A DNA stretch of 45,715 bases from the IMG/VR virus record IMGVR_UViG_3300036987_000023, positions 1-45,715 of that record, one strand, 5' to 3'. Origin of the DNA: a virus. Its lineage: Duplodnaviria > Caudoviricetes. The translations under genes were made by a program, and so were the position numbers. Below are positions 1 to 45,715 of the stretch, piece by piece. The notes below the pieces were generated by a model. That model worked only from the letters and a program-made list of their open reading frames with translations, did no database searches and was not told the DNA's origin. How positions within the stretch are numbered: position 1 is the stretch's first letter; the number at the start of each line of letters is the position of its first letter.

Positions 1-107
1 TGGACAGAAGAATAATCCTTTTCCTTACCTGCCTTCTAATTCTCCCGATAACTGCATCGGCCAGGATGAACATGCTCGTGTCATGTGCTGGTGGGCAAGG
101 GGCGGCT
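1..107 (+). repeat. Left anchor, identical to 42650..42756
   Basis: tggacagaag...ggggcggct matches base for base for 107 nt, then diverges (gga vs tgt). Confidence 0.97.
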
Positions 108-632
108 GGATGTGACCCGGCAACTCAGTATGTGGGGGATAAAACTGATTATAGCGATGAGGTTGCGGCGGATGTATCAGATATATTTTATTGCTATATC
201 AGGTCTCCTACTTGCACTGGAACATTATCTTACGCTTACTACGAAGGAAGGTCAGGGGCGTCTCCATCAAATGCGAAGGTTCTTGCATACAGTTGTCCAT
301 CGGGGGACACATGCGATGGGTCTGTAGGGCCATCGGCTAATGCAGCACTGATGGCAACAGCCACAATTATATTACCTGAATCTTCTGCAATTACAAAAAG
401 TTCAGCAGAAGCAAGTGGTTCCGACACATCTGTAGCTACAACTGAAAAAATATGGATTTGCGCTGTAGCGAGTGGAGCAACAGCCCGGATGGTAAGAAGA
501 AATACTGGAGGGTCAAATAATCAGTATTCACTTACTATCGCTGGTGGTTATGCGTCTCCTCCTGCTACGCTGCCTGGTGGATTTACTCAGACAGCAGGTC
601 GAGATCAAGGCGTTTATTTTGAGATCAAATAG
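1..632 (+). CDS. Signal-peptide protein, allele A (ATG lies 1 nt before the window)
   Basis: Same N-terminus as 42649..43260 (MDRRIILFLTCLLILPITASARMNMLVSCAGGQGAA), followed by a different Ser/Thr/Gly/Cys-rich body. Confidence 0.85.
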   Translation, partial: DRRIILFLTCLLILPITASARMNMLVSCAGGQGAAGCDPATQYVGDKTDYSDEVAADVSDIFYCYIRSPTCTGTLSYAYYEGRSGASPSNAKVLAYSCPSGDTCDGSVGPSANAALMATATIILPESSAITKSSAEASGSDTSVATTEKIWICAVASGATARMVRRNTGGSNNQYSLTIAGGYASPPATLPGGFTQTAGRDQGVYFEIK

Positions 633-641
633 GGGCATTAG

Positions 642-3041
642 ATGAAAAAGTATCTTGTATTTTTAGTATTATTGATAGTGATGGTTTTCCCTGTATCTGT
701 ATCTGCCGCTGGGTATTGTGGTGCATGGGGGATCAGCGGGACTAATCCATGGACGGTAACGTCTGATGCCGGTGGTACACCCAGTGCCGCACATACAGAC
801 GTACAAGCCTGTATTAGCAATGCGACAGTAACCGCCGGAAGCACCCTGAACATAACATACGCAGGTGGAGTTACATGGCCCGGATATGCTACATACATAC
901 CTGCCGCGAAACCGTTGTCTTTGATCGGCCCCGGCGCGTCAGTTTTAACAATAACAGCAACCGGCAACTGGGTTATAGAAACCGGAGCGCATACAGGCGC
1001 GGGTGGTGCGGCAGGGACAAGGGTCAGCGGCTTTAAATTCTTAAGTGCTCTAGATCAAAAACGCCAGATGATTATGTTTCGCGGAAAGAATAACCGCGTC
1101 GATCATTGCGTTTACGAGAGCATAATATCCACCAGCACGACAGGTACGCCGAATTTTGTCGGATTCTGGGGCGGGACTGGTGTGTCCGCGTCTGGCGTTG
1201 CGGATAATAATATTGTAATTAACGGCGGCATAACACAGGGCGGTCTTGGCGACTATGCTACCCAGCGAAATGTTTGGGCAGCGGATATCGTGCTAGGTGA
1301 TGAAAATCAGGTTTTCGTTGAAGATAATTATTTTTATTCGTCAACCGGAACCAGTGTAAAACAGGTATTGGATGCAACCAATGCGTCACGGAGTACCTAC
1401 AGGTACAATACTATTTATAACGGTTGGATTAATGTACACAGCATCCAGGATTCCCAATCGCGTGGTGTGCGGTCATCAGAAATATATGGCAACAAATCTC
1501 ACATATCGACCACCAATGAAGGTTACGGGCCGCTTGCTGGTTCCGGACTGATTTATGGAAATGATTTTGTATCTGCAACATATAATTCCAGTATTTCGTT
1601 CGGTAATAACAGGAGTGAGTGGGGGGACGCGGACGATTTCGGCTCTGCGCATAGATGCAACGGCGCATCTTTCTGGGATGGGAATACAGCGATTAACAAT
1701 GGGACAGGGACTCACACAGGCACAACATCATCGACCGTCCTAACAGATAGCACTAAATCGTGGACCACTAACGCCCTCATAGGCATGACCATAACGAATG
1801 AAACAAAGGGCGGCTTGACCGGCACACTGGCAGGGGCGGCTTGTATTATTACAGCGAATACCAGCACCAGCGCAACATGCTCAGCAGGTTTTTTTGATTC
1901 CTCAACGCTAGAAAACACTAATGAATATAAAATATCTGCTGGCTATCCCTGCCGTGATCAGATTGGCATGGGTACTGATGTGTCAACGTGGACAAGTTTT
2001 CCAACAGCTACAACTAAAGCTCCGAGCCAAGTATCTGCACCGGTATATGTATGGCAAAACTTTAATGATGCCTCATCCCTTATTACTGCGGGGGTGTTCT
2101 CTTCGACTTTAGGTGGAGTAATATTAGGTGGGCGTGATTTTCAAAATCATAACAATACGAATTGCGCTGCTGGTGGGGCAGCGTGTACGGCTGGCGTTGG
2201 ATGCGGAACCCTTGCCAATCGTCCAAGCTCTTGCACAACTGGCGTTGGATACTGGGCCACCAACCAAACTAATTGTGCCGATATTACGGGATATGCAGGA
2301 GCTTCGATTTGTGATTATGTTACAAACCCAAGCTGTACACCTGACAGGTCTGCATCAACTACCTATGCTGGCACACTTTACAAATGCACCTCAACCGATA
2401 CATGGGAAGAATACTTTACACCTTACGATTACCCACATCCCCTGCGTGGAGAAGTAGCCCCGCCCGATAGCACAGCCCCGCAAGTGTCATCCGTATCAGT
2501 CAACCCCGCAGGAACCTCCCTGACAATCACTTGCGATGAACCTGTAAACTTTGGCGCGGGTGGTAACGGCGGGTTTGTTCTTGACCCATCGGGCGCGGAC
2601 GTAACCTTGACCTACGCATCCGGCGCAGGAACGGCAAGCCTTGTCTATACTATCTCGCGGCCAATTTTACAGAGCGAAAACCTCACACTGGCCTACACGC
2701 AGCCCACGGCAGGGGTTGAGGACGTATCAGCATTAACCAATGATCTGGCTTCATTCACGGGTCGCAGCGTCGGAAATGGGTCAACATATACCGGCGAAGC
2801 AACGATCAGAACGCTGACACTGACCACAGGCACAGGGGTTTCGGGAATGTCAAACTACCCCACAGGAACCACGTTTGCGGATGGAACGGCGGTAACAGTG
2901 AGCGCCGCCTGCCATAACGGATGGCGAAACGCTGTTTACTCAGGTGACTGCAACGCGACAACGGGGAACGTAGCAATGTCTGCCAATCGGTCATGCTCGG
3001 CTACCTGCTCACAGACTCCCGTTTTAAATTGGGTGCAATAA
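642..3041 (+). CDS. Secreted-type Cys-rich adhesin/receptor-binding-like protein, allele A: beta-helix-like body, SwmB-like domain, InlB B-repeat-like C-terminus
   Basis: Signal peptide MKKYLVFLVLLIVMVFPVSVSA; beta-helix-like strands (RVSGFKF, RVDHCVY, VFVEDNYF, YRYNTIYN); DSTAPQVSSVSV...LTLAYTQP; TFADGTAVTVSA...YSGDC...MSANRSCSAT. Domain names are by-eye recognition. Confidence 0.75.
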   Translation: MKKYLVFLVLLIVMVFPVSVSAAGYCGAWGISGTNPWTVTSDAGGTPSAAHTDVQACISNATVTAGSTLNITYAGGVTWPGYATYIPAAKPLSLIGPGASVLTITATGNWVIETGAHTGAGGAAGTRVSGFKFLSALDQKRQMIMFRGKNNRVDHCVYESIISTSTTGTPNFVGFWGGTGVSASGVADNNIVINGGITQGGLGDYATQRNVWAADIVLGDENQVFVEDNYFYSSTGTSVKQVLDATNASRSTYRYNTIYNGWINVHSIQDSQSRGVRSSEIYGNKSHISTTNEGYGPLAGSGLIYGNDFVSATYNSSISFGNNRSEWGDADDFGSAHRCNGASFWDGNTAINNGTGTHTGTTSSTVLTDSTKSWTTNALIGMTITNETKGGLTGTLAGAACIITANTSTSATCSAGFFDSSTLENTNEYKISAGYPCRDQIGMGTDVSTWTSFPTATTKAPSQVSAPVYVWQNFNDASSLITAGVFSSTLGGVILGGRDFQNHNNTNCAAGGAACTAGVGCGTLANRPSSCTTGVGYWATNQTNCADITGYAGASICDYVTNPSCTPDRSASTTYAGTLYKCTSTDTWEEYFTPYDYPHPLRGEVAPPDSTAPQVSSVSVNPAGTSLTITCDEPVNFGAGGNGGFVLDPSGADVTLTYASGAGTASLVYTISRPILQSENLTLAYTQPTAGVEDVSALTNDLASFTGRSVGNGSTYTGEATIRTLTLTTGTGVSGMSNYPTGTTFADGTAVTVSAACHNGWRNAVYSGDCNATTGNVAMSANRSCSATCSQTPVLNWVQ

Positions 3042-3235
3042 TGGAAGAACTCTTTGAACTGATTGAAGCGGTTTTCGAGTGCCACATGGCAGCAATGGAA
3101 TCAATCATGCAATATCAGCGCGACGTAATGGGGCTGTATGAAAGTGATCTTGGAACACGAAGCAGTGATGTGGAATCCAGCGAGGCCTCGAGAGACGCCG
3201 TGGCCGGACTGTTCGATTGTTCCCCGCGTTTCTGA
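3041..3235 (+). CDS. Small hypothetical protein (MEELFEL...)
   Basis: TAATG coupling to the upstream gene; ORF stays open in both alleles; its 3' half overlaps the next ORF. Confidence 0.5.
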   Translation: MEELFELIEAVFECHMAAMESIMQYQRDVMGLYESDLGTRSSDVESSEASRDAVAGLFDCSPRF

Positions 3236-3344
3236 TGGGGGTCAAACAAGCTGGCTTCTGGAGACACTATCGGGGGAGGTCTGGCTCTCACGGCTGGACG
3301 TGATTATAAAGGTGGGAAACGGGAACTATATTTTAATGAGGTGA
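3138..3344 (+). CDS. Small hypothetical protein
   Basis: Several allele differences are synonymous in this frame (cct/ccg, acg/aca, ctt ctg/ctc ttg). Confidence 0.7.
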   Translation: MKVILEHEAVMWNPARPRETPWPDCSIVPRVSDGGQTSWLLETLSGEVWLSRLDVIIKVGNGNYILMR

Positions 3345-3417
3345 GAAAATGGTCGATAAAAACGGTAAACCTATCACATGGAAATGGATTGTAGGGGTTC
3401 TACTCACGTTGCTTTTG
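3319..3417 (+). repeat. Right anchor, identical to 45617..45715
   Basis: acgggaactata...gttgcttttg identical for 99 nt up to the contig end. Confidence 0.97.
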
Positions 3418-3582
3418 ATTGTTGGTAGTTTTGCCGCAGCATCGGTCAAGGAACGCGCAGATACAGCACACCTCAGGATTGACGTTATGCAGGAAAAGAA
3501 GGTCGATAAAGATCGTTACGAGTGCGACATGAACAGGATTGAAAAGAAGCTGGATACCCTGATTGAACGGACGAGCAAATGA
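3349..3582 (+). CDS. Membrane protein of the lysis module (holin/antiholin-like)
   Basis: One TM helix (WIVGVLLTLLLIVGSFAAA) plus a coiled-coil tail; directly precedes the endolysin. Confidence 0.65.
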   Translation: MVDKNGKPITWKWIVGVLLTLLLIVGSFAAASVKERADTAHLRIDVMQEKKVDKDRYECDMNRIEKKLDTLIERTSK

Positions 3583-3884
3583 GCGAACTATTTGACAAAA
3601 GAGCTAAGTTTACCGGATACGTTGCCGATCTCATTGACTACATGATAAGCGAAGGATATACCCCCCTGCTTGGCAAGGACGGCCTCAAGCACATGAAAAA
3701 CAGCCTGCACTATGAAGGACTCGCTGTAGACATTGACCTCTTTAAAGACGGCAAATACCTCGTTACAACCGAAGATCATAAGCAGTTTGGTGAGTTTTGG
3801 GAAGGACTCGACGATGACTGTGCATGGGGTGGTAGATTCAAGGACGGCAATCACTACAGCATTAAGTATGGTGGGCGAAAATGA
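3579..3884 (+). CDS. Endolysin, M15 family zinc peptidase
   Basis: SLHYEGLAVD (SxHxxGxAxD) and WGGRFKDGNHYS motifs. Confidence 0.9.
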   Translation: MSELFDKRAKFTGYVADLIDYMISEGYTPLLGKDGLKHMKNSLHYEGLAVDIDLFKDGKYLVTTEDHKQFGEFWEGLDDDCAWGGRFKDGNHYSIKYGGRK

Positions 3885-4300
3885 CAATCATCCCGACAAC
3901 GATCAAACTTGAACTGATACCAGGAAGCAGGGGCAGATATTGGCGTTTATTGGAAACGTGGGGGTTCTACTCCGGCACATTAAAAAGCGGTGTGCTTATC
4001 CCGAAGGGCTTTGTTTGGGATCTGGAATCGACTTCGCCATACAGAGGCCAGAACCCGATGGCTGGAACTGCGCACGACTATCTCTGCCGAAAGGACTCTG
4101 ACCCTATCGTAAGCAAGGAAATGGCGGCAAAAGTCTATCACGAAATTGCCTGTCACGAAGATGGTAACTGGACGGACAGAAACCTGCCACAAAGGATATG
4201 GGACTGGATAACAAACAAGGTCAAGCGCAACGTGGTCATTGTTGCGCCTGGGTATTTCCACAAACATGAAGTCATGGCACATTATGAGGATTTTAAATGA
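3881..4300 (+). CDS. DUF1353-like protein
   Basis: IPKGFVWDLES...AHDYLC pattern; typical neighbour of lysis genes. Confidence 0.75.
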   Translation: MTIIPTTIKLELIPGSRGRYWRLLETWGFYSGTLKSGVLIPKGFVWDLESTSPYRGQNPMAGTAHDYLCRKDSDPIVSKEMAAKVYHEIACHEDGNWTDRNLPQRIWDWITNKVKRNVVIVAPGYFHKHEVMAHYEDFK

Positions 4301-4473
4301 AAAACTGGAAAACAACTATACTTGGAATCTTAGGCGCAATCGCGGTGGTAGTTTACCCGATCATCGCAAACGGTGAGTTCAAATGGGAATCAGTCGGCAT
4401 TGCCGCATTCGTGGCCGCAATGGGCTACCTTGCGAAAGACCACGACGTTACCGGCGGGACGAAGGCTCAGTAA
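4297..4473 (+). CDS. 58-aa two-TM holin-like protein (not in the ORF track)
   Basis: Manual translation MKNWKTTILGILGAIAVVVYPIIANGEFKWESVGIAAFVAAMGYLAKDHDVTGGTKAQ; ATGA overlap with the previous stop. Confidence 0.8.
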   Translation: MKNWKTTILGILGAIAVVVYPIIANGEFKWESVGIAAFVAAMGYLAKDHDVTGGTKAQ

Positions 4474-4552
4474 GCATAGTACCCCCGACCGCCTCTGTTA
4501 GCCGCCGGAGATAGCATCTCAGGAAAAGACACGCGCACCAGCGGGGGTGCTT

Positions 4553-4798
4553 TCATTCATTCGCCTCTCTTTTAATTAAGTCGTGTATATCACAGATACA
4601 TCTTTTAGCAAATTCAATGGCATCTCCTTTATTCTGGAATGATGGTGTGTCAACCCACGCATAAACCTGTTCAATGGAATATGTTGCTTTACGGAAGATT
4701 TTTTTATGCTTAACTATTACGTACCAAAACCTGTCATCAAGACCAACGTAATTACCGCGAACAATTATTCTATCAGACAATGGTGATAATAAATTCAT
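4553..4798 (-). CDS. Hypothetical early protein
   Basis: Last ORF of the minus-strand operon; ATGA-coupled to its neighbour. Confidence 0.65.
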   Translation of the reverse strand: MNLLSPLSDRIIVRGNYVGLDDRFWYVIVKHKKIFRKATYSIEQVYAWVDTPSFQNKGDAIEFAKRCICDIHDLIKREANE

Positions 4799-4983
4799 TC
4801 CTTCGCCTCCGCAGCTTTGCAGACGGCCTCACGCCAATAAGCTTTTTCTGCTCTGTCAAAATGCAGGTATCTACCAGTCATCAGGCATAAATTATCATTT
4901 CGACCTCCTCGTAGCTTGCAATACCCGCAATGCCCACCGTCGTCTGATACTTCAATCTTAACCTGTATCACCCTTTCTTGCAT
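4795..4983 (-). CDS. Small Cys-rich hypothetical protein (MQERVIQV...)
   Basis: GGAGG RBS before the ATG at 4983; CGYC motif. Confidence 0.65.
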   Translation of the reverse strand: MQERVIQVKIEVSDDGGHCGYCKLRGGRNDNLCLMTGRYLHFDRAEKAYWREAVCKAAEAKE

Positions 4984-5435
4984 ACGACCTCCTGATGGTA
5001 AGCGCGCAAAACAGAAACACAATCTTCACACGTCCCTGCCTCATAGGGACAATGGTACTCCATCTTCTCCATCGCCTCGACCGCCCTCTGCCACTTTGCG
5101 ACCTGCTCAGTCAAAACGCTAATCGCTTGTCTTACAACATCTTCCAACCTACCATTTTTATAGTCGTAGGCAGGAGAACATTGAGCGCACTGCAATTCAC
5201 CATCATCTCCATAAAGCCCTCTATGTCCGTGACCCACCCATAGCAACTTACGAATTGTCAGAACCTCTGCTTTCAGCCGGTCAATCTCGGCTTGCTGGGC
5301 ATCAATGCAATCCGCAGCTACCTGCATCTGATCATACGGTGCGCCATCGCAACCGCCTTGTCCTGCTAAACAGCGCAATACTGATTGAATAGGTTCTTCA
5401 CTGTTGTTGATACTTAATGGATTGACGATCTTCAT
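4968..5435 (-). CDS. Hypothetical early protein
   Basis: 155-aa ORF with AAGGAGGG RBS; coiled-coil and Cys motifs. Confidence 0.7.
   Translation of the reverse strand: MKIVNPLSINNSEEPIQSVLRCLAGQGGCDGAPYDQMQVAADCIDAQQAEIDRLKAEVLTIRKLLWVGHGHRGLYGDDGELQCAQCSPAYDYKNGRLEDVVRQAISVLTEQVAKWQRAVEAMEKMEYHCPYEAGTCEDCVSVLRAYHQEVVCKKG
4973..5004. repeat. 32-nt gene-junction repeat, copy 1
   Basis: ctttcttgcatacgacctcctgatggtaagcg, 30/32 identical to 6251..6282. Confidence 0.9.
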
Positions 5436-5514
5436 TTTCCCTCCTTGACTTTTCGGCTAAAGTTCGTAAAAAGTCGATCTGTATAACATAGCACTAACTA
5501 TGTTCTTTTCCGAC

Positions 5515-5838
5515 CTATCTGTCGGATCTACGCATTTCGTAGACATTAAAATTATGCCTATCATGCTTTTTACCTAGTTTATCAGCCAATGGCCCATATA
5601 TATGCCCATAACAACCATTCCCAGGAGGCGGTGCAAATATACCTAGTTTCCCCGGGGAATAGTTTGCAAGCCAGTAGCCTCTCCGAAGATAATCATTTAA
5701 TCTTTCCTCTGTAAGTTCCACCCCAAAAAGGAAAATACCTCCTCTTTTAACTCTTTCTTCATGTGATATGCAATCTTTTGCATTATCAAAAGTCTTGCCA
5801 TCAGCGGAAATATATTCTTTTGTTATTTTTTCTTCCAT
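5515..5838 (-). CDS. Hypothetical cassette-type protein
   Basis: 107 aa, GGAGG RBS, start lies just inside attC site 1. Confidence 0.75.
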   Translation of the reverse strand: MEEKITKEYISADGKTFDNAKDCISHEERVKRGGIFLFGVELTEERLNDYLRRGYWLANYSPGKLGIFAPPPGNGCYGHIYGPLADKLGKKHDRHNFNVYEMRRSDR

Positions 5839-5861
5839 GTTATTAAACCCTCCACAAAATC

Positions 5862-5922
5862 AGACAACAAGAGCATTCAGCCGATCGTCGCTCCGCTCCT
5901 CCCGGTGAGCTTTGCGTTATGC
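5862..5922 (+). repeat. attC-like site 1 (partly degenerate)
   Basis: AGACAAC-aagag-CATTCAGC...GGTGAGC-tttgc-GTTATGC; right part 35/39 identical to site 6; L boxes pair poorly. Confidence 0.75.
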
Positions 5923-6261
5923 AGATAATGAATTTTCACTATCCTGCTGTCTGCTCCAACACCCACACGGATGCTGGAAATATCCACGCTGCTGCTCGTA
6001 AGTAAAGAGAGTAGCTTTTGTTAAGTCGGGCGGTTCTGTCATAAACCGTTCACATCCATCATGTCCTATTCCATGAGGAATACATTTAGCCATTCCACAA
6101 AAACATCGGTGATCATGGTTTATTCCATTTTTGAGTTTGCCTGCTATTTCTTCAATCAATTTCTGATTGATTGGCGCAACCTCACATTTCTTATCATACG
6201 GGTGATGCTTATGACATAGAGGACAAAAAATAATATTCGCTATTACGTCTCTTTCTTGCAT
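5917..6261 (-). CDS. Cys/His-rich hypothetical cassette protein
   Basis: CPLCHKHH, HRCFC, HPCGC; TAA stop overlaps GTTA of site 1. Confidence 0.75.
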   Translation of the reverse strand: MQERDVIANIIFCPLCHKHHPYDKKCEVAPINQKLIEEIAGKLKNGINHDHRCFCGMAKCIPHGIGHDGCERFMTEPPDLTKATLFTYEQQRGYFQHPCGCWSRQQDSENSLSA

Positions 6262-6476
6262 ACGGCCTCCTGCTGGTAAGCGTGGTCAATCGCTTCACGA
6301 ATACTTTTTTTCCATTCCTTCTTTTTGATAAAAAAGGCTGTGTCAATATCACCAGGGAATTTTTTGGGAATGCTTTGCATCCCAAATGTTGCAACTACCC
6401 AGTGACTATGGTCATCAGAGACTAAAGCCGAGCCATGCTGTTTTTCCAACCAATCAATTCTTTTTTTGTCGTTCAT
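6243..6476 (-). CDS. Hypothetical phage protein (MNDKKRIDWLEKQ...SIREAID)
   Basis: GGAGGA RBS at 6481..6486. The longer ORF-track start reads through an attC site and was not used. Confidence 0.75.
   Translation of the reverse strand: MNDKKRIDWLEKQHGSALVSDDHSHWVVATFGMQSIPKKFPGDIDTAFFIKKKEWKKSIREAIDHAYQQEAVCKKET
6251..6282. repeat. 32-nt gene-junction repeat, copy 2
   Basis: ctttcttgcatacggcctcctgctggtaagcg. Confidence 0.9.
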
Positions 6477-6496
6477 TATGTCCTCCGTTAATAATT

Positions 6497-6552
6497 GCCC
6501 AACAAGGGCAATCCAGCCGAGCGCTACGCTCCGGCTGATTTTTTCGTTGGAT
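6497..6552 (+). repeat. attC-like site 2
   Basis: GCCCAAC-aagggc-AATCCAGC...GCTGATT-ttttc-GTTGGAT; left L box equals the reverse complement of the right one plus one extra C. Confidence 0.88.
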
Positions 6553-6556
6553 TCGG

Positions 6557-6892
6557 CTACCAACTTACGGATTCTAATTTTACAAAGTCAGTAATTAAGA
6601 TTGGCTCTTTTTCATTTACAGCCACTGTTGTTTTATCGAGGTCTACTGTTATGATTTGTCTATCTCCGTCATGGACTTTTTGTGTGATTCCATATCCAGT
6701 TAAATCGTTCTCGTGCCCGCGAACCATGTCGCAAAATATTATGCGCGTGAGATATTGGAAGTCATCAATCCTGTCGGCTCCTCGTTTTAACGCCGCTTGT
6801 AAAACGCTCGGCAGTGCGTACCCATTCCAGTGTGTGTATAAACAGACTTGTTCATCCGATTCCTTTACTACTACGTTTGCTCTGTCTCCCAT
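6557..6892 (-). CDS. Hypothetical cassette protein (MGDRAN...LYTHWNG)
   Basis: AAGGAG RBS; fills cassette 6547..6983. Confidence 0.85.
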   Translation of the reverse strand: MGDRANVVVKESDEQVCLYTHWNGYALPSVLQAALKRGADRIDDFQYLTRIIFCDMVRGHENDLTGYGITQKVHDGDRQIITVDLDKTTVAVNEKEPILITDFVKLESVSW

Positions 6893-6925
6893 AGTAATCT
6901 CCTTAATTTATTTGTTTAAAAAAAA

Positions 6926-6989
6926 ATCCAACAAATCCATGCAGCCGACTCGCTCGCGTTGCTCGCTCACGCTGATGTCTGCGTTGGGC
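6926..6989 (+). repeat. attC-like site 3
   Basis: ATCCAAC-aaatc-CATGCAGC...GCTGATG-tctgc-GTTGGGC; extra base at position 4 of the left L box. Confidence 0.9.
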
Positions 6990-7205
6990 CTATATATTCC
7001 CGGCCACAATGTCATACGATGAACTGAATCCATCCGCGAGCGCACAAAATTCCATCGCGCGAATTTTATCGGTTTCATCATTCGTCCGAATAAAACTTAG
7101 GGCGTATTCGCCAGCTTTTTTTAAAGCATCGTTTTTCTTCTCCACCAAGATACGAAGAATCTTCCCTTTCGGTGTTTCAACATTGAGAGTAGTGTTGGTT
7201 TTCAT
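6990..7205 (-). CDS. Hypothetical cassette protein
   Basis: 71 aa, AAAGGA RBS, fills cassette 6984..7284. Confidence 0.75.
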   Translation of the reverse strand: MKTNTTLNVETPKGKILRILVEKKNDALKKAGEYALSFIRTNDETDKIRAMEFCALADGFSSSYDIVAGNI

Positions 7206-7235
7206 TTTAAATCCTTTCCGCGCAGCAAATAGATC

Positions 7236-7290
7236 GCCAAACCAGGCAATCCAGCCGAGCGCTACGCTCCGGCTGATTTTTTCGTTATAT
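7236..7290 (+). repeat. attC-like site 4
   Basis: GCCAAAC-caggc-AATCCAGC...GCTGATT-ttttc-GTTATAT; 42 nt identical to site 2. Confidence 0.9.
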
Positions 7291-7512
7291 TTTCACCAAA
7301 TTTGAAAATCTGGCATCCTTAAAAAAATCATCAACCGTTTTACACGGGAAAAACCAACGCGGCTTGCCACGCTTTTTTAAATAAGTGAACGAAACGCCCG
7401 GCAAGGCTCCGTCATATTCGGGATGTCCTGGAATTAAAACAGCATTGATTTTCACGGAAGGCGTTTTTTCATAGCCATTATATAATAATTTATCTCCGGC
7501 ATTTATTTCCAT
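7285..7512 (-). CDS. Hypothetical cassette protein
   Basis: 75 aa, AAAGGA RBS, stop overlaps GTTA of site 4. Confidence 0.8.
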   Translation of the reverse strand: MEINAGDKLLYNGYEKTPSVKINAVLIPGHPEYDGALPGVSFTYLKKRGKPRWFFPCKTVDDFFKDARFSNLVKI

Positions 7513-7535
7513 TTACTTAGTCCTTTCAAAACAAA

Positions 7536-7600
7536 ATATAACCTGTCGTTCCAGTCGATCACTACGCTTCGCTCCGTTCCGCCTGAGCTTGGCGTTAGCA
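7536..7600 (+). repeat. attC-like site 5
   Basis: ATATAAC-ctgtc-GTTCCAGT...CCTGAGC-ttggc-GTTAGCA. Confidence 0.88.
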
Positions 7601-7915
7601 CCAATACAGTGCAACTTTGCACCTATCATCAAGTTCTTTGACATAAGCACCTGTTGGCCCTGTGATTCCAACCGTCTTTAAATCCTTCGCCAGAACAAAG
7701 ACAACTCGTTCACCGTATGGATTTTCTATGGTCTTTCCATAGTGCGTATCTTCATATTTATCGTCTCGGCTTACGTACGAGGTAAAATTATCATCAACTT
7801 CCATAGCCGGAAGTGCTCTTATGGCATCGTGAAGGTCGTAATCTCTATTAACCTGCAAAACAGTGTGAGAGAAAAAACTTGCATCGTAAGGTAATAATAT
7901 TAAATCAACTCCCAT
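7595..7915 (-). CDS. Hypothetical cassette protein (MGVDLILLP...VALYWC)
   Basis: AAGGAG RBS, stop overlaps GTTA of site 5. Confidence 0.85.
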   Translation of the reverse strand: MGVDLILLPYDASFFSHTVLQVNRDYDLHDAIRALPAMEVDDNFTSYVSRDDKYEDTHYGKTIENPYGERVVFVLAKDLKTVGITGPTGAYVKELDDRCKVALYWC

Positions 7916-7941
7916 TTTACTTTCTCCTTTTTAAAAAAAAG

Positions 7942-8002
7942 TGCTAACAAATCGCTGCACCCGATCGTCGCTGCGCTCCTCCGCGTGAGCTTTTCGTTAC
8001 TT
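7942..8002 (+). repeat. attC-like site 6
   Basis: TGCTAAC-aaatc-GCTGCACC...CGTGAGC-ttttc-GTTACTT. Confidence 0.88.
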
Positions 8003-8584
8003 AATCCGACTGAATTCAATCACCCACACAAACGGGTTTGACCCCCACGGATATTTCTTGCCGTTGATTGACTCCCACAAATTAGAAAACGCTGCTTTGG
8101 CTGGTGTACCGCCCCATTTGTCAATGTATGGGCGTTTTTTATCAACTAATTCGTGGACGCCTTCCTTCCAGGCGTCATCTTCCGTTATCTCCTGCAACCT
8201 CTCAACTCTGACGCCTGTGACTTCCAGCGTTATCCTTGAGAAACGGCGAAACATGTGGATTGATGGATGCCATCGAGCGCCGGTGTGCTTCGGCAGGGGC
8301 GTACCGGATGCTTTATATATGATTGTTCCGTAATCTTCGCCACCAGCCCACGTCTCCCGCACCCATAGGTGATCGCCGGGTGTTCCGTAAGGACAATGTT
8401 TGACCATTTCCTTAGATAAATATGGCCGCAATCCTGCAATATGTTTCCATACCCATGTTTTGGCATCGCCGTGCGGATCAAACAAATATGGCTGGATTTT
8501 CACAATCCTCCGCGTCATCGTCTTGCGTCCGGCCAGTATCGCCTGAACCATCGGCGTGCTGAATAATATCGGTTTCTCGTTCAT
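7997..8584 (-). CDS. Conserved phage protein, ASCH/PUA-like
   Basis: MNEKPILFSTPMVQAILAGRKTMTRR...GDHLWVRETW...PSIHM...NPFVWVIEF family signature. Confidence 0.85.
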   Translation of the reverse strand: MNEKPILFSTPMVQAILAGRKTMTRRIVKIQPYLFDPHGDAKTWVWKHIAGLRPYLSKEMVKHCPYGTPGDHLWVRETWAGGEDYGTIIYKASGTPLPKHTGARWHPSIHMFRRFSRITLEVTGVRVERLQEITEDDAWKEGVHELVDKKRPYIDKWGGTPAKAAFSNLWESINGKKYPWGSNPFVWVIEFSRIK

Positions 8585-8609
8585 GTCTTCCTCTCCCAGC
8601 TTTCGCCCT

Positions 8610-8753
8610 TTACTGTGCAGTGTTCTTTGTGGGTTTACATTTCGCGTGTTCCTTTTCAAACTGCGCTTTCCGCTTCTCCATGTAGTCTTTCAGGTCGGTT
8701 TCGATCCTCAGACTCTTGCCGCACTTCGGGCAGGTTACGGTTTCAATTATCAT
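8610..8753 (-). CDS. 47-aa zinc-ribbon-like protein (not in the ORF track)
   Basis: MIIETVTCPKCGKSLRIET...; fills the gap between two genes. Confidence 0.6.
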   Translation of the reverse strand: MIIETVTCPKCGKSLRIETDLKDYMEKRKAQFEKEHAKCKPTKNTAQ

Positions 8754-8755
8754 GG

Positions 8756-9433
8756 CTAAACCCGCTTAGAGTATGCGCGGACGCCGGGGATATTCAGCGT
8801 TCCTTTCAGGGCTACGGCCATGCGGTTCAGGGCAACCATGTTGCCGGTGACGCACTCGGTTGACGCTTTCCCGGTAGCTACGGCCATGCACAAGGCTTTA
8901 ATATCCGTCACTTCGGCGGCCCACACTTCGCGGTAAACCGGCCCACCTGCCATCTTCGGGACGGCTTTCGGCACGACGATAGGAGCGACATAGACAGGCG
9001 CTTCAATAATAGCTTCGGCCATTTCTGTGTCGCCCGATTGCTCTGCGTTAACTGCTGCCGCTAACTGGCGTTCTTTTTCTTCTTCTTCGGCAATCTTCCT
9101 GAGCCGGTCTTCCTCGGCTTTTCTGATAGCTTCCTGGGCGGCCTGCCAATCAGACATAAGCTGCTTGACCTTCCGCGCGGCGGCGTCGAGAGGACTATAA
9201 TATTTCGCCTTATCAGCGAGTGCATCCTTATGCCCTTCGTGCCAACGCTTGATATTTTTATCAAAGGCGGCGTCAACTTCTGCCTTCATCGCCTGTATTG
9301 ATTTCCAGATGAATCCGGCCTTAGTGTATGTGTCGGCATCAACGACCATGACGGCGTTTGCCTGATCAACAATACTCAAAGATCGGGCCGCCACTTCATC
9401 GGTTTCTACCAACTGCAACGCTACTTCATTCAT
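8756..9433 (-). CDS. Coiled-coil protein of the recombination module (Gam/Gp157-like ending)
   Basis: Long charged helix and C-terminal IPGVRAY; lies next to the exonuclease. Confidence 0.6.
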   Translation of the reverse strand: MNEVALQLVETDEVAARSLSIVDQANAVMVVDADTYTKAGFIWKSIQAMKAEVDAAFDKNIKRWHEGHKDALADKAKYYSPLDAAARKVKQLMSDWQAAQEAIRKAEEDRLRKIAEEEEKERQLAAAVNAEQSGDTEMAEAIIEAPVYVAPIVVPKAVPKMAGGPVYREVWAAEVTDIKALCMAVATGKASTECVTGNMVALNRMAVALKGTLNIPGVRAYSKRV

Positions 9434-9438
9434 GATAT

Positions 9439-10008
9439 TTATCTCCTTTTAAGATTATTGTTCTTCCAGTGGTGAACCGCTACGGCGGCCAACCACACGT
9501 TAAAGTCATTCTGATCCTGAAACGGGACCAGCTTATATTTTCCATCGGCGCTCAGTTCGAGCGCATACCGCCGGCAGACTGTCGGCTTTGGGAAACATCC
9601 GATAATGTCCGGCGTTCCGGCGTAATGGTGCGTGGTGTTAACGCCGGGGGTTTCGGAGCGTTCAACCTTAAAGCCGCTTTCGGTCATGAATTTTCTGAAC
9701 GCTGACAGATAGGGCCTGATTTCATCGTCAAGGCTGTCTTCGTCAAGTTCCCCGGCGAGATCGTACTTGATGGCCGTGTGAACGTGGCTACCCTTATCCC
9801 TTGCCCATTCTGTGAACCACGTTGAATCCACGAAATTTTCTTCCTGTAAAATCTGCGTGACTGATTTTAGGTCTTTGCCCTGCCATGTATAAACGTGACG
9901 TTCAGCATCAAACGTAACATTAAAATCGTTTAACAGGGAATAAGCTGCGGTCTGTAGAGCCGCCGCCGGGGTTGCTTTCCCCGTTTTAAAATCAATCACT
10001 GCGGTCAT
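9439..10008 (-). CDS. PD-(D/E)XK exonuclease-like protein with permuted motif order
   Basis: VIDFKTG...LQTAAY, HVYT...SVTQIL, GSHVH, YAGTPD, RRYALEL..GKYKL. Confidence 0.8.
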   Translation of the reverse strand: MTAVIDFKTGKATPAAALQTAAYSLLNDFNVTFDAERHVYTWQGKDLKSVTQILQEENFVDSTWFTEWARDKGSHVHTAIKYDLAGELDEDSLDDEIRPYLSAFRKFMTESGFKVERSETPGVNTTHHYAGTPDIIGCFPKPTVCRRYALELSADGKYKLVPFQDQNDFNVWLAAVAVHHWKNNNLKRR

Positions 10009-10009
10009 T

Positions 10010-10894
10010 TCAGCCTTCTTCTCCGGGGGTTCGTTCTGCAATAACCACAATTGTCTTCAGGTCGTTGCCATACTGGTTTTTCTCGAACGTAATGTCGGCG
10101 GGTTTGCCGATGGATGCTGTGGCAAGTTCGGCCAGCTTCTTATCAAACGTCTTATAGTCGCCGCCTTCTTCGGCATGGATATGGTAAAGGGGGCTTTTCA
10201 TTGCGGCGCCGGCCTGTGTCTTTGTTTGTTCAACCACTCCCTTGATCGTGATGGCTGCGGTGCTTGAGCCAGTAGTGGCCGTGTCAGATTTTTTCTGCGG
10301 TTCCTTAACCGGCGCTTTATCGTTCTTCTTGTACTCAACCTTACCGCATTGGTCTTGTGTTATCCCTGCGTATTCGGAAAGGTCAGCCCATGCAAGGTTG
10401 CGGATTCCCAAAAGGCGGGTGATACCGTTTCCGAGAAGGTTGGTCAAGGCGGCCATTTTCACGTCGCGCTTGTTGTCACGGTCACCTACTGCTTTCGCCG
10501 TTTTCACGTCATTGACATACTCATTCTGATTAAAAAACTTATCCTTTGATGACCGGCTCCCCTCGACTTCGATTGAACGACCGCCCATAGAAAACCGACC
10601 CTGATAAGTAAATGTATAATGCCCGTCTGCGGTTTCTTCATAGATCGGCTCCGGGGTGAGGAAAGACCACGACACATTGAAAAGGTTTGCTATCTTTTCT
10701 GCTCCCGATACCATGAGGTAAGGCTTTCCGCCTTGATCCGTCCAGTCCCCACCGTTCGTTACTTTCAAGGCAAGCTGTTTGATCTTCACTACTGCGTCAA
10801 TCCTCGCCTCTGCCTGCCTTGCTATGGCGATTAGGGTGTCATCTGCCAGGGCGTTTTGATCCCTTGTTGAAACTTCATAAACTTGATTTTCCAT
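10010..10894 (-). CDS. Putative single-strand annealing/recombination protein
   Basis: KPYLMVSGAEKIANLF motif, position beside the exonuclease, possible C-terminal OB-like domain. Function is inferred. Confidence 0.55.
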   Translation of the reverse strand: MENQVYEVSTRDQNALADDTLIAIARQAEARIDAVVKIKQLALKVTNGGDWTDQGGKPYLMVSGAEKIANLFNVSWSFLTPEPIYEETADGHYTFTYQGRFSMGGRSIEVEGSRSSKDKFFNQNEYVNDVKTAKAVGDRDNKRDVKMAALTNLLGNGITRLLGIRNLAWADLSEYAGITQDQCGKVEYKKNDKAPVKEPQKKSDTATTGSSTAAITIKGVVEQTKTQAGAAMKSPLYHIHAEEGGDYKTFDKKLAELATASIGKPADITFEKNQYGNDLKTIVVIAERTPGEEG

Positions 10895-10916
10895 TTTCCC
10901 TCCTGTTGTCCCTCGC

Positions 10917-11087
10917 TTATTTGGCGGCGGGGGTGTTAATTAAGTTTTCATTATAATCTTCGTATTCAGAAACACGCACATCACTATGGCACTCATCGCA
11001 AATAATAATCGTGCCATTTAATGTTGTTTTGACCTTCCATATTCTTCCGACATTAATGTTCGCGGTACATAATTCACAGCAAACCAT
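10917..11087 (-). CDS. 56-aa zinc-finger-like protein (not in the ORF track)
   Basis: MVCCELC...ICDECH; AAAGGA RBS. Confidence 0.6.
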   Translation of the reverse strand: MVCCELCTANINVGRIWKVKTTLNGTIIICDECHSDVRVSEYEDYNENLINTPAAK

Positions 11088-11124
11088 TTTTTTTCCTTTC
11101 CAATCGGCGGGTAGGTAGCTTTGC

Positions 11125-11265
11125 CTATCCCATCACCGGGCATTCCCAGCACTTCTTGTTTTTACATTCCCGGCAGTATTCATCGGGGTATTCTTCCGGC
11201 TTAGGCTCAAGTTTCGCTTCGTATTCCCGTAACTTCATAGCTTCCCAGTTTTCCTGGTCTGACAT
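11125..11265 (-). CDS. Small hypothetical protein
   Basis: MSDQENWE...CRECKNKKCWEC; AAGGA RBS. Confidence 0.55.
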   Translation of the reverse strand: MSDQENWEAMKLREYEAKLEPKPEEYPDEYCRECKNKKCWECPVMG

Positions 11266-11403
11266 TTTAAACACGTCCTTTTTTAATCCCGGCACCGGCA
11301 CCGGCTCCTGACTCCTGTTCGCGTCGGCTTTGCCTGACACGCGGTAACGACGCTTAGATTACCGGCTCCCATGCCCAGGTATTTCTACCGCCGGGATTGA
11401 TGT

Positions 11404-11691
11404 TTAACATGCTCCCGTAGCGGCCTGAATTTCTTCACGCATCATTTCGCGCAGCATGTCTTCAAGCGTGATCGGTGTCACTTCGACTGTCAATGATTTC
11501 GGTTTTGCAATAAGTCCCGCCGCTATTCGGCATTTCTCGCACCATTCCTTGGTAACCTCTACTTTTATGCCGTTTCCCCAAGAATACCGGCGTTCATAAT
11601 TCCCGACAAAAATTCCAACGCGATCAAGTTTAATTTCGTTTGTCGTGTCTTCCACTCCGCACTTATCGCACTTATAAATTGTGGTTTGCAT
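11404..11691 (-). CDS. Zinc-finger hypothetical protein
   Basis: MQTTIYKCDKCG...WCEKC; GGAGAGG RBS. Confidence 0.7.
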   Translation of the reverse strand: MQTTIYKCDKCGVEDTTNEIKLDRVGIFVGNYERRYSWGNGIKVEVTKEWCEKCRIAAGLIAKPKSLTVEVTPITLEDMLREMMREEIQAATGAC

Positions 11692-11802
11692 CGCCTCTCC
11701 CTTCAATTTATGGGAAGCCAGCACTTCCCGTTTTTCATACAACACTGGGCTTTCTCCTAATCTTTGGTTTACGTTCCCGCCTCCCCGCTGGTAGAAGACG
11801 GC

Positions 11803-12411
11803 CTATGCCGCTATCTCCTGCTGCTTCTTCGACCAATACTTTTCCCTTAGTCTTTTTAATATTTGATCCCTATTTAAGGCGTATCGTGCTCTACGAACTG
11901 ACTTCCCTTTTTCACTTCGAGAATATTTGTTATTATTTTCGTTTTTTCTTTCTCTGTGGCCTCTGTTCCATTCTAGGGCATCGATTCTGTAGCATATTGG
12001 ACAATGACGCTTTGCGCTGTTGTTGTCTCGCCTATGCTCCTGAATAGGTTGCAATACATGCCCACGTTTACAAAATAATTTCCTAGCGTTCTGTGCCGGA
12101 GAACTTTCCCCACGTAATGCGTTTTCTGCTCGAGTGACAACTTCCATATGTGTTGGGTTGATACATTTTCTGTTTTTGCAAAGGTGATCGATTGTCAAAT
12201 TTTCAGGTATTACTCCGATAAAAACAGCAAATGATAATCTGTGTCCATAATACTGGTGATCCATAACGCTTATTACTGAATAGCATTTGTCTGTAATGTG
12301 CCCTTGCCAATTCCAACACTGACTGTCATCAATAAAAATTCTTTTTGATATTACATCAAAAGCATACGTTTTTACGTATTCCGGCAATGGTTCGCTAAGG
12401 TTATATTTCAC
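11803..12411 (-). CDS. HNH endonuclease (free-standing homing type)
   Basis: CWNWQG...HRLSF...IDHLCKNRKCINPTHMEVVTRAEN...CKRGH. Confidence 0.9.
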   Translation of the reverse strand: MKYNLSEPLPEYVKTYAFDVISKRIFIDDSQCWNWQGHITDKCYSVISVMDHQYYGHRLSFAVFIGVIPENLTIDHLCKNRKCINPTHMEVVTRAENALRGESSPAQNARKLFCKRGHVLQPIQEHRRDNNSAKRHCPICYRIDALEWNRGHRERKNENNNKYSRSEKGKSVRRARYALNRDQILKRLREKYWSKKQQEIAA

Positions 12412-12604
12412 TGTGTAATTTCCTTTTGGTAGGGTCCCTATGCAAATGATGTTTCGGATGCGTCAACCTAATCAGCGTGTAAAGAGCCGCGTCCCTCTCG
12501 TTGCTGGGCAATCCCGCAATCAGGCCGTGCATTTCAAGGGCGTAGTCGCGCGGGGTCTTCTTGATTTCCTCTCTCTTCTCTGTCTTCCAGAACCTGAAAC
12601 GCAT
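12401..12604 (-). CDS. Small hypothetical protein
   Basis: 67-aa basic ORF in operon orientation. Confidence 0.6.
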   Translation of the reverse strand: MRFRFWKTEKREEIKKTPRDYALEMHGLIAGLPSNERDAALYTLIRLTHPKHHLHRDPTKRKLHSEI

Positions 12605-12614
12605 CCGCTACATC

Positions 12615-12854
12615 CTATCGTTTGACAATATAGATTTTCCCAGTTTTAAATTCTTCACATCTCCACCCGCCATCGATCGGCGTGACATGGCAATCGTCCG
12701 CGTTCCGCGCCGCCAGCTGGACGGTCAAATACTGCTCGTCGCTGAGTCCCGTCAGTTCGGCCTTAAGCTTTTGGTGCTGGCAGTTGTGAAGGAATACGGC
12801 CACGACGACCACGATCACGAAAAGCCAGGTTAAAATGTTGATCAGTCTGGACAT
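12615..12854 (-). CDS. Small membrane-anchored protein
   Basis: MSRLINILTWLFVIVVVVAVFL; GAGG RBS. Confidence 0.65.
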   Translation of the reverse strand: MSRLINILTWLFVIVVVVAVFLHNCQHQKLKAELTGLSDEQYLTVQLAARNADDCHVTPIDGGWRCEEFKTGKIYIVKR

Positions 12855-13215
12855 GCTGCCCTCGCTATGCCGCCGCTTTTGCCTGCCGACGCTGTAGTTT
12901 GATGTGGTTCCGATACTGCTTTCCGGTAAATCCCATTTCGCGCATAACCCTGTTCTTTTCTTGCCGCAGTTTATTTGTGTGTTGACCAATGAAACCCATC
13001 GGTTTGCGATGCTCCATGCGATCTTTCAACATCTAGACACGCTTCTAAAACAATTCTTAAAACAATAAAAATAACCTATTTCCGCGCTTTAACGTCGCCA
13101 TTTCATTCATGCACCATCCCCTTTCATCCTGTATTTGTGTGTGCCTTGCGCCCGGGCTTTTTACCTACTGTTTGCACCTGGCGTCGTTGGTGCAACGCCT
13201 CATTGTGACCGATAC

Positions 13216-13692
13216 TTAACGAGTAGCCGCTATGGCTGTCATGTCCGCTGGACGCTCAAGTATATTTGGTCTGAGGGCTTCGGGATTGCTGCTATCATTG
13301 GCGGACTGTGCCGCTAATAAACGAAGTCGTGCGTGCTCTTTTTTGTGACAAGACGGACAAAAATCATAAACTTCATAGGGTTTTGAATAGTCTGGATGAT
13401 GCAAGTTTCTTGTCTTTGATTCACAATCACATTTATATAAAATTATAATACGGGCAGGATTTCGGCGTCTCGCATCACTGATTAGGGTTTGAGCTTTATA
13501 TTTTTCAGGGTTATTTGATCTCCAAATATCACGATACTTTTTAATATCCCTGAGGTTTCTATTGGTATCCCAGTTACGAGTTTCGATATTATAGCATTCC
13601 TTACAGCGTTGATGTAATCCGTCCTTCGAACTGGATCTCTTGTTGAACGATGAAGTTGGTTTTTCTATTTTACATCGACTACACGTTTTCAT
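13216..13692 (-). CDS. Zinc-finger/HNH-like endonuclease
   Basis: KTCSRC...CKEC N-terminus and HHPDYSKP...CPSCHKKEH. Confidence 0.75.
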   Translation of the reverse strand: MKTCSRCKIEKPTSSFNKRSSSKDGLHQRCKECYNIETRNWDTNRNLRDIKKYRDIWRSNNPEKYKAQTLISDARRRNPARIIILYKCDCESKTRNLHHPDYSKPYEVYDFCPSCHKKEHARLRLLAAQSANDSSNPEALRPNILERPADMTAIAATR

Positions 13693-13736
13693 GTCCTATC
13701 CTCGCTTCGGGTGGCGTTTTCCGCCTGTTTGAAAGA

Positions 13737-13766
13737 AGTATAATCCACTATGGACATGTTTGTCAA
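13737..13766 (-). promoter_or_regulatory. Leftward sigma70-type promoter
   Basis: TTGACA (13766..13761), 18-bp spacer, TATACT (13742..13737). Confidence 0.75.
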
Positions 13767-13825
13767 TCTTTATTTTCCGTCTATGGACATTTTCTTTAAA
13801 ATATTTTCATTGACACTGTGGACAC
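13744..13825. promoter_or_regulatory. Three operator-like CT(A/G)TGGACA(T/C) repeats
   Basis: Copies at 13748..13757, 13781..13790 and 13816..13825; two lie inside promoter spacers. Confidence 0.7.
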
Positions 13826-13838
13826 GATAAATTATAAT
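13810..13838 (+). promoter_or_regulatory. Rightward sigma70 consensus promoter
   Basis: TTGACA (13810..13815), 17-bp spacer, TATAAT (13833..13838). Confidence 0.88.
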
Positions 13839-13857
13839 AGAAACCGATGGAGGGAAA

Positions 13858-14223
13858 ATGGCGTCTGCAAAAAAGATGGTAACATTTAATAACTATATGG
13901 ATTTCATCCTCAGCGAAGCGGAAAATCGTGGATGGGGAAAAACTATCATTATGCACAATTGTTCTATCCCGCGGCAGAGGTGGTCGGAATTTGAAAAGGG
14001 CCGTGCTTTGACAGGGCGCTATTTTTTGAAATTTATGGAGGGGCTGAATTTGGCAATCAAAGACATCGAAAAAAAGTCAGGACACAAAATGACGGCTGAG
14101 CAGAAGCGCGAAATCCAGGTTGAAAGCTGGCAGGCCGCGCACCGCAATATAATTGAGGCCATGATTGATAATCCCGGCCTTTTAAACATATTGGAAGCAG
14201 CGATTAAATCAACAAAAAAATAG
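13858..14223 (+). CDS. XRE/Cro-like HTH transcriptional regulator
   Basis: SIPRQRWSEFEKGR helix-turn-helix-like segment; sits at the divergent switch, flanked by operator-like sites. Confidence 0.7.
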   Translation: MASAKKMVTFNNYMDFILSEAENRGWGKTIIMHNCSIPRQRWSEFEKGRALTGRYFLKFMEGLNLAIKDIEKKSGHKMTAEQKREIQVESWQAAHRNIIEAMIDNPGLLNILEAAIKSTKK

Positions 14224-14245
14224 GTATTGTTTTTTTATATGTCCA

Positions 14246-14305
14246 ATGTCCACATAAGGACATTTAATGCAATTATTTTTATACAGAATGACCATATAAG
14301 GACAC
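14246..14305. promoter_or_regulatory. Two palindromic operator-like sites
   Basis: ATGTCC-acataa-GGACAT (14246..14263) and ATGACC-atataa-GGACAC (14288..14305). Confidence 0.7.
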
Positions 14306-14312
14306 GTACGCC

Positions 14313-14651
14313 ATGCCAACCGACAAGCACGTTCTTGAACTTTTAAGGGCTCGCGTCTGCGAAAATGCAAACGGGACTTGCGAGTTTCCCAGCTGCACGA
14401 TGACTGTTGCAGATCCGCACCACATATTTACCCGAAAAAACAAATCAACTCGATATGACCCGAATAACTGCGTGTGGCTTTGTAATTGCTGCCACCGGTA
14501 TGCGGAACAACATCCTGAAGACTTTCAGGTGATGATGATTAACCTCCGCGGGATTGCGTGGTTCACAGACCTGGTTGTTCGGAAAAATCAGGTCGTGAAG
14601 TTCAACGATTCTTACCGGGCAGAGTGGAAGCAAAGGCTGATGGGGGAATGA
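14313..14651 (+). CDS. NinG/Rap-like HNH nuclease
   Basis: CEFPSC...PHHIFTRKNKSTRYDPNNCVWLCNCCH. Confidence 0.75.
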   Translation: MPTDKHVLELLRARVCENANGTCEFPSCTMTVADPHHIFTRKNKSTRYDPNNCVWLCNCCHRYAEQHPEDFQVMMINLRGIAWFTDLVVRKNQVVKFNDSYRAEWKQRLMGE

Positions 14652-14652
14652 A

Positions 14653-14844
14653 ATGACAGACATTCTTGAAAAGCCATCGATTGAGGTTTGGGCGCACCCG
14701 AAAGAGGAAAAGACGCTGCGGCGTTCCAGAGGGAAATGTTTAGGGGAAGAAAGCGAGTGCCCGGGTTATGACACCGAGCTCAATAGTGTCCTTTGCCTTT
14801 GGCTTGACAGATGGGACTTAACAACCTGCCACAAGGGGGAATGA
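14653..14844 (+). CDS. Small hypothetical protein
   Basis: Tightly packed in the operon. Confidence 0.55.
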   Translation: MTDILEKPSIEVWAHPKEEKTLRRSRGKCLGEESECPGYDTELNSVLCLWLDRWDLTTCHKGE

Positions 14845-15078
14845 ATGAACGCAGGGAAATTCTGGACAGATAAGGAAGTTGAAGTGCTGAAGCAAATGGC
14901 CGATTTGGGCTACTCGGCGGATGACATCAAAAAGGTTTTAAAGTCGCGCACCAGAGATGGGATCAGCAATAAGGCATCGGCGATAGGGATTAGCCTTTCT
15001 GGAAAGCAGCCGGAAATCGACTTTGAAGCATTCCAGCGGTTCATTAAAGGGGGAAAACGTGGAAGCATCGGGATGTAG
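14845..15078 (+). CDS. Small HTH/Myb-like DNA-binding protein
   Basis: WTDKEVEVLKQM...IKKVL.SRTRDGISNKA. Confidence 0.6.
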   Translation: MNAGKFWTDKEVEVLKQMADLGYSADDIKKVLKSRTRDGISNKASAIGISLSGKQPEIDFEAFQRFIKGGKRGSIGM

Positions 15079-15955
15079 GATTGTCACATACGGAAAAGAA
15101 AGCGCAGAGTTTTCTATTTATGACGTTGCCGATATCCACCTACTTAACCGCGGCGTGTCAAAGTCTCACCTAATGAAAGACATTGAGCGAATCAAAGAGG
15201 ACACATATTCATTGTTTTTTATCGGCGGGGATTATGCCGACTGGATCTTTCCCGGCGACAAAAGGTTTGATCCGGAAGCCTTTGATGCTGACATGAAAAT
15301 CAATGACCTTTCACAGCTGGGCGCACTTGTGGCGCAGATGATCATCGATTATTTCTCTCCTATCAAAAGAAAATGCCTTGGAATGCTTATTGGAAACCAT
15401 GAATTTACGGCCATGAACCGCAATTCTCAGATGTTTGTTCACGAATATATCTGCGGGGCGCTGAAGGTTCCGAACATGCGTTTTTCAGGATTCACAGATG
15501 TTTATTTTTGCCACGAGCCCGGATTTAAAGCCGGGTGCAAAATGGTTTACTCAGACGTACCACCACCAAAATTTACTGCCAGGCTCAGGGTTTTTATTCA
15601 TCATGGCATGGGCGCCGCAAACACCGCCGGCGGTAAAATCAATAAACTAAAAATGCTGGTTGATATGGTCGATGCTGACCTCGTGCTGATGGGACATGTT
15701 CATGAACAATTTGCGAAAGCTTTTTTGAAAATGGTTCCCAATGCTGACTGCTCGGAGATTGGCCAGAAGGCGACAATGGGGCTCATTACCGGATCCTACC
15801 TGAGAACCTATGCGCCCGGGTTCACCGGCTACGGAGAAATTAAGGCTTATTCAGCAACCACACTCGGAGCGACAAGGGCGCGATACATTCCTCGTGAGCG
15901 AATTTTAACCGTCGAGAACCGGGCCGATAACGTCGGCGTGAAAGGTGTTTGGTAA
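15023..15955 (+). CDS. Calcineurin-like metallophosphoesterase (start uncertain)
   Basis: DIH, GGD, GNHE, HHG and GHVH motifs in canonical order. Confidence 0.88.
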   Translation: MKHSSGSLKGENVEASGCRIVTYGKESAEFSIYDVADIHLLNRGVSKSHLMKDIERIKEDTYSLFFIGGDYADWIFPGDKRFDPEAFDADMKINDLSQLGALVAQMIIDYFSPIKRKCLGMLIGNHEFTAMNRNSQMFVHEYICGALKVPNMRFSGFTDVYFCHEPGFKAGCKMVYSDVPPPKFTARLRVFIHHGMGAANTAGGKINKLKMLVDMVDADLVLMGHVHEQFAKAFLKMVPNADCSEIGQKATMGLITGSYLRTYAPGFTGYGEIKAYSATTLGATRARYIPRERILTVENRADNVGVKGVW

Positions 15956-16191
15956 TGAAAATCGCAATCATCTGGTGGACGGACACTTGCATACACGGCG
16001 ATCAACAAAGCGTAACGGCTGATGACGATTTGAAGCCCATTGCCGGGATAAGCTGCGGCCTGCTTGTAAAGCAAGATTACGATGGGGTGACGGTTTCGTT
16101 GGACAGCTTCACAGACCGAACCTACCGGAACGCGGTCACGTACAGCAGAAAACAAATTCAGAAGTGTTTGATTTTGGAGGTTAAGGAATAG
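15955..16191 (+). CDS. Small conserved phage protein
   Basis: MKIAIIWWTD...SCGLLVKQD; TAATG coupling. Confidence 0.65.
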   Translation: MKIAIIWWTDTCIHGDQQSVTADDDLKPIAGISCGLLVKQDYDGVTVSLDSFTDRTYRNAVTYSRKQIQKCLILEVKE

Positions 16192-16434
16192 GTGGAAAGA
16201 AAAACATGGGCTGAATTGAAGAAAGAAGGCTCCAAACATTACAACGGCGAGGACATTCAGCAAATCGACGTTTACAAGGCAAAGGGAATTTTCACTGTAT
16301 GGGCAATAAATGAGGGAACGCAACATTTCCAAAGGAACGCCCCTGCAAAGCGTGATTGTTTTGTGGAAGACATGGAAAAAATCATTCACTACGCACAACT
16401 GTTGATTGCTGAACATTTGGAGAAAGCAAAATGA
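16192..16434 (+). CDS. DUF3310/SaV-like protein
   Basis: GSKHY..EDIQQID...DMEKIIHYAQLLI. Confidence 0.65.
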   Translation: MERKTWAELKKEGSKHYNGEDIQQIDVYKAKGIFTVWAINEGTQHFQRNAPAKRDCFVEDMEKIIHYAQLLIAEHLEKAK

Positions 16435-16895
16435 GCATTTTCTTCGACCTCGACGGCGTGATCCGAAACATTTGTGGAATTGACCGCGAAAACTGGCAGA
16501 ACTGGGATGATCTTATCGATGGCCAGACGGTTGTCGAATATATCAATGCTGACCTCAAGCTGCTCTATACAGCCCCGGTCACGAAATATTACCCGCTGAT
16601 AGAATCCTTTCCCTTTGTTCATATCATCACCTGCCAGCCGGAGCATTGGCGGCCGTATACGATGTGTTGGATTCAGGAGCACTTCGAAAAGAACAGATTT
16701 GACGTGGATTTTGTCCTGAACGCATCCGAAAAGCTCTCCATGCTCAAAGAAGGCGACAGGATCGTGGAGGACTACCCGCTGTTTGACGACTACTCCAAAG
16801 TCATACTGATTGACTACCCATACAATCGGAACGTCACAGGGGCGGTCAGGGTGAGGAATGTTGACGAACTTAAGGTTGTGATGGGGGTGAAATGA
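16431..16895 (+). CDS. HAD-family 5'(3')-deoxyribonucleotidase-like protein
   Basis: FFDLDGVIRN, IIT, K...IVEDYP, DYPYNRN. Confidence 0.8.
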   Translation: MSIFFDLDGVIRNICGIDRENWQNWDDLIDGQTVVEYINADLKLLYTAPVTKYYPLIESFPFVHIITCQPEHWRPYTMCWIQEHFEKNRFDVDFVLNASEKLSMLKEGDRIVEDYPLFDDYSKVILIDYPYNRNVTGAVRVRNVDELKVVMGVK

Positions 16896-17016
16896 CCTTT
16901 TACCAAGCACATTGCCGGATAAGAGCGCGATTCCTGGCCTACGCAATCCTTTACTGCGCTGCCGTGTTCTGGGGCGTCTACTCGCTCGTCAGGGCGCTCG
17001 TTATGCTGGGGGTGGG

Positions 17017-17220
17017 ATGATGCCACAAATTGAGCGCTACGTTTTGCTTGGCTATGATGACCGAAACTATGAGTTTCACGTCCTCGCAGCGTCCGACGAT
17101 CAGGCTATCATAACCGCAATCCGGAAACTCGAAAGCCGCCTTGGAATGATGCGCGGCGGTTTAAAGAAATACTTTAAGGAAAACCCCGAAAGCATCATTG
17201 TGAAGTTCCGGGAGGGATGA
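17017..17220 (+). CDS. Small hypothetical protein
   Basis: MMPQIERY...; abuts the next gene. Confidence 0.55.
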   Translation: MMPQIERYVLLGYDDRNYEFHVLAASDDQAIITAIRKLESRLGMMRGGLKKYFKENPESIIVKFREG

Positions 17221-17622
17221 ATGAAATTAATACTGCCTTTTTCTGTAACCATTCCGCGAAAAACAAAAGACGATAAGGTTTTCCAGTTGAATCTTAACGT
17301 TTATCGAAACACCCACCACATGACGTTGAATCAAGCAAAAATACTTTGGAAGGATGTCGTTTCAAAGGCCTCCCTGTGGTCAATGATCGATGGGCAGCCG
17401 CCCTATAAATTCACATACACGGCTTACCCTGGCAGTAATAGAAAATTTGACCTTGGGAATGTTCTTTCAATCGTCCAAAAATTTACAGACGACGCGCTAA
17501 TTGAAACGGGCATTATTTCTGATGATTCCTATAAGGTAATTCCCGATGTTGCTTACCGCTTCGGGCATGTCGACAAAGATAATCCAAGGATCGAGTTAGA
17601 TATTGAGGGAGTAAAACTATGA
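17221..17622 (+). CDS. rusA: RusA-like Holliday junction resolvase
   Basis: RKFDLGNV..IVQKFTDDAL...IISDDS...DKDNPRIEL. Confidence 0.8.
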   Translation: MKLILPFSVTIPRKTKDDKVFQLNLNVYRNTHHMTLNQAKILWKDVVSKASLWSMIDGQPPYKFTYTAYPGSNRKFDLGNVLSIVQKFTDDALIETGIISDDSYKVIPDVAYRFGHVDKDNPRIELDIEGVKL

Positions 17623-17774
17623 CCGTCTGGCCGGAAGCGAAACGGGTAGAAAAGCCCTGTGTTGTGTGTGGAGAGATTATGTTTTGCACACCAACGAGAG
17701 AATTATGTTCAAAATGCCGACGTAAAAAAGAAGTCGCATGGATGAGAAAAAGAGCGAAGGAGAGGAAGAAATGA
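17619..17774 (+). CDS. 51-aa zinc-finger protein (not in the ORF track)
   Basis: CVVC...CSKC; ATGA overlaps at both ends. Confidence 0.65.
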   Translation: MTVWPEAKRVEKPCVVCGEIMFCTPTRELCSKCRRKKEVAWMRKRAKERKK

Positions 17775-18532
17775 GATCAAGAAATATCAAACCAGGGTTC
17801 TATAAAAATGATCTTTTGGCTGAATGTGATCCTCTTGCAAGGATACTTTTTACAGGTTTATGGTGCATGGCGGACAGGGAAGGGCGACTCGAGTACCGTC
17901 CGAAGAAAATCAAAGCCGAGTTACTTCCATACGACACCTGTAATATTGAAAAATTAATTAAGCAATTATCTGATAAACAATTCATAACTATCTATTCCGT
18001 AAATAGTAATAATTACATAGAAATTAACTCCTTCATAAAACACCAAACACCACACATTAAAGAACAGGCCAGCACCATACCAGCACCAGACAAGAATCAG
18101 ACAAGCACAAGTGTAGAATCCCTGATTCCTGATTCCCTTAACCTGATTCCTGATTCCGGATTCACGATTGACGATGTACCGGATAAATCCGGTTGCGCTC
18201 TCTCTGAAAATAAAAATAATAAAAAAACCTACCCGGATGATTTTTTGTGTTTCTGGGAAGCATACCCCAAAAAGTCAGGATCAAAAAAAGCAGCATTTGA
18301 AAACTGGAAAAAGCTCAACGGCAATAAACCCGCCATTGATGTGGTTCTTATCGCTATTGAACAGCAAAAAGAATGGCGACGCAACGCCAGGGATGGCGAT
18401 TTTCGTCCCGAATGGAAAGACCCGGAACGATGGATTAAAAACCGGATGTGGGAGCCTGAATTTACGCATTACACAGAAGAAAGCGAGATTGATAAGTGGT
18501 TAAGAAAAGGGGAATCCAATGTTAAAACATGA
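17771..18532 (+). CDS. Phage replication initiator protein
   Basis: MRSRNIKPGFYKND...GLWCMADREGRL N-domain and FWEAYPKK...KKAAFENWKKL C-domain, joined by a repeat-rich linker. Confidence 0.85.
   Translation: MRSRNIKPGFYKNDLLAECDPLARILFTGLWCMADREGRLEYRPKKIKAELLPYDTCNIEKLIKQLSDKQFITIYSVNSNNYIEINSFIKHQTPHIKEQASTIPAPDKNQTSTSVESLIPDSLNLIPDSGFTIDDVPDKSGCALSENKNNKKTYPDDFLCFWEAYPKKSGSKKAAFENWKKLNGNKPAIDVVLIAIEQQKEWRRNARDGDFRPEWKDPERWIKNRMWEPEFTHYTEESEIDKWLRKGESNVKT
18069..18163 (+). repeat. Iteron-like repeats, probable replication origin inside the initiator gene
   Basis: ccagcacca x2, cagacaag x2, cctgattcctgattcc x2, followed by an A-rich tract near 18207..18227. Confidence 0.65.
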
Positions 18533-18947
18533 ATTTGCATTATTTATAAAGCGCATGGGTGATTTCTATGAACGCGGAAAAGAGCCACGGCAATCAGCGA
18601 TGGACGCCTGGTTCGAAAAAATACAACACATTCCATCCGAAGCAATACGCTGGATTGAAAGTAAAATTCAGGATGAATGCGATAGTTTTCCTCATAACAT
18701 CGCCAAAACAGTGAACGAATATAACATGGCATGGCAGCAGGCGAACCCCGACAAGCACGCGCCAGAACATCACTTTGACTGCCCGGATTGTGATCATGGA
18801 TTGATCAGGGCGTTTAAGGATCATGAACTTTCGGGCGTTCGATATGGTTATGCTTTTAAGTGCTCAAAATGCAGGCAGTTGAGGCTTGATTATCCTGTTA
18901 TGAGCAGAAGTGAGCTTGTGGCGCAGGGTTATGTATTTACACACTAA
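18519..18947 (+). CDS. Replication-associated (helicase loader-like) zinc-finger protein
   Basis: Follows the initiator; CPDCDHG...FKCSKC. Confidence 0.55.
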   Translation: MLKHEFALFIKRMGDFYERGKEPRQSAMDAWFEKIQHIPSEAIRWIESKIQDECDSFPHNIAKTVNEYNMAWQQANPDKHAPEHHFDCPDCDHGLIRAFKDHELSGVRYGYAFKCSKCRQLRLDYPVMSRSELVAQGYVFTH

Positions 18948-18964
18948 CTACAGGAAGGGGTAAG

Positions 18965-19144
18965 ATGGCTACTGAATGGATTACGAGTTGGAAAGAGATA
19001 GCGCGATATTTGGGTGTATCGGTTCGGGCAGCACAGCGATACGCAAAGAACGGAATGCCGGTTTATCCCGCCGGCAGTGTAAAGGCCGAGGCAAAGGAGC
19101 TTGATAAATACCTGAAAAGTAAAAGTGGCGCGAATTGTCGCTAG
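18965..19144 (+). CDS. 59-aa winged-HTH DNA-binding protein (not in the ORF track)
   Basis: WITSWKEIARYLGVSVRAAQRYAKNGMPV. Confidence 0.8.
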   Translation: MATEWITSWKEIARYLGVSVRAAQRYAKNGMPVYPAGSVKAEAKELDKYLKSKSGANCR

Positions 19145-19191
19145 CACGACAGGGCGAAAAGGTGAGACACTATAGCCATCGAGGGGAACTG

Positions 19192-19635
19192 ATGGCTGAA
19201 AAACAAAAACATGCTGGCGGTCGCCCGCCACTTTTTAAATCACCAAAAGAACTACAAGAAAAAGTCAACTCCTATTTTGACTCCTGCTGGGTTGATAAAA
19301 TCGTTGAAGTAACAGACAAAGACGGGAATGTTACGGCAACAAATTCCACCTACCAAAATCGCCCCTACACAGTAGCAGGGCTCGCGCATTTTCTCGGATT
19401 TGATTCAAGAAATTCTCTCCTGAATTATCAAGTAAATCCAAAGTTTTTGGGCATTATAAAAAAAGCAAAGCTGAAAATCGAAATGAATATCGAGGAACAG
19501 TTAGTCGAAGGAAAGAACGCAGCCGGTCCGATCTTCTGGTTAAAGAATCACGCTGAATACAAAGACAAACAGGAAGTTGAACACAGCGGGAAGATCACGC
19601 TTGAGGATATCGTTGCAGGGGTGAGCAATGAATAA
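19192..19635 (+). CDS. terS: Terminase small subunit (gp3 packaging type)
   Basis: GRPPLFKSPKELQEKVNSYF...PYTVAGLA...IFWLKN...DKQEVEHSG. Confidence 0.9.
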   Translation: MAEKQKHAGGRPPLFKSPKELQEKVNSYFDSCWVDKIVEVTDKDGNVTATNSTYQNRPYTVAGLAHFLGFDSRNSLLNYQVNPKFLGIIKKAKLKIEMNIEEQLVEGKNAAGPIFWLKNHAEYKDKQEVEHSGKITLEDIVAGVSNE

Positions 19636-21061
19636 TATTTCCGCAGCAAGCAGAAAAATATCTGATTGGCGGAAATCTGCGGTTCAGTTTGTCGGCGATA
19701 ATTGGCCTAATGTCAAACTGGATGAATGGCAGGAAGAAACACTTAAATCATTGCCCGGTAACGACAGAGTAGCAATGAAAGCTTGCACAGGCCCAGGTAA
19801 GACAATGGTTTTGGCGATGGCCGGCTGGTGGCGCCTATCCTGTTTTGCCGAAAAGGGCGAACATCCCAAGGGCGCAGCACTTTCAATCACAAAAGACAAT
19901 CTCTCTGACAATTTATGGCCGGAATTAGCAAAGTGGCAAAACCAATCCCTGTTTTTATCGGCCGCATTTGAATGGCACAAAGAGCGAATCCAGGCAAAGG
20001 ATCATTCGGAAACGTGGTTTTTGTCTGCCCGGTCCTACGCGAAAGATGCCGATGCCGATGCCATTGGCCGGGCGCTTTCTGGATTGCACAGCAAATACCC
20101 TTTCATCCTCTTGGATGAAACCGGCGATATGCCGATTGCGGTAGGAAAAGCAGCAGAACAGATTTTTACAGGACTTCCGACAGACGCAACAATCATTCAG
20201 GCAGGAAACCCGACATCAGTAACAGGTTTGCTTTATCAGGCGTGTAATGCGCTTCGCGGACAATGGCACGTAATAACCATTACGGCGGATCCAGATGATC
20301 CCAAAAGAACACCTCGCGTTTCAATTGAGTACGCAAGGGATCAAATAGAAACACACGGCAAAGACAATCCCTGGGTTATGGCTACTATTCTTGGATTATT
20401 CCCGCCTCAGGGATTCAATGCGCTATTGGGTATTGACGATGTAGAGGCCGCTCAAAAGCGAAGTCTGCGGCCGGACCAATACCAATGGGCCGCGAAGATC
20501 ATAGGAGTGGATGTTGCGCGGTTCGGCGATGATAGATCGGTGTTGTTCCAGCGGCAAGGAATGGCGTCATTGATCCCCATCATCATGCGGAAGGCGCGAA
20601 CAACTGATATAGCTGCCAAGTGTGCCACGATGTTTGATTCGTGGGATGGCGATGCCATGATGATCGATGATACGGGACACTGGGGGCATGGCGTCATTGA
20701 TAACCTTGTGACTGCGAAATACAAGGCCATCGGTGTGCAGTTCCACGGCCCGGCGATTGATGAACGTTACAGAAACAAACGCGCCGAAATGTGGTTTTCA
20801 ATGGCTGATTGGGTGAAAAGCGGTGGAGTCCTGCCTCCTATTCCCGAATTGGTGGCCGAATTAACTACCCCGACATATTCATTTACAAGCGGTAAAATCA
20901 TTCTGGAAGACAAGGATCAGGTCAAGAAGCGGTTGGGACGCTCTCCGGACTTGGCGGATGCGCTGGCGCTCACATTTGCGTTCCCGGTTCAACCTCGGCA
21001 AAGATTGCGCGGGGGCGATAAGTCAGATCAGGCCAAAGAGTGGAGTCCATTTGATGCTTAG
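19628..21061 (+). CDS. terL: Terminase large subunit
   Basis: GPGKT Walker A, ILLDE Walker B, AGNP, GVDVARFGDD, SPDLADALAL. Confidence 0.95.
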   Translation: MNNISAASRKISDWRKSAVQFVGDNWPNVKLDEWQEETLKSLPGNDRVAMKACTGPGKTMVLAMAGWWRLSCFAEKGEHPKGAALSITKDNLSDNLWPELAKWQNQSLFLSAAFEWHKERIQAKDHSETWFLSARSYAKDADADAIGRALSGLHSKYPFILLDETGDMPIAVGKAAEQIFTGLPTDATIIQAGNPTSVTGLLYQACNALRGQWHVITITADPDDPKRTPRVSIEYARDQIETHGKDNPWVMATILGLFPPQGFNALLGIDDVEAAQKRSLRPDQYQWAAKIIGVDVARFGDDRSVLFQRQGMASLIPIIMRKARTTDIAAKCATMFDSWDGDAMMIDDTGHWGHGVIDNLVTAKYKAIGVQFHGPAIDERYRNKRAEMWFSMADWVKSGGVLPPIPELVAELTTPTYSFTSGKIILEDKDQVKKRLGRSPDLADALALTFAFPVQPRQRLRGGDKSDQAKEWSPFDA

Positions 21062-21503
21062 GACCGCACAGATAGACGACATTGATGCTTTGATTGAGAT
21101 GGGAAAGGCCATGTACGAAGAAAGCGATTTAAAATCATTGTCGTTCAATGAAGCAAAGGCGCGGGAAAAGATGCTCAATGTCATCAATGAGGAATTCGCT
21201 GTTGTCTATGAAGTGAATAACAAAATCATCGGCATGATGGGCGCGTGGTTGTATCAGCACATTTTCAGCGATGATTTGATCGCAATGGATTATTTGTTCT
21301 ACGTGAAACCAAGATACCGGGGATGCGCGGCGGCCGCGATGATGGCTCAGGCGTTTATTGATTGGGCGGTCCTTCAAGGTGTTCAACCGGCGAACATCAT
21401 GGTCGGCGTGAACGCTGGGATTAACGGCAACAAGGCTGTCGAGTTTTGGGAGCGGATCGGATTTGTCCGCTCTGGCGTCAATTTGCGTTTCGGAGGGAAT
21501 TAA
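21054..21503 (+). CDS. GNAT-family acetyltransferase-like protein
   Basis: LRTAQIDD...FYVKPRYRG...FWERIGF. Confidence 0.8.
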   Translation: MLRTAQIDDIDALIEMGKAMYEESDLKSLSFNEAKAREKMLNVINEEFAVVYEVNNKIIGMMGAWLYQHIFSDDLIAMDYLFYVKPRYRGCAAAAMMAQAFIDWAVLQGVQPANIMVGVNAGINGNKAVEFWERIGFVRSGVNLRFGGN

Positions 21504-21505
21504 AC

Positions 21506-21688
21506 ATGGGTGGAGTTCCGGCAGTTCCGGCTTTTAAGCCGTCACCAAAGGCAAGCGATCCGGCTGTTGAGGCCGCTCGTGAAAAGGAAAGGCTTATGGC
21601 GAAGCGTCGTAGAGGTCGCCAATCAACATTGTTGTCCGGGGAAACCGAAGACAACGCAGGTCAAACAACAACTTTGTTAGGGGGTTAA
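21506..21688 (+). CDS. Small virion assembly/ejection protein
   Basis: MGG-Pro-rich...RRRGRQSTLLSG...TLLGG, usually found just before the portal in such podoviruses. Confidence 0.75.
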   Translation: MGGVPAVPAFKPSPKASDPAVEAAREKERLMAKRRRGRQSTLLSGETEDNAGQTTTLLGG

Positions 21689-21693
21689 AGGAA

Positions 21694-23709
21694 ATGAAAA
21701 AGGTATTAAGTGTTTTACTTGGTATTTTGCTTTTTGCGACGATGGCCACGGCTGCGGGACCGTATCCAAACAAAGAGTTTGGCCAAAGCCTGGGGAAAGA
21801 CGGACGCTCATACAATGAGCTTTATCTGAAAAACAGCATTCTTTTTGAGGGCGCCACTTCTGACGCTTATGAAGGCAAGCTGCTGATCACCGATCCGACT
21901 GCCGATAGGACTTGGACGATGCCGGATAAGTCGGGAACTGTGGCCATGACGAGCGACGTCAGCACGGCGGCGACTGCGTGGAATGCGATCACTGATCCCG
22001 CGGCAAATAAAACAATCACATTTGGAACATACACAAGCACGTTGACCGGCGCTTCGACCGCTGCGGACCAATGGACGTTTACGAATACTGGCGCGATGGG
22101 CGACATTTCGGTTGTTAAAATCTCTCAGTCCGGAAATGCAACGGACGGCACGGTGCTGGAAGTTGTCAGTGCTGACGCCCAGGCGGATGCCCTGGTGGTC
22201 ACAGCAGCAGGCGCGAACGCATTAACCGTTACAGGCGCAGGCGCAGTCAATTTAATTGGCGCGACGGGCATTGTGGGTGATGTGGCTGTTACTGGCGGAC
22301 TGACCTCAACCGGCGTAACCGCATTCGGAAATGGGACAGCAACAGTAGCAATCAATTCTTCTGTTTGGGATATTGCGACGACAGGCGCAGCAAGCGGATT
22401 TACCACGTTCGATCTTACCGGCGACATTACGATGGCCAACGGCAAGGGCGTTAAAAGCTCCACCACGAATGGTCAGACGGTTGGTCTTTACGCATACGAT
22501 GTGGATGGCGCCGCTTATGTCAATTCCATCCTGATCACCAACGGCAATACGGTCGGTGTCAAAGTCGGAAGTGGCGTGGAAACCGTGGCTGTTGATTCTA
22601 CCACCTGGGACGTATCGACCGCAGGCGCTTTCTCTGGCGTAACGGGTATGACCTTTGCGGTGGGTGAGGCGGCGACTGTGACACTGGCTTCCAACGGCGC
22701 GGCGGATGATTTAACGATTTCTGTAACCGGAGCCAACGATGCTTCTTTGATTTTGACTTCCGCCGGAACAGGTGAAGATGCAATCATTGTCAGTTCGACG
22801 GCTGGCGGCATTGACGTGGACGCAGCAGCTGCAAAGGATATTAATATAGCAGGCGGCCAGGTGGCATTGGTTAGTAAAGACAACGCCGCGAGTGCGATCA
22901 GCTTAACCGCAAACATCGGGGCGACCGAAACCATCGTCGTCACAAATTCGCAAGGCACGAGCGAATCAGCCATTACGCTGTTGTCCACGGCGGGCGGTGT
23001 CAACGTTGATGCGGCTGCGGCCAAAGACCTCGATCTTGCAGGCGGTCAGGTGAAGCTTGTATCGAAAGACGATGCGGCAAGCGCTATTTCGCTCACAACA
23101 AACATTGGAACATCAGAGACAATCGTTATTACCAATACTCAAGGAACATCTGAAGGCGCGATCACTTTAGTTTCTACAGCTGGTGGAGTGGATATCGACG
23201 CAGCGGCAGCGAAAAACATTGACATTGCCGGTGGTCAAGTCCTCATCAGTTCCAAAGATAACACTGCTTCGGCAATTGCATTGACGGCAAACATAGGAAC
23301 CTCTGAAACTATTGTGGTGACAAATACTCAGGGCACGGGAGCGGGTGCAATTACGTTGACAGCGACGGCGGGAGGCGTGACCGCAAACGTGGCAGCAGGG
23401 AAGGCAATTACCCTGAACGGCACGGTAAATCATAAAGTTGGGTCAAATATCGCGTCACCGGCGGGTGGAGAGTTGACTCTTGGAGAAGGACAATATTTTT
23501 TAATCACCGGCACAAACAACATCACAAGTATTGCCGCGGCATCCACTACGGCAGGGCGGTTAGTTATCCTCCGGTTTGATGGTGTTTTGACATTCACTGA
23601 CGGAAATAACTTGAAAATAGCCGGTAATTTTGTGACTTCGGATGAAGACACGATTACCTTAATCAGCGACGGAACGAACTGGTATGAAGTATCTCGTTCC
23701 GCAAATTAA
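21694..23709 (+). CDS. Fibre-like protein with signal peptide and 63-aa repeats
   Basis: MKKVLSVLLGILLFATMATA; FEGATSDAYE..LLITDPTADRTWTMPDKSGTVA fibre motif; C-terminal DTITLISDGTNWYEVSR. Confidence 0.75.
   Translation: MKKVLSVLLGILLFATMATAAGPYPNKEFGQSLGKDGRSYNELYLKNSILFEGATSDAYEGKLLITDPTADRTWTMPDKSGTVAMTSDVSTAATAWNAITDPAANKTITFGTYTSTLTGASTAADQWTFTNTGAMGDISVVKISQSGNATDGTVLEVVSADAQADALVVTAAGANALTVTGAGAVNLIGATGIVGDVAVTGGLTSTGVTAFGNGTATVAINSSVWDIATTGAASGFTTFDLTGDITMANGKGVKSSTTNGQTVGLYAYDVDGAAYVNSILITNGNTVGVKVGSGVETVAVDSTTWDVSTAGAFSGVTGMTFAVGEAATVTLASNGAADDLTISVTGANDASLILTSAGTGEDAIIVSSTAGGIDVDAAAAKDINIAGGQVALVSKDNAASAISLTANIGATETIVVTNSQGTSESAITLLSTAGGVNVDAAAAKDLDLAGGQVKLVSKDDAASAISLTTNIGTSETIVITNTQGTSEGAITLVSTAGGVDIDAAAAKNIDIAGGQVLISSKDNTASAIALTANIGTSETIVVTNTQGTGAGAITLTATAGGVTANVAAGKAITLNGTVNHKVGSNIASPAGGELTLGEGQYFLITGTNNITSIAAASTTAGRLVILRFDGVLTFTDGNNLKIAGNFVTSDEDTITLISDGTNWYEVSRSAN
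22780..23420 (+). repeat. Three full and one partial 189-nt (63-aa) coding repeats
   Basis: Units start at 22780, 22969, 23158 and 23347; protein conserved, codons diverged. Confidence 0.9.
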
Positions 23710-23718
23710 GGGACTGTA

Positions 23719-25398
23719 ATGAGTGACGAAGACATCAGAAAGCTGGTTACATCACGGCAAAGCAAACTGGAAACCCTGCGCTCTCCGATGGAGAGCGTAT
23801 GGCAGTCTGTTTCTGAGTTTGTGAACATCGGGCTCGGTGACATCAAGTCGGACGTTTTCAATGCGGATTGGGGCAAGAAGTCCTTTAACGGCACTGCTAT
23901 CGGCGCGGCTGTCCTGGCGACGGACGGGATTCACGGTTATCATGTGAGCCCGTCCTTCCCCTGGTTTTCGTATGAAATGAGCCGGAACGTGTTGAACAAA
24001 GTCCCTGACATACGGGAATGGTTGCAGCACGAATCAGAGGAAATCTATTCCGCGCTCAACAGCAGTAATTTCTATTCGGAGATGTGGCCGTATATTTTCA
24101 ACGGGTTCACAATCGGCTCGGTTGGGCTTTACGCTGAATATGACATTGAAACAAGCAAGATTGTATTTGACAACGTTCACCCGCGGGAGGCGTATTTTTC
24201 CGTCAACCGGTTCAACGAAGTCGATGTGTTTCACAGGAAACGCAAGCTGACAGCCCGGCAGATAGTCCAGAAGTTCGGGCTTGAGAAATGCCCGGAAGTG
24301 ATCAAGAACGCATATCGAAATGATCCTTTTCAGGATTTTGAAATCATTCACGCTGTCTTCCCACGGGAAGAAAGAAACGATCAGAAGAAAGACGCGAAGA
24401 ATAAAAAGTATGCCTCGGTATGGTACGCGACCGGGAACAGTACGATGCTGTCTGAATCGGGATACGACGAATTTCCCTATAAGGTATGGCGATACATGCG
24501 GATGGCGAATTCTGTTTACGGTTTATGCCCGGCCATCCTTTCGATGGCTGACATCAAGGGTTCAAACATCATAAGTAAAACCCTGCTGGGTGCGGCACAG
24601 ATGCACATTGATCCTCCGCTGAACGTTCCTGCTGCCATGAAAGACAAGGTTCAATGGAAGCCCCGCGGGATTAATCCCTATGACACAGACGGCATGTTTG
24701 TGAAGCCTGCCGTTCTGGGGGGAACATTCCCAGTAGGGTTAGACCGGGAGGAAAAGGTTGAACGGTCCATCCGGGAAAGATTCCACGTTGATACGTTTTT
24801 AATGCTTTCCCAGATGGAAGGCAGGGGGCAGAAGACAGCCTATGAAGTATCTGAAATGATGGGGGAGAAAGCCGCCATTTTGGGCGCTGAGCTTGCCCCT
24901 CTTAATACGGTTATGGATTCAGTTCTTGAACTGGTCTATTCGATTTTGGCAGAACGCGATCCCGCAAATGATGGGAGCATAACTCCCCGGCCTGACATCC
25001 TGTATGATCTGGCCATGCCCGGTGATTCGTTCTCGCCAATGTATCAGGGGCCACTTGCTCAGGCTCAACGGCGGATGTTTAAGACTCAGGGGATTCAGGC
25101 AGGCTTGCAGGTTATTGCTCCGATTATCGAGGCATTCCCGGGGAGCGCCGATGTGGTTAATGCCGATGAAACCGTCCGGACAGTCATGGAGTCGTTTAAT
25201 TTCCCGCAGAAGACCATCAACGATCAGGATTCAGTGGATGCAATCAGAGAGGCCAGGACGCAGGCAATGGCAGCGGAGAATCAAAAGCAGGATATGCTTG
25301 ACGCTGTGGGCGGAGTGGAAACCCTTACAAGAGCCGACGCGAATACCGATGGGGCTCTGGCCGGTGCGGTGGGTAACGCGATGAAAGGTGCAGCATGA
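23719..25398 (+). CDS. Portal (head-to-tail connector) protein
   Basis: 559 aa; SPSFPWF, SNFY, IIHAVFPR, ESGYDEFP, TAYEV, PLAQAQR. Confidence 0.93.
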   Translation: MSDEDIRKLVTSRQSKLETLRSPMESVWQSVSEFVNIGLGDIKSDVFNADWGKKSFNGTAIGAAVLATDGIHGYHVSPSFPWFSYEMSRNVLNKVPDIREWLQHESEEIYSALNSSNFYSEMWPYIFNGFTIGSVGLYAEYDIETSKIVFDNVHPREAYFSVNRFNEVDVFHRKRKLTARQIVQKFGLEKCPEVIKNAYRNDPFQDFEIIHAVFPREERNDQKKDAKNKKYASVWYATGNSTMLSESGYDEFPYKVWRYMRMANSVYGLCPAILSMADIKGSNIISKTLLGAAQMHIDPPLNVPAAMKDKVQWKPRGINPYDTDGMFVKPAVLGGTFPVGLDREEKVERSIRERFHVDTFLMLSQMEGRGQKTAYEVSEMMGEKAAILGAELAPLNTVMDSVLELVYSILAERDPANDGSITPRPDILYDLAMPGDSFSPMYQGPLAQAQRRMFKTQGIQAGLQVIAPIIEAFPGSADVVNADETVRTVMESFNFPQKTINDQDSVDAIREARTQAMAAENQKQDMLDAVGGVETLTRADANTDGALAGAVGNAMKGAA

Positions 25399-25673
25399 GC
25401 AGATTAGATTATTTTCCGACAAATGACCTGATCAAGAATTACCGGAATGTTTTCGGGAGCCATGACGGGTCAACGGTTCTGTATCACATGCTGTACGAGT
25501 TGGGATTGTTTTCGGAAGTCCCTTTGATGCCCGAGGACACCGCGCTCAAGAATTATGCGTCAAGGCTGTTATTGATTTTAGGTGGTGGAGAAGTATCAGC
25601 GGGGGCGGTCACTGTGTTTTTAAAGCACTTGATGGCGCAGCCGCTACCGAAGGAAGAAAATAAAAAAGATTAG
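25395..25673 (+). CDS. Bbp19-like small protein
   Basis: YRNVFGSHDGSTVL; sits between portal and scaffold. Confidence 0.7.
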   Translation: MSRLDYFPTNDLIKNYRNVFGSHDGSTVLYHMLYELGLFSEVPLMPEDTALKNYASRLLLILGGGEVSAGAVTVFLKHLMAQPLPKEENKKD

Positions 25674-25685
25674 GAGGGTTTTAAA

Positions 25686-26459
25686 ATGAGTGATGCCAAC
25701 GATGCCGGCGGGAACAATGGCGGAGATAATGGCGCGGTTACGTTTCCGGGATGGATGTCGAGTTTACCGGACAGCCACAAAAGCAATGAACGATTCGCGC
25801 AGTTCAAAGAGGCTCCCGCAGTTTGGGACAAGTTCGATTCATTGCTACAGGCCGAAGGGAAAGCAATCGTAATTCCTGACGAGAAAGCGAAGCCAGAAGA
25901 AGTAGCGGCGTTTTGGAATAAGGTCGGAAAGCCCGAAAAGGCTGACGGCTATCAAATAACCAAACCTGCCGACTTACCTGAAACGATTCCTTACAATCCT
26001 GAAATGGAGGCGATGTTCCGCAAATTCGCGCACGAAAACAATTACACAAAGGCACAGGCTGAGAAGGCTTGGAATTGGTATTTCAGCCTGGCGAAAGAAG
26101 GCCATGCGGTCACTGAGAAGCAGAAGGCCGAAGCTGAGGCTGAGTCTGTACGTGTGCGCGATGAAGCCGTTACGAAACTAAAAACGGAATGGGGAACGAA
26201 GTTCGACGTCAACAAGGAAATTGCCACGAAAGCATGGAAGACCTTCGGCAAGGGCTTTGAAGACCTACTTGAAAAGGTAATTGACGGAGTGAAGCTGGGC
26301 GATCATCCGGCATTCATGAAGGCTTTCAATTCAATCGGGGCGAAAATGATGGATGACAAGGCGACGTTCGGAGAAGGCGGCGGGGGTGACGGAGATACAC
26401 CGGAGGCCAAAGAAAGAGAGCAGGCCGCGAAGATGTTCCCGTCAATGAATAAAAAATAA
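25686..26459 (+). CDS. Capsid scaffolding protein
   Basis: WMSSLPD, GKPEKADGY, LKTEWG, LGDHPAFMKAF; precedes the capsid gene. Confidence 0.85.
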   Translation: MSDANDAGGNNGGDNGAVTFPGWMSSLPDSHKSNERFAQFKEAPAVWDKFDSLLQAEGKAIVIPDEKAKPEEVAAFWNKVGKPEKADGYQITKPADLPETIPYNPEMEAMFRKFAHENNYTKAQAEKAWNWYFSLAKEGHAVTEKQKAEAEAESVRVRDEAVTKLKTEWGTKFDVNKEIATKAWKTFGKGFEDLLEKVIDGVKLGDHPAFMKAFNSIGAKMMDDKATFGEGGGGDGDTPEAKEREQAAKMFPSMNKK

Positions 26460-26471
26460 GGAGAACACTAA

Positions 26472-27458
26472 ATGGCTACGAATACAGCATATTACGGTCT
26501 GGTGGAACAGGCCAAACGACTCAACCCCGATGGCTCCCTTGCGACCATCATTGAAGTTCTGAACCGGGAAATGGGTATGATTCTTCAGGAAGCGCCCTGG
26601 CTGCCGTCGAATGACATCTGGGTAAACAAAACAGTAAGACGCGGAACCCTGCCGACCTCCGCACGACGCAAGCTCAATAAGGGCGTTCCCAAAGGCGTGT
26701 CCCGGACAACTGAAGTTATGGACGTCATCCAGATGCGCGAAATCTACGCTGAGTATGACAAGGATTACATTGATTCCTTTCCGGAACCCCAGCGGGTAAG
26801 ACTGCAGGAAGCAGGCGCTTTTCTGGAAGGTCTGGGACAGGATCTTTGCGGCGATGTTTTGTATTGCAACGCGAACGAAGAGGCGGACGGAATGCACGGT
26901 CTGGCTGCTCGTTTAAACACCATTGATGGAGAGTTTGTCATCAACGGCAATGGCAGCGGTTCGGACCTGACAAGCATTTACGTTGTAACCTGGGGTGCGA
27001 CTTACGCGCATTTCATTTACCCGAAGAACATGCCGAACCTGGGCATTAAGCACGCGGACCTCGGCGAAGTGACCATCACGGATGCCACAACGTCCGTTCC
27101 GTCAACGTCGCAGTTCCAGGGGTATCGTGATCATTTCCAGGTCAAATGCGGTCTGGTGGTGCGTCATCCCAAGTGTATAGGCCGCGTGGCAAATATTGAG
27201 TCTGCCGGGTCCACCAATACCTTTGATGAAGACCTGCTGATCACGCTGTTGAACAACATGAAAACCGATGCGTCCACCCGTATTTACTGCAACCAGACGA
27301 TCAAAACTCAGGCGGAGATTAAGCTGAAAGACAAATCCAATGTTTATTGGACCTCTCAGAATGGTCTTGATGGCGTTCCGTTCCTGGGATTCCGTCAGAT
27401 TCCCGTCAGAATGATTGACAAAGACATCCTTCTGAACACGGAAGACGCTATTTCTTAA
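26472..27458 (+). CDS. Major capsid protein (BPP-1 Bbp17-like)
   Basis: IIEVL...RKLNKGV...AFLEGLGQ...GLAAR...TSIYVVTWG...RVANI...FRQIPVR..D.LLNTE. Confidence 0.92.
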   Translation: MATNTAYYGLVEQAKRLNPDGSLATIIEVLNREMGMILQEAPWLPSNDIWVNKTVRRGTLPTSARRKLNKGVPKGVSRTTEVMDVIQMREIYAEYDKDYIDSFPEPQRVRLQEAGAFLEGLGQDLCGDVLYCNANEEADGMHGLAARLNTIDGEFVINGNGSGSDLTSIYVVTWGATYAHFIYPKNMPNLGIKHADLGEVTITDATTSVPSTSQFQGYRDHFQVKCGLVVRHPKCIGRVANIESAGSTNTFDEDLLITLLNNMKTDASTRIYCNQTIKTQAEIKLKDKSNVYWTSQNGLDGVPFLGFRQIPVRMIDKDILLNTEDAIS

Positions 27459-27478
27459 TTAAAAGGAGAAAAAAGAAA

Positions 27479-27940
27479 ATGCCTATCATGGATAACGAAT
27501 TGGTTCTTTGCGAAGAGTTGGACATCAGCGGCGTATCTGGCACGGATACGAACAGCACCAACGAAATCTATATTCCGCAGATCAAAAACCACAAAGGGGC
27601 GTCGATCGATGACAGCCCCAACAACAGCGGACGGCTGTTCTGGAACTGCGTGGTTGAAGGTGCGGACCTTCTGGCCGGAACGGATGGATCGACGATTCAG
27701 TGCGATCTTTACAATCACTCCGCAACCGGCGCCGTTGCAGGTGGTGTCATCATCCTGACGAAGACCATCACCGCGAATACCCCGACCGATCACCCGAAAG
27801 GAACGCAGTTGTTTAGCTTGGCGCTGCCGGCGGGTCCGTTGGATCAGTATTTTGAAGCCGAATTTACCATCGGCGGCCAGACGCTGACAACCGGAAAAGT
27901 GACCTCTTGGATCGGTAATGCGATTCAGCAGGGTCAGTAA
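27479..27940 (+). CDS. Capsid cement/decoration protein (Bbp16-like)
   Basis: IMDNEL..STNEI...QY.EAEFT...TTGKVTSWI; follows the capsid gene. Confidence 0.7.
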   Translation: MPIMDNELVLCEELDISGVSGTDTNSTNEIYIPQIKNHKGASIDDSPNNSGRLFWNCVVEGADLLAGTDGSTIQCDLYNHSATGAVAGGVIILTKTITANTPTDHPKGTQLFSLALPAGPLDQYFEAEFTIGGQTLTTGKVTSWIGNAIQQGQ

Positions 27941-27947
27941 TCAAACC

Positions 27948-27975
27948 ATAGGGGAGGGGGCAACCTCTCCCCTAT
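27948..27975 (+). terminator. GCAA-loop hairpin after the head genes
   Basis: ataggggagggg-gcaa-cctctcccctat; no U-tract, so probably a partial terminator or mRNA stabiliser. Confidence 0.6.
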
Positions 27976-27991
27976 CAGAAAGGAATGAAGC

Positions 27992-28351
27992 ATGGAATTC
28001 AGAGCAGTCAGGAAATGCCAGTATGGAAACAAGATTTATCGGGAAGGCGAACGGCTGAGTTTCTCCGGGGATATCGCACCCTGCCCAACGTGTGAAGGAA
28101 CCGGAAAGCTGAAAGGATTAGTATGTGGGAAGTGCAAGGGAACCGCACGATTTAACCCGCCCCATCATTTCATGCCTGTTGATCCGGTAGCTGAGCAAAA
28201 GCAGGTGGAAGAGAAGATCAAAGACGAAGCGGCGCAAATCGAGGAAGTTCGTGCGGAGTTCACAGCAATGGGCGCGGCATTTGACCGGCGCTGGCGTCTG
28301 CCGAAGTTGAAGGCTGAATTAATTGAGGCCAAAAAAGAACGAGGGCTTTAA
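27992..28351 (+). CDS. Small protein with DnaJ-like CxxCxGxG zinc finger
   Basis: CPTCEGTG...CGKCKGT. Confidence 0.7.
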   Translation: MEFRAVRKCQYGNKIYREGERLSFSGDIAPCPTCEGTGKLKGLVCGKCKGTARFNPPHHFMPVDPVAEQKQVEEKIKDEAAQIEEVRAEFTAMGAAFDRRWRLPKLKAELIEAKKERGL

Positions 28352-28951
28352 ATGGCAACACAGGTCAGCATTTGCAATCTGGCGCTTGGCAAGTTTGGCG
28401 GCGTAACCATTACGGACATTAACGAGAACACCCGGGAATCAAGGGCGTGTAAATCGTTTTGGGACCACGTTCGGGATAAGCTGATCAAAGATTATCCGTG
28501 GCGATTTGCCTTGAAGCGGTTCGAGATTGGCGCCGCTCTGTCCGAAGCTCCTGCTTTTCCCGAAGAGCATTATTATTATCCACTGCCGACAGATTGCCTG
28601 CGCGTATTTGAGTTGTGGGAAAGCGGCCAAATGTCTGACGCTCAATGGTCGATTGAAGGCAATAAGCTTTTAACAGCCATTGAAGATCCACAAATCCGGT
28701 ACATCGCCAGGATAACGGATGTTTCTCAATATGGTCCGGAATTTGTCGAATGCTTTGCCTGTGCGCTGGCCGCTGAGATAGGGCCGAAGTTGACAGATAA
28801 TCCGAAGCTCAGGGTAGATTTCTTAAACGAATTATCCATCAATATCAGCAAAGCCGAAAAGTTAAACGCGATCGAGGGCAATCCGCCGAAGCACAAAGAC
28901 GAGCAGGGCTTAGATGCTGGGAATTTTAGCTGGCAGACCACAGGACGTTAA
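28352..28951 (+). CDS. Tail tubular protein A (adaptor)
   Basis: SICNLAL..G...YPWRFALKR...YPLPTDCLRV...LAAEI. Confidence 0.88.
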   Translation: MATQVSICNLALGKFGGVTITDINENTRESRACKSFWDHVRDKLIKDYPWRFALKRFEIGAALSEAPAFPEEHYYYPLPTDCLRVFELWESGQMSDAQWSIEGNKLLTAIEDPQIRYIARITDVSQYGPEFVECFACALAAEIGPKLTDNPKLRVDFLNELSINISKAEKLNAIEGNPPKHKDEQGLDAGNFSWQTTGR

Positions 28952-31692
28952 TGGGCGCATTTACATCACAAACCAATTTCACCGGGGGCGTTTGGTCGCC
29001 TCTCATGGCTGGCCGGACGGATATCGACAAGTATAAAAACGCCTGCCGCCAGATGGTGAATATAATTCCTTACCCTCACGGGCCTGCAACGATGCGTCCC
29101 GGTTTTAGGTATATCGCCAGCACGAAATATTCCGATAAAAAGTCTATCCTGATCCCCTTCGTATCGTCTGACACACAAGCCTATGTTGTTGAATTTGGTG
29201 ACTACTACGCGAGATTTTACACAGATGGCGCGCAGATATCAATCACACCGACGACGTGGGCCAAGGGCGTATATTACGGCGTGGGAGTAATAGTAACAGG
29301 TGGCGCAACGGTCTATAGGTGCATTGTTGGTCATACAAGCGACGACGCTGCGCTTGATTTACTGGCTGGATATTGGGTGGTGACAGACAATTACATTTAC
29401 GAAATACCAACACCTTACGGCGAAGATGATCTTGAGAAAATAAAATATTGCCAGTCAATCGACGTCGCCTATGTTTTCCATCCGGATTATGCGATCCGGA
29501 AACTCTTACACATGGGGGAGACCTCATGGGATATTATTGAAGCAAACTTCCGCCCGCCGCCGCTTGTTGAGGCAGTAACAATTCCTGACACAACAGTATA
29601 TCCGGAAGCAACAACAGGAACATCAGTTAAGTTCATTGCTGGATCCGCTGTTTTTCAGACCGGAGACGTTAACCGGATTATACAATCCGAGCGCTCGCGG
29701 GCAATTATCAAAGCATTTATAAATACTCAAGAGGTAACGTGTGAAATAATCGATGATTTTTTAAGCACATTGCCAATCGCTTCCGGAAGCTGGAAAATAA
29801 CCGGATCACCAAAGGCTATCGTTATCCCGTCAATATCAGAACCGGCCAATGCCTCAGTGACGATCACGGTTGACGACACTGACGAAAGCGGAGTTGCGTG
29901 GGTAAATCTGATTGTTTTTTCTATCCCGGAAGGCGGATTTGTCCCAATTCCGACTATCGAAATCAATTTCGTTGAGTCATCTGTTCCTGATGAACATTAT
30001 GTTAAATTGACCGCATCATGCAAGCCTCCAACGGAGCCAGCGCAAGTTAAATACTTTGATATGCTTTTAACAAAAGGCACGGTCGGCACGCTGGGAAATT
30101 GGGGGTGGGCATGGGGCGACAATGACGGATTGGGTCAAAACACGCTTTATGTCAAAATTGGCGGCGCAAACCCTAATGTTTTGACGGCGGAAAACCTGAT
30201 GGTTTATTCTATGACTAACGGGGAACCTTCTGAAGTCTTTCGTGAGACAGACGAGGGAAAATACCTTGCGATTTATGGCGGGTTGGTCCGGATAACAACC
30301 TTTGTTGATAGCCAGACGATTGTCGGTGATATTATTCAAGAAATGCTTTCTGTGTCGCTTGATAACTCCGGAGACATTGAACCCACATCCGCATGGACGC
30401 TCTATACTGAATTATGGAATGCCACGAATGGATATCCGTCTTGTGGGACTTTTTATGAAGATCGCCTTTTTACCGCAGGTGTTAATAGCTTCCCGGAAAA
30501 CATTAGAGCTTCACAAGTTGGCGATTATGAAAACTTTACCCCAGGCATAACAGACGCTGATTCAATTGATGTGTCGTTGTCGGGACGGTCTTTAAAATCC
30601 GTCAGATGGATTGAACCGAGAGAATACCTTATCGTCGGGACGGATAGCAGCGAGTGGAGATTGGGGCCTGAAGACACAGGGCAGGCGATGACGCCGTTGA
30701 ACATTGTCGCAAAGCAGCAAACGACTTTTGGCTGCGCTGACATTCCGCCGATATCGATCGGGAATTGCACTCTTTTTATTCAAAAGGCTTTACGAAAAAT
30801 ACGGGAGTTCACCAATAATCCCACTACAATCAATATTGAGTATGTCGCACCGGACCTCACTTTATTGGCAGAACACATCACCGAAAGGGGAATCAAAGGG
30901 ATTTGTTACCAGCAAGAACCTTTTTCGATTGTGTGGGCGTGGCTGGAAGACGGTAATATAATCGGCATGACGTATCTGAGGGATCAGGAAGTTATCGCGT
31001 GGCATAAACACCCCACAAACGGCGAGTGCGAAAGCATGTGTGTCATCCCTGGGACGGATCAGGACGAAGTATGGGCTATCATCAAAAGGACAATCAACGG
31101 AAATGCTGTTCGATATATTGAAAGACTTGAACCTGTCTTCAACGACACGCCGATGCTTCATGCGGAAAACAAAGGCGAAAACGCTTTCTTTGTGGATTCC
31201 GGCGTAACTTATAACGGCGATCCGGCCACAGTTATTTCAGGCGGGGAACACCTTGAGGGAGAACCAGTTGTTGTTGTGGCTGACGGGGCTTATGTTGGCG
31301 TTCATATCGTAACAAGCGGGGCCGTGACCCTAAAAACAGCCGCTTCGGTTGTGCATTACGGCCTTCCCTATGAAGCCACATTGGAGCCAATGCTCCCCGA
31401 ATTATCTTTACGAGACGGAACGGCACAAGCAAGAATGAAAAAAACAACCAGCTTGAGGCTCCGATTGTTAAACACAGGCGCCTTTAAGTGCGGCCGGGAC
31501 GAATTGCACCTTGAAGACGTGATTGTCCGGGCAACTGATGATCCGATGGGAACAGCGAAAAAGCTTTATAACGGGGATAAGGTCGTTTCCTTTGAGGGGG
31601 CGATTGATCGGGATTCCCGAATTGTGATCGTGCAGGATAAGCCTCTTCCGCTCACGGTTGTGGCGATTTATCCGGAGGTCAGTCTCGTATGA
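28951..31692 (+). CDS. Tail tubular protein B (nozzle)
   Basis: QTNFTGGVWSP...GPATMRPG...GYPSCGTFYEDRL...DLTLLAEH...AWHKH...PLPLTVVAI. Confidence 0.9.
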   Translation: MGAFTSQTNFTGGVWSPLMAGRTDIDKYKNACRQMVNIIPYPHGPATMRPGFRYIASTKYSDKKSILIPFVSSDTQAYVVEFGDYYARFYTDGAQISITPTTWAKGVYYGVGVIVTGGATVYRCIVGHTSDDAALDLLAGYWVVTDNYIYEIPTPYGEDDLEKIKYCQSIDVAYVFHPDYAIRKLLHMGETSWDIIEANFRPPPLVEAVTIPDTTVYPEATTGTSVKFIAGSAVFQTGDVNRIIQSERSRAIIKAFINTQEVTCEIIDDFLSTLPIASGSWKITGSPKAIVIPSISEPANASVTITVDDTDESGVAWVNLIVFSIPEGGFVPIPTIEINFVESSVPDEHYVKLTASCKPPTEPAQVKYFDMLLTKGTVGTLGNWGWAWGDNDGLGQNTLYVKIGGANPNVLTAENLMVYSMTNGEPSEVFRETDEGKYLAIYGGLVRITTFVDSQTIVGDIIQEMLSVSLDNSGDIEPTSAWTLYTELWNATNGYPSCGTFYEDRLFTAGVNSFPENIRASQVGDYENFTPGITDADSIDVSLSGRSLKSVRWIEPREYLIVGTDSSEWRLGPEDTGQAMTPLNIVAKQQTTFGCADIPPISIGNCTLFIQKALRKIREFTNNPTTINIEYVAPDLTLLAEHITERGIKGICYQQEPFSIVWAWLEDGNIIGMTYLRDQEVIAWHKHPTNGECESMCVIPGTDQDEVWAIIKRTINGNAVRYIERLEPVFNDTPMLHAENKGENAFFVDSGVTYNGDPATVISGGEHLEGEPVVVVADGAYVGVHIVTSGAVTLKTAASVVHYGLPYEATLEPMLPELSLRDGTAQARMKKTTSLRLRLLNTGAFKCGRDELHLEDVIVRATDDPMGTAKKLYNGDKVVSFEGAIDRDSRIVIVQDKPLPLTVVAIYPEVSLV

Positions 31693-32135
31693 GCGAAATA
31701 ATGAACAGACGGGATGTTATAGACGAGCTTCAATATCATATGCAGGAATTGCCTGAATGCGTAGGTCCGGAGGCGTTCCCGTTACAGCACAGTTTCGCCA
31801 AAGGTCTGTATGTCCGTCAGATATCCGTACCGAAGGGCGTGTTGATCATCAGCCAGATTCATCGGTATTCAAACGCGGCGTTTCTTTTGAAGGGCGATAT
31901 CTCTGTTTTCGGGACAGAGGGCGTTTATAGGATACAAGCCCCTGCTTCATTGATCACTCCGGCAGGGACGAAAAGAGCCGTTTATCATCATGAAGACACA
32001 GTATTTGCGACGGTTCACGCGACAGAGGAAACGGACGTCAAGAAGATTGAGGATGAAATATATGTAAAGGATTTCAGTGATATTGATGAAATTATCAACG
32101 CTGAGTTCCGGGAGGATCGTCAATGTCTGGGGTAA
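31689..32135 (+). CDS. Cupin-fold-like protein of the podovirus tail module
   Basis: HSFAKGLYVRQISVPKG...H...GTKRAVYHHEDTVFATVH. Confidence 0.7.
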   Translation: MSEIMNRRDVIDELQYHMQELPECVGPEAFPLQHSFAKGLYVRQISVPKGVLIISQIHRYSNAAFLLKGDISVFGTEGVYRIQAPASLITPAGTKRAVYHHEDTVFATVHATEETDVKKIEDEIYVKDFSDIDEIINAEFREDRQCLG

Positions 32136-32590
32136 TTGCGGGACTTGTCATAGCGGGAATATCGGCGGCAGTGGCGGCAGGCGGCGCCGTTTACTCAGGG
32201 GTACAGCAAAGCAATGCGGCTGATTACAATGCGGCAGTCGCTGAACAGGATGCCCTTGCAGCAAACGACCGGGCAAAATCAGAAGAGGACGCCCACAGGG
32301 AAAGCATCAGAAGGATTCTTGCAACACAAAGGGCGCTCTATGGGAAATCAGGTCTTTCGATGGAAGGCTCCCCTCTGCTGGTTATGGAAGACACAGCAGC
32401 ACAGGGAGAGCTTGACGCTTTGACAATCCGTTACGGCGGGGATATTGCGGCGGCAAAAGGCCGGAGTTCGGCAAACCTTTCCAGGATGCAGGGCGGCGCG
32501 GCGAAGACAGCAAGTTATTTTCAAGCGGGAAGTACGCTTCTTTCGGGGGCGTCAAGTGGAGCGTTTTCATACAATAAGGCCAAAAAATAA
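32123..32590 (+). CDS. Small internal virion (ejection) protein
   Basis: Hydrophobic Ala/Gly N-terminus, QRALYGKSG..MEGSPL. Confidence 0.8.
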   Translation: MSGVIAGLVIAGISAAVAAGGAVYSGVQQSNAADYNAAVAEQDALAANDRAKSEEDAHRESIRRILATQRALYGKSGLSMEGSPLLVMEDTAAQGELDALTIRYGGDIAAAKGRSSANLSRMQGGAAKTASYFQAGSTLLSGASSGAFSYNKAKK

Positions 32591-34161
32591 TGCCTAAAAT
32601 ACCAACATACGAACGCAGATATTTACCACCGGGGCAGAGCGGAAACGTTCAAACGGACGTTGGTTCGGCTGGTATTGTCGGAAACGCCATCCAGAAGGCC
32701 GGAAATACAGGGCTGGCCATCGCCGAGGAATATAGCGATGTCATCGCCCGTAATCAGGAAAAAATCAAAAAGCAGGATGCGGACAATACCATCCTGACCA
32801 TCGGCGCCGCGGTCGATAAAGATCATTACGACTTCATGGCTTCCGAGTTGGGAAAAGAAGGCACGGATGCCTATGATGCCCTTGACCGTGTAAAGAAATA
32901 TTCAGAAGACGCGGTAAAGAAGCATACCGATGGGATTGAAGATCCATATATCAGCCAGAAAATCAAAGAGCATGTCAATTCAAGAACGTCATCGGCCATG
33001 TCCACGCTTGCACACCATCAGGCAAACCAGAGGACTATTGTTCGGGATAAGGCTATTTCCTTGACGCTGGAAACGACCGTGAAGGATTCGTATGCCGGGA
33101 TTGATCCACTTCCGACGCATATTGAACGGTTTACAAGGGCTGTCATGGCTCAGGTAGCCAACGGTTCCCGGTCGGAATCAAATGCCGAAGAATTGCTGAT
33201 GAAGGGCAGAAGCGCGATTGCCGAAGCGTACCTGGATGGAATTGTCAACCGGAGCCCGGCGGCTGCAATGGAAATGATCAAAAGCGGCGTTTTCGGGCAG
33301 TTCATGGTGAAGGCAAAGATCGACGAGTTTGACAAAAAAGCAAACACGATTGCCGAAGCCCAGAAGAAAGACGCGGAAGCAGAAATTAAAGAAAAGGAAC
33401 GCCTTGCCAAAGAAAAACTGAAGGAATCACGCGATGCTACCGGCAATGATTTTGTGTCGAGATATGTAGCCGGAACACTGAAAGATTCCGATATTTTGAA
33501 GTCAAACCTTGAGCCGACAGGGGAAAACTCAAAGGAACACTGGATTGAAAAGAACCGGGTTCGGCGGGAACGTGCAAAAGCCGCGGCTGAAAAGGGCGAT
33601 GGAAAGATAAAAACAGATAAAATGCTTGAATCATCGCTTTACGCCAGGATCGTTAAAGATCCAGAAAGTGTAACGGAAACAGAAATCCTTGATCATATGG
33701 ACAGCAAGCTTACGAAGGACGACGCCAAACAGCTTATTGATGAACGTGCGAAGAGGATCAAGGGCGAAGTTGATCCGGCAAGGGCGGCGGCTGAATCGGC
33801 ATTGATGGAGAACTTTAAAAGGGACCGGAAGGCCGGGATATTTGGCGAAGGGCAGGACGGCGACAAGGAATATGTCCGGCAGGTAGAAGCCGCAAGGCGC
33901 TGGATCAAGGCGCATCCGAAAGAAGAAATATCGGATTATTATGAAAAGATCATGGAGCCGCAAAAGATCGGGGCAATCATGGAGATTTTAGACTTTGTAC
34001 CTTTTGTGAACCCGCAAAGGATTAATCCGGCGGCCGCAAGAGAGCAGATGGAAAAGTCCGGGGAAATACCGAAAGGGAAAGAGGCAAAGAAGATTGTTGG
34101 CTATAAAGACGGCAAGCCCGTTTATGACTTGAGGAATGGAAAGTGGCAGGTGGGGGATTAA
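32590..34161 (+). CDS. Medium internal virion (ejection) protein
   Basis: MPKIPTY start, helical composition, synteny. Confidence 0.72.
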   Translation: MPKIPTYERRYLPPGQSGNVQTDVGSAGIVGNAIQKAGNTGLAIAEEYSDVIARNQEKIKKQDADNTILTIGAAVDKDHYDFMASELGKEGTDAYDALDRVKKYSEDAVKKHTDGIEDPYISQKIKEHVNSRTSSAMSTLAHHQANQRTIVRDKAISLTLETTVKDSYAGIDPLPTHIERFTRAVMAQVANGSRSESNAEELLMKGRSAIAEAYLDGIVNRSPAAAMEMIKSGVFGQFMVKAKIDEFDKKANTIAEAQKKDAEAEIKEKERLAKEKLKESRDATGNDFVSRYVAGTLKDSDILKSNLEPTGENSKEHWIEKNRVRRERAKAAAEKGDGKIKTDKMLESSLYARIVKDPESVTETEILDHMDSKLTKDDAKQLIDERAKRIKGEVDPARAAAESALMENFKRDRKAGIFGEGQDGDKEYVRQVEAARRWIKAHPKEEISDYYEKIMEPQKIGAIMEILDFVPFVNPQRINPAAAREQMEKSGEIPKGKEAKKIVGYKDGKPVYDLRNGKWQVGD

Positions 34162-37100
34162 ATGCCTGAAATCATCGAAGCAGGATCAATTCAATTAGAT
34201 AAGAAGGCTCCGCAGGTTGTTGATGCCGGTTCTATCCAGTTGGATAAGCCAAACGGGAACGAAGTGTCTTTCCGTCAAGGCAAAGACCCGTCCTTGCTCG
34301 ATAGGGTTCTTTCCACCTTTCAGGACAAAGAAAAAGAAGGTGCTAAAGCCGTTCAAGCATTGGTTGATTCCGAGGCGTTGGGAATATCTCCCGGCGATGC
34401 TTACCGGTATCGTGATCAGATCGACGCAGGCGTGAAGATGAACCCGGCTGCCGTGAGAGCTTCGCGGCGAACGACATTGACCGACAGAGTGCATCAGAGT
34501 TTTGAAATCGGGAAGAAACAGAAGGAAATAGGTTTGCTGGGCGCTGAATATGTAATGACCGGAAATCCTCAATGGCTGGACCAGATGAATAAGGTCGGGA
34601 TGCCGGGCGAAGATGAAACCTTTATTTCAGAGGGGCCGGTTGAGAGTGCAGTCCGGGCAGCGGCGAAAATGCTCCCGATCATGGTCCAGATAGGCAAGGA
34701 ATCGGTTACAGGTGGTTTGCAGGCGGGAATGGTAGCCGGAGGGACGGTTGCCGTTCTGGGGCAGGCTGGGCCGCAAATAATGACGCCAGAGGAAGTGATT
34801 ACGGTTCCGGTTGCTACTGCAATGGGATTTACCGCGGGGGCGACGGCAAAGGCATTTCATGAAGCTCTCAAGATGGAGGCCGGGCTTGCGCTGTCTGAAA
34901 TCATCCGGCTCAAGGATGAACTCGGGAACCCGATCGATCCGGATATTGCAAGGGCAGCGGCTTTTGGTGTCGGTGCGATCAATGCGGGGATAGAAGTCGC
35001 CCAAATCAAGCTGCTTTTGAAAACCATCCCGGGATTGGATAAGCTGCTCAGTAAAGCGGTTCTGGAAGTCGCAACCAGTAAAACCGTAAAAGAGAAACTA
35101 TTGAAAGTGGCCGGTTCTTATGCCGGGACCGTTGCCAAGGAAACCGGGCAGGAAGTCGCTCAGGAATCAACGAATATTGTCTTTGAAGAACTGTCAAAGC
35201 AGTTGAATAACCAAATCAAAGGAACTGATTTTGACGCTACGACGCTGGCCGATGTTGTGGAAAGGCTTTATCAGACCGCAAAGGAATCCGCTCAAGCATT
35301 CTCAGTAATGGCGGCGCCGGGTAATGTTGTTAGGGCAGGCATGGCAGCAAAGAAGCCGGGCGAGAAAAAGCCAAGTGTAAAAGAAGCAACCGAACCCGCA
35401 GCAACGCCAAAGGATCAGATGAAGCAGTCCGGTCCTTTCATTCTGGGCGTGAACGAGGATGCCAACGGGGAAACGACTTCTTTCACGATGGCCGATCCTG
35501 TAACCGGAGAAACCTTTGATGTACCGGCCTTGAAGTCGGAAGAAAAAGAAATCATGACCATTACGCCGGATATGCAGGCGGTGAATGCGAAAGTCAAGGA
35601 ACTTCGGGCAATCGATCAGGAAGACGCGGCGATTGATAAGCTGATTCAGGGCGAAGAGGACATTGAACAGGTATCAAATCAGACGTTCGGGGAAACCGAA
35701 CAGCTTGACGATGTGCCGGACTTTGCGGAAGACGCGAAACCCGAAACAGTGCTTGACCGGGTTAAGCAAATCAATGACCGGATCGGCGAAAAGGGCAGTG
35801 TTGATCTTGCCCCGCTGGTGGACCTTGGACGCTCGATATGGGCGGAAGGCAATCAAACCTTTGAGGCATTCACGGCGAGGGCCAAAGAGCTGCTTTCGGA
35901 CGTTTGGGCGAAGGTTAAAGACCTGATCCGGCAGGCGTGGGACACGCTGAATAATGAACGGGGAAGCATTTCGCTGGGCGATCTTGCTCCGGTATTCAAT
36001 ATCATGAACGATATCAAGAAGCGTGGCGGCTTGAATATCGACATACTTTTGAAGCAATATCCGCAAGAGACAATCAACGAATTAATGAAAAAGCGCCCGG
36101 GCATCGCCACTAAAAAAGGGACACTTCAACTTGATGTGGTTGCTGAAGAATTCGGCATGGGTGACGATGAGCTTCTTAACGAAATGGTGGGCGCTTCCAC
36201 CAAAAAGCAATTGAAAAGCAAGGTATCAACAAAAAAAGAAGTCGATATCACGTCTGATGGCAAATATGACGTTGTAAAAAAAGGTTACATTCCTGCTGAA
36301 TCCGTCAATGCTTACGACCTTGAAAAGGGTGATGCCGTATTAATAAACGGGCAGGCCTATGGAGTTATGGGGCAATCACCTGACGGGAAAAATCTTATAT
36401 TAAGAGCACGGGGGAAATCTGCTGAATTCAAGGAACCTTTTAACGTGTCGATCGATAGGGAAATCAAAGTTGACGGTATTAAAAAAAGAGACATAACCTA
36501 TGAATTTAAAGAGACTTTAGATTTAGCGAGGAAAGCCTATAAGTCCGGAAACACTGTGGAAGTCGAGCGATTAAAGCAAAACTTGAAATGGATGGCAACA
36601 CGCAAAGAATCAATCAGGAATGTCGGAGACTATTTCAAATTAACGGACACTGAGTTATTCTCCATCACCCGCAAAAACCCTTTGCTGATGGATGCCGCCG
36701 AGTTTGCTCAATATCTGAAAGACGTTGAATTGAAAGCCGTTCTTCTGGCCGAAAACAAACAGGCGAAGATTGAATTGATGATGCTGGTGGAATCGAAGCG
36801 GCTGAAGAAAGTTGATAACTACCGGCAGTCGCTTGAACTTCCGACCATCGACAAGATGAGCACGGAGCAATTAAAACAGTTTGCCAAATTGCTTGAACCG
36901 TTTCAGGATGACGACATTTTCCTGACACAACGAGAACTGGAAACCGTTGACCGGACGGACCTGAAGGGAATCAAGACAATCCGCGAGGCTTTGGAACGGC
37001 TGGCAAAAGAAGCCGGGGTGGATGTGGAAGAATTAAACAAGGTCCACGTTGCTGCCCTTGATCAATTCCGGTGGGATTCGTCTCTCCGTGACCGTGACGC

Positions 37101-38742
37101 CTTCTTCGACATACTGGTTACGAGCATGACTGAAGCCAAGCTTGGGGCCGAACTACGGGCGCACAACATAGAAACAGAGGCGTATGAACTGGCAAAGAAG
37201 TCGGAAGGCTCCCGCGACTTGGGTATTGTTGGCCGGCTGATTCCGCAAGATGATCTGATTATGGCCTTTCTTGAGGCTCCGATGGACAGGAAAAACGCCA
37301 TTGCCGAACAGATGACGCCGGAACAAATCAATTATGCACACTTCATGCAACAATACTTTGCTGATGCCCTCAATTATCTGATCGCGACAAAGAGCCTTGA
37401 GCGCGGCCGGGAAAACTACTTTGTCCATATTCGGCGGTCATTCCTTGAAAACCTGAAAGACAACGGGATAATAAAGGCATTCAAGGAAATGTTCAAAACC
37501 TATCAGCAAGATCAAATGGTTTTCAATATCCTTGACGACGACACCGGAAACATTCTTCCGCTGGAAAAGTTCTTCCAATTCAGCCTGCAAAGAACCGATA
37601 CGATGGATCCGACGCGGAATGTCACAAAGGCCTTTTTGACCTACATGCGGACCTTCGAAAAAAAGAAGATGTTTGACGCCATTATCCCGAAACTGGATAT
37701 TTATACGCAGGCCTTGACGCCGACACGTTACACTCCCCGCGGGCTGGAAATTGACCGGTCCCTGAAAACCTTCGTCAATAAGTGGATCAACAACAAGAAG
37801 GGCAGGCGGCTGTCGTTTGATTCTACGCTTCGGCAAGGTGGGCCGATTGACGTAGGGATTCGGGCGCTGCGGACATTCACAACGATGCTGGACCTGGGAC
37901 TTTCTCCGATTGCTCAAGCTGCTGCCGTTTTGGGCGAGCAGGTAACGAACGCCACGATGCTGGGAACGCGGGGCATGGCAAAAGGCACGGCCAGGATGAC
38001 CACGGACAAGGGGAGGCGGATCATTGAAAAGTATAGATCCTTTGTTGGCCGGTCCCTGTGGGAAGAACTTTTGGCGCCGGGAAAAGAAGTCACCGAGCGA
38101 ATAAGCGAAACGCTATTTGCCGGGTTCCATGCGTCATCGGTGTTGGCAAATAAACAGTTTCTTTTGGCCTCAATGAGCGATCAGGAATTTGCCGCTGAAG
38201 AGATTACCCCGGAACGATTGGCCGAAATGCAACTGGACATGGGGCGCTTCCGGGTGGTTCAGGGTACGGGCTCGCTGGTTGGTTCGACTTCCGCAGGTGA
38301 TGCAATCATGCAGTATAAAAAATGGGCGGTCCCACTGGCGCGAACGCTGATCACTGACGGCGAAACACTGATCGGCAATATCAAGGAAGGCAAGCCGCTG
38401 GATGACCGGGCAAAGAAAGAACTGATTCGATTTGCCTACCTGACCGGGGCTGTTTTCATTGTCGGAGCAATGGCAGGCGCCGACGATGACGAAGATAAAA
38501 CATACATCGGGAAAGCAAAGGCGCGGCTGTACCGGGAAGCGATGACATTGACACAGGGCATAAACCCTCTGTTGTTTATTGGGGTTCCCCGGACGTGGAC
38601 ATGGCTGATCGATACCGGCAAGGCATTGAAAGACATGGTTTTGCTGGAAGAATACAAAACGAAAGACGAATTGAAAGGACCGAATGAATTGAAAAAGCAG
38701 TTTGTGCCTGGCGTTGTACGCGGGGCGATTAAGGAGGAATAA
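34162..38742 (+). CDS. Large internal virion (ejection) protein
   Basis: 1526 aa, helical, ETGQEVAQE motif, hydrophobic patches, synteny before the tail fibre. Confidence 0.78.
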   Translation: MPEIIEAGSIQLDKKAPQVVDAGSIQLDKPNGNEVSFRQGKDPSLLDRVLSTFQDKEKEGAKAVQALVDSEALGISPGDAYRYRDQIDAGVKMNPAAVRASRRTTLTDRVHQSFEIGKKQKEIGLLGAEYVMTGNPQWLDQMNKVGMPGEDETFISEGPVESAVRAAAKMLPIMVQIGKESVTGGLQAGMVAGGTVAVLGQAGPQIMTPEEVITVPVATAMGFTAGATAKAFHEALKMEAGLALSEIIRLKDELGNPIDPDIARAAAFGVGAINAGIEVAQIKLLLKTIPGLDKLLSKAVLEVATSKTVKEKLLKVAGSYAGTVAKETGQEVAQESTNIVFEELSKQLNNQIKGTDFDATTLADVVERLYQTAKESAQAFSVMAAPGNVVRAGMAAKKPGEKKPSVKEATEPAATPKDQMKQSGPFILGVNEDANGETTSFTMADPVTGETFDVPALKSEEKEIMTITPDMQAVNAKVKELRAIDQEDAAIDKLIQGEEDIEQVSNQTFGETEQLDDVPDFAEDAKPETVLDRVKQINDRIGEKGSVDLAPLVDLGRSIWAEGNQTFEAFTARAKELLSDVWAKVKDLIRQAWDTLNNERGSISLGDLAPVFNIMNDIKKRGGLNIDILLKQYPQETINELMKKRPGIATKKGTLQLDVVAEEFGMGDDELLNEMVGASTKKQLKSKVSTKKEVDITSDGKYDVVKKGYIPAESVNAYDLEKGDAVLINGQAYGVMGQSPDGKNLILRARGKSAEFKEPFNVSIDREIKVDGIKKRDITYEFKETLDLARKAYKSGNTVEVERLKQNLKWMATRKESIRNVGDYFKLTDTELFSITRKNPLLMDAAEFAQYLKDVELKAVLLAENKQAKIELMMLVESKRLKKVDNYRQSLELPTIDKMSTEQLKQFAKLLEPFQDDDIFLTQRELETVDRTDLKGIKTIREALERLAKEAGVDVEELNKVHVAALDQFRWDSSLRDRDAFFDILVTSMTEAKLGAELRAHNIETEAYELAKKSEGSRDLGIVGRLIPQDDLIMAFLEAPMDRKNAIAEQMTPEQINYAHFMQQYFADALNYLIATKSLERGRENYFVHIRRSFLENLKDNGIIKAFKEMFKTYQQDQMVFNILDDDTGNILPLEKFFQFSLQRTDTMDPTRNVTKAFLTYMRTFEKKKMFDAIIPKLDIYTQALTPTRYTPRGLEIDRSLKTFVNKWINNKKGRRLSFDSTLRQGGPIDVGIRALRTFTTMLDLGLSPIAQAAAVLGEQVTNATMLGTRGMAKGTARMTTDKGRRIIEKYRSFVGRSLWEELLAPGKEVTERISETLFAGFHASSVLANKQFLLASMSDQEFAAEEITPERLAEMQLDMGRFRVVQGTGSLVGSTSAGDAIMQYKKWAVPLARTLITDGETLIGNIKEGKPLDDRAKKELIRFAYLTGAVFIVGAMAGADDDEDKTYIGKAKARLYREAMTLTQGINPLLFIGVPRTWTWLIDTGKALKDMVLLEEYKTKDELKGPNELKKQFVPGVVRGAIKEE

Positions 38743-39534
38743 ATGCCCGTAGCAAACGAAACCAATAGCATCAGTTATGCCGGGGATGGAGTGACCGCCG
38801 AGTTTTACTTTACCGGGTCAAGCGGGTTTGAAATCTTTGAGGACGCTGATCTTTTGGTGATTGTTAAAAGCTCGCTGAATGTCGAGACTATTTTGTCGCT
38901 TAATTCCGATTACACCGTGACCGGCGCCGGGACCAGTTCCGGATATATCACCTTGCTTGATCCGACTGTTTGCCCTTCCGGATCTACGGTGTTTATCATC
39001 GGGAATATCGAGGCAACGCAAAACACGGAGTTTGTGGAAGGATCTGACTTTTCAGCGGCGGCCGTAAACCGCGCTCTTGATAAATTGACGCGGCTGATAA
39101 TTCAAGTTCAAAGGAAAGTTTCCCGGGCCGTTCTTCTTCCGGTGACTACGCCTTACGAAAACTTGACGCTTGCCGAGCCTTCCGTAGGAAAATATCCGCT
39201 CTGGAACGCTGGTCTTACCGGGCTTGAGAACGGCGACGGTAGCCCCGGAGGAACGGAAAACGATTTTATTTATATTTACAGCAAAACCATGACCGGAGAT
39301 GAAACCTTCTCTGCCCCGGGCAATCAACTGATGAGGGCGATTCTGGACGCGAACGGACTTGACCGGACATTTAACCCATTGGGGACCTTTGCGGCTGGCT
39401 TTGTAGTGGAAATATGGAACGTGGGGAATAACGCGATAACATTTGATTCGGCCGGGCTGGATGTTTCTGTGGCCGGCGGGCAGATCGGGCGGTTTATTTA
39501 TGCTGGTTCATGGTTTTTTGGACAATCTATTTAA
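38743..39534 (+). CDS. Short tail fibre anchor protein (T7 gp17 N-terminal-like domain)
   Basis: SYAGDGVTAEF.F...DL.V...L.LNSDYTVTG...RALDKLT.LIIQ; only 263 aa, no signal peptide. Confidence 0.82.
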   Translation: MPVANETNSISYAGDGVTAEFYFTGSSGFEIFEDADLLVIVKSSLNVETILSLNSDYTVTGAGTSSGYITLLDPTVCPSGSTVFIIGNIEATQNTEFVEGSDFSAAAVNRALDKLTRLIIQVQRKVSRAVLLPVTTPYENLTLAEPSVGKYPLWNAGLTGLENGDGSPGGTENDFIYIYSKTMTGDETFSAPGNQLMRAILDANGLDRTFNPLGTFAAGFVVEIWNVGNNAITFDSAGLDVSVAGGQIGRFIYAGSWFFGQSI

Positions 39535-39543
39535 GGAGAATAT

Positions 39544-41496
39544 ATGAAAAGAATATCGTTTATCATCGGCTTGATGCTGCTTTTAACAACACAGGCTTTT
39601 GCGATTGAGTATAAAGCAAATCCGGCTTGCGCTGATCAGGCGGCGACCACGTGCGTGAGATCCATTAAAAACCTTGTTACCGCCATTGGCACGACGAAAA
39701 CCGCGACAATCGTTCTGGATCACACAAGTTCAGGATTAACGACGACATACACACTCGGGCAGGCGCTGGACACATCCACATATACAAATATCACGCTTAA
39801 ACCTGCTTGGGGCGCGAGGCTCAATAGAGGTACCTACGCCTTTAACTGGGGAGGCAAGCTGGACGTTCTGCCCGGGCAGCAATGGTTAGAGGGTACGGGT
39901 GCCGTGACTTTAAGCGGTTCCGTTCCTGTTCTTTATCCTGAATGGTGGGGCGGGAAAGGCGACGCTTCAACGGATAATTACGCAGCGATTCAACAGGCGT
40001 TGAACAACCTGATAGATGGACGAAAGGTCGTCATCAATGACGGAACGTGGAATTTCGGGACGGGTCTTGTCTGGACAGGTTACAGCAACACCACCTTGGA
40101 ATGTAATGGCCTGCTTTCCTACACAGGGGCCACAGGAACAGCCTTGACGATAGGTGGAGCAACCGAATACGGCAATTATAAGGGGAACATTCGTCTTCGT
40201 CATGGGAAGACAACAGCAGCAACGTGGTCGGATGGGGTAGTCGGTGTCAATACGATCAACATCTTTGAGTCCTCGCTGACTTTTGATAATATTGGCAGGT
40301 ACGGTACGGGAACTTATGGCTTTGCTGTTGGCCTCAAGGTGTCAGGCACAAATGCCAACGGAAACGCTTATAACTCATATTATCTCAATCGTTTCGTAAG
40401 CAATCAAATCGGAGTTTTAATTGAGAACAACACAAGCGGATGGGCAACGCAGAATGAATTTTACGGCGGCAGATTTGATAATATAGGGACGCACACCGAC
40501 GCAGAGTGGGCTGCATCGTATCATATCTATGTTACAACTGGAAATAATAACAACACCTTTTACTCTCCGTCCTTTGAGAATGATGACTATTACTGTTGGT
40601 TTTACAACAATAGTTCGGACGTAAGTTTAATCTTTCCGCGACTTGAGGGAAGTCCTGACTATAAAGTAATTAACGATGTGCTTGGATATAAGTTTACGCT
40701 GATGCCGGGATATATGACAGGCGTTCACGCAAACGCGAACAACGAAATTGTTGACCTGAACGGTACGATGAAGTTTGTGGACAGGTATTCTTCTTCGTTT
40801 GGGTACGTCAATAAATTTACGAGCATTGCGGCTGATACGGTAACTGCACTGACTTATAGGCGCGGAGATATTCTGCATAAATACGTCCCTGTTTATGGAA
40901 CGTGGGCTTTAAAAGTATGCACACAAAGCGGGACGTACTCAGATGCTACGGATTCAACAGGCGATACGGACGGCTCAACAGCAGTCATTACAGGACTGAC
41001 AGACACCAGTGATTTCTATTTAGGGCAATACGTTACCGTGTCCGCTGGTTTTCCGTCGGCAACCCTGCCATATCAAATCATTGCCATAACAAGCACAACG
41101 ATAACCTTAGACACGAACTCGAACTCAGCGCAAAGCGATGTAACAGTGGCAACGCCTGATCCTCTATGGATGAATATAGCCAGAACGCAAAGCGATGACA
41201 TGGTTCAATCTGTGACTTACGGCGCAACTGTGACGCCTGATTTATCTTTGGGGCATGTTGTGAGCGTCGGGGTGCTGACAGGTGACGTAAAAATAGAAAA
41301 CCCGACCAAAACCTTCGCCGGGCAAAGGTTTTCGGTTCGTCTGGTAGCTGACGGAACAGGAAGAAACATTACTTATGGAACAAATTTCAAAGCTGCAACA
41401 GCGGCGCTAACGGCGAGCAAGAGAATCATTTTAGATTTTATGGTGGTAGCAACAAATCAAATCGTGCAGATCAATACACCGATTGAGTGTGACTAG
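39544..41496 (+). CDS. Tailspike-like beta-helix protein with signal peptide
   Basis: MKRISFIIGLMLLLTTQAFA; YPEWWGGKGDASTDNYAAIQQALN pectate-lyase-like tailspike motif; Asn/Gly-rich coils. Confidence 0.8.
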   Translation: MKRISFIIGLMLLLTTQAFAIEYKANPACADQAATTCVRSIKNLVTAIGTTKTATIVLDHTSSGLTTTYTLGQALDTSTYTNITLKPAWGARLNRGTYAFNWGGKLDVLPGQQWLEGTGAVTLSGSVPVLYPEWWGGKGDASTDNYAAIQQALNNLIDGRKVVINDGTWNFGTGLVWTGYSNTTLECNGLLSYTGATGTALTIGGATEYGNYKGNIRLRHGKTTAATWSDGVVGVNTINIFESSLTFDNIGRYGTGTYGFAVGLKVSGTNANGNAYNSYYLNRFVSNQIGVLIENNTSGWATQNEFYGGRFDNIGTHTDAEWAASYHIYVTTGNNNNTFYSPSFENDDYYCWFYNNSSDVSLIFPRLEGSPDYKVINDVLGYKFTLMPGYMTGVHANANNEIVDLNGTMKFVDRYSSSFGYVNKFTSIAADTVTALTYRRGDILHKYVPVYGTWALKVCTQSGTYSDATDSTGDTDGSTAVITGLTDTSDFYLGQYVTVSAGFPSATLPYQIIAITSTTITLDTNSNSAQSDVTVATPDPLWMNIARTQSDDMVQSVTYGATVTPDLSLGHVVSVGVLTGDVKIENPTKTFAGQRFSVRLVADGTGRNITYGTNFKAATAALTASKRIILDFMVVATNQIVQINTPIECD

Positions 41497-41505
41497 GAGG
41501 GCAAC

Positions 41506-41964
41506 ATGAAAAGAATAGTTTTAGCGATTAGTTTTGTTTTACTGGCCTGTCAAATTGTGTGGGCGGCGGGGTCTTGTATTCCGACGCAAACGGAGTCTGT
41601 AAATATCAACGGAAAGATCACGCGAAAATACATCGAACTGACATGCACGGGTGATGGATCTATCGCGGCATACAATTTCAGCCCGTCAACTTACGGCGTC
41701 AAAGGGTGGTATCTTTACAGCATCACGACAAATCCAGGGACGGCCGCCCCTACTGCTGATTACGACATTACGCTGATGGTCAACGGGGAAGATATAGCAG
41801 GAGGGCTTTTAGCAGACCGAAGCGCGACGGCAACGCAGACGGTGTTAATCGCTCCGACTACTTTGGGGTATCACATGGCAGGCGATACGATTGCGATTAC
41901 ATTTGCAAACCAGACGGCGAACCCATCGACGATTTCCATCAAGCTTAGATTTAGCGAAAATTAA
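41506..41964 (+). CDS. Signal-peptide beta-rich protein
   Basis: MKRIVLAISFVLLACQIVWA; TNPGTAAPTADYDITL. Confidence 0.8.
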   Translation: MKRIVLAISFVLLACQIVWAAGSCIPTQTESVNINGKITRKYIELTCTGDGSIAAYNFSPSTYGVKGWYLYSITTNPGTAAPTADYDITLMVNGEDIAGGLLADRSATATQTVLIAPTTLGYHMAGDTIAITFANQTANPSTISIKLRFSEN

Positions 41965-41974
41965 GGGGGCAACC

Positions 41975-42664
41975 ATGAAAAAATTTATTTACGCAATCGC
42001 TTTTTTGCTCGTTGCCTCGACCGCGTGGGCGATTCCACCCATGCCCGGCGGGTCCGGTGACATGACAACCGCTGATTATGTTGAGGACGGCGTGATCAAA
42101 GATTCCAAGCTGCCGACGGATTTGATGAAAAAAGCGGCCGGCACGCTGACAACCGGACAGACGACATGCACGGACGCAGAGGGTAAGCTGGTGTCCTGCG
42201 GCGCTCCGGTGACTGGGTTTGTGGATGTTGCCGATAACTCTGTTCTTGCTAAAAGCGGGACTACGGTTGTGGCGGTATCGACACAGAACATCAAGACCAC
42301 AGGTACTATACAAGGCGCAACAAGGGCCGTCCTTGAGAGCACTGCGACTACATATAATATTGACGCTGCTGATGCCTACGGGGTTTTATTCATCAACACG
42401 AACGCGGGAACGAAAACCTTTGTCCTTCCTTCTGCTGTAGCGGGAATGACTGTCTGTGTGAGAAACGGTCAGGGAGTCAATCAGATTTTACGCCTTGATG
42501 CTGCTGCGGATGATTACATCGTCATGTCGACTGGCACAAGAACGAGCGCTGCGTCTGAATACTACGGCGCGACGGCAAGCCCCAAAAATCAGGTCTGTGT
42601 CGTTGCTGCTGACGCGACGGATTGGTATGTCACAGGCGAGGTGGGAACATGGACAGAAGAATAA
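41975..42664 (+). CDS. Signal-peptide protein with fibre-tip-like C-terminus
   Basis: MKKFIYAIAFLLVASTAWA; TFVLPSAVAGM...DWYVTGEVGTW. Start moved from 41891 to the RBS-preceded ATG. Confidence 0.8.
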   Translation: MKKFIYAIAFLLVASTAWAIPPMPGGSGDMTTADYVEDGVIKDSKLPTDLMKKAAGTLTTGQTTCTDAEGKLVSCGAPVTGFVDVADNSVLAKSGTTVVAVSTQNIKTTGTIQGATRAVLESTATTYNIDAADAYGVLFINTNAGTKTFVLPSAVAGMTVCVRNGQGVNQILRLDAAADDYIVMSTGTRTSAASEYYGATASPKNQVCVVAADATDWYVTGEVGTWTEE

Positions 42665-43260
42665 TCCTTTTCCTTACCTGCCTTCTAATTCTCCCGATAA
42701 CTGCATCGGCCAGGATGAACATGCTCGTGTCATGTGCTGGTGGGCAAGGGGCGGCTTGTGTAGAAGGGAACCCGAACAGTCAGACTTCGGAATCAGATTA
42801 CTGGCTTGTAGGTAGCGCAAGTACGAATGTTTATGTCAACTCATCCTATGTGGCTGCGGGAACTGGCACGTACACCGTAAAAACGCTTTATGTCAAATTG
42901 CGGAAGATTGGAACGCCGAATTACACGATGACTTTTGCCTTGTGTACCTCCGACGGTGCTACTCCACCGCAGCCGTCGTCCTGCACGGATATAGGTTCGA
43001 TCAGCACAGGAGATGTATCTGCCGACGCCTACGCCAGTTATAAACTCAGTTATCCAACGGGCTACTCACAGACCAATGGTACGCGGTATCACATCCGTGT
43101 CTCGACAAGCGGATACGGGTCGGGGTCTGATTATATCCGTTGGGCTGGTGATCCAACATTTGCAACGGCTGGCTCTTATGCCTCTTCTGATGGGTCAACG
43201 TGGACGGCAAAAGACGCGACTTTCCAGCACAGCTTTGTTTTAAAGAATTGCGTGGAGTAA
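42649..43260 (+). CDS. Signal-peptide protein, allele B
   Basis: MDRRIILFLTCLLILPITASA; beta-sandwich-like body ending SSDGSTWT...FVL. Confidence 0.85.
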   Translation: MDRRIILFLTCLLILPITASARMNMLVSCAGGQGAACVEGNPNSQTSESDYWLVGSASTNVYVNSSYVAAGTGTYTVKTLYVKLRKIGTPNYTMTFALCTSDGATPPQPSSCTDIGSISTGDVSADAYASYKLSYPTGYSQTNGTRYHIRVSTSGYGSGSDYIRWAGDPTFATAGSYASSDGSTWTAKDATFQHSFVLKNCVE

Positions 43261-43263
43261 CCA

Positions 43264-45336
43264 ATGAAAAAAATACTAGCCTTTATTTTGCTCTTTATCT
43301 TTTGCCCAGTGGTGGCATGGGCTGCCTGTACAAACAACGGTGATGGCACGTTTACCACAGGCGGGAACGAATCATCTGATGTTATGGACTGCATCAACCA
43401 CCCATCGCTTGTCGCTGGCAATACAATCAACGTTATAGCGGGGGATGAGGCAGCTACATGGGCCGCTGGGTCTGTTGTTGTTCCTTCAAATAAGCCGTTA
43501 AAGATCATGGGCCCTGGGAGAGATAACTTAACGATTATTCTTGGTGGCCATTATCCACTACAAATATCAACCGACGGTGCGACGCCCTATATCGGAACGG
43601 TGGAATTACCTGCAACACGGATCAGCGGATTTACCTTTCAAACTCCTACAGACGCAGGGTACGCAGCTATTCTTGCACGGGGGAAGGGCTGGCGGATCGA
43701 CAATTGCCGGTATCATAGCGTCAGAACGACAAATGCACAAACTGCCGCGTTTGTAAATGCTTATTCAATGAATCAGACTGCTGCGTATGTTTCTGTTGGT
43801 CTAATTGATAATAACATTATCATTAACGGGCATATTGATTCCGGAATGCTGGGGTCATTTACAGCCCTCTCAACCCCTTGGGCAGACCCGCTTGATTTGG
43901 GGACAGCAAATTTCGTGTATGTGGAAGACAACGTTTTCAATGCCGTCAACACTAATTATCAAATGTATCTAGATTCAAACGGCAGTGGCAAATATGTGTC
44001 ACGCTACAACACATTCAATGATGGTCGTAACCTTGTTCACAGCCTTCAGGATGATTGGCGTGGTTCGATTAGCTGGGAAATGTATGGGAATATTTTTAAC
44101 GCACTTACGAGCAACGTGGGAATCGCTCCACTTGCTGGAACTGGGGTTGTGTTTAATAACTACATGGCTGGGAGTGGCGGGACGAAAAATATCTCATTTG
44201 ACACAAATCGTTTATGGAAGTCAGTTGGTAGCCATGCTTTGAAATGTGATGGAACATCTGATTACGACGGAAATACAACTGTTACGCCTTCTGCCCCTGG
44301 ATACCCATGCCGCGACCAATTAGGACGAAGCACTGATTCCTTTTTATGGACAAGCGCAAGCGGCTCGTATGCTACTGTTTTCCCCGCACCAGTTCAGGAA
44401 TTAAAGCCTGCCTATCTTTGGAGCAACTACAGCACAACCACTCCCATTGTTCCAAACGTGAGCGTAGAAGCCACAAATTACATTGTAAACAATCGGGATT
44501 ATTACATCCAAAACGCTTCTTTTAACGGGACATCGGGTGTCGGCTGTGGAACGCTTGGTAACCGTCCGGCAACCTGCACAACAGGCGTTGGTTATTGGGC
44601 AACCAATCAATCCTGTTCGGACATGACAGGTATGGTCGGTGCGAACCCATCTACACCAATCGCAGGAACGCTTTATAAATGCACATCAACCAACACGTGG
44701 ACAGAATACTACACACCCTACGATTACCCGCATCCACTGAGGGGTGAGGTAGCCCCGCCTGATAGCACACCTCCGACAGTATCATCGGTATCCGTAAATG
44801 CCGCTGGAACTTCACTGACAATCACTTTTGACGAATCCGTGAACTTCGGCGCAGGCGGAAATGGAGGTTTTGTTCTTGACCCATCGGGTGCGGACGTAAC
44901 CTTGACATACGCATCCGGCGCAGGAACGGCAAGCCTTGTCTATACGATTTCACGGCCAATTTTGCAGAGCGAAACCATGACGCTGGCTTACACACAACCC
45001 ACTGCAGGCGTTGAGGACGTATCAGCATTAACCAATGATCTGGCATCATTTACCGGAAGAAGCGTCGGAAACCAATCAACACAGACCGGCGAAGCGACGA
45101 TCAGGACTTTGACACTGACCACAGGCACAGGGGTTGCCGGAATGTCGAACTACCCCACAGGAATTACGTTTGCAGACGGGACAGCGGTAACGGTATCAGC
45201 CGCTTGTCATAACGGATGGCGCAATGCTGTTTACTCAGGCGATTGTAACGCCTCAACCGGCAACGTAACCATGTCAGCAAATCGGTCGTGTTCGGCTACC
45301 TGCTCGCAGACGCCAACTTTAAACTGGGTGCAATAA
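43264..45336 (+). CDS. Secreted-type Cys-rich adhesin/receptor-binding-like protein, allele B
   Basis: MKKILAFILLFIFCPVVAWA; collinear with 642..3041 and near-identical to it from GTLYKCTST to the end. Confidence 0.78.
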   Translation: MKKILAFILLFIFCPVVAWAACTNNGDGTFTTGGNESSDVMDCINHPSLVAGNTINVIAGDEAATWAAGSVVVPSNKPLKIMGPGRDNLTIILGGHYPLQISTDGATPYIGTVELPATRISGFTFQTPTDAGYAAILARGKGWRIDNCRYHSVRTTNAQTAAFVNAYSMNQTAAYVSVGLIDNNIIINGHIDSGMLGSFTALSTPWADPLDLGTANFVYVEDNVFNAVNTNYQMYLDSNGSGKYVSRYNTFNDGRNLVHSLQDDWRGSISWEMYGNIFNALTSNVGIAPLAGTGVVFNNYMAGSGGTKNISFDTNRLWKSVGSHALKCDGTSDYDGNTTVTPSAPGYPCRDQLGRSTDSFLWTSASGSYATVFPAPVQELKPAYLWSNYSTTTPIVPNVSVEATNYIVNNRDYYIQNASFNGTSGVGCGTLGNRPATCTTGVGYWATNQSCSDMTGMVGANPSTPIAGTLYKCTSTNTWTEYYTPYDYPHPLRGEVAPPDSTPPTVSSVSVNAAGTSLTITFDESVNFGAGGNGGFVLDPSGADVTLTYASGAGTASLVYTISRPILQSETMTLAYTQPTAGVEDVSALTNDLASFTGRSVGNQSTQTGEATIRTLTLTTGTGVAGMSNYPTGITFADGTAVTVSAACHNGWRNAVYSGDCNASTGNVTMSANRSCSATCSQTPTLNWVQ

Positions 45337-45533
45337 TGGAAGAACTCTTTGAGCTGATGACCGCGGTGAACGAGTGCCACATGGCAGTAATGGAATCAAT
45401 CATGCAATATCAGCGCGACGTAATGGGGCTGTACAATGATGGTAGTTTTGGAACACGAAGCAACACAGTGGAATCCAGCGAGGCCGCGAGAGACACCGTG
45501 GCCGGACTGTTCGATTGTTCCCCGCGTTTCTGA
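45336..45533 (+). CDS. Small hypothetical protein, allele B of 3041..3235
   Basis: MEELFELMTAV... Confidence 0.5.
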   Translation: MEELFELMTAVNECHMAVMESIMQYQRDVMGLYNDGSFGTRSNTVESSEAARDTVAGLFDCSPRF

Positions 45534-45642
45534 TGGGGGTGAGACAAGCTGGCTCTTGGAGACACTATCGGGGGAGGTCTGGCTCTCACGGCTGGACGTG
45601 ATTATTCGAGTAGGGGACGGGAACTATATTTTAATGAGGTGA
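45436..45642 (+). CDS. Small hypothetical protein, allele B of 3138..3344
   Basis: Same length and mostly the same sequence. Confidence 0.7.
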   Translation: MMVVLEHEATQWNPARPRETPWPDCSIVPRVSDGGETSWLLETLSGEVWLSRLDVIIRVGDGNYILMR

Positions 45643-45646
45643 GAAA

Positions 45647-45715
45647 ATGGTCGATAAAAACGGTAAACCTATCACATGGAAATGGATTGTAGGGGTTCTA
45701 CTCACGTTGCTTTTG
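45647..45715 (+). CDS. Truncated second copy of 3349..3582
   Basis: Identical sequence cut by the contig end. Confidence 0.85.
   Translation, partial: MVDKNGKPITWKWIVGVLLTLLL

Follow-up and report, generated by a model that had tools for sequence, protein, structure and literature searches.

An array of small genes in a phage genome is probably part of an integrase-less phage integron, one that likely works with the integron integrase (IntI) of the host and holds its own pool of inverted cassettes. The window, i.e. the whole stretch of 45,715 nucleotides analysed here, represents a whole phage of 45.7 kb, and the array is composed of six attC sites (5862-8002) and seven cassette genes. Its inverted anatomy mirrors that of normal cassettes, with the stop codon in one core, while the ribosome binding site and start codon lie 20-40 nt away from the opposite core.

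The attC sites and their inverted genes

On the + strand, attC sites 1 to 6 occupy positions 5862..5922, 6497..6552, 6926..6989, 7236..7290, 7536..7600 and 7942..8002, with the AAC at 5866, 6501, 6930, 7240, 7540 and 7946 and the crossover G at 5916, 6546, 6983, 7284, 7594 and 7996. All the hallmarks of attC are present, namely the R''/L''/L'/R' boxes, the extrahelical base and the strand skew, and the six sites are packed in 2.1 kb, where a CALIN is defined by at least two clustered attC. Without the extra base, the L boxes pair at 7/7 positions in sites 2-4, 6/7 in site 6, 5/7 in site 5 and a degenerate 4/7 in site 1. An attC profile whose training set included sites 2, 3, 4 and 6 scored the six sites at 24.9-54.4 bits, sites 1 (30.0 bits) and 5 (24.9 bits) being outside the training set, against a best score of 8.3 bits in 1.42 Mb of shuffled DNA; the attC search of the shuffled window gave 0 sites in 20/20 shuffles. 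Sites near-identical to site 3 were found in the viral loci L002, L003, L027 and L042, and a hairpin near-identical to that of site 5 in L341. The hairpin of site 2 is identical to that of site 4, and an exact search for it among viral contigs gave 0 matches.

The first-pass annotation had taken + as the attC top strand, and this polarity holds: on +, the extra base falls at position 4 of the left L box, the GC and AT skews on + are negative at 6/6 sites, and the - strand fold is the more stable one at 6/6 sites, so that folding gave no sign of the opposite polarity. This is the pattern published for attC top and bottom strands (PMC5027507). All seven cassette genes lie on the - strand, also as annotated, matching the leftward early operon.

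Gene A (5515..5838, 107 aa) has a C-terminus 4-9 aa shorter than that of its 3 relatives, and no viral locus was found for it. The unit 5916-6546 carries two genes, B1 (5917..6261, 114 aa), whose stop is inside the GTTA core, and B2 (6243..6476, 77 aa), and its cores differ (GTTATGC vs GCCCAAC). A relative of B1 (60%) in L026/L229 likewise ends in an R' core. At the end of B2 lies a duplicated junction: a 32-nt gene-junction sequence at 4973..5004 has a second copy at 6251-6282 (94%). Gene C (6557..6892, 111 aa) belongs to the widespread phage family phrog_31860 and is bounded by cores that match 7/7, as are gene E (7285..7512, 75 aa, 23 relatives), with its stop inside the GTTA core, and gene F (7595..7915, 106 aa); the cores of gene D (6990..7205, 71 aa) match 6/7, and its homologue search covered HMM libraries and the fetched loci. 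Core pairs spanning the gene match exactly in 3/5 window cassettes, and they match in 62/93 viral cassettes. The earlier statement that a ribosome binding site adjoins the AAC is true of six of the seven genes (ATG 25-38 nt from AAC) but not of B1, which starts about 240 nt away. In the same way, the stops at 5917, 7285, 7595 and 7997 are all the TTA of GTTA as claimed, but the last one belongs to a resident gene and not to a cassette.

This resident early gene (7997..8584, - strand; phrog_874, weakly ASCH-like) has its stop codon in the R' core of site 6, which marks the right end of the array, and carries no attC on its 5' side. A search of cultured phages gave a single weak match, which was to this gene. 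Pfam and PADLOC searches gave no match for the seven cassette proteins, and the confident predicted folds of genes C (pLDDT 95.7) and F (pLDDT 90.6) matched no PDB structure at E<=0.001. Further intervals, inverted or ambiguous, hold 108 genes, of which 17 encode a DNA methyltransferase or Mom-like protein.

The array itself contains no promoter-like site above 9/12 and no - strand terminator-like match at any attC. The leftward phage promoter proposed in the annotation has a counterpart in a sigma-70-like candidate at 13737..13766 on the - strand, predicted from its consensus match (TTGACA-18-TATACT, 11/12) and divergent from a rightward promoter-like site at 13810-13838. It is the best promoter match for the cassette strand and stands 5.7 kb to the right of the array; the seven genes all face the attI side. 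The RNA run X9 contains six short pieces from the leftward region in contigs without strand, which do not count as proof of expression.

Orientation and gene pools in viral and bacterial arrays

A survey of ORF strand against attC polarity in the same attC family found 27/33 viral clusters inverted and 4 normal, whereas 42/49 bacterial clusters were normal and 4 inverted, the latter mostly on short or phage-like contigs. One viral normal call (L235), kept in these counts, is probably wrong, as it shares 98% identity with a cassette that is inverted in L351. Counted by contig, the contrast is 24:4 vs 3:35 (Fisher p=7e-11), and no clear inverted cassette was found in host integrons beside intI. 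Median cassette length is 279 nt in phage and 638 nt in host integrons. Inverted clusters with a callable right flank are co-oriented with it in only 14/21. By our scan, ctTUS972 has one inverted site, and the cultured phage TJE1 has three attC sites, all in normal orientation. Inversion is therefore not universal among phages, and the phage-specific cassette class announced by the annotation stands as a phage-borne inverted class but does not take in all phage cassettes. Our literature search found no paper describing inverted phage arrays. A top-strand T-tract acting as terminator of sense transcription was dropped as main cause of the inversion; tails of at least 6 T occur at 19/61 viral inverted sites vs 53/96 bacterial normal sites, and a review states that transcription is not terminated by attC sites (PMC8876359).

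No homologues common to the viral inverted and host cassette pools were found. Relatives of the window genes are phage-borne and not normal chromosomal cassettes, and those of two of them are ordinary phage genes without attC; one tenth of host cassettes match defence profiles. The inverted array L242 holds one normal host-type cassette with matching cores.

As for cassette movement, near-identical bodies in different contexts keep the attC 5' of the gene in 3/3 non-syntenic pairs at >=98% identity, and bodies at 77-90% identity have different flanking attCs on both sides. The gene F cassette was met again in sequencing run X11, where the match extends up to exactly G 7594 and is followed by other DNA, the attC to the right of F diverging past the spacer. 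Since attCs differ at 77-90% body identity and in X11, attC sites must be exchanged by another route as well. In eight sequencing runs, no rearranged form of the window array could be told from the attC of other organisms; joints considered as window rearrangements were left out, as their sides at the repeated attC measure 22-40 nt and other organisms are their likely source.

Host attI sites, the proposed mechanism and its alternatives

The host of this phage probably belongs to a Syntrophales-type order; two window attC sites share 84-98% identity with attC sites from genomes of that order (84-96% for site 2). IntI is present in 44/121 of these genomes, and in 7/7 host loci with this attC family intI diverges from the array. 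Neither a profile built from 7 host IntI nor the comparison of 61 window ORFs with PHROGs revealed an integron integrase in the window, and none was found at viral loci in the 3-8 kb flanks searched. The window has no intI co-oriented with cassettes, the mark of a reverse integron, and its genes, all facing the attI side, lack the layout of a complete integron, in which a Pc next to attI drives the cassettes.

Two attI types found beside host intI recur at the head of viral arrays, in 28 places with no intI near. At 16/28 of them an attC lies within 1.1 kb, and the cores match 6-7/7 in 16/16; orientation there is inverted in 12, normal in 2 and ambiguous in 2. In four contigs, one and the same attI flank leads into different first genes, with lengths of 209, 255, 121 and 62 aa. 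In related phages, the host-type attI stands at the transcript-distal end of inverted arrays and the first cassettes differ. New cassettes in viral arrays start exactly at the G^TT of attI, and those attI have no homology to attC.

In the window, attI may be decayed. The candidate left end (5481..5521, + strand) comprises a palindrome and, at 5505-5521, a possibly decayed stretch with a weak resemblance to host attI type 1 that was noted post hoc. The motif left of gene A was not selected by the attI profiles and did not align with the regions upstream of 13 further intI loci. It was also tried as attI or dif, with 0 matches in 352 loci and in 0/121 genomes; its 9 metagenome matches had unrelated flanks and no attC, leaving both readings unsupported.

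Host IntI would act on the bottom strand of attC, the coding strand in this array, and cassettes would enter at the phage attI and then be read from the early promoter at the opposite end. From this geometry, a phage cassette inserted at a host attI would stay unread, and one from the host would lie antisense in the phage, a mutual silence of the pools that would follow from the reversed gene orientation and could keep two pools apart on one enzyme. With its attI perhaps decayed, the window array may by now be limited to losing or reshuffling its cassettes. A wider reading, to which somewhat less than even credence is given, is that phages of several bacterial lineages hold integrase-less integrons run by host IntI and make cassettes from their own early genes at a stop-codon GTTA, the reversal being a firewall that leaves host defence cassettes unread in phage and phage counter-defence cassettes unread in host. 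Such a firewall is not required, since TJE1 carries normal cassettes in line with its transcript.

The same system could be inverted for a different reason, a plausible though on balance doubtful account, in which inversion brings the attC bottom strand onto the lagging-strand template of a fork co-directional with early transcription, giving more turnover, or in which a founder effect was locked in once the pool existed, the separation being a by-product. The replication origin presumably lies near the replication gene (17738-18532), as in lambdoid phages, and a leftward fork from there would make - the lagging template. It was reported that attC bottom strands recombine more on the lagging template (PMC5371416), and the normal array of TJE1 also agrees with this account, which alone does not explain why phage arrays hold hardly any host-type cassettes (1 clear case). 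The idea that the repeats are mainly linkers for homologous or slippage recombination by phage genes, as for the PeSLs of T4-like phages, with a minor part for IntI, draws on the exonuclease and putative annealing genes just upstream of the array (8756-10894), on the identical sites 2 and 4, on attC halves mixed between contexts and on unit B, which appears joined at a repeated junction. It is nonetheless unlikely, as the cores flanking a cassette gene match each other and new cassettes begin at the exact G^TT of attI sites that share no homology with attC.

Weak recombinase-like frames near the arrays of L340 and L227 could point to a phage-encoded or other non-IntI tyrosine recombinase, lost by the window phage. 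However, L227 encodes an ordinary phage integrase next to a gene resembling an excisionase, and the frame in L340 is a short fragment at a distance of 2.7 kb from its array. With phage attI sites that are copies of those accompanying two clades of host IntI, this source is very improbable. An attC polarity opposite to the textbook one, with cassettes that are then normal, is hardly credible: some attC sites are known for weak strand selectivity (PMC5027507) and sites 1 and 5 pair poorly, yet skew and folding agree throughout, attI lies on the side predicted by a + top strand, and in host integrons, where intI is divergent, the same sequences come with ORFs in sense orientation.

Known systems and significance

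The phage-borne CALINs of Qi et al. 2023 (PMC9892861; TJE1, PH101, P12002L, ctTUS972) are likewise attC clusters without intI that carry methyltransferase cargo, and their sites are recognised by IntI1; in contrast, as far as we can tell, that article reports neither ORF inversion relative to attC nor attI in virulent phages. Syntrophales-type sedentary chromosomal integrons share with the phage arrays the attC family, the two attI types, a tight anatomy and matching cores. The phage arrays differ by their attI without intI or Pc, inverted genes, shorter cassettes and the absence of common gene families. In attG insertion and SALINs (Loot et al., bioRxiv 10.1101/2022.09.11.507474), IntI acts in trans at GWT secondary sites, comparable to the GTTA at the resident gene's stop where the window array ends. 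Unlike these, phage arrays are ordered behind a true attI and consist of inverted genes of phage origin. The reverse integrons of Treponema (PMC7691350) are also an orientation variant, but it is intI that is turned, whereas phage arrays without intI turn the gene inside the cassette. The PeSL modules of T4-type phages (PMC2839356) similarly place hairpin repeats between small variable early genes and allow modular shuffling; they are described as promoter-terminator units, whereas the repeats here are attC sites, whose crossover point is site-specific and which have attI as partners.

Integrons have recently been viewed as banks of anti-phage defences (bioRxiv 10.1101/2024.07.02.601686). Phages appear to use the same sites for a mirror-image pool, which is rich in DNA-modification genes and headed by host attI sequences, and phage use of host IntI becomes a testable question. 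A sequence rule can be proposed, by which an attC with an inverted small phage gene denotes a candidate counter-defence gene. If the firewall reading is true, phages would be a place where the de novo creation of cassettes can be seen, and the inverted arrays a ready list of counter-defence candidates. Finally, comparing free and cassetted members within a phage gene family may tell how a gene becomes a cassette, as in gene F, where the R' core is the natural last codon and stop of the gene.

Sites and genes of the array

Six attC-like sites were found between 5862 and 8002. The first-pass annotation took the + strand as their top strand, and this polarity is borne out by the extra base of the left L box (position 4, on +), by GC and AT skews that are negative on + in 6/6 sites, by the better fold of the - strand in 6/6, and by attI placement in viral arrays. 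In the accessible part of PMC5027507, the same pattern of negative skew and fold preference is reported for attC top and bottom strands. L-box pairing is 7/7 in sites 2-4, 6/7 in site 6, 5/7 in site 5 and 4/7 in site 1. An attC finder returned 0 sites in 20/20 shuffles of the window. With a profile from this attC family, the six sites scored 24.9-54.4 bits, whereas shuffled DNA (1.42 Mb) never exceeded 8.3. The inverted array is real, well past chance, and general among phages carrying this attC family.

As first claimed, the cassette genes A (5515..5838), B1 (5917..6261), B2 (6243..6476), C (6557..6892), D (6990..7205), E (7285..7512) and F (7595..7915) are all on the - strand. Full-length relatives on that strand were found for A (3), C (85), E (23) and F (58), as well as a 60% relative of B1, and these five reading frames are therefore real. 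The opening and closing cores agree at 7/7 positions in C, E and F and at 6/7 in D. They mismatch in B, a unit in which two genes meet at a 32-nt junction repeated at 4973-5004. This repeat (4973-5004 and 6251-6282, partial third copy at 4817-4842) couples a gene end to the next RBS and start, and may offer a second route of shuffling, by homology. In gene F, the conserved last codon and stop of its family are the core itself. Gene A lacks a few residues at the array left end. The stop at 7997, initially read as that of a cassette, does exist but belongs to the resident early gene (7997..8584, -). No Pfam or PADLOC match was obtained for the seven proteins, and confident structure models of C and F had no PDB match.

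The record is a complete virus of 45,715 bases. Among its 61 ORFs, PHROGs annotation placed terminase, portal, major head and podovirus-type tail functions on the + strand and the replication initiator at 17738-18532, and recognized no integrase. A leftward-facing run of small genes, exonucleases among them, extends from about 13.7 to 4.5 kb. A sigma-70-like promoter at 13766-13737 (-, 11/12 consensus match) is divergent from another at 13810-13838 (+, 12/12). Promoter-like sites show no excess (18 vs 16.1 by chance), and only this pair and one further site score above 9/12. Three HNH-type endonuclease genes surround these promoters (11803-12411, 13216-13692, 14313-14651), one of which also matches a Lar-like profile. 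Large related tail-region proteins of 799 and 690 aa (642-3041 and 43264-45336) have a common Ig-like SWM repeat domain. Contigs from the run that is probably the source, and from four more runs on groundwater or coal, match the assembly.

Gene orientation and cassette pools

A generic attC pattern retrieved 89 viral loci and a family pattern 30. In named genomes the family pattern gave at least 130 loci (about 360 estimated), with flanks from 80; among the matches listed, these were mostly Syntrophaceae, Smithellaceae and unnamed Deltaproteobacteria. When orientation was called from the longest ORF between consecutive attC sites, 61 of 93 viral intervals were inverted (6 normal, 21 ambiguous, 5 none), and 96 of 119 bacterial intervals among the matches listed were normal (8 inverted, 9 ambiguous, 6 none). 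Per contig, inverted:normal was 24:4 in viral versus 3:35 in bacterial contigs among the matches listed (p=7e-11), mixed and uncalled contigs being omitted (8/36 viral, 6/44 bacterial). The survey proposed at the outset was carried further by adding later loci, grouping by shared DNA and settling ambiguous calls by RBS and geometry: 27 of 33 viral clusters are inverted (4 normal, 2 uncalled) and 42 of 49 bacterial clusters among the matches listed are normal (4 inverted, 3 uncalled). The eight inverted calls among bacterial records trace to L095, a phage-like contig that encodes NinG and RNA ligase, to two short contigs (2.7 kb and 739 bp), and to one 46-aa frame without RBS.

In anatomy, inverted cassettes are the mirror image of normal ones. 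Among 45 viral cassettes whose cores match, 25 have the stop inside the GTTA core; the start codon of inverted cassettes is mostly 20-40 nt from AAC. The left gene block is co-oriented with the inverted array in 17/19 callable clusters, the right block in 14/21. One inverted gene (L350:7543-7806) has its start codon within the R'' core (CAT in GCATAAC), and locus L005 holds one 254-nt inverted cassette in tandem duplicate (oriented 3046 and 3346).

Matches of viral inverted cassette proteins were in viral loci only (90/90) and those of bacterial normal ones in bacterial loci only (68/68), overlapping loci being counted repeatedly in both. Inverted array L242 holds one normal cassette with matching cores, 30% identical to a normal cassette of locus L060. 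Homologues of C and F proved to be phage-borne, in 78 viral loci (68 and 10, respectively), and for both genes the closest Atlas clusters that carry taxon records are viral. The attC of this family was found in 0/78 of these loci, a search that other attC families would escape.

In three non-syntenic cassette-body pairs (98-100% identical), the attC 5' of the gene is the more similar one (0.88 vs 0.46, 0.78 vs 0.71 and 0.96 vs 0.54 for the other side). A further five pairs comprise one that is syntenic and four, with 77-90% identity, that either give no information or point the opposite way. In a contig of sequencing run X11, the cassette F match ends exactly at 7594, followed by 47 unlike letters, and a second X11 contig diverges 6 nt past the AAC of site 6; F is thus present in another context, and attC hairpins are exchanged too.

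Among 108 of 118 proteins from inverted or ambiguous intervals (10 from L060, L013 and L010 omitted; 7 from bacterial-record contigs with inverted calls), 15 DNA methyltransferases, 2 Mom-like and 1 Lar-like proteins were recognized. Of 96 host normal cassettes among the matches listed, 10 match PADLOC profiles (E<=1e-6), including type IV restriction enzyme, bSEFIR and HamC.

attI sites, integrase and probable host

The integrase gene intI was found in seven bacterial loci among the matches listed, divergent from the array. The attI ends in TTTTCCRYYTATTACWCTG^TT beside the shorter IntI (5 loci) and in GTATATTAATTG^TT or a close variant beside the longer one (2 loci). Among 30 further intI loci, 8 have the second type, and several have the first or a variant of it. 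Host-type attI sites also head viral arrays, which fixes polarity independently of the extra base. Scanning viral contigs for both types gave 16 and 13 loci, i.e. 28 distinct places. At 16 of these an attC lies within 1.1 kb, and cores match at 6-7 of 7 positions in 16/16; their first genes comprise 12 inverted, 2 normal and 2 ambiguous cases. A single attI flank occurs on four contigs with first genes of 209, 255, 121 and 62 aa. Viral contigs L345/L346 and L331/L333 carry two attI-type sites each, spaced 650 and 2185 nt.

With a profile of the seven host IntI, neither the window nor the viral loci, whose flanks span only 3-8 kb, yielded an IntI; the best viral match was an ordinary phage integrase. 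The window's only attI look-alike, TTTTCCGACCTATCTGT at 5505-5521, ranks second genome-wide under one of the three motifs used; the attI profiles missed it and found no clean attI in the window. A palindrome with a 6-nt spacer at 5481-5508 resembles a dif-type site; neither the 121 genomes nor the 352 loci contained a match to it. Three more short hairpins lie between 5448 and 5545.

IntI exceeds the NCBIfam cut-off in 44/121 genomes of the order of G001, a Syntrophales-type genome. Sites 2 and 4 match DNA of this order at 84-98%, and the window's replication gene has 69-78% matches in 5/251 of its genomes. These matches indicate, short of proof, a host of that order. A third IntI clade in this order (L363-L368, L372, L377), about 50% identical to the other two, is not accompanied by this attC family within 1.5 kb.

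Origin of the inversion and known phage arrays

The model builds on host-family attC sites, inverted phage genes and no intI and, in related phages, on host-type attI sites at the transcript-distal end. Host IntI would act in trans on the attC bottom strand, here the coding strand, with attI, distal in the early transcript, as the entry point of new cassettes. The first attC would be placed where the stop codon of a resident gene lies in a GTTA, a step resembling attG insertion as described in the accessible text of bioRxiv 10.1101/2022.09.11.507474. The array right end lies at such a stop here and in several other arrays.

That phage cassettes are merely flipped host cassettes goes against both gene content and recombination logic, since top-strand recombination flips the whole cassette and leaves gene versus attC unchanged (reasoning from the accessible part of PMC5027507). 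The inversion may instead reflect mutual silencing of the two cassette pools, lagging-strand folding (PMC5371416, accessible part) or a founder effect.

By definition, the window array is a CALIN, and it would work like an integron minus its enzyme. What sets these arrays apart from known CALINs is an inverted pool of phage-derived genes, which in related phages sits behind host-type attI sites. No paper on phage inverted cassette arrays or attI-bearing integrase-less arrays was found in a search mostly outside subscription titles. In the accessible part of Qi et al. 2023 (PMC9892861), 17 phage CALINs are described and gene inversion against attC is unmentioned. Their set includes ctTUS972 (MW202573), whose attC at 3676-3734 (top strand -) lies among + genes, an inverted cassette apparently unremarked there. 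In phage TJE1, three attC sites with top strand + accompany + genes, so phages are also able to use normal cassettes. Of the phage-specific inverted class originally suggested, inversion is upheld as prevalent in viral arrays of this attC family, but the TJE1 array is normal.

Follow-up and report, generated by a model that had tools for sequence, protein, structure and literature searches.

The window analysed here is the whole 45,715-nucleotide stretch of a groundwater phage record (45.7 kb), which carries genes for a GP7-type capsid, a head-tail connector and a tubular tail and which we read as belonging to a podovirus. CheckV gives the record a completeness of 100%, and the sequence is linear, with end repeats absent. 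Between positions 5862 and 8002, six attC sites on the plus strand separate short genes that lie on the minus strand as part of a leftward operon. The features of the array and of its surroundings are as follows:

4535..4550, both strands: terminator-like hairpin, at the end of the leftward operon
5485..5508, plus strand: candidate decayed attI-like primary site, a short inverted repeat with a terminal GTT at 5502; scoring gives no support
5515..5838, minus strand: probable first cassette, a 107-aa ORF starting 23 nt from site 1; no opening core identified
5862..5922, plus strand: attC site 1, 26.9 bits; its G|TTA is the stop codon of ORF 5917-6261
5917..6546, minus strand: two-gene unit of 630 bp with the overlapping ORFs 6243-6476 (77 aa) and 5917-6261 (114 aa); cores 5/7
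6497..6552, plus strand: attC site 2, 56.9 bits; same type as Syntrophales cassette sites
6547..6983, minus strand: cassette of 437 bp with ORF 6557-6892 (111 aa, phrog_31860, function unknown); cores 7/7, 8-nt run
6926..6989, plus strand: attC site 3, 24.6 bits
6984..7284, minus strand: cassette of 301 bp with ORF 6990-7205 (71 aa); cores 6/7
7236..7290, plus strand: attC site 4, 59.3 bits; its G|TTA is the stop codon of ORF 7285-7512
7285..7594, minus strand: cassette of 310 bp with ORF 7285-7512 (75 aa); cores 7/7, 10-nt run
7536..7600, plus strand: attC site 5, 16.9 bits; its G|TTA is the stop codon of ORF 7595-7915
7595..7996, minus strand: cassette of 402 bp with ORF 7595-7915 (106 aa, a mostly viral protein family); cores 7/7, 8-nt run
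7942..8002, plus strand: attC site 6, closing the array on the right, 26.4 bits; its G|TTA is the stop codon of the flanking gene 7997-8584
7997..8584, minus strand: flanking phage gene (195 aa, phrog_874), with attC missing at its start
13737..13766, minus strand: sigma-70-like promoter match (11/12, a consensus match only), heading the leftward operon

The profiles of tyrosine recombinases (PF00589), integron integrases (TIGR02249) and serine recombinases/resolvases (PF00239) found no match at E<=1 in the whole record, in searches that gave matches in control genomes; this bears out the earlier note, according to which no tyrosine recombinase is recognisable in this apparently complete genome. 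The record therefore lacks the recognisable intI gene of a complete integron, and the array, having at least two co-oriented attC sites and no intI nearby, has the composition of a CALIN. At opposite ends of the record, the paralogous large genes 642-3041 and 43264-45336 share a phrog_30287 / SWM-repeat region, which is possibly a pair of duplicated tail-fibre modules.

The six sites are 55-65 nt long, and each is an imperfect R''-L''-L'-R' palindrome with the conserved AAC and GTT: an AAC core, a 5-6 nt spacer, an 8-nt L'' with an extra fourth base, a loop, a 7-nt L', a 5-nt spacer and a GTT core. The top strand of the aadA7 control has the same anatomy in the part of the supplement of PMC9892861 that was available. 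The L boxes of sites 1 to 6 contain 3, 0, 0, 0, 2 and 1 mismatches, respectively, and sites 2 and 4 are 84% identical over 64 nt. A profile HMM built from 57 bacterial sites matches the window exactly six times, at 16.9-59.3 bits, with the next best score at 3.6 bits and the best score among shuffled windows (n=30) at 8.2 bits. It is important to note that the 57 training sites were first located with a phage-seeded profile, so these matches speak for membership of a shared family rather than for an independent attC call. The claim of six palindromes with attC anatomy thus holds, and of the two checks proposed for it, the model search, in the form of this profile, recovered all six sites and the folding test favoured a minority: sites 2 and 4 folded better than shuffles (z -3.8 and -2.9), sites 3, 5 and 6 did not, and site 1 entered the test 5 nt short. 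The circle forms of three window sites have lower folding energy; folding alone is weak evidence for attC.

Other searches with the sites returned little. Rfam gave four matches in the window, every one under its gathering score; an exact search of IMG/VR for the body of sites 2 and 4 gave none, and a search with the motif of sites 1 and 6 gave four loci, none with an array. A hand-made anatomy scan was discarded as a site finder since it was unspecific, returning four of the six sites together with seven other places. Contigs from other sequencing runs, which may come from one sampling campaign, read through all six G|TT points, and no differences are listed for them, so the array is not an assembly artefact. 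In run X1, a 37-kb contig (record 6) with a depth equal to that of this phage has an attC of the site-4 type (matching 7248-7291) and may represent another phage with an array in that sample.

The five units delimited by these sites show the pairing expected from the earlier note, in which the core opening a unit agrees with the core closing it. The agreement is complete in units 6547-6983, 7285-7594 and 7595-7996, reaches six of seven positions in 6984-7284 and five of seven in the remaining unit, against only 3-5/7 between the two cores of any single site. That remaining unit, 5917-6546, is a fifth one absent from the earlier list, and it is likely a fused or remodelled unit. Its junction at 6251-6282 recurs outside the array, with 94% identity, as the gene junction 4973-5004. 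These two 32-nt copies connect different gene pairs and are a possible module boundary for homologous recombination; a weaker third copy lies at 4817-4842. The opening core of cassette 6547-6983 has its own 5-nt inverted copy 9 nt on (6547-6565), overlapping the stop codon.

On the flanks, the product of ORF 5515-5838 has four matches, itself among them. Since no attC lies at its start, gene 7997-8584 is either a resident gene or a former cassette whose site has disappeared. The GTT at 5502 was considered as the attI position and set aside as unsupported (rank 226 of 1590 GTT, core 5/7); an 8-nt motif of the 5485-5508 region is common to four phage left ends but is not rare. Our reading is that the primary site of the window phage is decayed or unrecognised. 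Excision was sought, as had been suggested, as sequence reading across excised circles, and no credible joint appeared in the contigs of eight runs, where contigs drop rare variants and X6-X8 contribute small shares. Candidate joints at 85-94% likeness were rejected because their sides of 22-42 nt lie within repeats, attC or others. In other runs there are two loose ends (5807 and 7476), both breaking inside gene starts, off G|TT.

All five window units are inverted, with their genes on the minus strand against attC sites on the plus strand, so that the usual cassette arrangement, with the gene pointing to its attC on the top strand, occurs in none of them; on this point the earlier note was understated. 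The array genes are co-oriented with the leftward operon, and all have a purine-rich ribosome-binding site; the distance from a site to the start of its closest gene is 20-33 nt. At sites 1, 4, 5 and 6 the TTA of G|TTA is a stop codon, which at site 6 belongs to a common phage gene. The genes face the wrong way for a Pc promoter that reads cassettes from the attI side; the best promoter match on the strand of the array genes is the one at 13737-13766, from a promoter and terminator scan whose total counts were no higher than in shuffles. Given the inversion, transcription from a promoter of the phage itself, lying upstream, would run through the entire array, additions would come in at the distal end of the operon, and the G|TTA core would often double as a stop codon. 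Of 91 viral sites, 27 have a run of at least five T after the stem on the top strand and 8 have one on the bottom strand, so inverted genes would meet fewer terminator-like signals, and inversion may have been favoured since the message avoids the top-strand hairpin-plus-U-run. Another idea, that inversion places the bottom strand on the lagging-strand template (based on the part of PMC5371416 consulted), fits the window genome if the origin is near the initiator gene at 17738; it is not relied on because the array of a related phage, G159, sits on the other side of the initiator gene.

Our study identified further arrays in viral records. A degenerate attC pattern led to 100 viral loci, 52 of the 128 loci scanned had profile matches, and the 32 loci with strong or multiple matches were taken on, corresponding to 31 records plus locus L337. 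With the window included, 30 of 33 records yielded 99 resolved sites, and another 12 matches stayed unresolved. The 67 viral units, window included, comprise 58 inverted, 7 forward and 2 without an ORF under a longest-ORF rule; 53 of the 62 units outside the window are inverted, as are most units in 19 of 23 viral records, and the forward ones include three in the provirus record G167 and one in G174. Viral units have a median length of 332 bp. Their opening and closing cores pair at 7/7 in 46 of 67 cases, compared with 4 of 67 for the cores of one site, and 29 of the 58 inverted genes end in G|TTA. Only G159 resembles the window phage across virion genes (capsid 54%), and its array sits elsewhere in the genome.

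A tyrosine recombinase other than IntI is present in one of the 31 array-bearing records (G157); since only two of the 31 are at least 90% complete, the missing IntI is weak evidence. This enzyme scores 53.8 bits on TIGR02249, for which the cut-off is 265, and lies about 500 bp from the array; we read its position after a small gene as an excisionase-integrase layout. The record itself (L373:6345-9184) has an inverted array near the recombinase in a complete phage with terminal repeats. Several other records deserve mention in their own right. G160 (L376:57-4179) has twelve attC in a row with 11 inverted units and ends at the stop codon of a primase-like gene. In G170 (L383:1900-1960), one attC has A in place of the crossover G, and the adjacent cassette would be locked at that end. 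In G152 (L398:1253-2032), the gene whose stop codon is the last G|TTA resembles a replication initiator in our reading of its translation, with no Pfam match; genes that are probably essential can thus end in an attC core. One viral contig has three pattern matches of uniform style, spaced at 705 and 936 bp (L279-L281), which the attC profile left unscored and which are possibly another attC family.

The comparison of related records shows whole units gained, lost and reordered at G|TT, which supports the cassette reading. G158 and G170 have backbones 90-97% identical on either side of the array and different cassettes, except for one shared cassette that is 98.5% identical from TT to the next G, attC body included, between unrelated neighbours. 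Cassettes are also swapped at G|TT between G177 and G180 (90.6% identity) and between L337 and G160 (88%), the latter with differing closing attC bodies. Other processes also reshape the sites, because the L337/G160 closing bodies differ and, over all sites, the attC body shows no clearly closer link to R'' than to R' (0.12 vs 0.09). The proposed check of the breakpoints in relatives succeeded for other phages and not for the window's own five units: no relative was found with one of the window phage's own cassettes at G|TT. In five related records (G158, G170, G175, G178 and G179), about 110 nt of non-coding sequence are held in common up to T|GTTAT and divergence begins right after it; at the last G|TT, three of these records come together again. 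Exact exchanges of units in other phages take place between this kind of conserved left site and a right-hand gene that is likewise conserved. Of the 13 distinct phage left ends with a 7/7 opening core, 12 carry T in front of the GTT; scored with a matrix derived from five bacterial attI candidates, every one of the 13 lies above the median. We read this conserved left site of related phages as a putative phage attI-like site.

The window cassette genes are small early genes, and their proteins belong to no Pfam or NCBIfam family (ORF 6243-6476 was scanned in Pfam inside a longer ORF). The families of ORFs 6557-6892 and 7595-7915 have 86 and 58 homologues, respectively, and the closest atlas clusters for which taxa are recorded are 85-100% viral. 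None of their members was found in 339 Syntrophales genomes, a search without a positive control. No attC was found with the final profile at any of 176 loci (122 of these two families and 54 of the flanking gene), a result that covers this attC family and would miss others. When four cargo proteins were compared by tblastn with cultured phages, only 6557-6892 matched, in four records; no viral locus was found for ORF 6243-6476, and the window cargo ORFs had no match in the array-bearing viral records. From those other records, 96 of 100 attC-adjacent ORFs were taken after dropping four overlapping alternates, and Pfam matched 16 of the 96, some being flanking genes; these comprise nine DNA methyltransferases, a single Tad2-like protein, a Lar-like protein slightly below the cut-off and five others. 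The Tad2-like anti-defence gene, in G156 (L370:11945-12187), is an inverted cassette with 7/7 cores. The phage-like nature of the cargo, unlike that of host cassettes, is the second point that the earlier note had understated, and the likely source of the cargo is a pool of phage cassettes, not host arrays.

In bacteria, a 27-nt piece of sites 2 and 4 has one exact occurrence in the species-genome collection, within a Syntrophaceae cassette array with forward genes. The phage-built attC model has matches in 96 of 151 Syntrophales genomes, and 48 of the 151 have an IntI above the cut-off. The site-2/4 motif was found in 28 of 121 genomes of the order Syntrophales and in 6 of 121 genomes of its phylum. 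This attC family forms arrays beside a divergent intI at L098, L248, L251, L254 and L257, and also at L096. Bacterial units with these sites are forward in 30 of 32 cases, with a median length of 787 bp, and a partly overlapping bacterial set has a forward gene at 44 of 51 sites. From the attC type, with a model scan that covered genomes of this order, the phage host is likely a member of Syntrophales; capsid relatives occur in only 2 of 339 Syntrophales genomes, at 43-46% identity.

Taken together, we consider it probable, with fairly high confidence, that the window contains an inverted integron cassette array in the leftward operon of a podovirus without a recognisable integrase, likely built and reshuffled by the IntI of a probable Syntrophales host. 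IntI is reported to act on the bottom strand of attC in its folded form, recombining it at G|TT with attI, and phage attC sites to recombine with attI1 via IntI1, in the portions of PMC5371416 and PMC9892861, respectively, on which we draw. We infer that the phage uses the host integrase, whose activity on the window sites is putative. During infection, host IntI would recombine the folded bottom strand at G|TT; units would be excised as circles and inserted at an attI-like site or at another attC. With the primary site at the distal end of the operon, new cassettes would be appended there and read from the phage promoter.

It is unlikely, though worth weighing, that the array is a relic in which IntI formerly placed the sites and present variation arises by homologous recombination of similar attC bodies and gene starts. 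Such a history would agree with the lack of a clear attI-like site in the window, the two window units with mismatched cores, the loose ends inside gene starts, the swapped attC body of L337/G160 and the array sequence being identical across runs; it fits poorly with the three window units that retain 8-10 nt of perfect core pairing and with the G158/G170 cassette, whose near identity and exact G|TT ends indicate recent activity in related phages. We regard as distinctly improbable that mobile cassettes are moved by another recombinase, from a helper phage or a short Xer-type enzyme, instead of host IntI. The tyrosine recombinase beside the G157 array is what suggests it; however, that enzyme falls far below the TIGR02249 cut-off and has an excisionase-integrase-like layout, no such enzyme occurs in the other 30 of 31 array-bearing records, and the window sites are of the type adjoining true intI genes.

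The capture of a host integron array as a block in one event is disfavoured and very improbable: the attC family is that of Syntrophales arrays and GC is 0.42 in the array against 0.48 in the genome, yet host units are forward and longer, the two tested gene families occur in viral contigs and in none of the 339 Syntrophales genomes (again without a positive control), and one unit repeats a phage gene junction. Hardly credible is a role of the repeats as regulatory hairpins, terminators or processing sites rather than recombination sites, for although site 6 is terminator-like on the plus strand, this is the non-coding strand, and hairpins leave the core pairing across genes and the exact swaps unexplained.

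As to how such cassettes arise, three of 15 viewed homologues of ORF 7595-7915 end in the same W-C-stop that forms the window core, and 29 of 46 viral units have cores that also pair at an eighth base (expected fraction 0.28); both observations would fit an attC site built to match the native end of a gene. It is possible, though we think it doubtful, that phages of anaerobes have their own integron branch, comprising a private pool of inverted short cassettes derived from ordinary genes of phages, an attI-like site carried by the phage and an integrase borrowed from the host, with cassettes built on the phage around the native stop codon. The available part of PMC4792948 (2016) states that no reliable model of cassette genesis was available. 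If the proposal is true, these arrays show gene cassettes being created and offer a direct handle on cassette genesis. Before-and-after pairs for its study exist, since some relatives of the cargo genes lack these sites.

Integrons are bacterial tools that have lately been seen as stores of anti-phage genes. The arrays described here indicate that phages exchange accessory genes of their own through integron sites, and likely by means of the same enzyme; in related phages these genes include likely counter-defence genes. Their consistent inversion sets phage cassettes apart from host ones and places expression under a phage promoter. No paper on inverted cassette arrays in phages was found in our literature search, with subscription journals largely outside it; phage CALINs are already published, and the inverted arrays are the new part within the literature found. 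The statement that attC sites in phages had been reported before is accordingly correct: Qi et al. 2023 (PMC9892861), in the sections available, describe 17 CALINs, with 2-4 sites each where counted, as attC clusters without intI in virulent phages with methyltransferase cargo, and five of six tested phage attC sites recombined with attI1. The TJE1 CALIN of that study has three annotated genes on the attC top strand, that is, forward, whereas the window genes are inverted, and those sections describe no inverted genes, inter-phage cassette swaps or attI-like site of a virulent phage.

The chromosomal integrons of Syntrophales (L098, L096, L059) share with the phage arrays the attC family, the G|TT crossover, an AT-rich stretch before the first GTT and core pairing within units (7/7 in 21 of 32), but they have intI, forward genes and longer units, where the phage arrays have short inverted phage genes and no intI. 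According to the part of bioRxiv 10.1101/2022.09.11.507474 consulted, IntI also inserts cassettes at GWT sites outside integrons (attG), a route by which a phage array could start; those insertions are scattered and in either orientation, without a conserved primary site with an inverted array. Anti-phage defence cassettes (bioRxiv 10.1101/2024.07.02.601686, as far as its accessible text goes) are likewise fast-turnover stores for the conflict between phage and host, with the difference that here the cassettes are on the phage side, where related arrays carry methyltransferases and a Tad2-like protein.

Follow-up and report, generated by a model that had tools for sequence, protein, structure and literature searches.

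Signal-peptide-like leaders on fibre, spike and adhesin genes of a podovirus suggest that its outer appendages are exported

All five genes that lie 3' of a short tail-fibre anchor in the stretch of DNA analysed here (45,715 nucleotides, positions 1 to 45,715 of IMG/VR record IMGVR_UViG_3300036987_000023; hereafter the window) start with a basic segment, a hydrophobic core and an AxA, VxA or xSA site, and a sixth gene of this kind (21694-23709) lies outside the tail region (Table 1; genes are named by their start positions). We consider it probable that this podovirus exports its outer appendages through Sec and docks them on the particle at lysis. What the sequences themselves show is the leaders, the homology of their carriers to virion parts, the gain and loss of leaders at the predicted cut, and the presence of two alleles.

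Table 1. Positions of the features discussed in the text
Position	Strand	Feature	Remarks or basis
1..3041 (1-632 and 642-3041)	+	Allele A of genes 42649 and 43264	Sequence, read depth
3349..4473	+	Lysis slot	1-TM holin-like gene, leaderless M15-like endolysin, DUF1353, hydrophobic 58-aa gene
21694..23709	+	Sixth leader gene; repetitive beta fibre of 671 aa without Cys	Just before the portal
28951..31692	+	Nozzle, leaderless in the window	phrog_376; leader-bearing in relatives G010 and G011
38743..39534	+	Tail-fibre anchor, short, leaderless, 263 aa	N-terminal domain of epsilon15/Carin-1/T7 gp17 type; likely docking adaptor
39544..41496	+	Leader (1-20) and anchorless beta-helix tailspike	Homology to P0001, structure model
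41506..41964	+	Leader (1-20) and small virus-specific beta-sandwich	Cupin-like (Atlas TM ~0.5)
41975..42664	+	Leader (1-19) and short fibre-like protein	C-terminal half is a tip domain common to 21694-family fibres
42649..43260	+	Leader (1-21) and variable adhesin-like domain, allele B	Leader heuristic, allele comparison
43264..45336	+	Leader (1-20), beta-helix, Ig-like SWM repeat and Cys-containing tail, allele B	Pfam, Atlas lead
45436..45642	+	68-aa leaderless gene	Likewise follows the leader-gene run in G021

Leaders were called with a heuristic of our own rather than with SignalP (basic n-region, hydrophobic core, and a small-x-Ala cut site at about residue 20). In the five tail-region proteins (650, 152, 229, 203 and 690 residues, in gene order) a net charge of +1 or +2 is followed by a 10-residue hydrophobic window with a mean Kyte-Doolittle value of 2.8-3.5, and residues 19-21 hold the sites AFA, VWA, AWA, ASA and AWA, respectively. 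A purine-rich ribosome-binding site precedes each ORF; the ATG starts of 41975 and 42649 are nested in longer frames called from TTG, and the TTG starts lack such a site. The five genes, 642 of allele A, and 21694 all pass, with chance controls at 0.1-1.5% (12 of 9446 internal pseudo-starts, 0.1-0.65% of composition shuffles, and 4 of the 261 ORFs in 17 related podovirus loci), as does one of the 57 other called ORFs of the window (3349, holin-like); the frequency of leaders in these genes is thus far above chance. The signal features that a sequence-only reading had ascribed to the five genes and to allele A are therefore real, and the leader count rises to six with 21694, which that reading had not included. 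No later hydrophobic anchor was found in the five proteins (best 19-residue window 1.55 or less), and none of the window's leader proteins has a lipoprotein Cys at +1 of the predicted cut. A lipobox-like match at Cys29 of 42649 comes after an Arg and after a good cut site at Ala.

Of the leader genes, only 42649 and 43264 fit the earlier description of some products as Cys-rich. Leader-bearing 21694 has no Cys, and the leaderless nozzle and capsid protein have 12 and five. Mature Cys counts are odd in 42649 (5 and 7) and in allele B of 43264 (13), and glycosylation sequons (N-X-S/T, D/E-X-N-X-S/T, D-S/T-x) are not enriched in the leader proteins.

The two ends of the window are coexisting alleles of its last two genes. 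Bases 1-107 are identical to 42650-42756; read depth in run X1, 21 as far as 42756, is about 8 on allele B; and in run X3 a contig extends beyond 42756 with the letters of allele A, whose gene at position 1 is cut short by the contig start, which removes the A of its ATG. The alleles of 42649 have only the first 15 mature residues in common (including Cys29), and those of 43264 share 12 Cys, with identity rising from 0.33-0.46 in the N-terminal part to 0.85-0.95 in the C-terminal part. Residues 500-580 of 43264 match the Pfam SWM_repeat (E 4.2e-6), and its beta-helix is pectate-lyase-like by Atlas hits that score under 0.9 and are thus leads only. The product of 45436 is 43% identical to L259:19278 (E 6.6e-13).

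The anchor upstream of the leader genes had been described as short and without a signal peptide, and it is both. It matches phrog_1640 (E 5.5e-27), its residues 3-132 match domain D1 of the Carin-1 tailspike (PDB 28lx/8ck1, E 3.8e-7), and it also matches residues 1-224 of the epsilon15 tailspike; it is, as an adaptor should be, a short protein with an N-terminal virion-docking domain. Sequence searches with its C-terminal domain (about 95 aa) find only the protein itself; residues 150-263, where a T4 gp10-like branching domain might lie, have no sequence homologue, and no receptor-binding domain is recognisable in the anchor. We infer that this C-terminal domain is the docking site for the exported parts.

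The tailspike-like beta-helix reported among the leader genes is 39544, which homology and modelling place as an anchorless spike downstream of the anchor. It is 53% identical over 97% of its length to P0001, which carries the same body fused to an anchor and has no leader; in P0004 a body of this type is fused to a P22-type head-binding domain (PF09008). The AF2 model of 39544 (mean pLDDT 60.5) gives a VIA Z of 17.2 to the GVE2 spike and of 15.0 to Kp7 gp52, from model residue 32, and a Foldseek search of the PDB gave no match at E<=0.001, the weak top rows being tailspikes. The leader is not conserved in its nearest kin, as its four full-length homologues are all leaderless as called; the Cys29/Cys37 pair is likewise missing from these four. 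A complex prediction without alignments for three copies each of anchor residues 165-263 and 39544 residues 21-150 scored 0.00, which bears neither way.

The family of 41506 comprises 431 relatives at E<=0.001. A leader is present in 98 of the 138 members examined, and 36 of the 40 leaderless homologues start no more than four residues from the predicted cut; the DNA was consulted for two of these starts only, those in G007 and MetMV, and in G007 a stop six codons upstream confirms the start. Judged from these sequences, the leader is a detachable addition of 18–29 residues to a complete mature unit. At least two mature Cys occur in 46 of the 98 leader-bearing and 6 of the 40 leaderless homologues (Fisher p 4e-4, kinship ignored), and 30 of the 98 have no mature Cys. 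The Atlas clusters matching 41506 are 88-100% viral, the cultured-phage match (MetMV) is weak and leaderless (E 3e-3), and homologues in relatives stand after the ejection genes, beside a capsid accessory gene, or before the portal; the product may be an appendage base or adaptor. A homologue of 41975 follows that of 41506 in L002 and L003, and the C-terminal half of 41975 has 44 phmmer matches within the protein set of this analysis (best E 5e-12).

The gene before the portal, 21694, is possibly a head fibre, given its position. Among the best 120 of its 461 homologues, 71 pass the leader heuristic (its own protein included); a leader gene occupies the same slot in L022, L023, L029, L060, L062, L066, L067 and L070; and over residues 603-671 it shares 68-70% identity with the C-terminal ends of anchored fibres that have no leader (in L031 and L032). 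Its single-sequence fold has a pLDDT of 43. Homologues occur in one Smithella MAG and one Sedimentisphaerales MAG, which does not point to a host for the window's phage. No RNA data set was listed as containing the window. A GTDB scan (37 of 64 parts) yielded 8 distant loci, and loci from the metagenome scan served as a comparison pool only. Among cultured phages we found no full-length relatives of 21694, 39544 or 43264 and none with this leader-gene arrangement. Searching the PDB sequences with alignments A1, A2 and A3 returned nothing significant, NCBIfam gave a single match, below cut-off, and a search of four records with the A1 profile returned nothing, though two of them hold partial homologues, and is hence uninformative.

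Because the window's own anchor and nozzle are leaderless, the strongest argument rests on its relatives. In G003 and G007, which fall in the window's nozzle clade (support 100), the tail slot has one fibre only, and that fibre is a leader joined to an anchor; in G010 and G011, within the wider nozzle clade (support 98), the leader is joined to the nozzle. The tree is a quick one with SH-aLRT support only, and the clustering of the leader label on it is not significant (31 of 500 shuffles as low). Of the 25 anchors, 3 bear leaders, as do 2 of the 32 nozzles, these two being close kin (counts corrected by eye); no anchor was recognised in G021, the closest relative by ejection protein. The leader-anchor protein of G007 matches Carin-1 Dpo31 from residue 21, and D1 of Dpo31 is linked to the virion base in the available text of PMC13317679. 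Leaders on virion-docking parts of the clade favour exported virion parts over host-surface proteins, and the earlier suggestion of exported receptor-binding parts gains from this and from homologues that are virion fibres and spikes; the leader proteins are likely host-recognition parts.

We think it unlikely that the proteins are exported and stay off the virion, as soluble depolymerases or decoys freed at lysis or as host-surface modifiers acting in exclusion or adhesion. Secreted accessory genes within phage tail operons are known (lambda lom and bor), which lends this alternative a precedent. With nearest Atlas clusters that are mostly bacterial, the product of 43264 resembles a secreted beta-helix/Ig protein of cells, the window retains a leaderless anchor on which docking of the leader proteins is presumed, and gp40 of Xanthomonas phage PBR31, tail-associated-hydrolase-like with a signal peptide, is taken as a lysis aid in the available text (PMC10975493). 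Against it stand the leaders of the sole anchor fibre in the tail slot of G003 and G007, those of the G010 and G011 nozzles, and the window's anchor without a recognisable receptor-binding domain. The remodelling of the host surface, raised in the sequence-only reading, is further weakened: no integrase was found in the 47 window ORFs scanned (small ORFs partly covered), membrane anchors and lipoprotein Cys are absent, the genes are coupled within the late operon (gaps of -16 to 10 nt), promoter-like sites are at chance (15 versus 13.1; terminator counts likewise), and GC3 is like that of core genes (0.45-0.54, versus 0.42-0.66 in other late genes). The leader genes thus lack the traits of morons (own promoter, foreign composition, temperate phage).

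Less probable still is a leader without full export, acting as an inner-membrane tether or bypassed by a second start that yields a cytoplasmic form, so that assembly stays cytoplasmic. A Met stands two residues past the predicted cut of 42649; the bodies can presumably fold in the cytoplasm, since leaderless orthologues exist; and, by analogy with T7 and P22 assembly, a periplasmic nozzle would leave packaged heads unsealed. By Sec topology, however, the charge pattern of these leaders predicts the N-terminus inside and the body outside, unrelated leaders keep the small-x-Ala site, Cys pairs are enriched with the leader in the 41506 family, and the G011 nozzle offers no in-frame start between leader and conserved N-terminal motif. 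A two-step exit, in which heads would enter the periplasm before final lysis and the tail would be completed there rather than in the lysate, accounts for the leader-bearing nozzles of kin, spares the parts dilution after bursting, and fits a window in which no spanin was recognised, but it is highly improbable: neither gene nor structure suggests a transit step, the lysis slot is an ordinary holin-like and endolysin-like one (its Pfam M15 and DUF1353 matches are under the curated cut-offs), and lipoprotein-like genes, judged by eye, stand beside relatives' lysis genes.

For export of the appendages followed by docking, known systems supply partial likenesses. In the available texts, StenM_174 (gp43-gp46; PMC10820202), Xanthomonas phage Pagan and Kp7 (gp51/gp52; 10.1101/2024.05.19.594906) share with the window a short anchor gene and, behind it, several receptor-binding genes without anchors, and the 39544 model aligns with Kp7 gp52 from near its N-terminus. 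In StenM_174 and in Pagan every one of the tail genes checked (six per phage) is leaderless, whereas the window's five downstream genes bear leaders; the poorly modelled first 21 residues of StenM_174 gp44 were considered as a leader and rejected. The Carin-1 (Dpo31/Dpo36) and epsilon15 (gp20) tailspikes have the N-terminal docking domain of 38743, and the Carin-1 portal is homologous to that of the window, but there anchor and enzyme form one leaderless chain (as in P0001), whereas the window splits them and gives the enzyme half a leader. Filamentous phage g3p and g8p are virion proteins with Sec leaders, g3p having periplasmic disulfides. They remain membrane-anchored and are added during extrusion, unlike the window's leader proteins, which lack a membrane anchor after the leader and come from a phage with head and tail. 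Bdellovibrio MAT fibres, in the available text, are chromosomal cell-surface adhesins and not virion parts (PMC10769870); they are phage-fibre-like trimers behind a signal peptide, which is followed by a shared domain of about 130 aa, and so mature after export, a precedent for export-tolerant folds. The window's proteins showed no S74 domain. Signal-peptide and SAR endolysins (fOg44 Lys44, P1 Lyz), described in the available text of PMC6116005 as tailed-phage late proteins exported by Sec before lysis, are lysis enzymes rather than virion parts, and the window's endolysin-like gene is leaderless. A literature search, mainly at the level of abstracts, gave no description of leader-bearing virion parts in tailed phages.

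We infer export, cleavage, disulfide formation, attachment and their timing to proceed as follows. The tailspike, small base protein, short fibre, two variable adhesins and pre-portal fibre would reach the periplasm through Sec, where they would be cleaved and fold. Head, portal, adaptor, nozzle, ejection proteins and short anchor, all leaderless, would be made in the cytoplasm, and the appendages would dock on the DNA-filled particle, putatively at the anchor's C-terminal domain, only once lysis breaks the inner membrane. In relatives the boundary between cytoplasm and periplasm would be shifted inwards, to the anchor or the nozzle. The last two genes would be a swappable, likely host-range cassette with their conserved ends as probable attachment points. 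Disulfide-dependent folding, part of the earlier proposal, gains partial support: from 43264, with 12 Cys common to divergent alleles, and statistically from the 41506 family, but not from Cys-free 21694.

Tailed phages are taken to be completed in the cytoplasm before lysis. A wider generalization, to which we give slightly less than even chances, is that a podovirus clade splits its assembly, with heads cytoplasmic, outer tail and fibres periplasmic, and the two joined at lysis; the boundary would slide by gain or loss of a 20-residue leader (at the nozzle in G010 and G011, at the anchor in G003 and G007, at distal parts only here), and the phage could then draw its receptor-binding parts from cellular folds that are secreted and disulfide-bonded. 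Natural pairs of orthologues with and without a leader (the 41506 family, anchor, nozzle, and 39544 versus P0001) make the idea testable without the host. If it is true, a periplasmic stage would be an extra step in the tailed-phage assembly pathway, secreted, disulfide-bonded folds would become available to host-range evolution, and the signal-peptide genes of uncultured phages, usually filed as host-modifying or auxiliary, may often encode virion parts.

Sec-type leaders (predicted signal peptides), each made up of a charged n-region and a strongly hydrophobic core ahead of a small-x-Ala site, are present on five tail-region genes of the window (39544, 41506, 41975, 42649 and 43264, named by start coordinate) and on gene 642, the counterpart of 43264 in cassette allele A, as the sequence-only reading had claimed; the small-x-Ala site falls at residue 19-22 in all six proteins, and no membrane segment follows it. 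Our own heuristic, used in place of SignalP for the leader calls, is positive in 8 of the 64 called window ORFs, namely the six above, one holin-like gene and 21694, a leader gene overlooked in that reading. Control pass rates are 1/57 for other window ORFs, 12/9446 for internal pseudo-starts and 4/261 for ORFs of related podovirus loci. The leader feature is real and conserved.

The record of 45,715 bases contains a podovirus late operon with terminase, portal (phrog_332), scaffold, capsid, tubular adaptor and nozzle (phrog_376), as well as three probable ejection genes and a fibre anchor of 263 aa (a short, probable docking protein). One genome unit measures about 42.3 kb, and the window's two ends repeat each other, being identical over 107 bases, then diverging, then 86% alike. 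Read depth in sequencing run X1, which may be the contig source, stands at 21 as far as 42756 and at about 8 on the allele beyond, and a contig of run X3 runs on past 42756 with the other allele, indicating that the population holds two cassettes, one per genome. The alleles of 43264 are 33-46% alike in the front part and 85-95% behind, and those of 42649 have only 15 mature residues in common; the conserved ends read as putative attachment points, and the remainder as putative receptor-binding parts.

Coordinates of features in the window and in related loci (L-numbers)
Location	Feature	Remark
1-3041	Cassette allele A	
4973-7999	Dispersed short repeats, 32-64 nt (families D4, D6, D9)	Among small minus-strand early genes; resemble cassette boundaries
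21694-23709	Sixth leader-bearing fibre gene	Between GNAT gene and portal
28951-31692	Nozzle	
38743-39534	Fibre anchor	Leaderless
39487	Departure of one X1 contig from the window sequence, near anchor gene end	97 unrelated letters
42649-42711	Leader of 42649	Arg-Arg pair ahead of hydrophobic residues, loosely Tat-like, yet short and strongly hydrophobic; Met two residues past predicted cut
45336-45642 and 2993-3344	Pair of ORFs, downstream of cassette, that overlap in different frames	Homologue elsewhere only for the 68-aa one
L018:9944; L163 (G003); L164 (G007)	Fibre anchors with leaders	
L058:11980-12405 (MetMV)	Leaderless 41506 homologue (E 3e-3)	Directly 3' of 3002-aa gene; record names Methanosarcina as host
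L075:13621-16059 (G011)	Nozzle with 22-residue leader	Leader directly before conserved nozzle N-terminal motif; likewise in G010

The predicted model of 39544 is a β-helix (mean pLDDT 60.5) with a Z of 17 to spikes and polysaccharide lyases, and it aligns with Kp7 gp52 starting at model residue 32. The 39544 homologue P0001 (53% identity over 97% of length) has the same body placed after a fibre anchor, without a leader, and P0004 has such a body linked to a head-binding domain of the P22 type. None of the four full-length homologues has a leader as called, and the 39544 leader therefore seems to be lineage-specific. The C-terminal end of 21694 shares 68-70% identity with the ends of anchored leaderless fibres, and 41975 has a tip domain in common with the 21694 family (461 matches), in which we observed repeated units, exchangeable tip domains and, at the end of some homologues, a peptidase S74 domain. 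Gene 41506 encodes a virus-specific β-sandwich, and 43264 a β-helix (an Atlas lead only) plus an Ig-like repeat. Large tail-slot leader proteins (loci L170-L174 and 43264) often end, by eye, in a similar short Thr/Gly-containing strand-like tail, possibly a docking strand.

Among the 150 best of 431 relatives of 41506, we surveyed the 137 proteins with a length of 110-175 aa together with the query. Leaders occur in 98 of these 138; among the 40 leaderless members, 36 start at most four residues from the predicted cut, often with Met-Ala-Gly, these starts being mostly as called in the records and in few cases confirmed in DNA. In the related phage G007 a stop lies six codons upstream, indicating that its copy is truly leaderless. 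Within this family, the leader is, on sequence comparison, a detachable module. For 21694 the heuristic is positive in 71 of the best 120 of 461 homologues, and a leader gene occupies the pre-portal slot in many relatives.

Among the compared records, which are mostly fragments, a nozzle tree built by a quick method groups the window with G003, G007 and G008 (support 100) and with G010-G012 (support 98). In G003 and G007 the single fibre gene between ejection and lysis genes combines leader and anchor, with a Cys in the anchor's first strand region that is absent from the leaderless anchors shown; from its residue 21 onward, the G007 protein matches Carin-1 Dpo31, in a domain linked to the virion base (PMC13317679). 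G010 and G011 have leaders on the nozzle and on tail-slot genes. Leaders on such docking parts are the strongest argument for exported virion parts as opposed to host-surface proteins. Scripted scoring found leaders on 0/21 portals, 0/19 capsid proteins, 0/27 adaptors, 0/32 nozzles and 1/25 anchors, with filters that overlooked two nozzles and two anchors plain by eye, the zeros of the other classes likewise not being exhaustive. In G015 and G017 the slot has the anchor but lacks leader genes; G021 (L259-L260), the relative closest to the window by ejection protein (61%), has leader genes and no recognisable anchor. The capsid module of G021 differs from the window's, its head genes are separated from its tail genes by three leader-like genes, and on the opposite strand, past the ejection gene, lies a lipoprotein-like gene.

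The suggested disulfide folding after export is a probable advantage to some of the parts, though not a general rule. It is favored by 43264, in which 12 of 13 mature Cys of allele B align with allele A Cys, and by the 41506 family, in which at least two Cys occur in 46/98 leader-bearing versus 6/40 leaderless members (p 4e-4, kinship uncorrected). Mature Cys are absent from 21694 and from 30 of the 98 leader-bearing 41506 homologues, both 42649 alleles have odd Cys counts, and leaderless core proteins carry Cys too.

Filamentous-phage g3p and lambda lom and bor offer comparison cases. A signal peptide can precede phage-like fibres (Bdellovibrio MAT fibres; PMC10769870), exported endolysins are already known (PMC6116005), and StenM_174 gp43-gp46 show a short-adaptor gene layout like the window's (PMC10820202). 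Those genes and the ones of Pagan are leaderless, whereas the window's five genes after the anchor have leaders; the window system is predicted to work like adaptor-plus-spike, but without that family's cytoplasmic, leaderless feature. In the literature searched, which was mostly open-access and without supplements, no paper turned up on the export of virion parts in tailed phages, and we could not find a published description of leader-bearing tail genes.

We consider it probable, judging from the genes, that the leader proteins would be exported and cleaved late in infection and would reach their fold in the periplasm; after disruption of the inner membrane by the holin they would bind the particle via the cytoplasmic anchor, perhaps also via the head. 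That they are instead soluble or host-surface proteins is doubtful, as no integrase was found among 47 ORFs scanned, promoter-like sites occur at chance frequency and GC3 resembles that of the core genes. We regard as unlikely that the leader is a membrane tether, or that a second start is used. Passage of heads into the periplasm is very improbable. As for periplasmic folding with late attachment, the anchor of G007 bears a leader and its 41506 homologue none, and the window shows the reverse. Leader state is therefore decided separately for each gene, in keeping with parts that come from two compartments and meet late.
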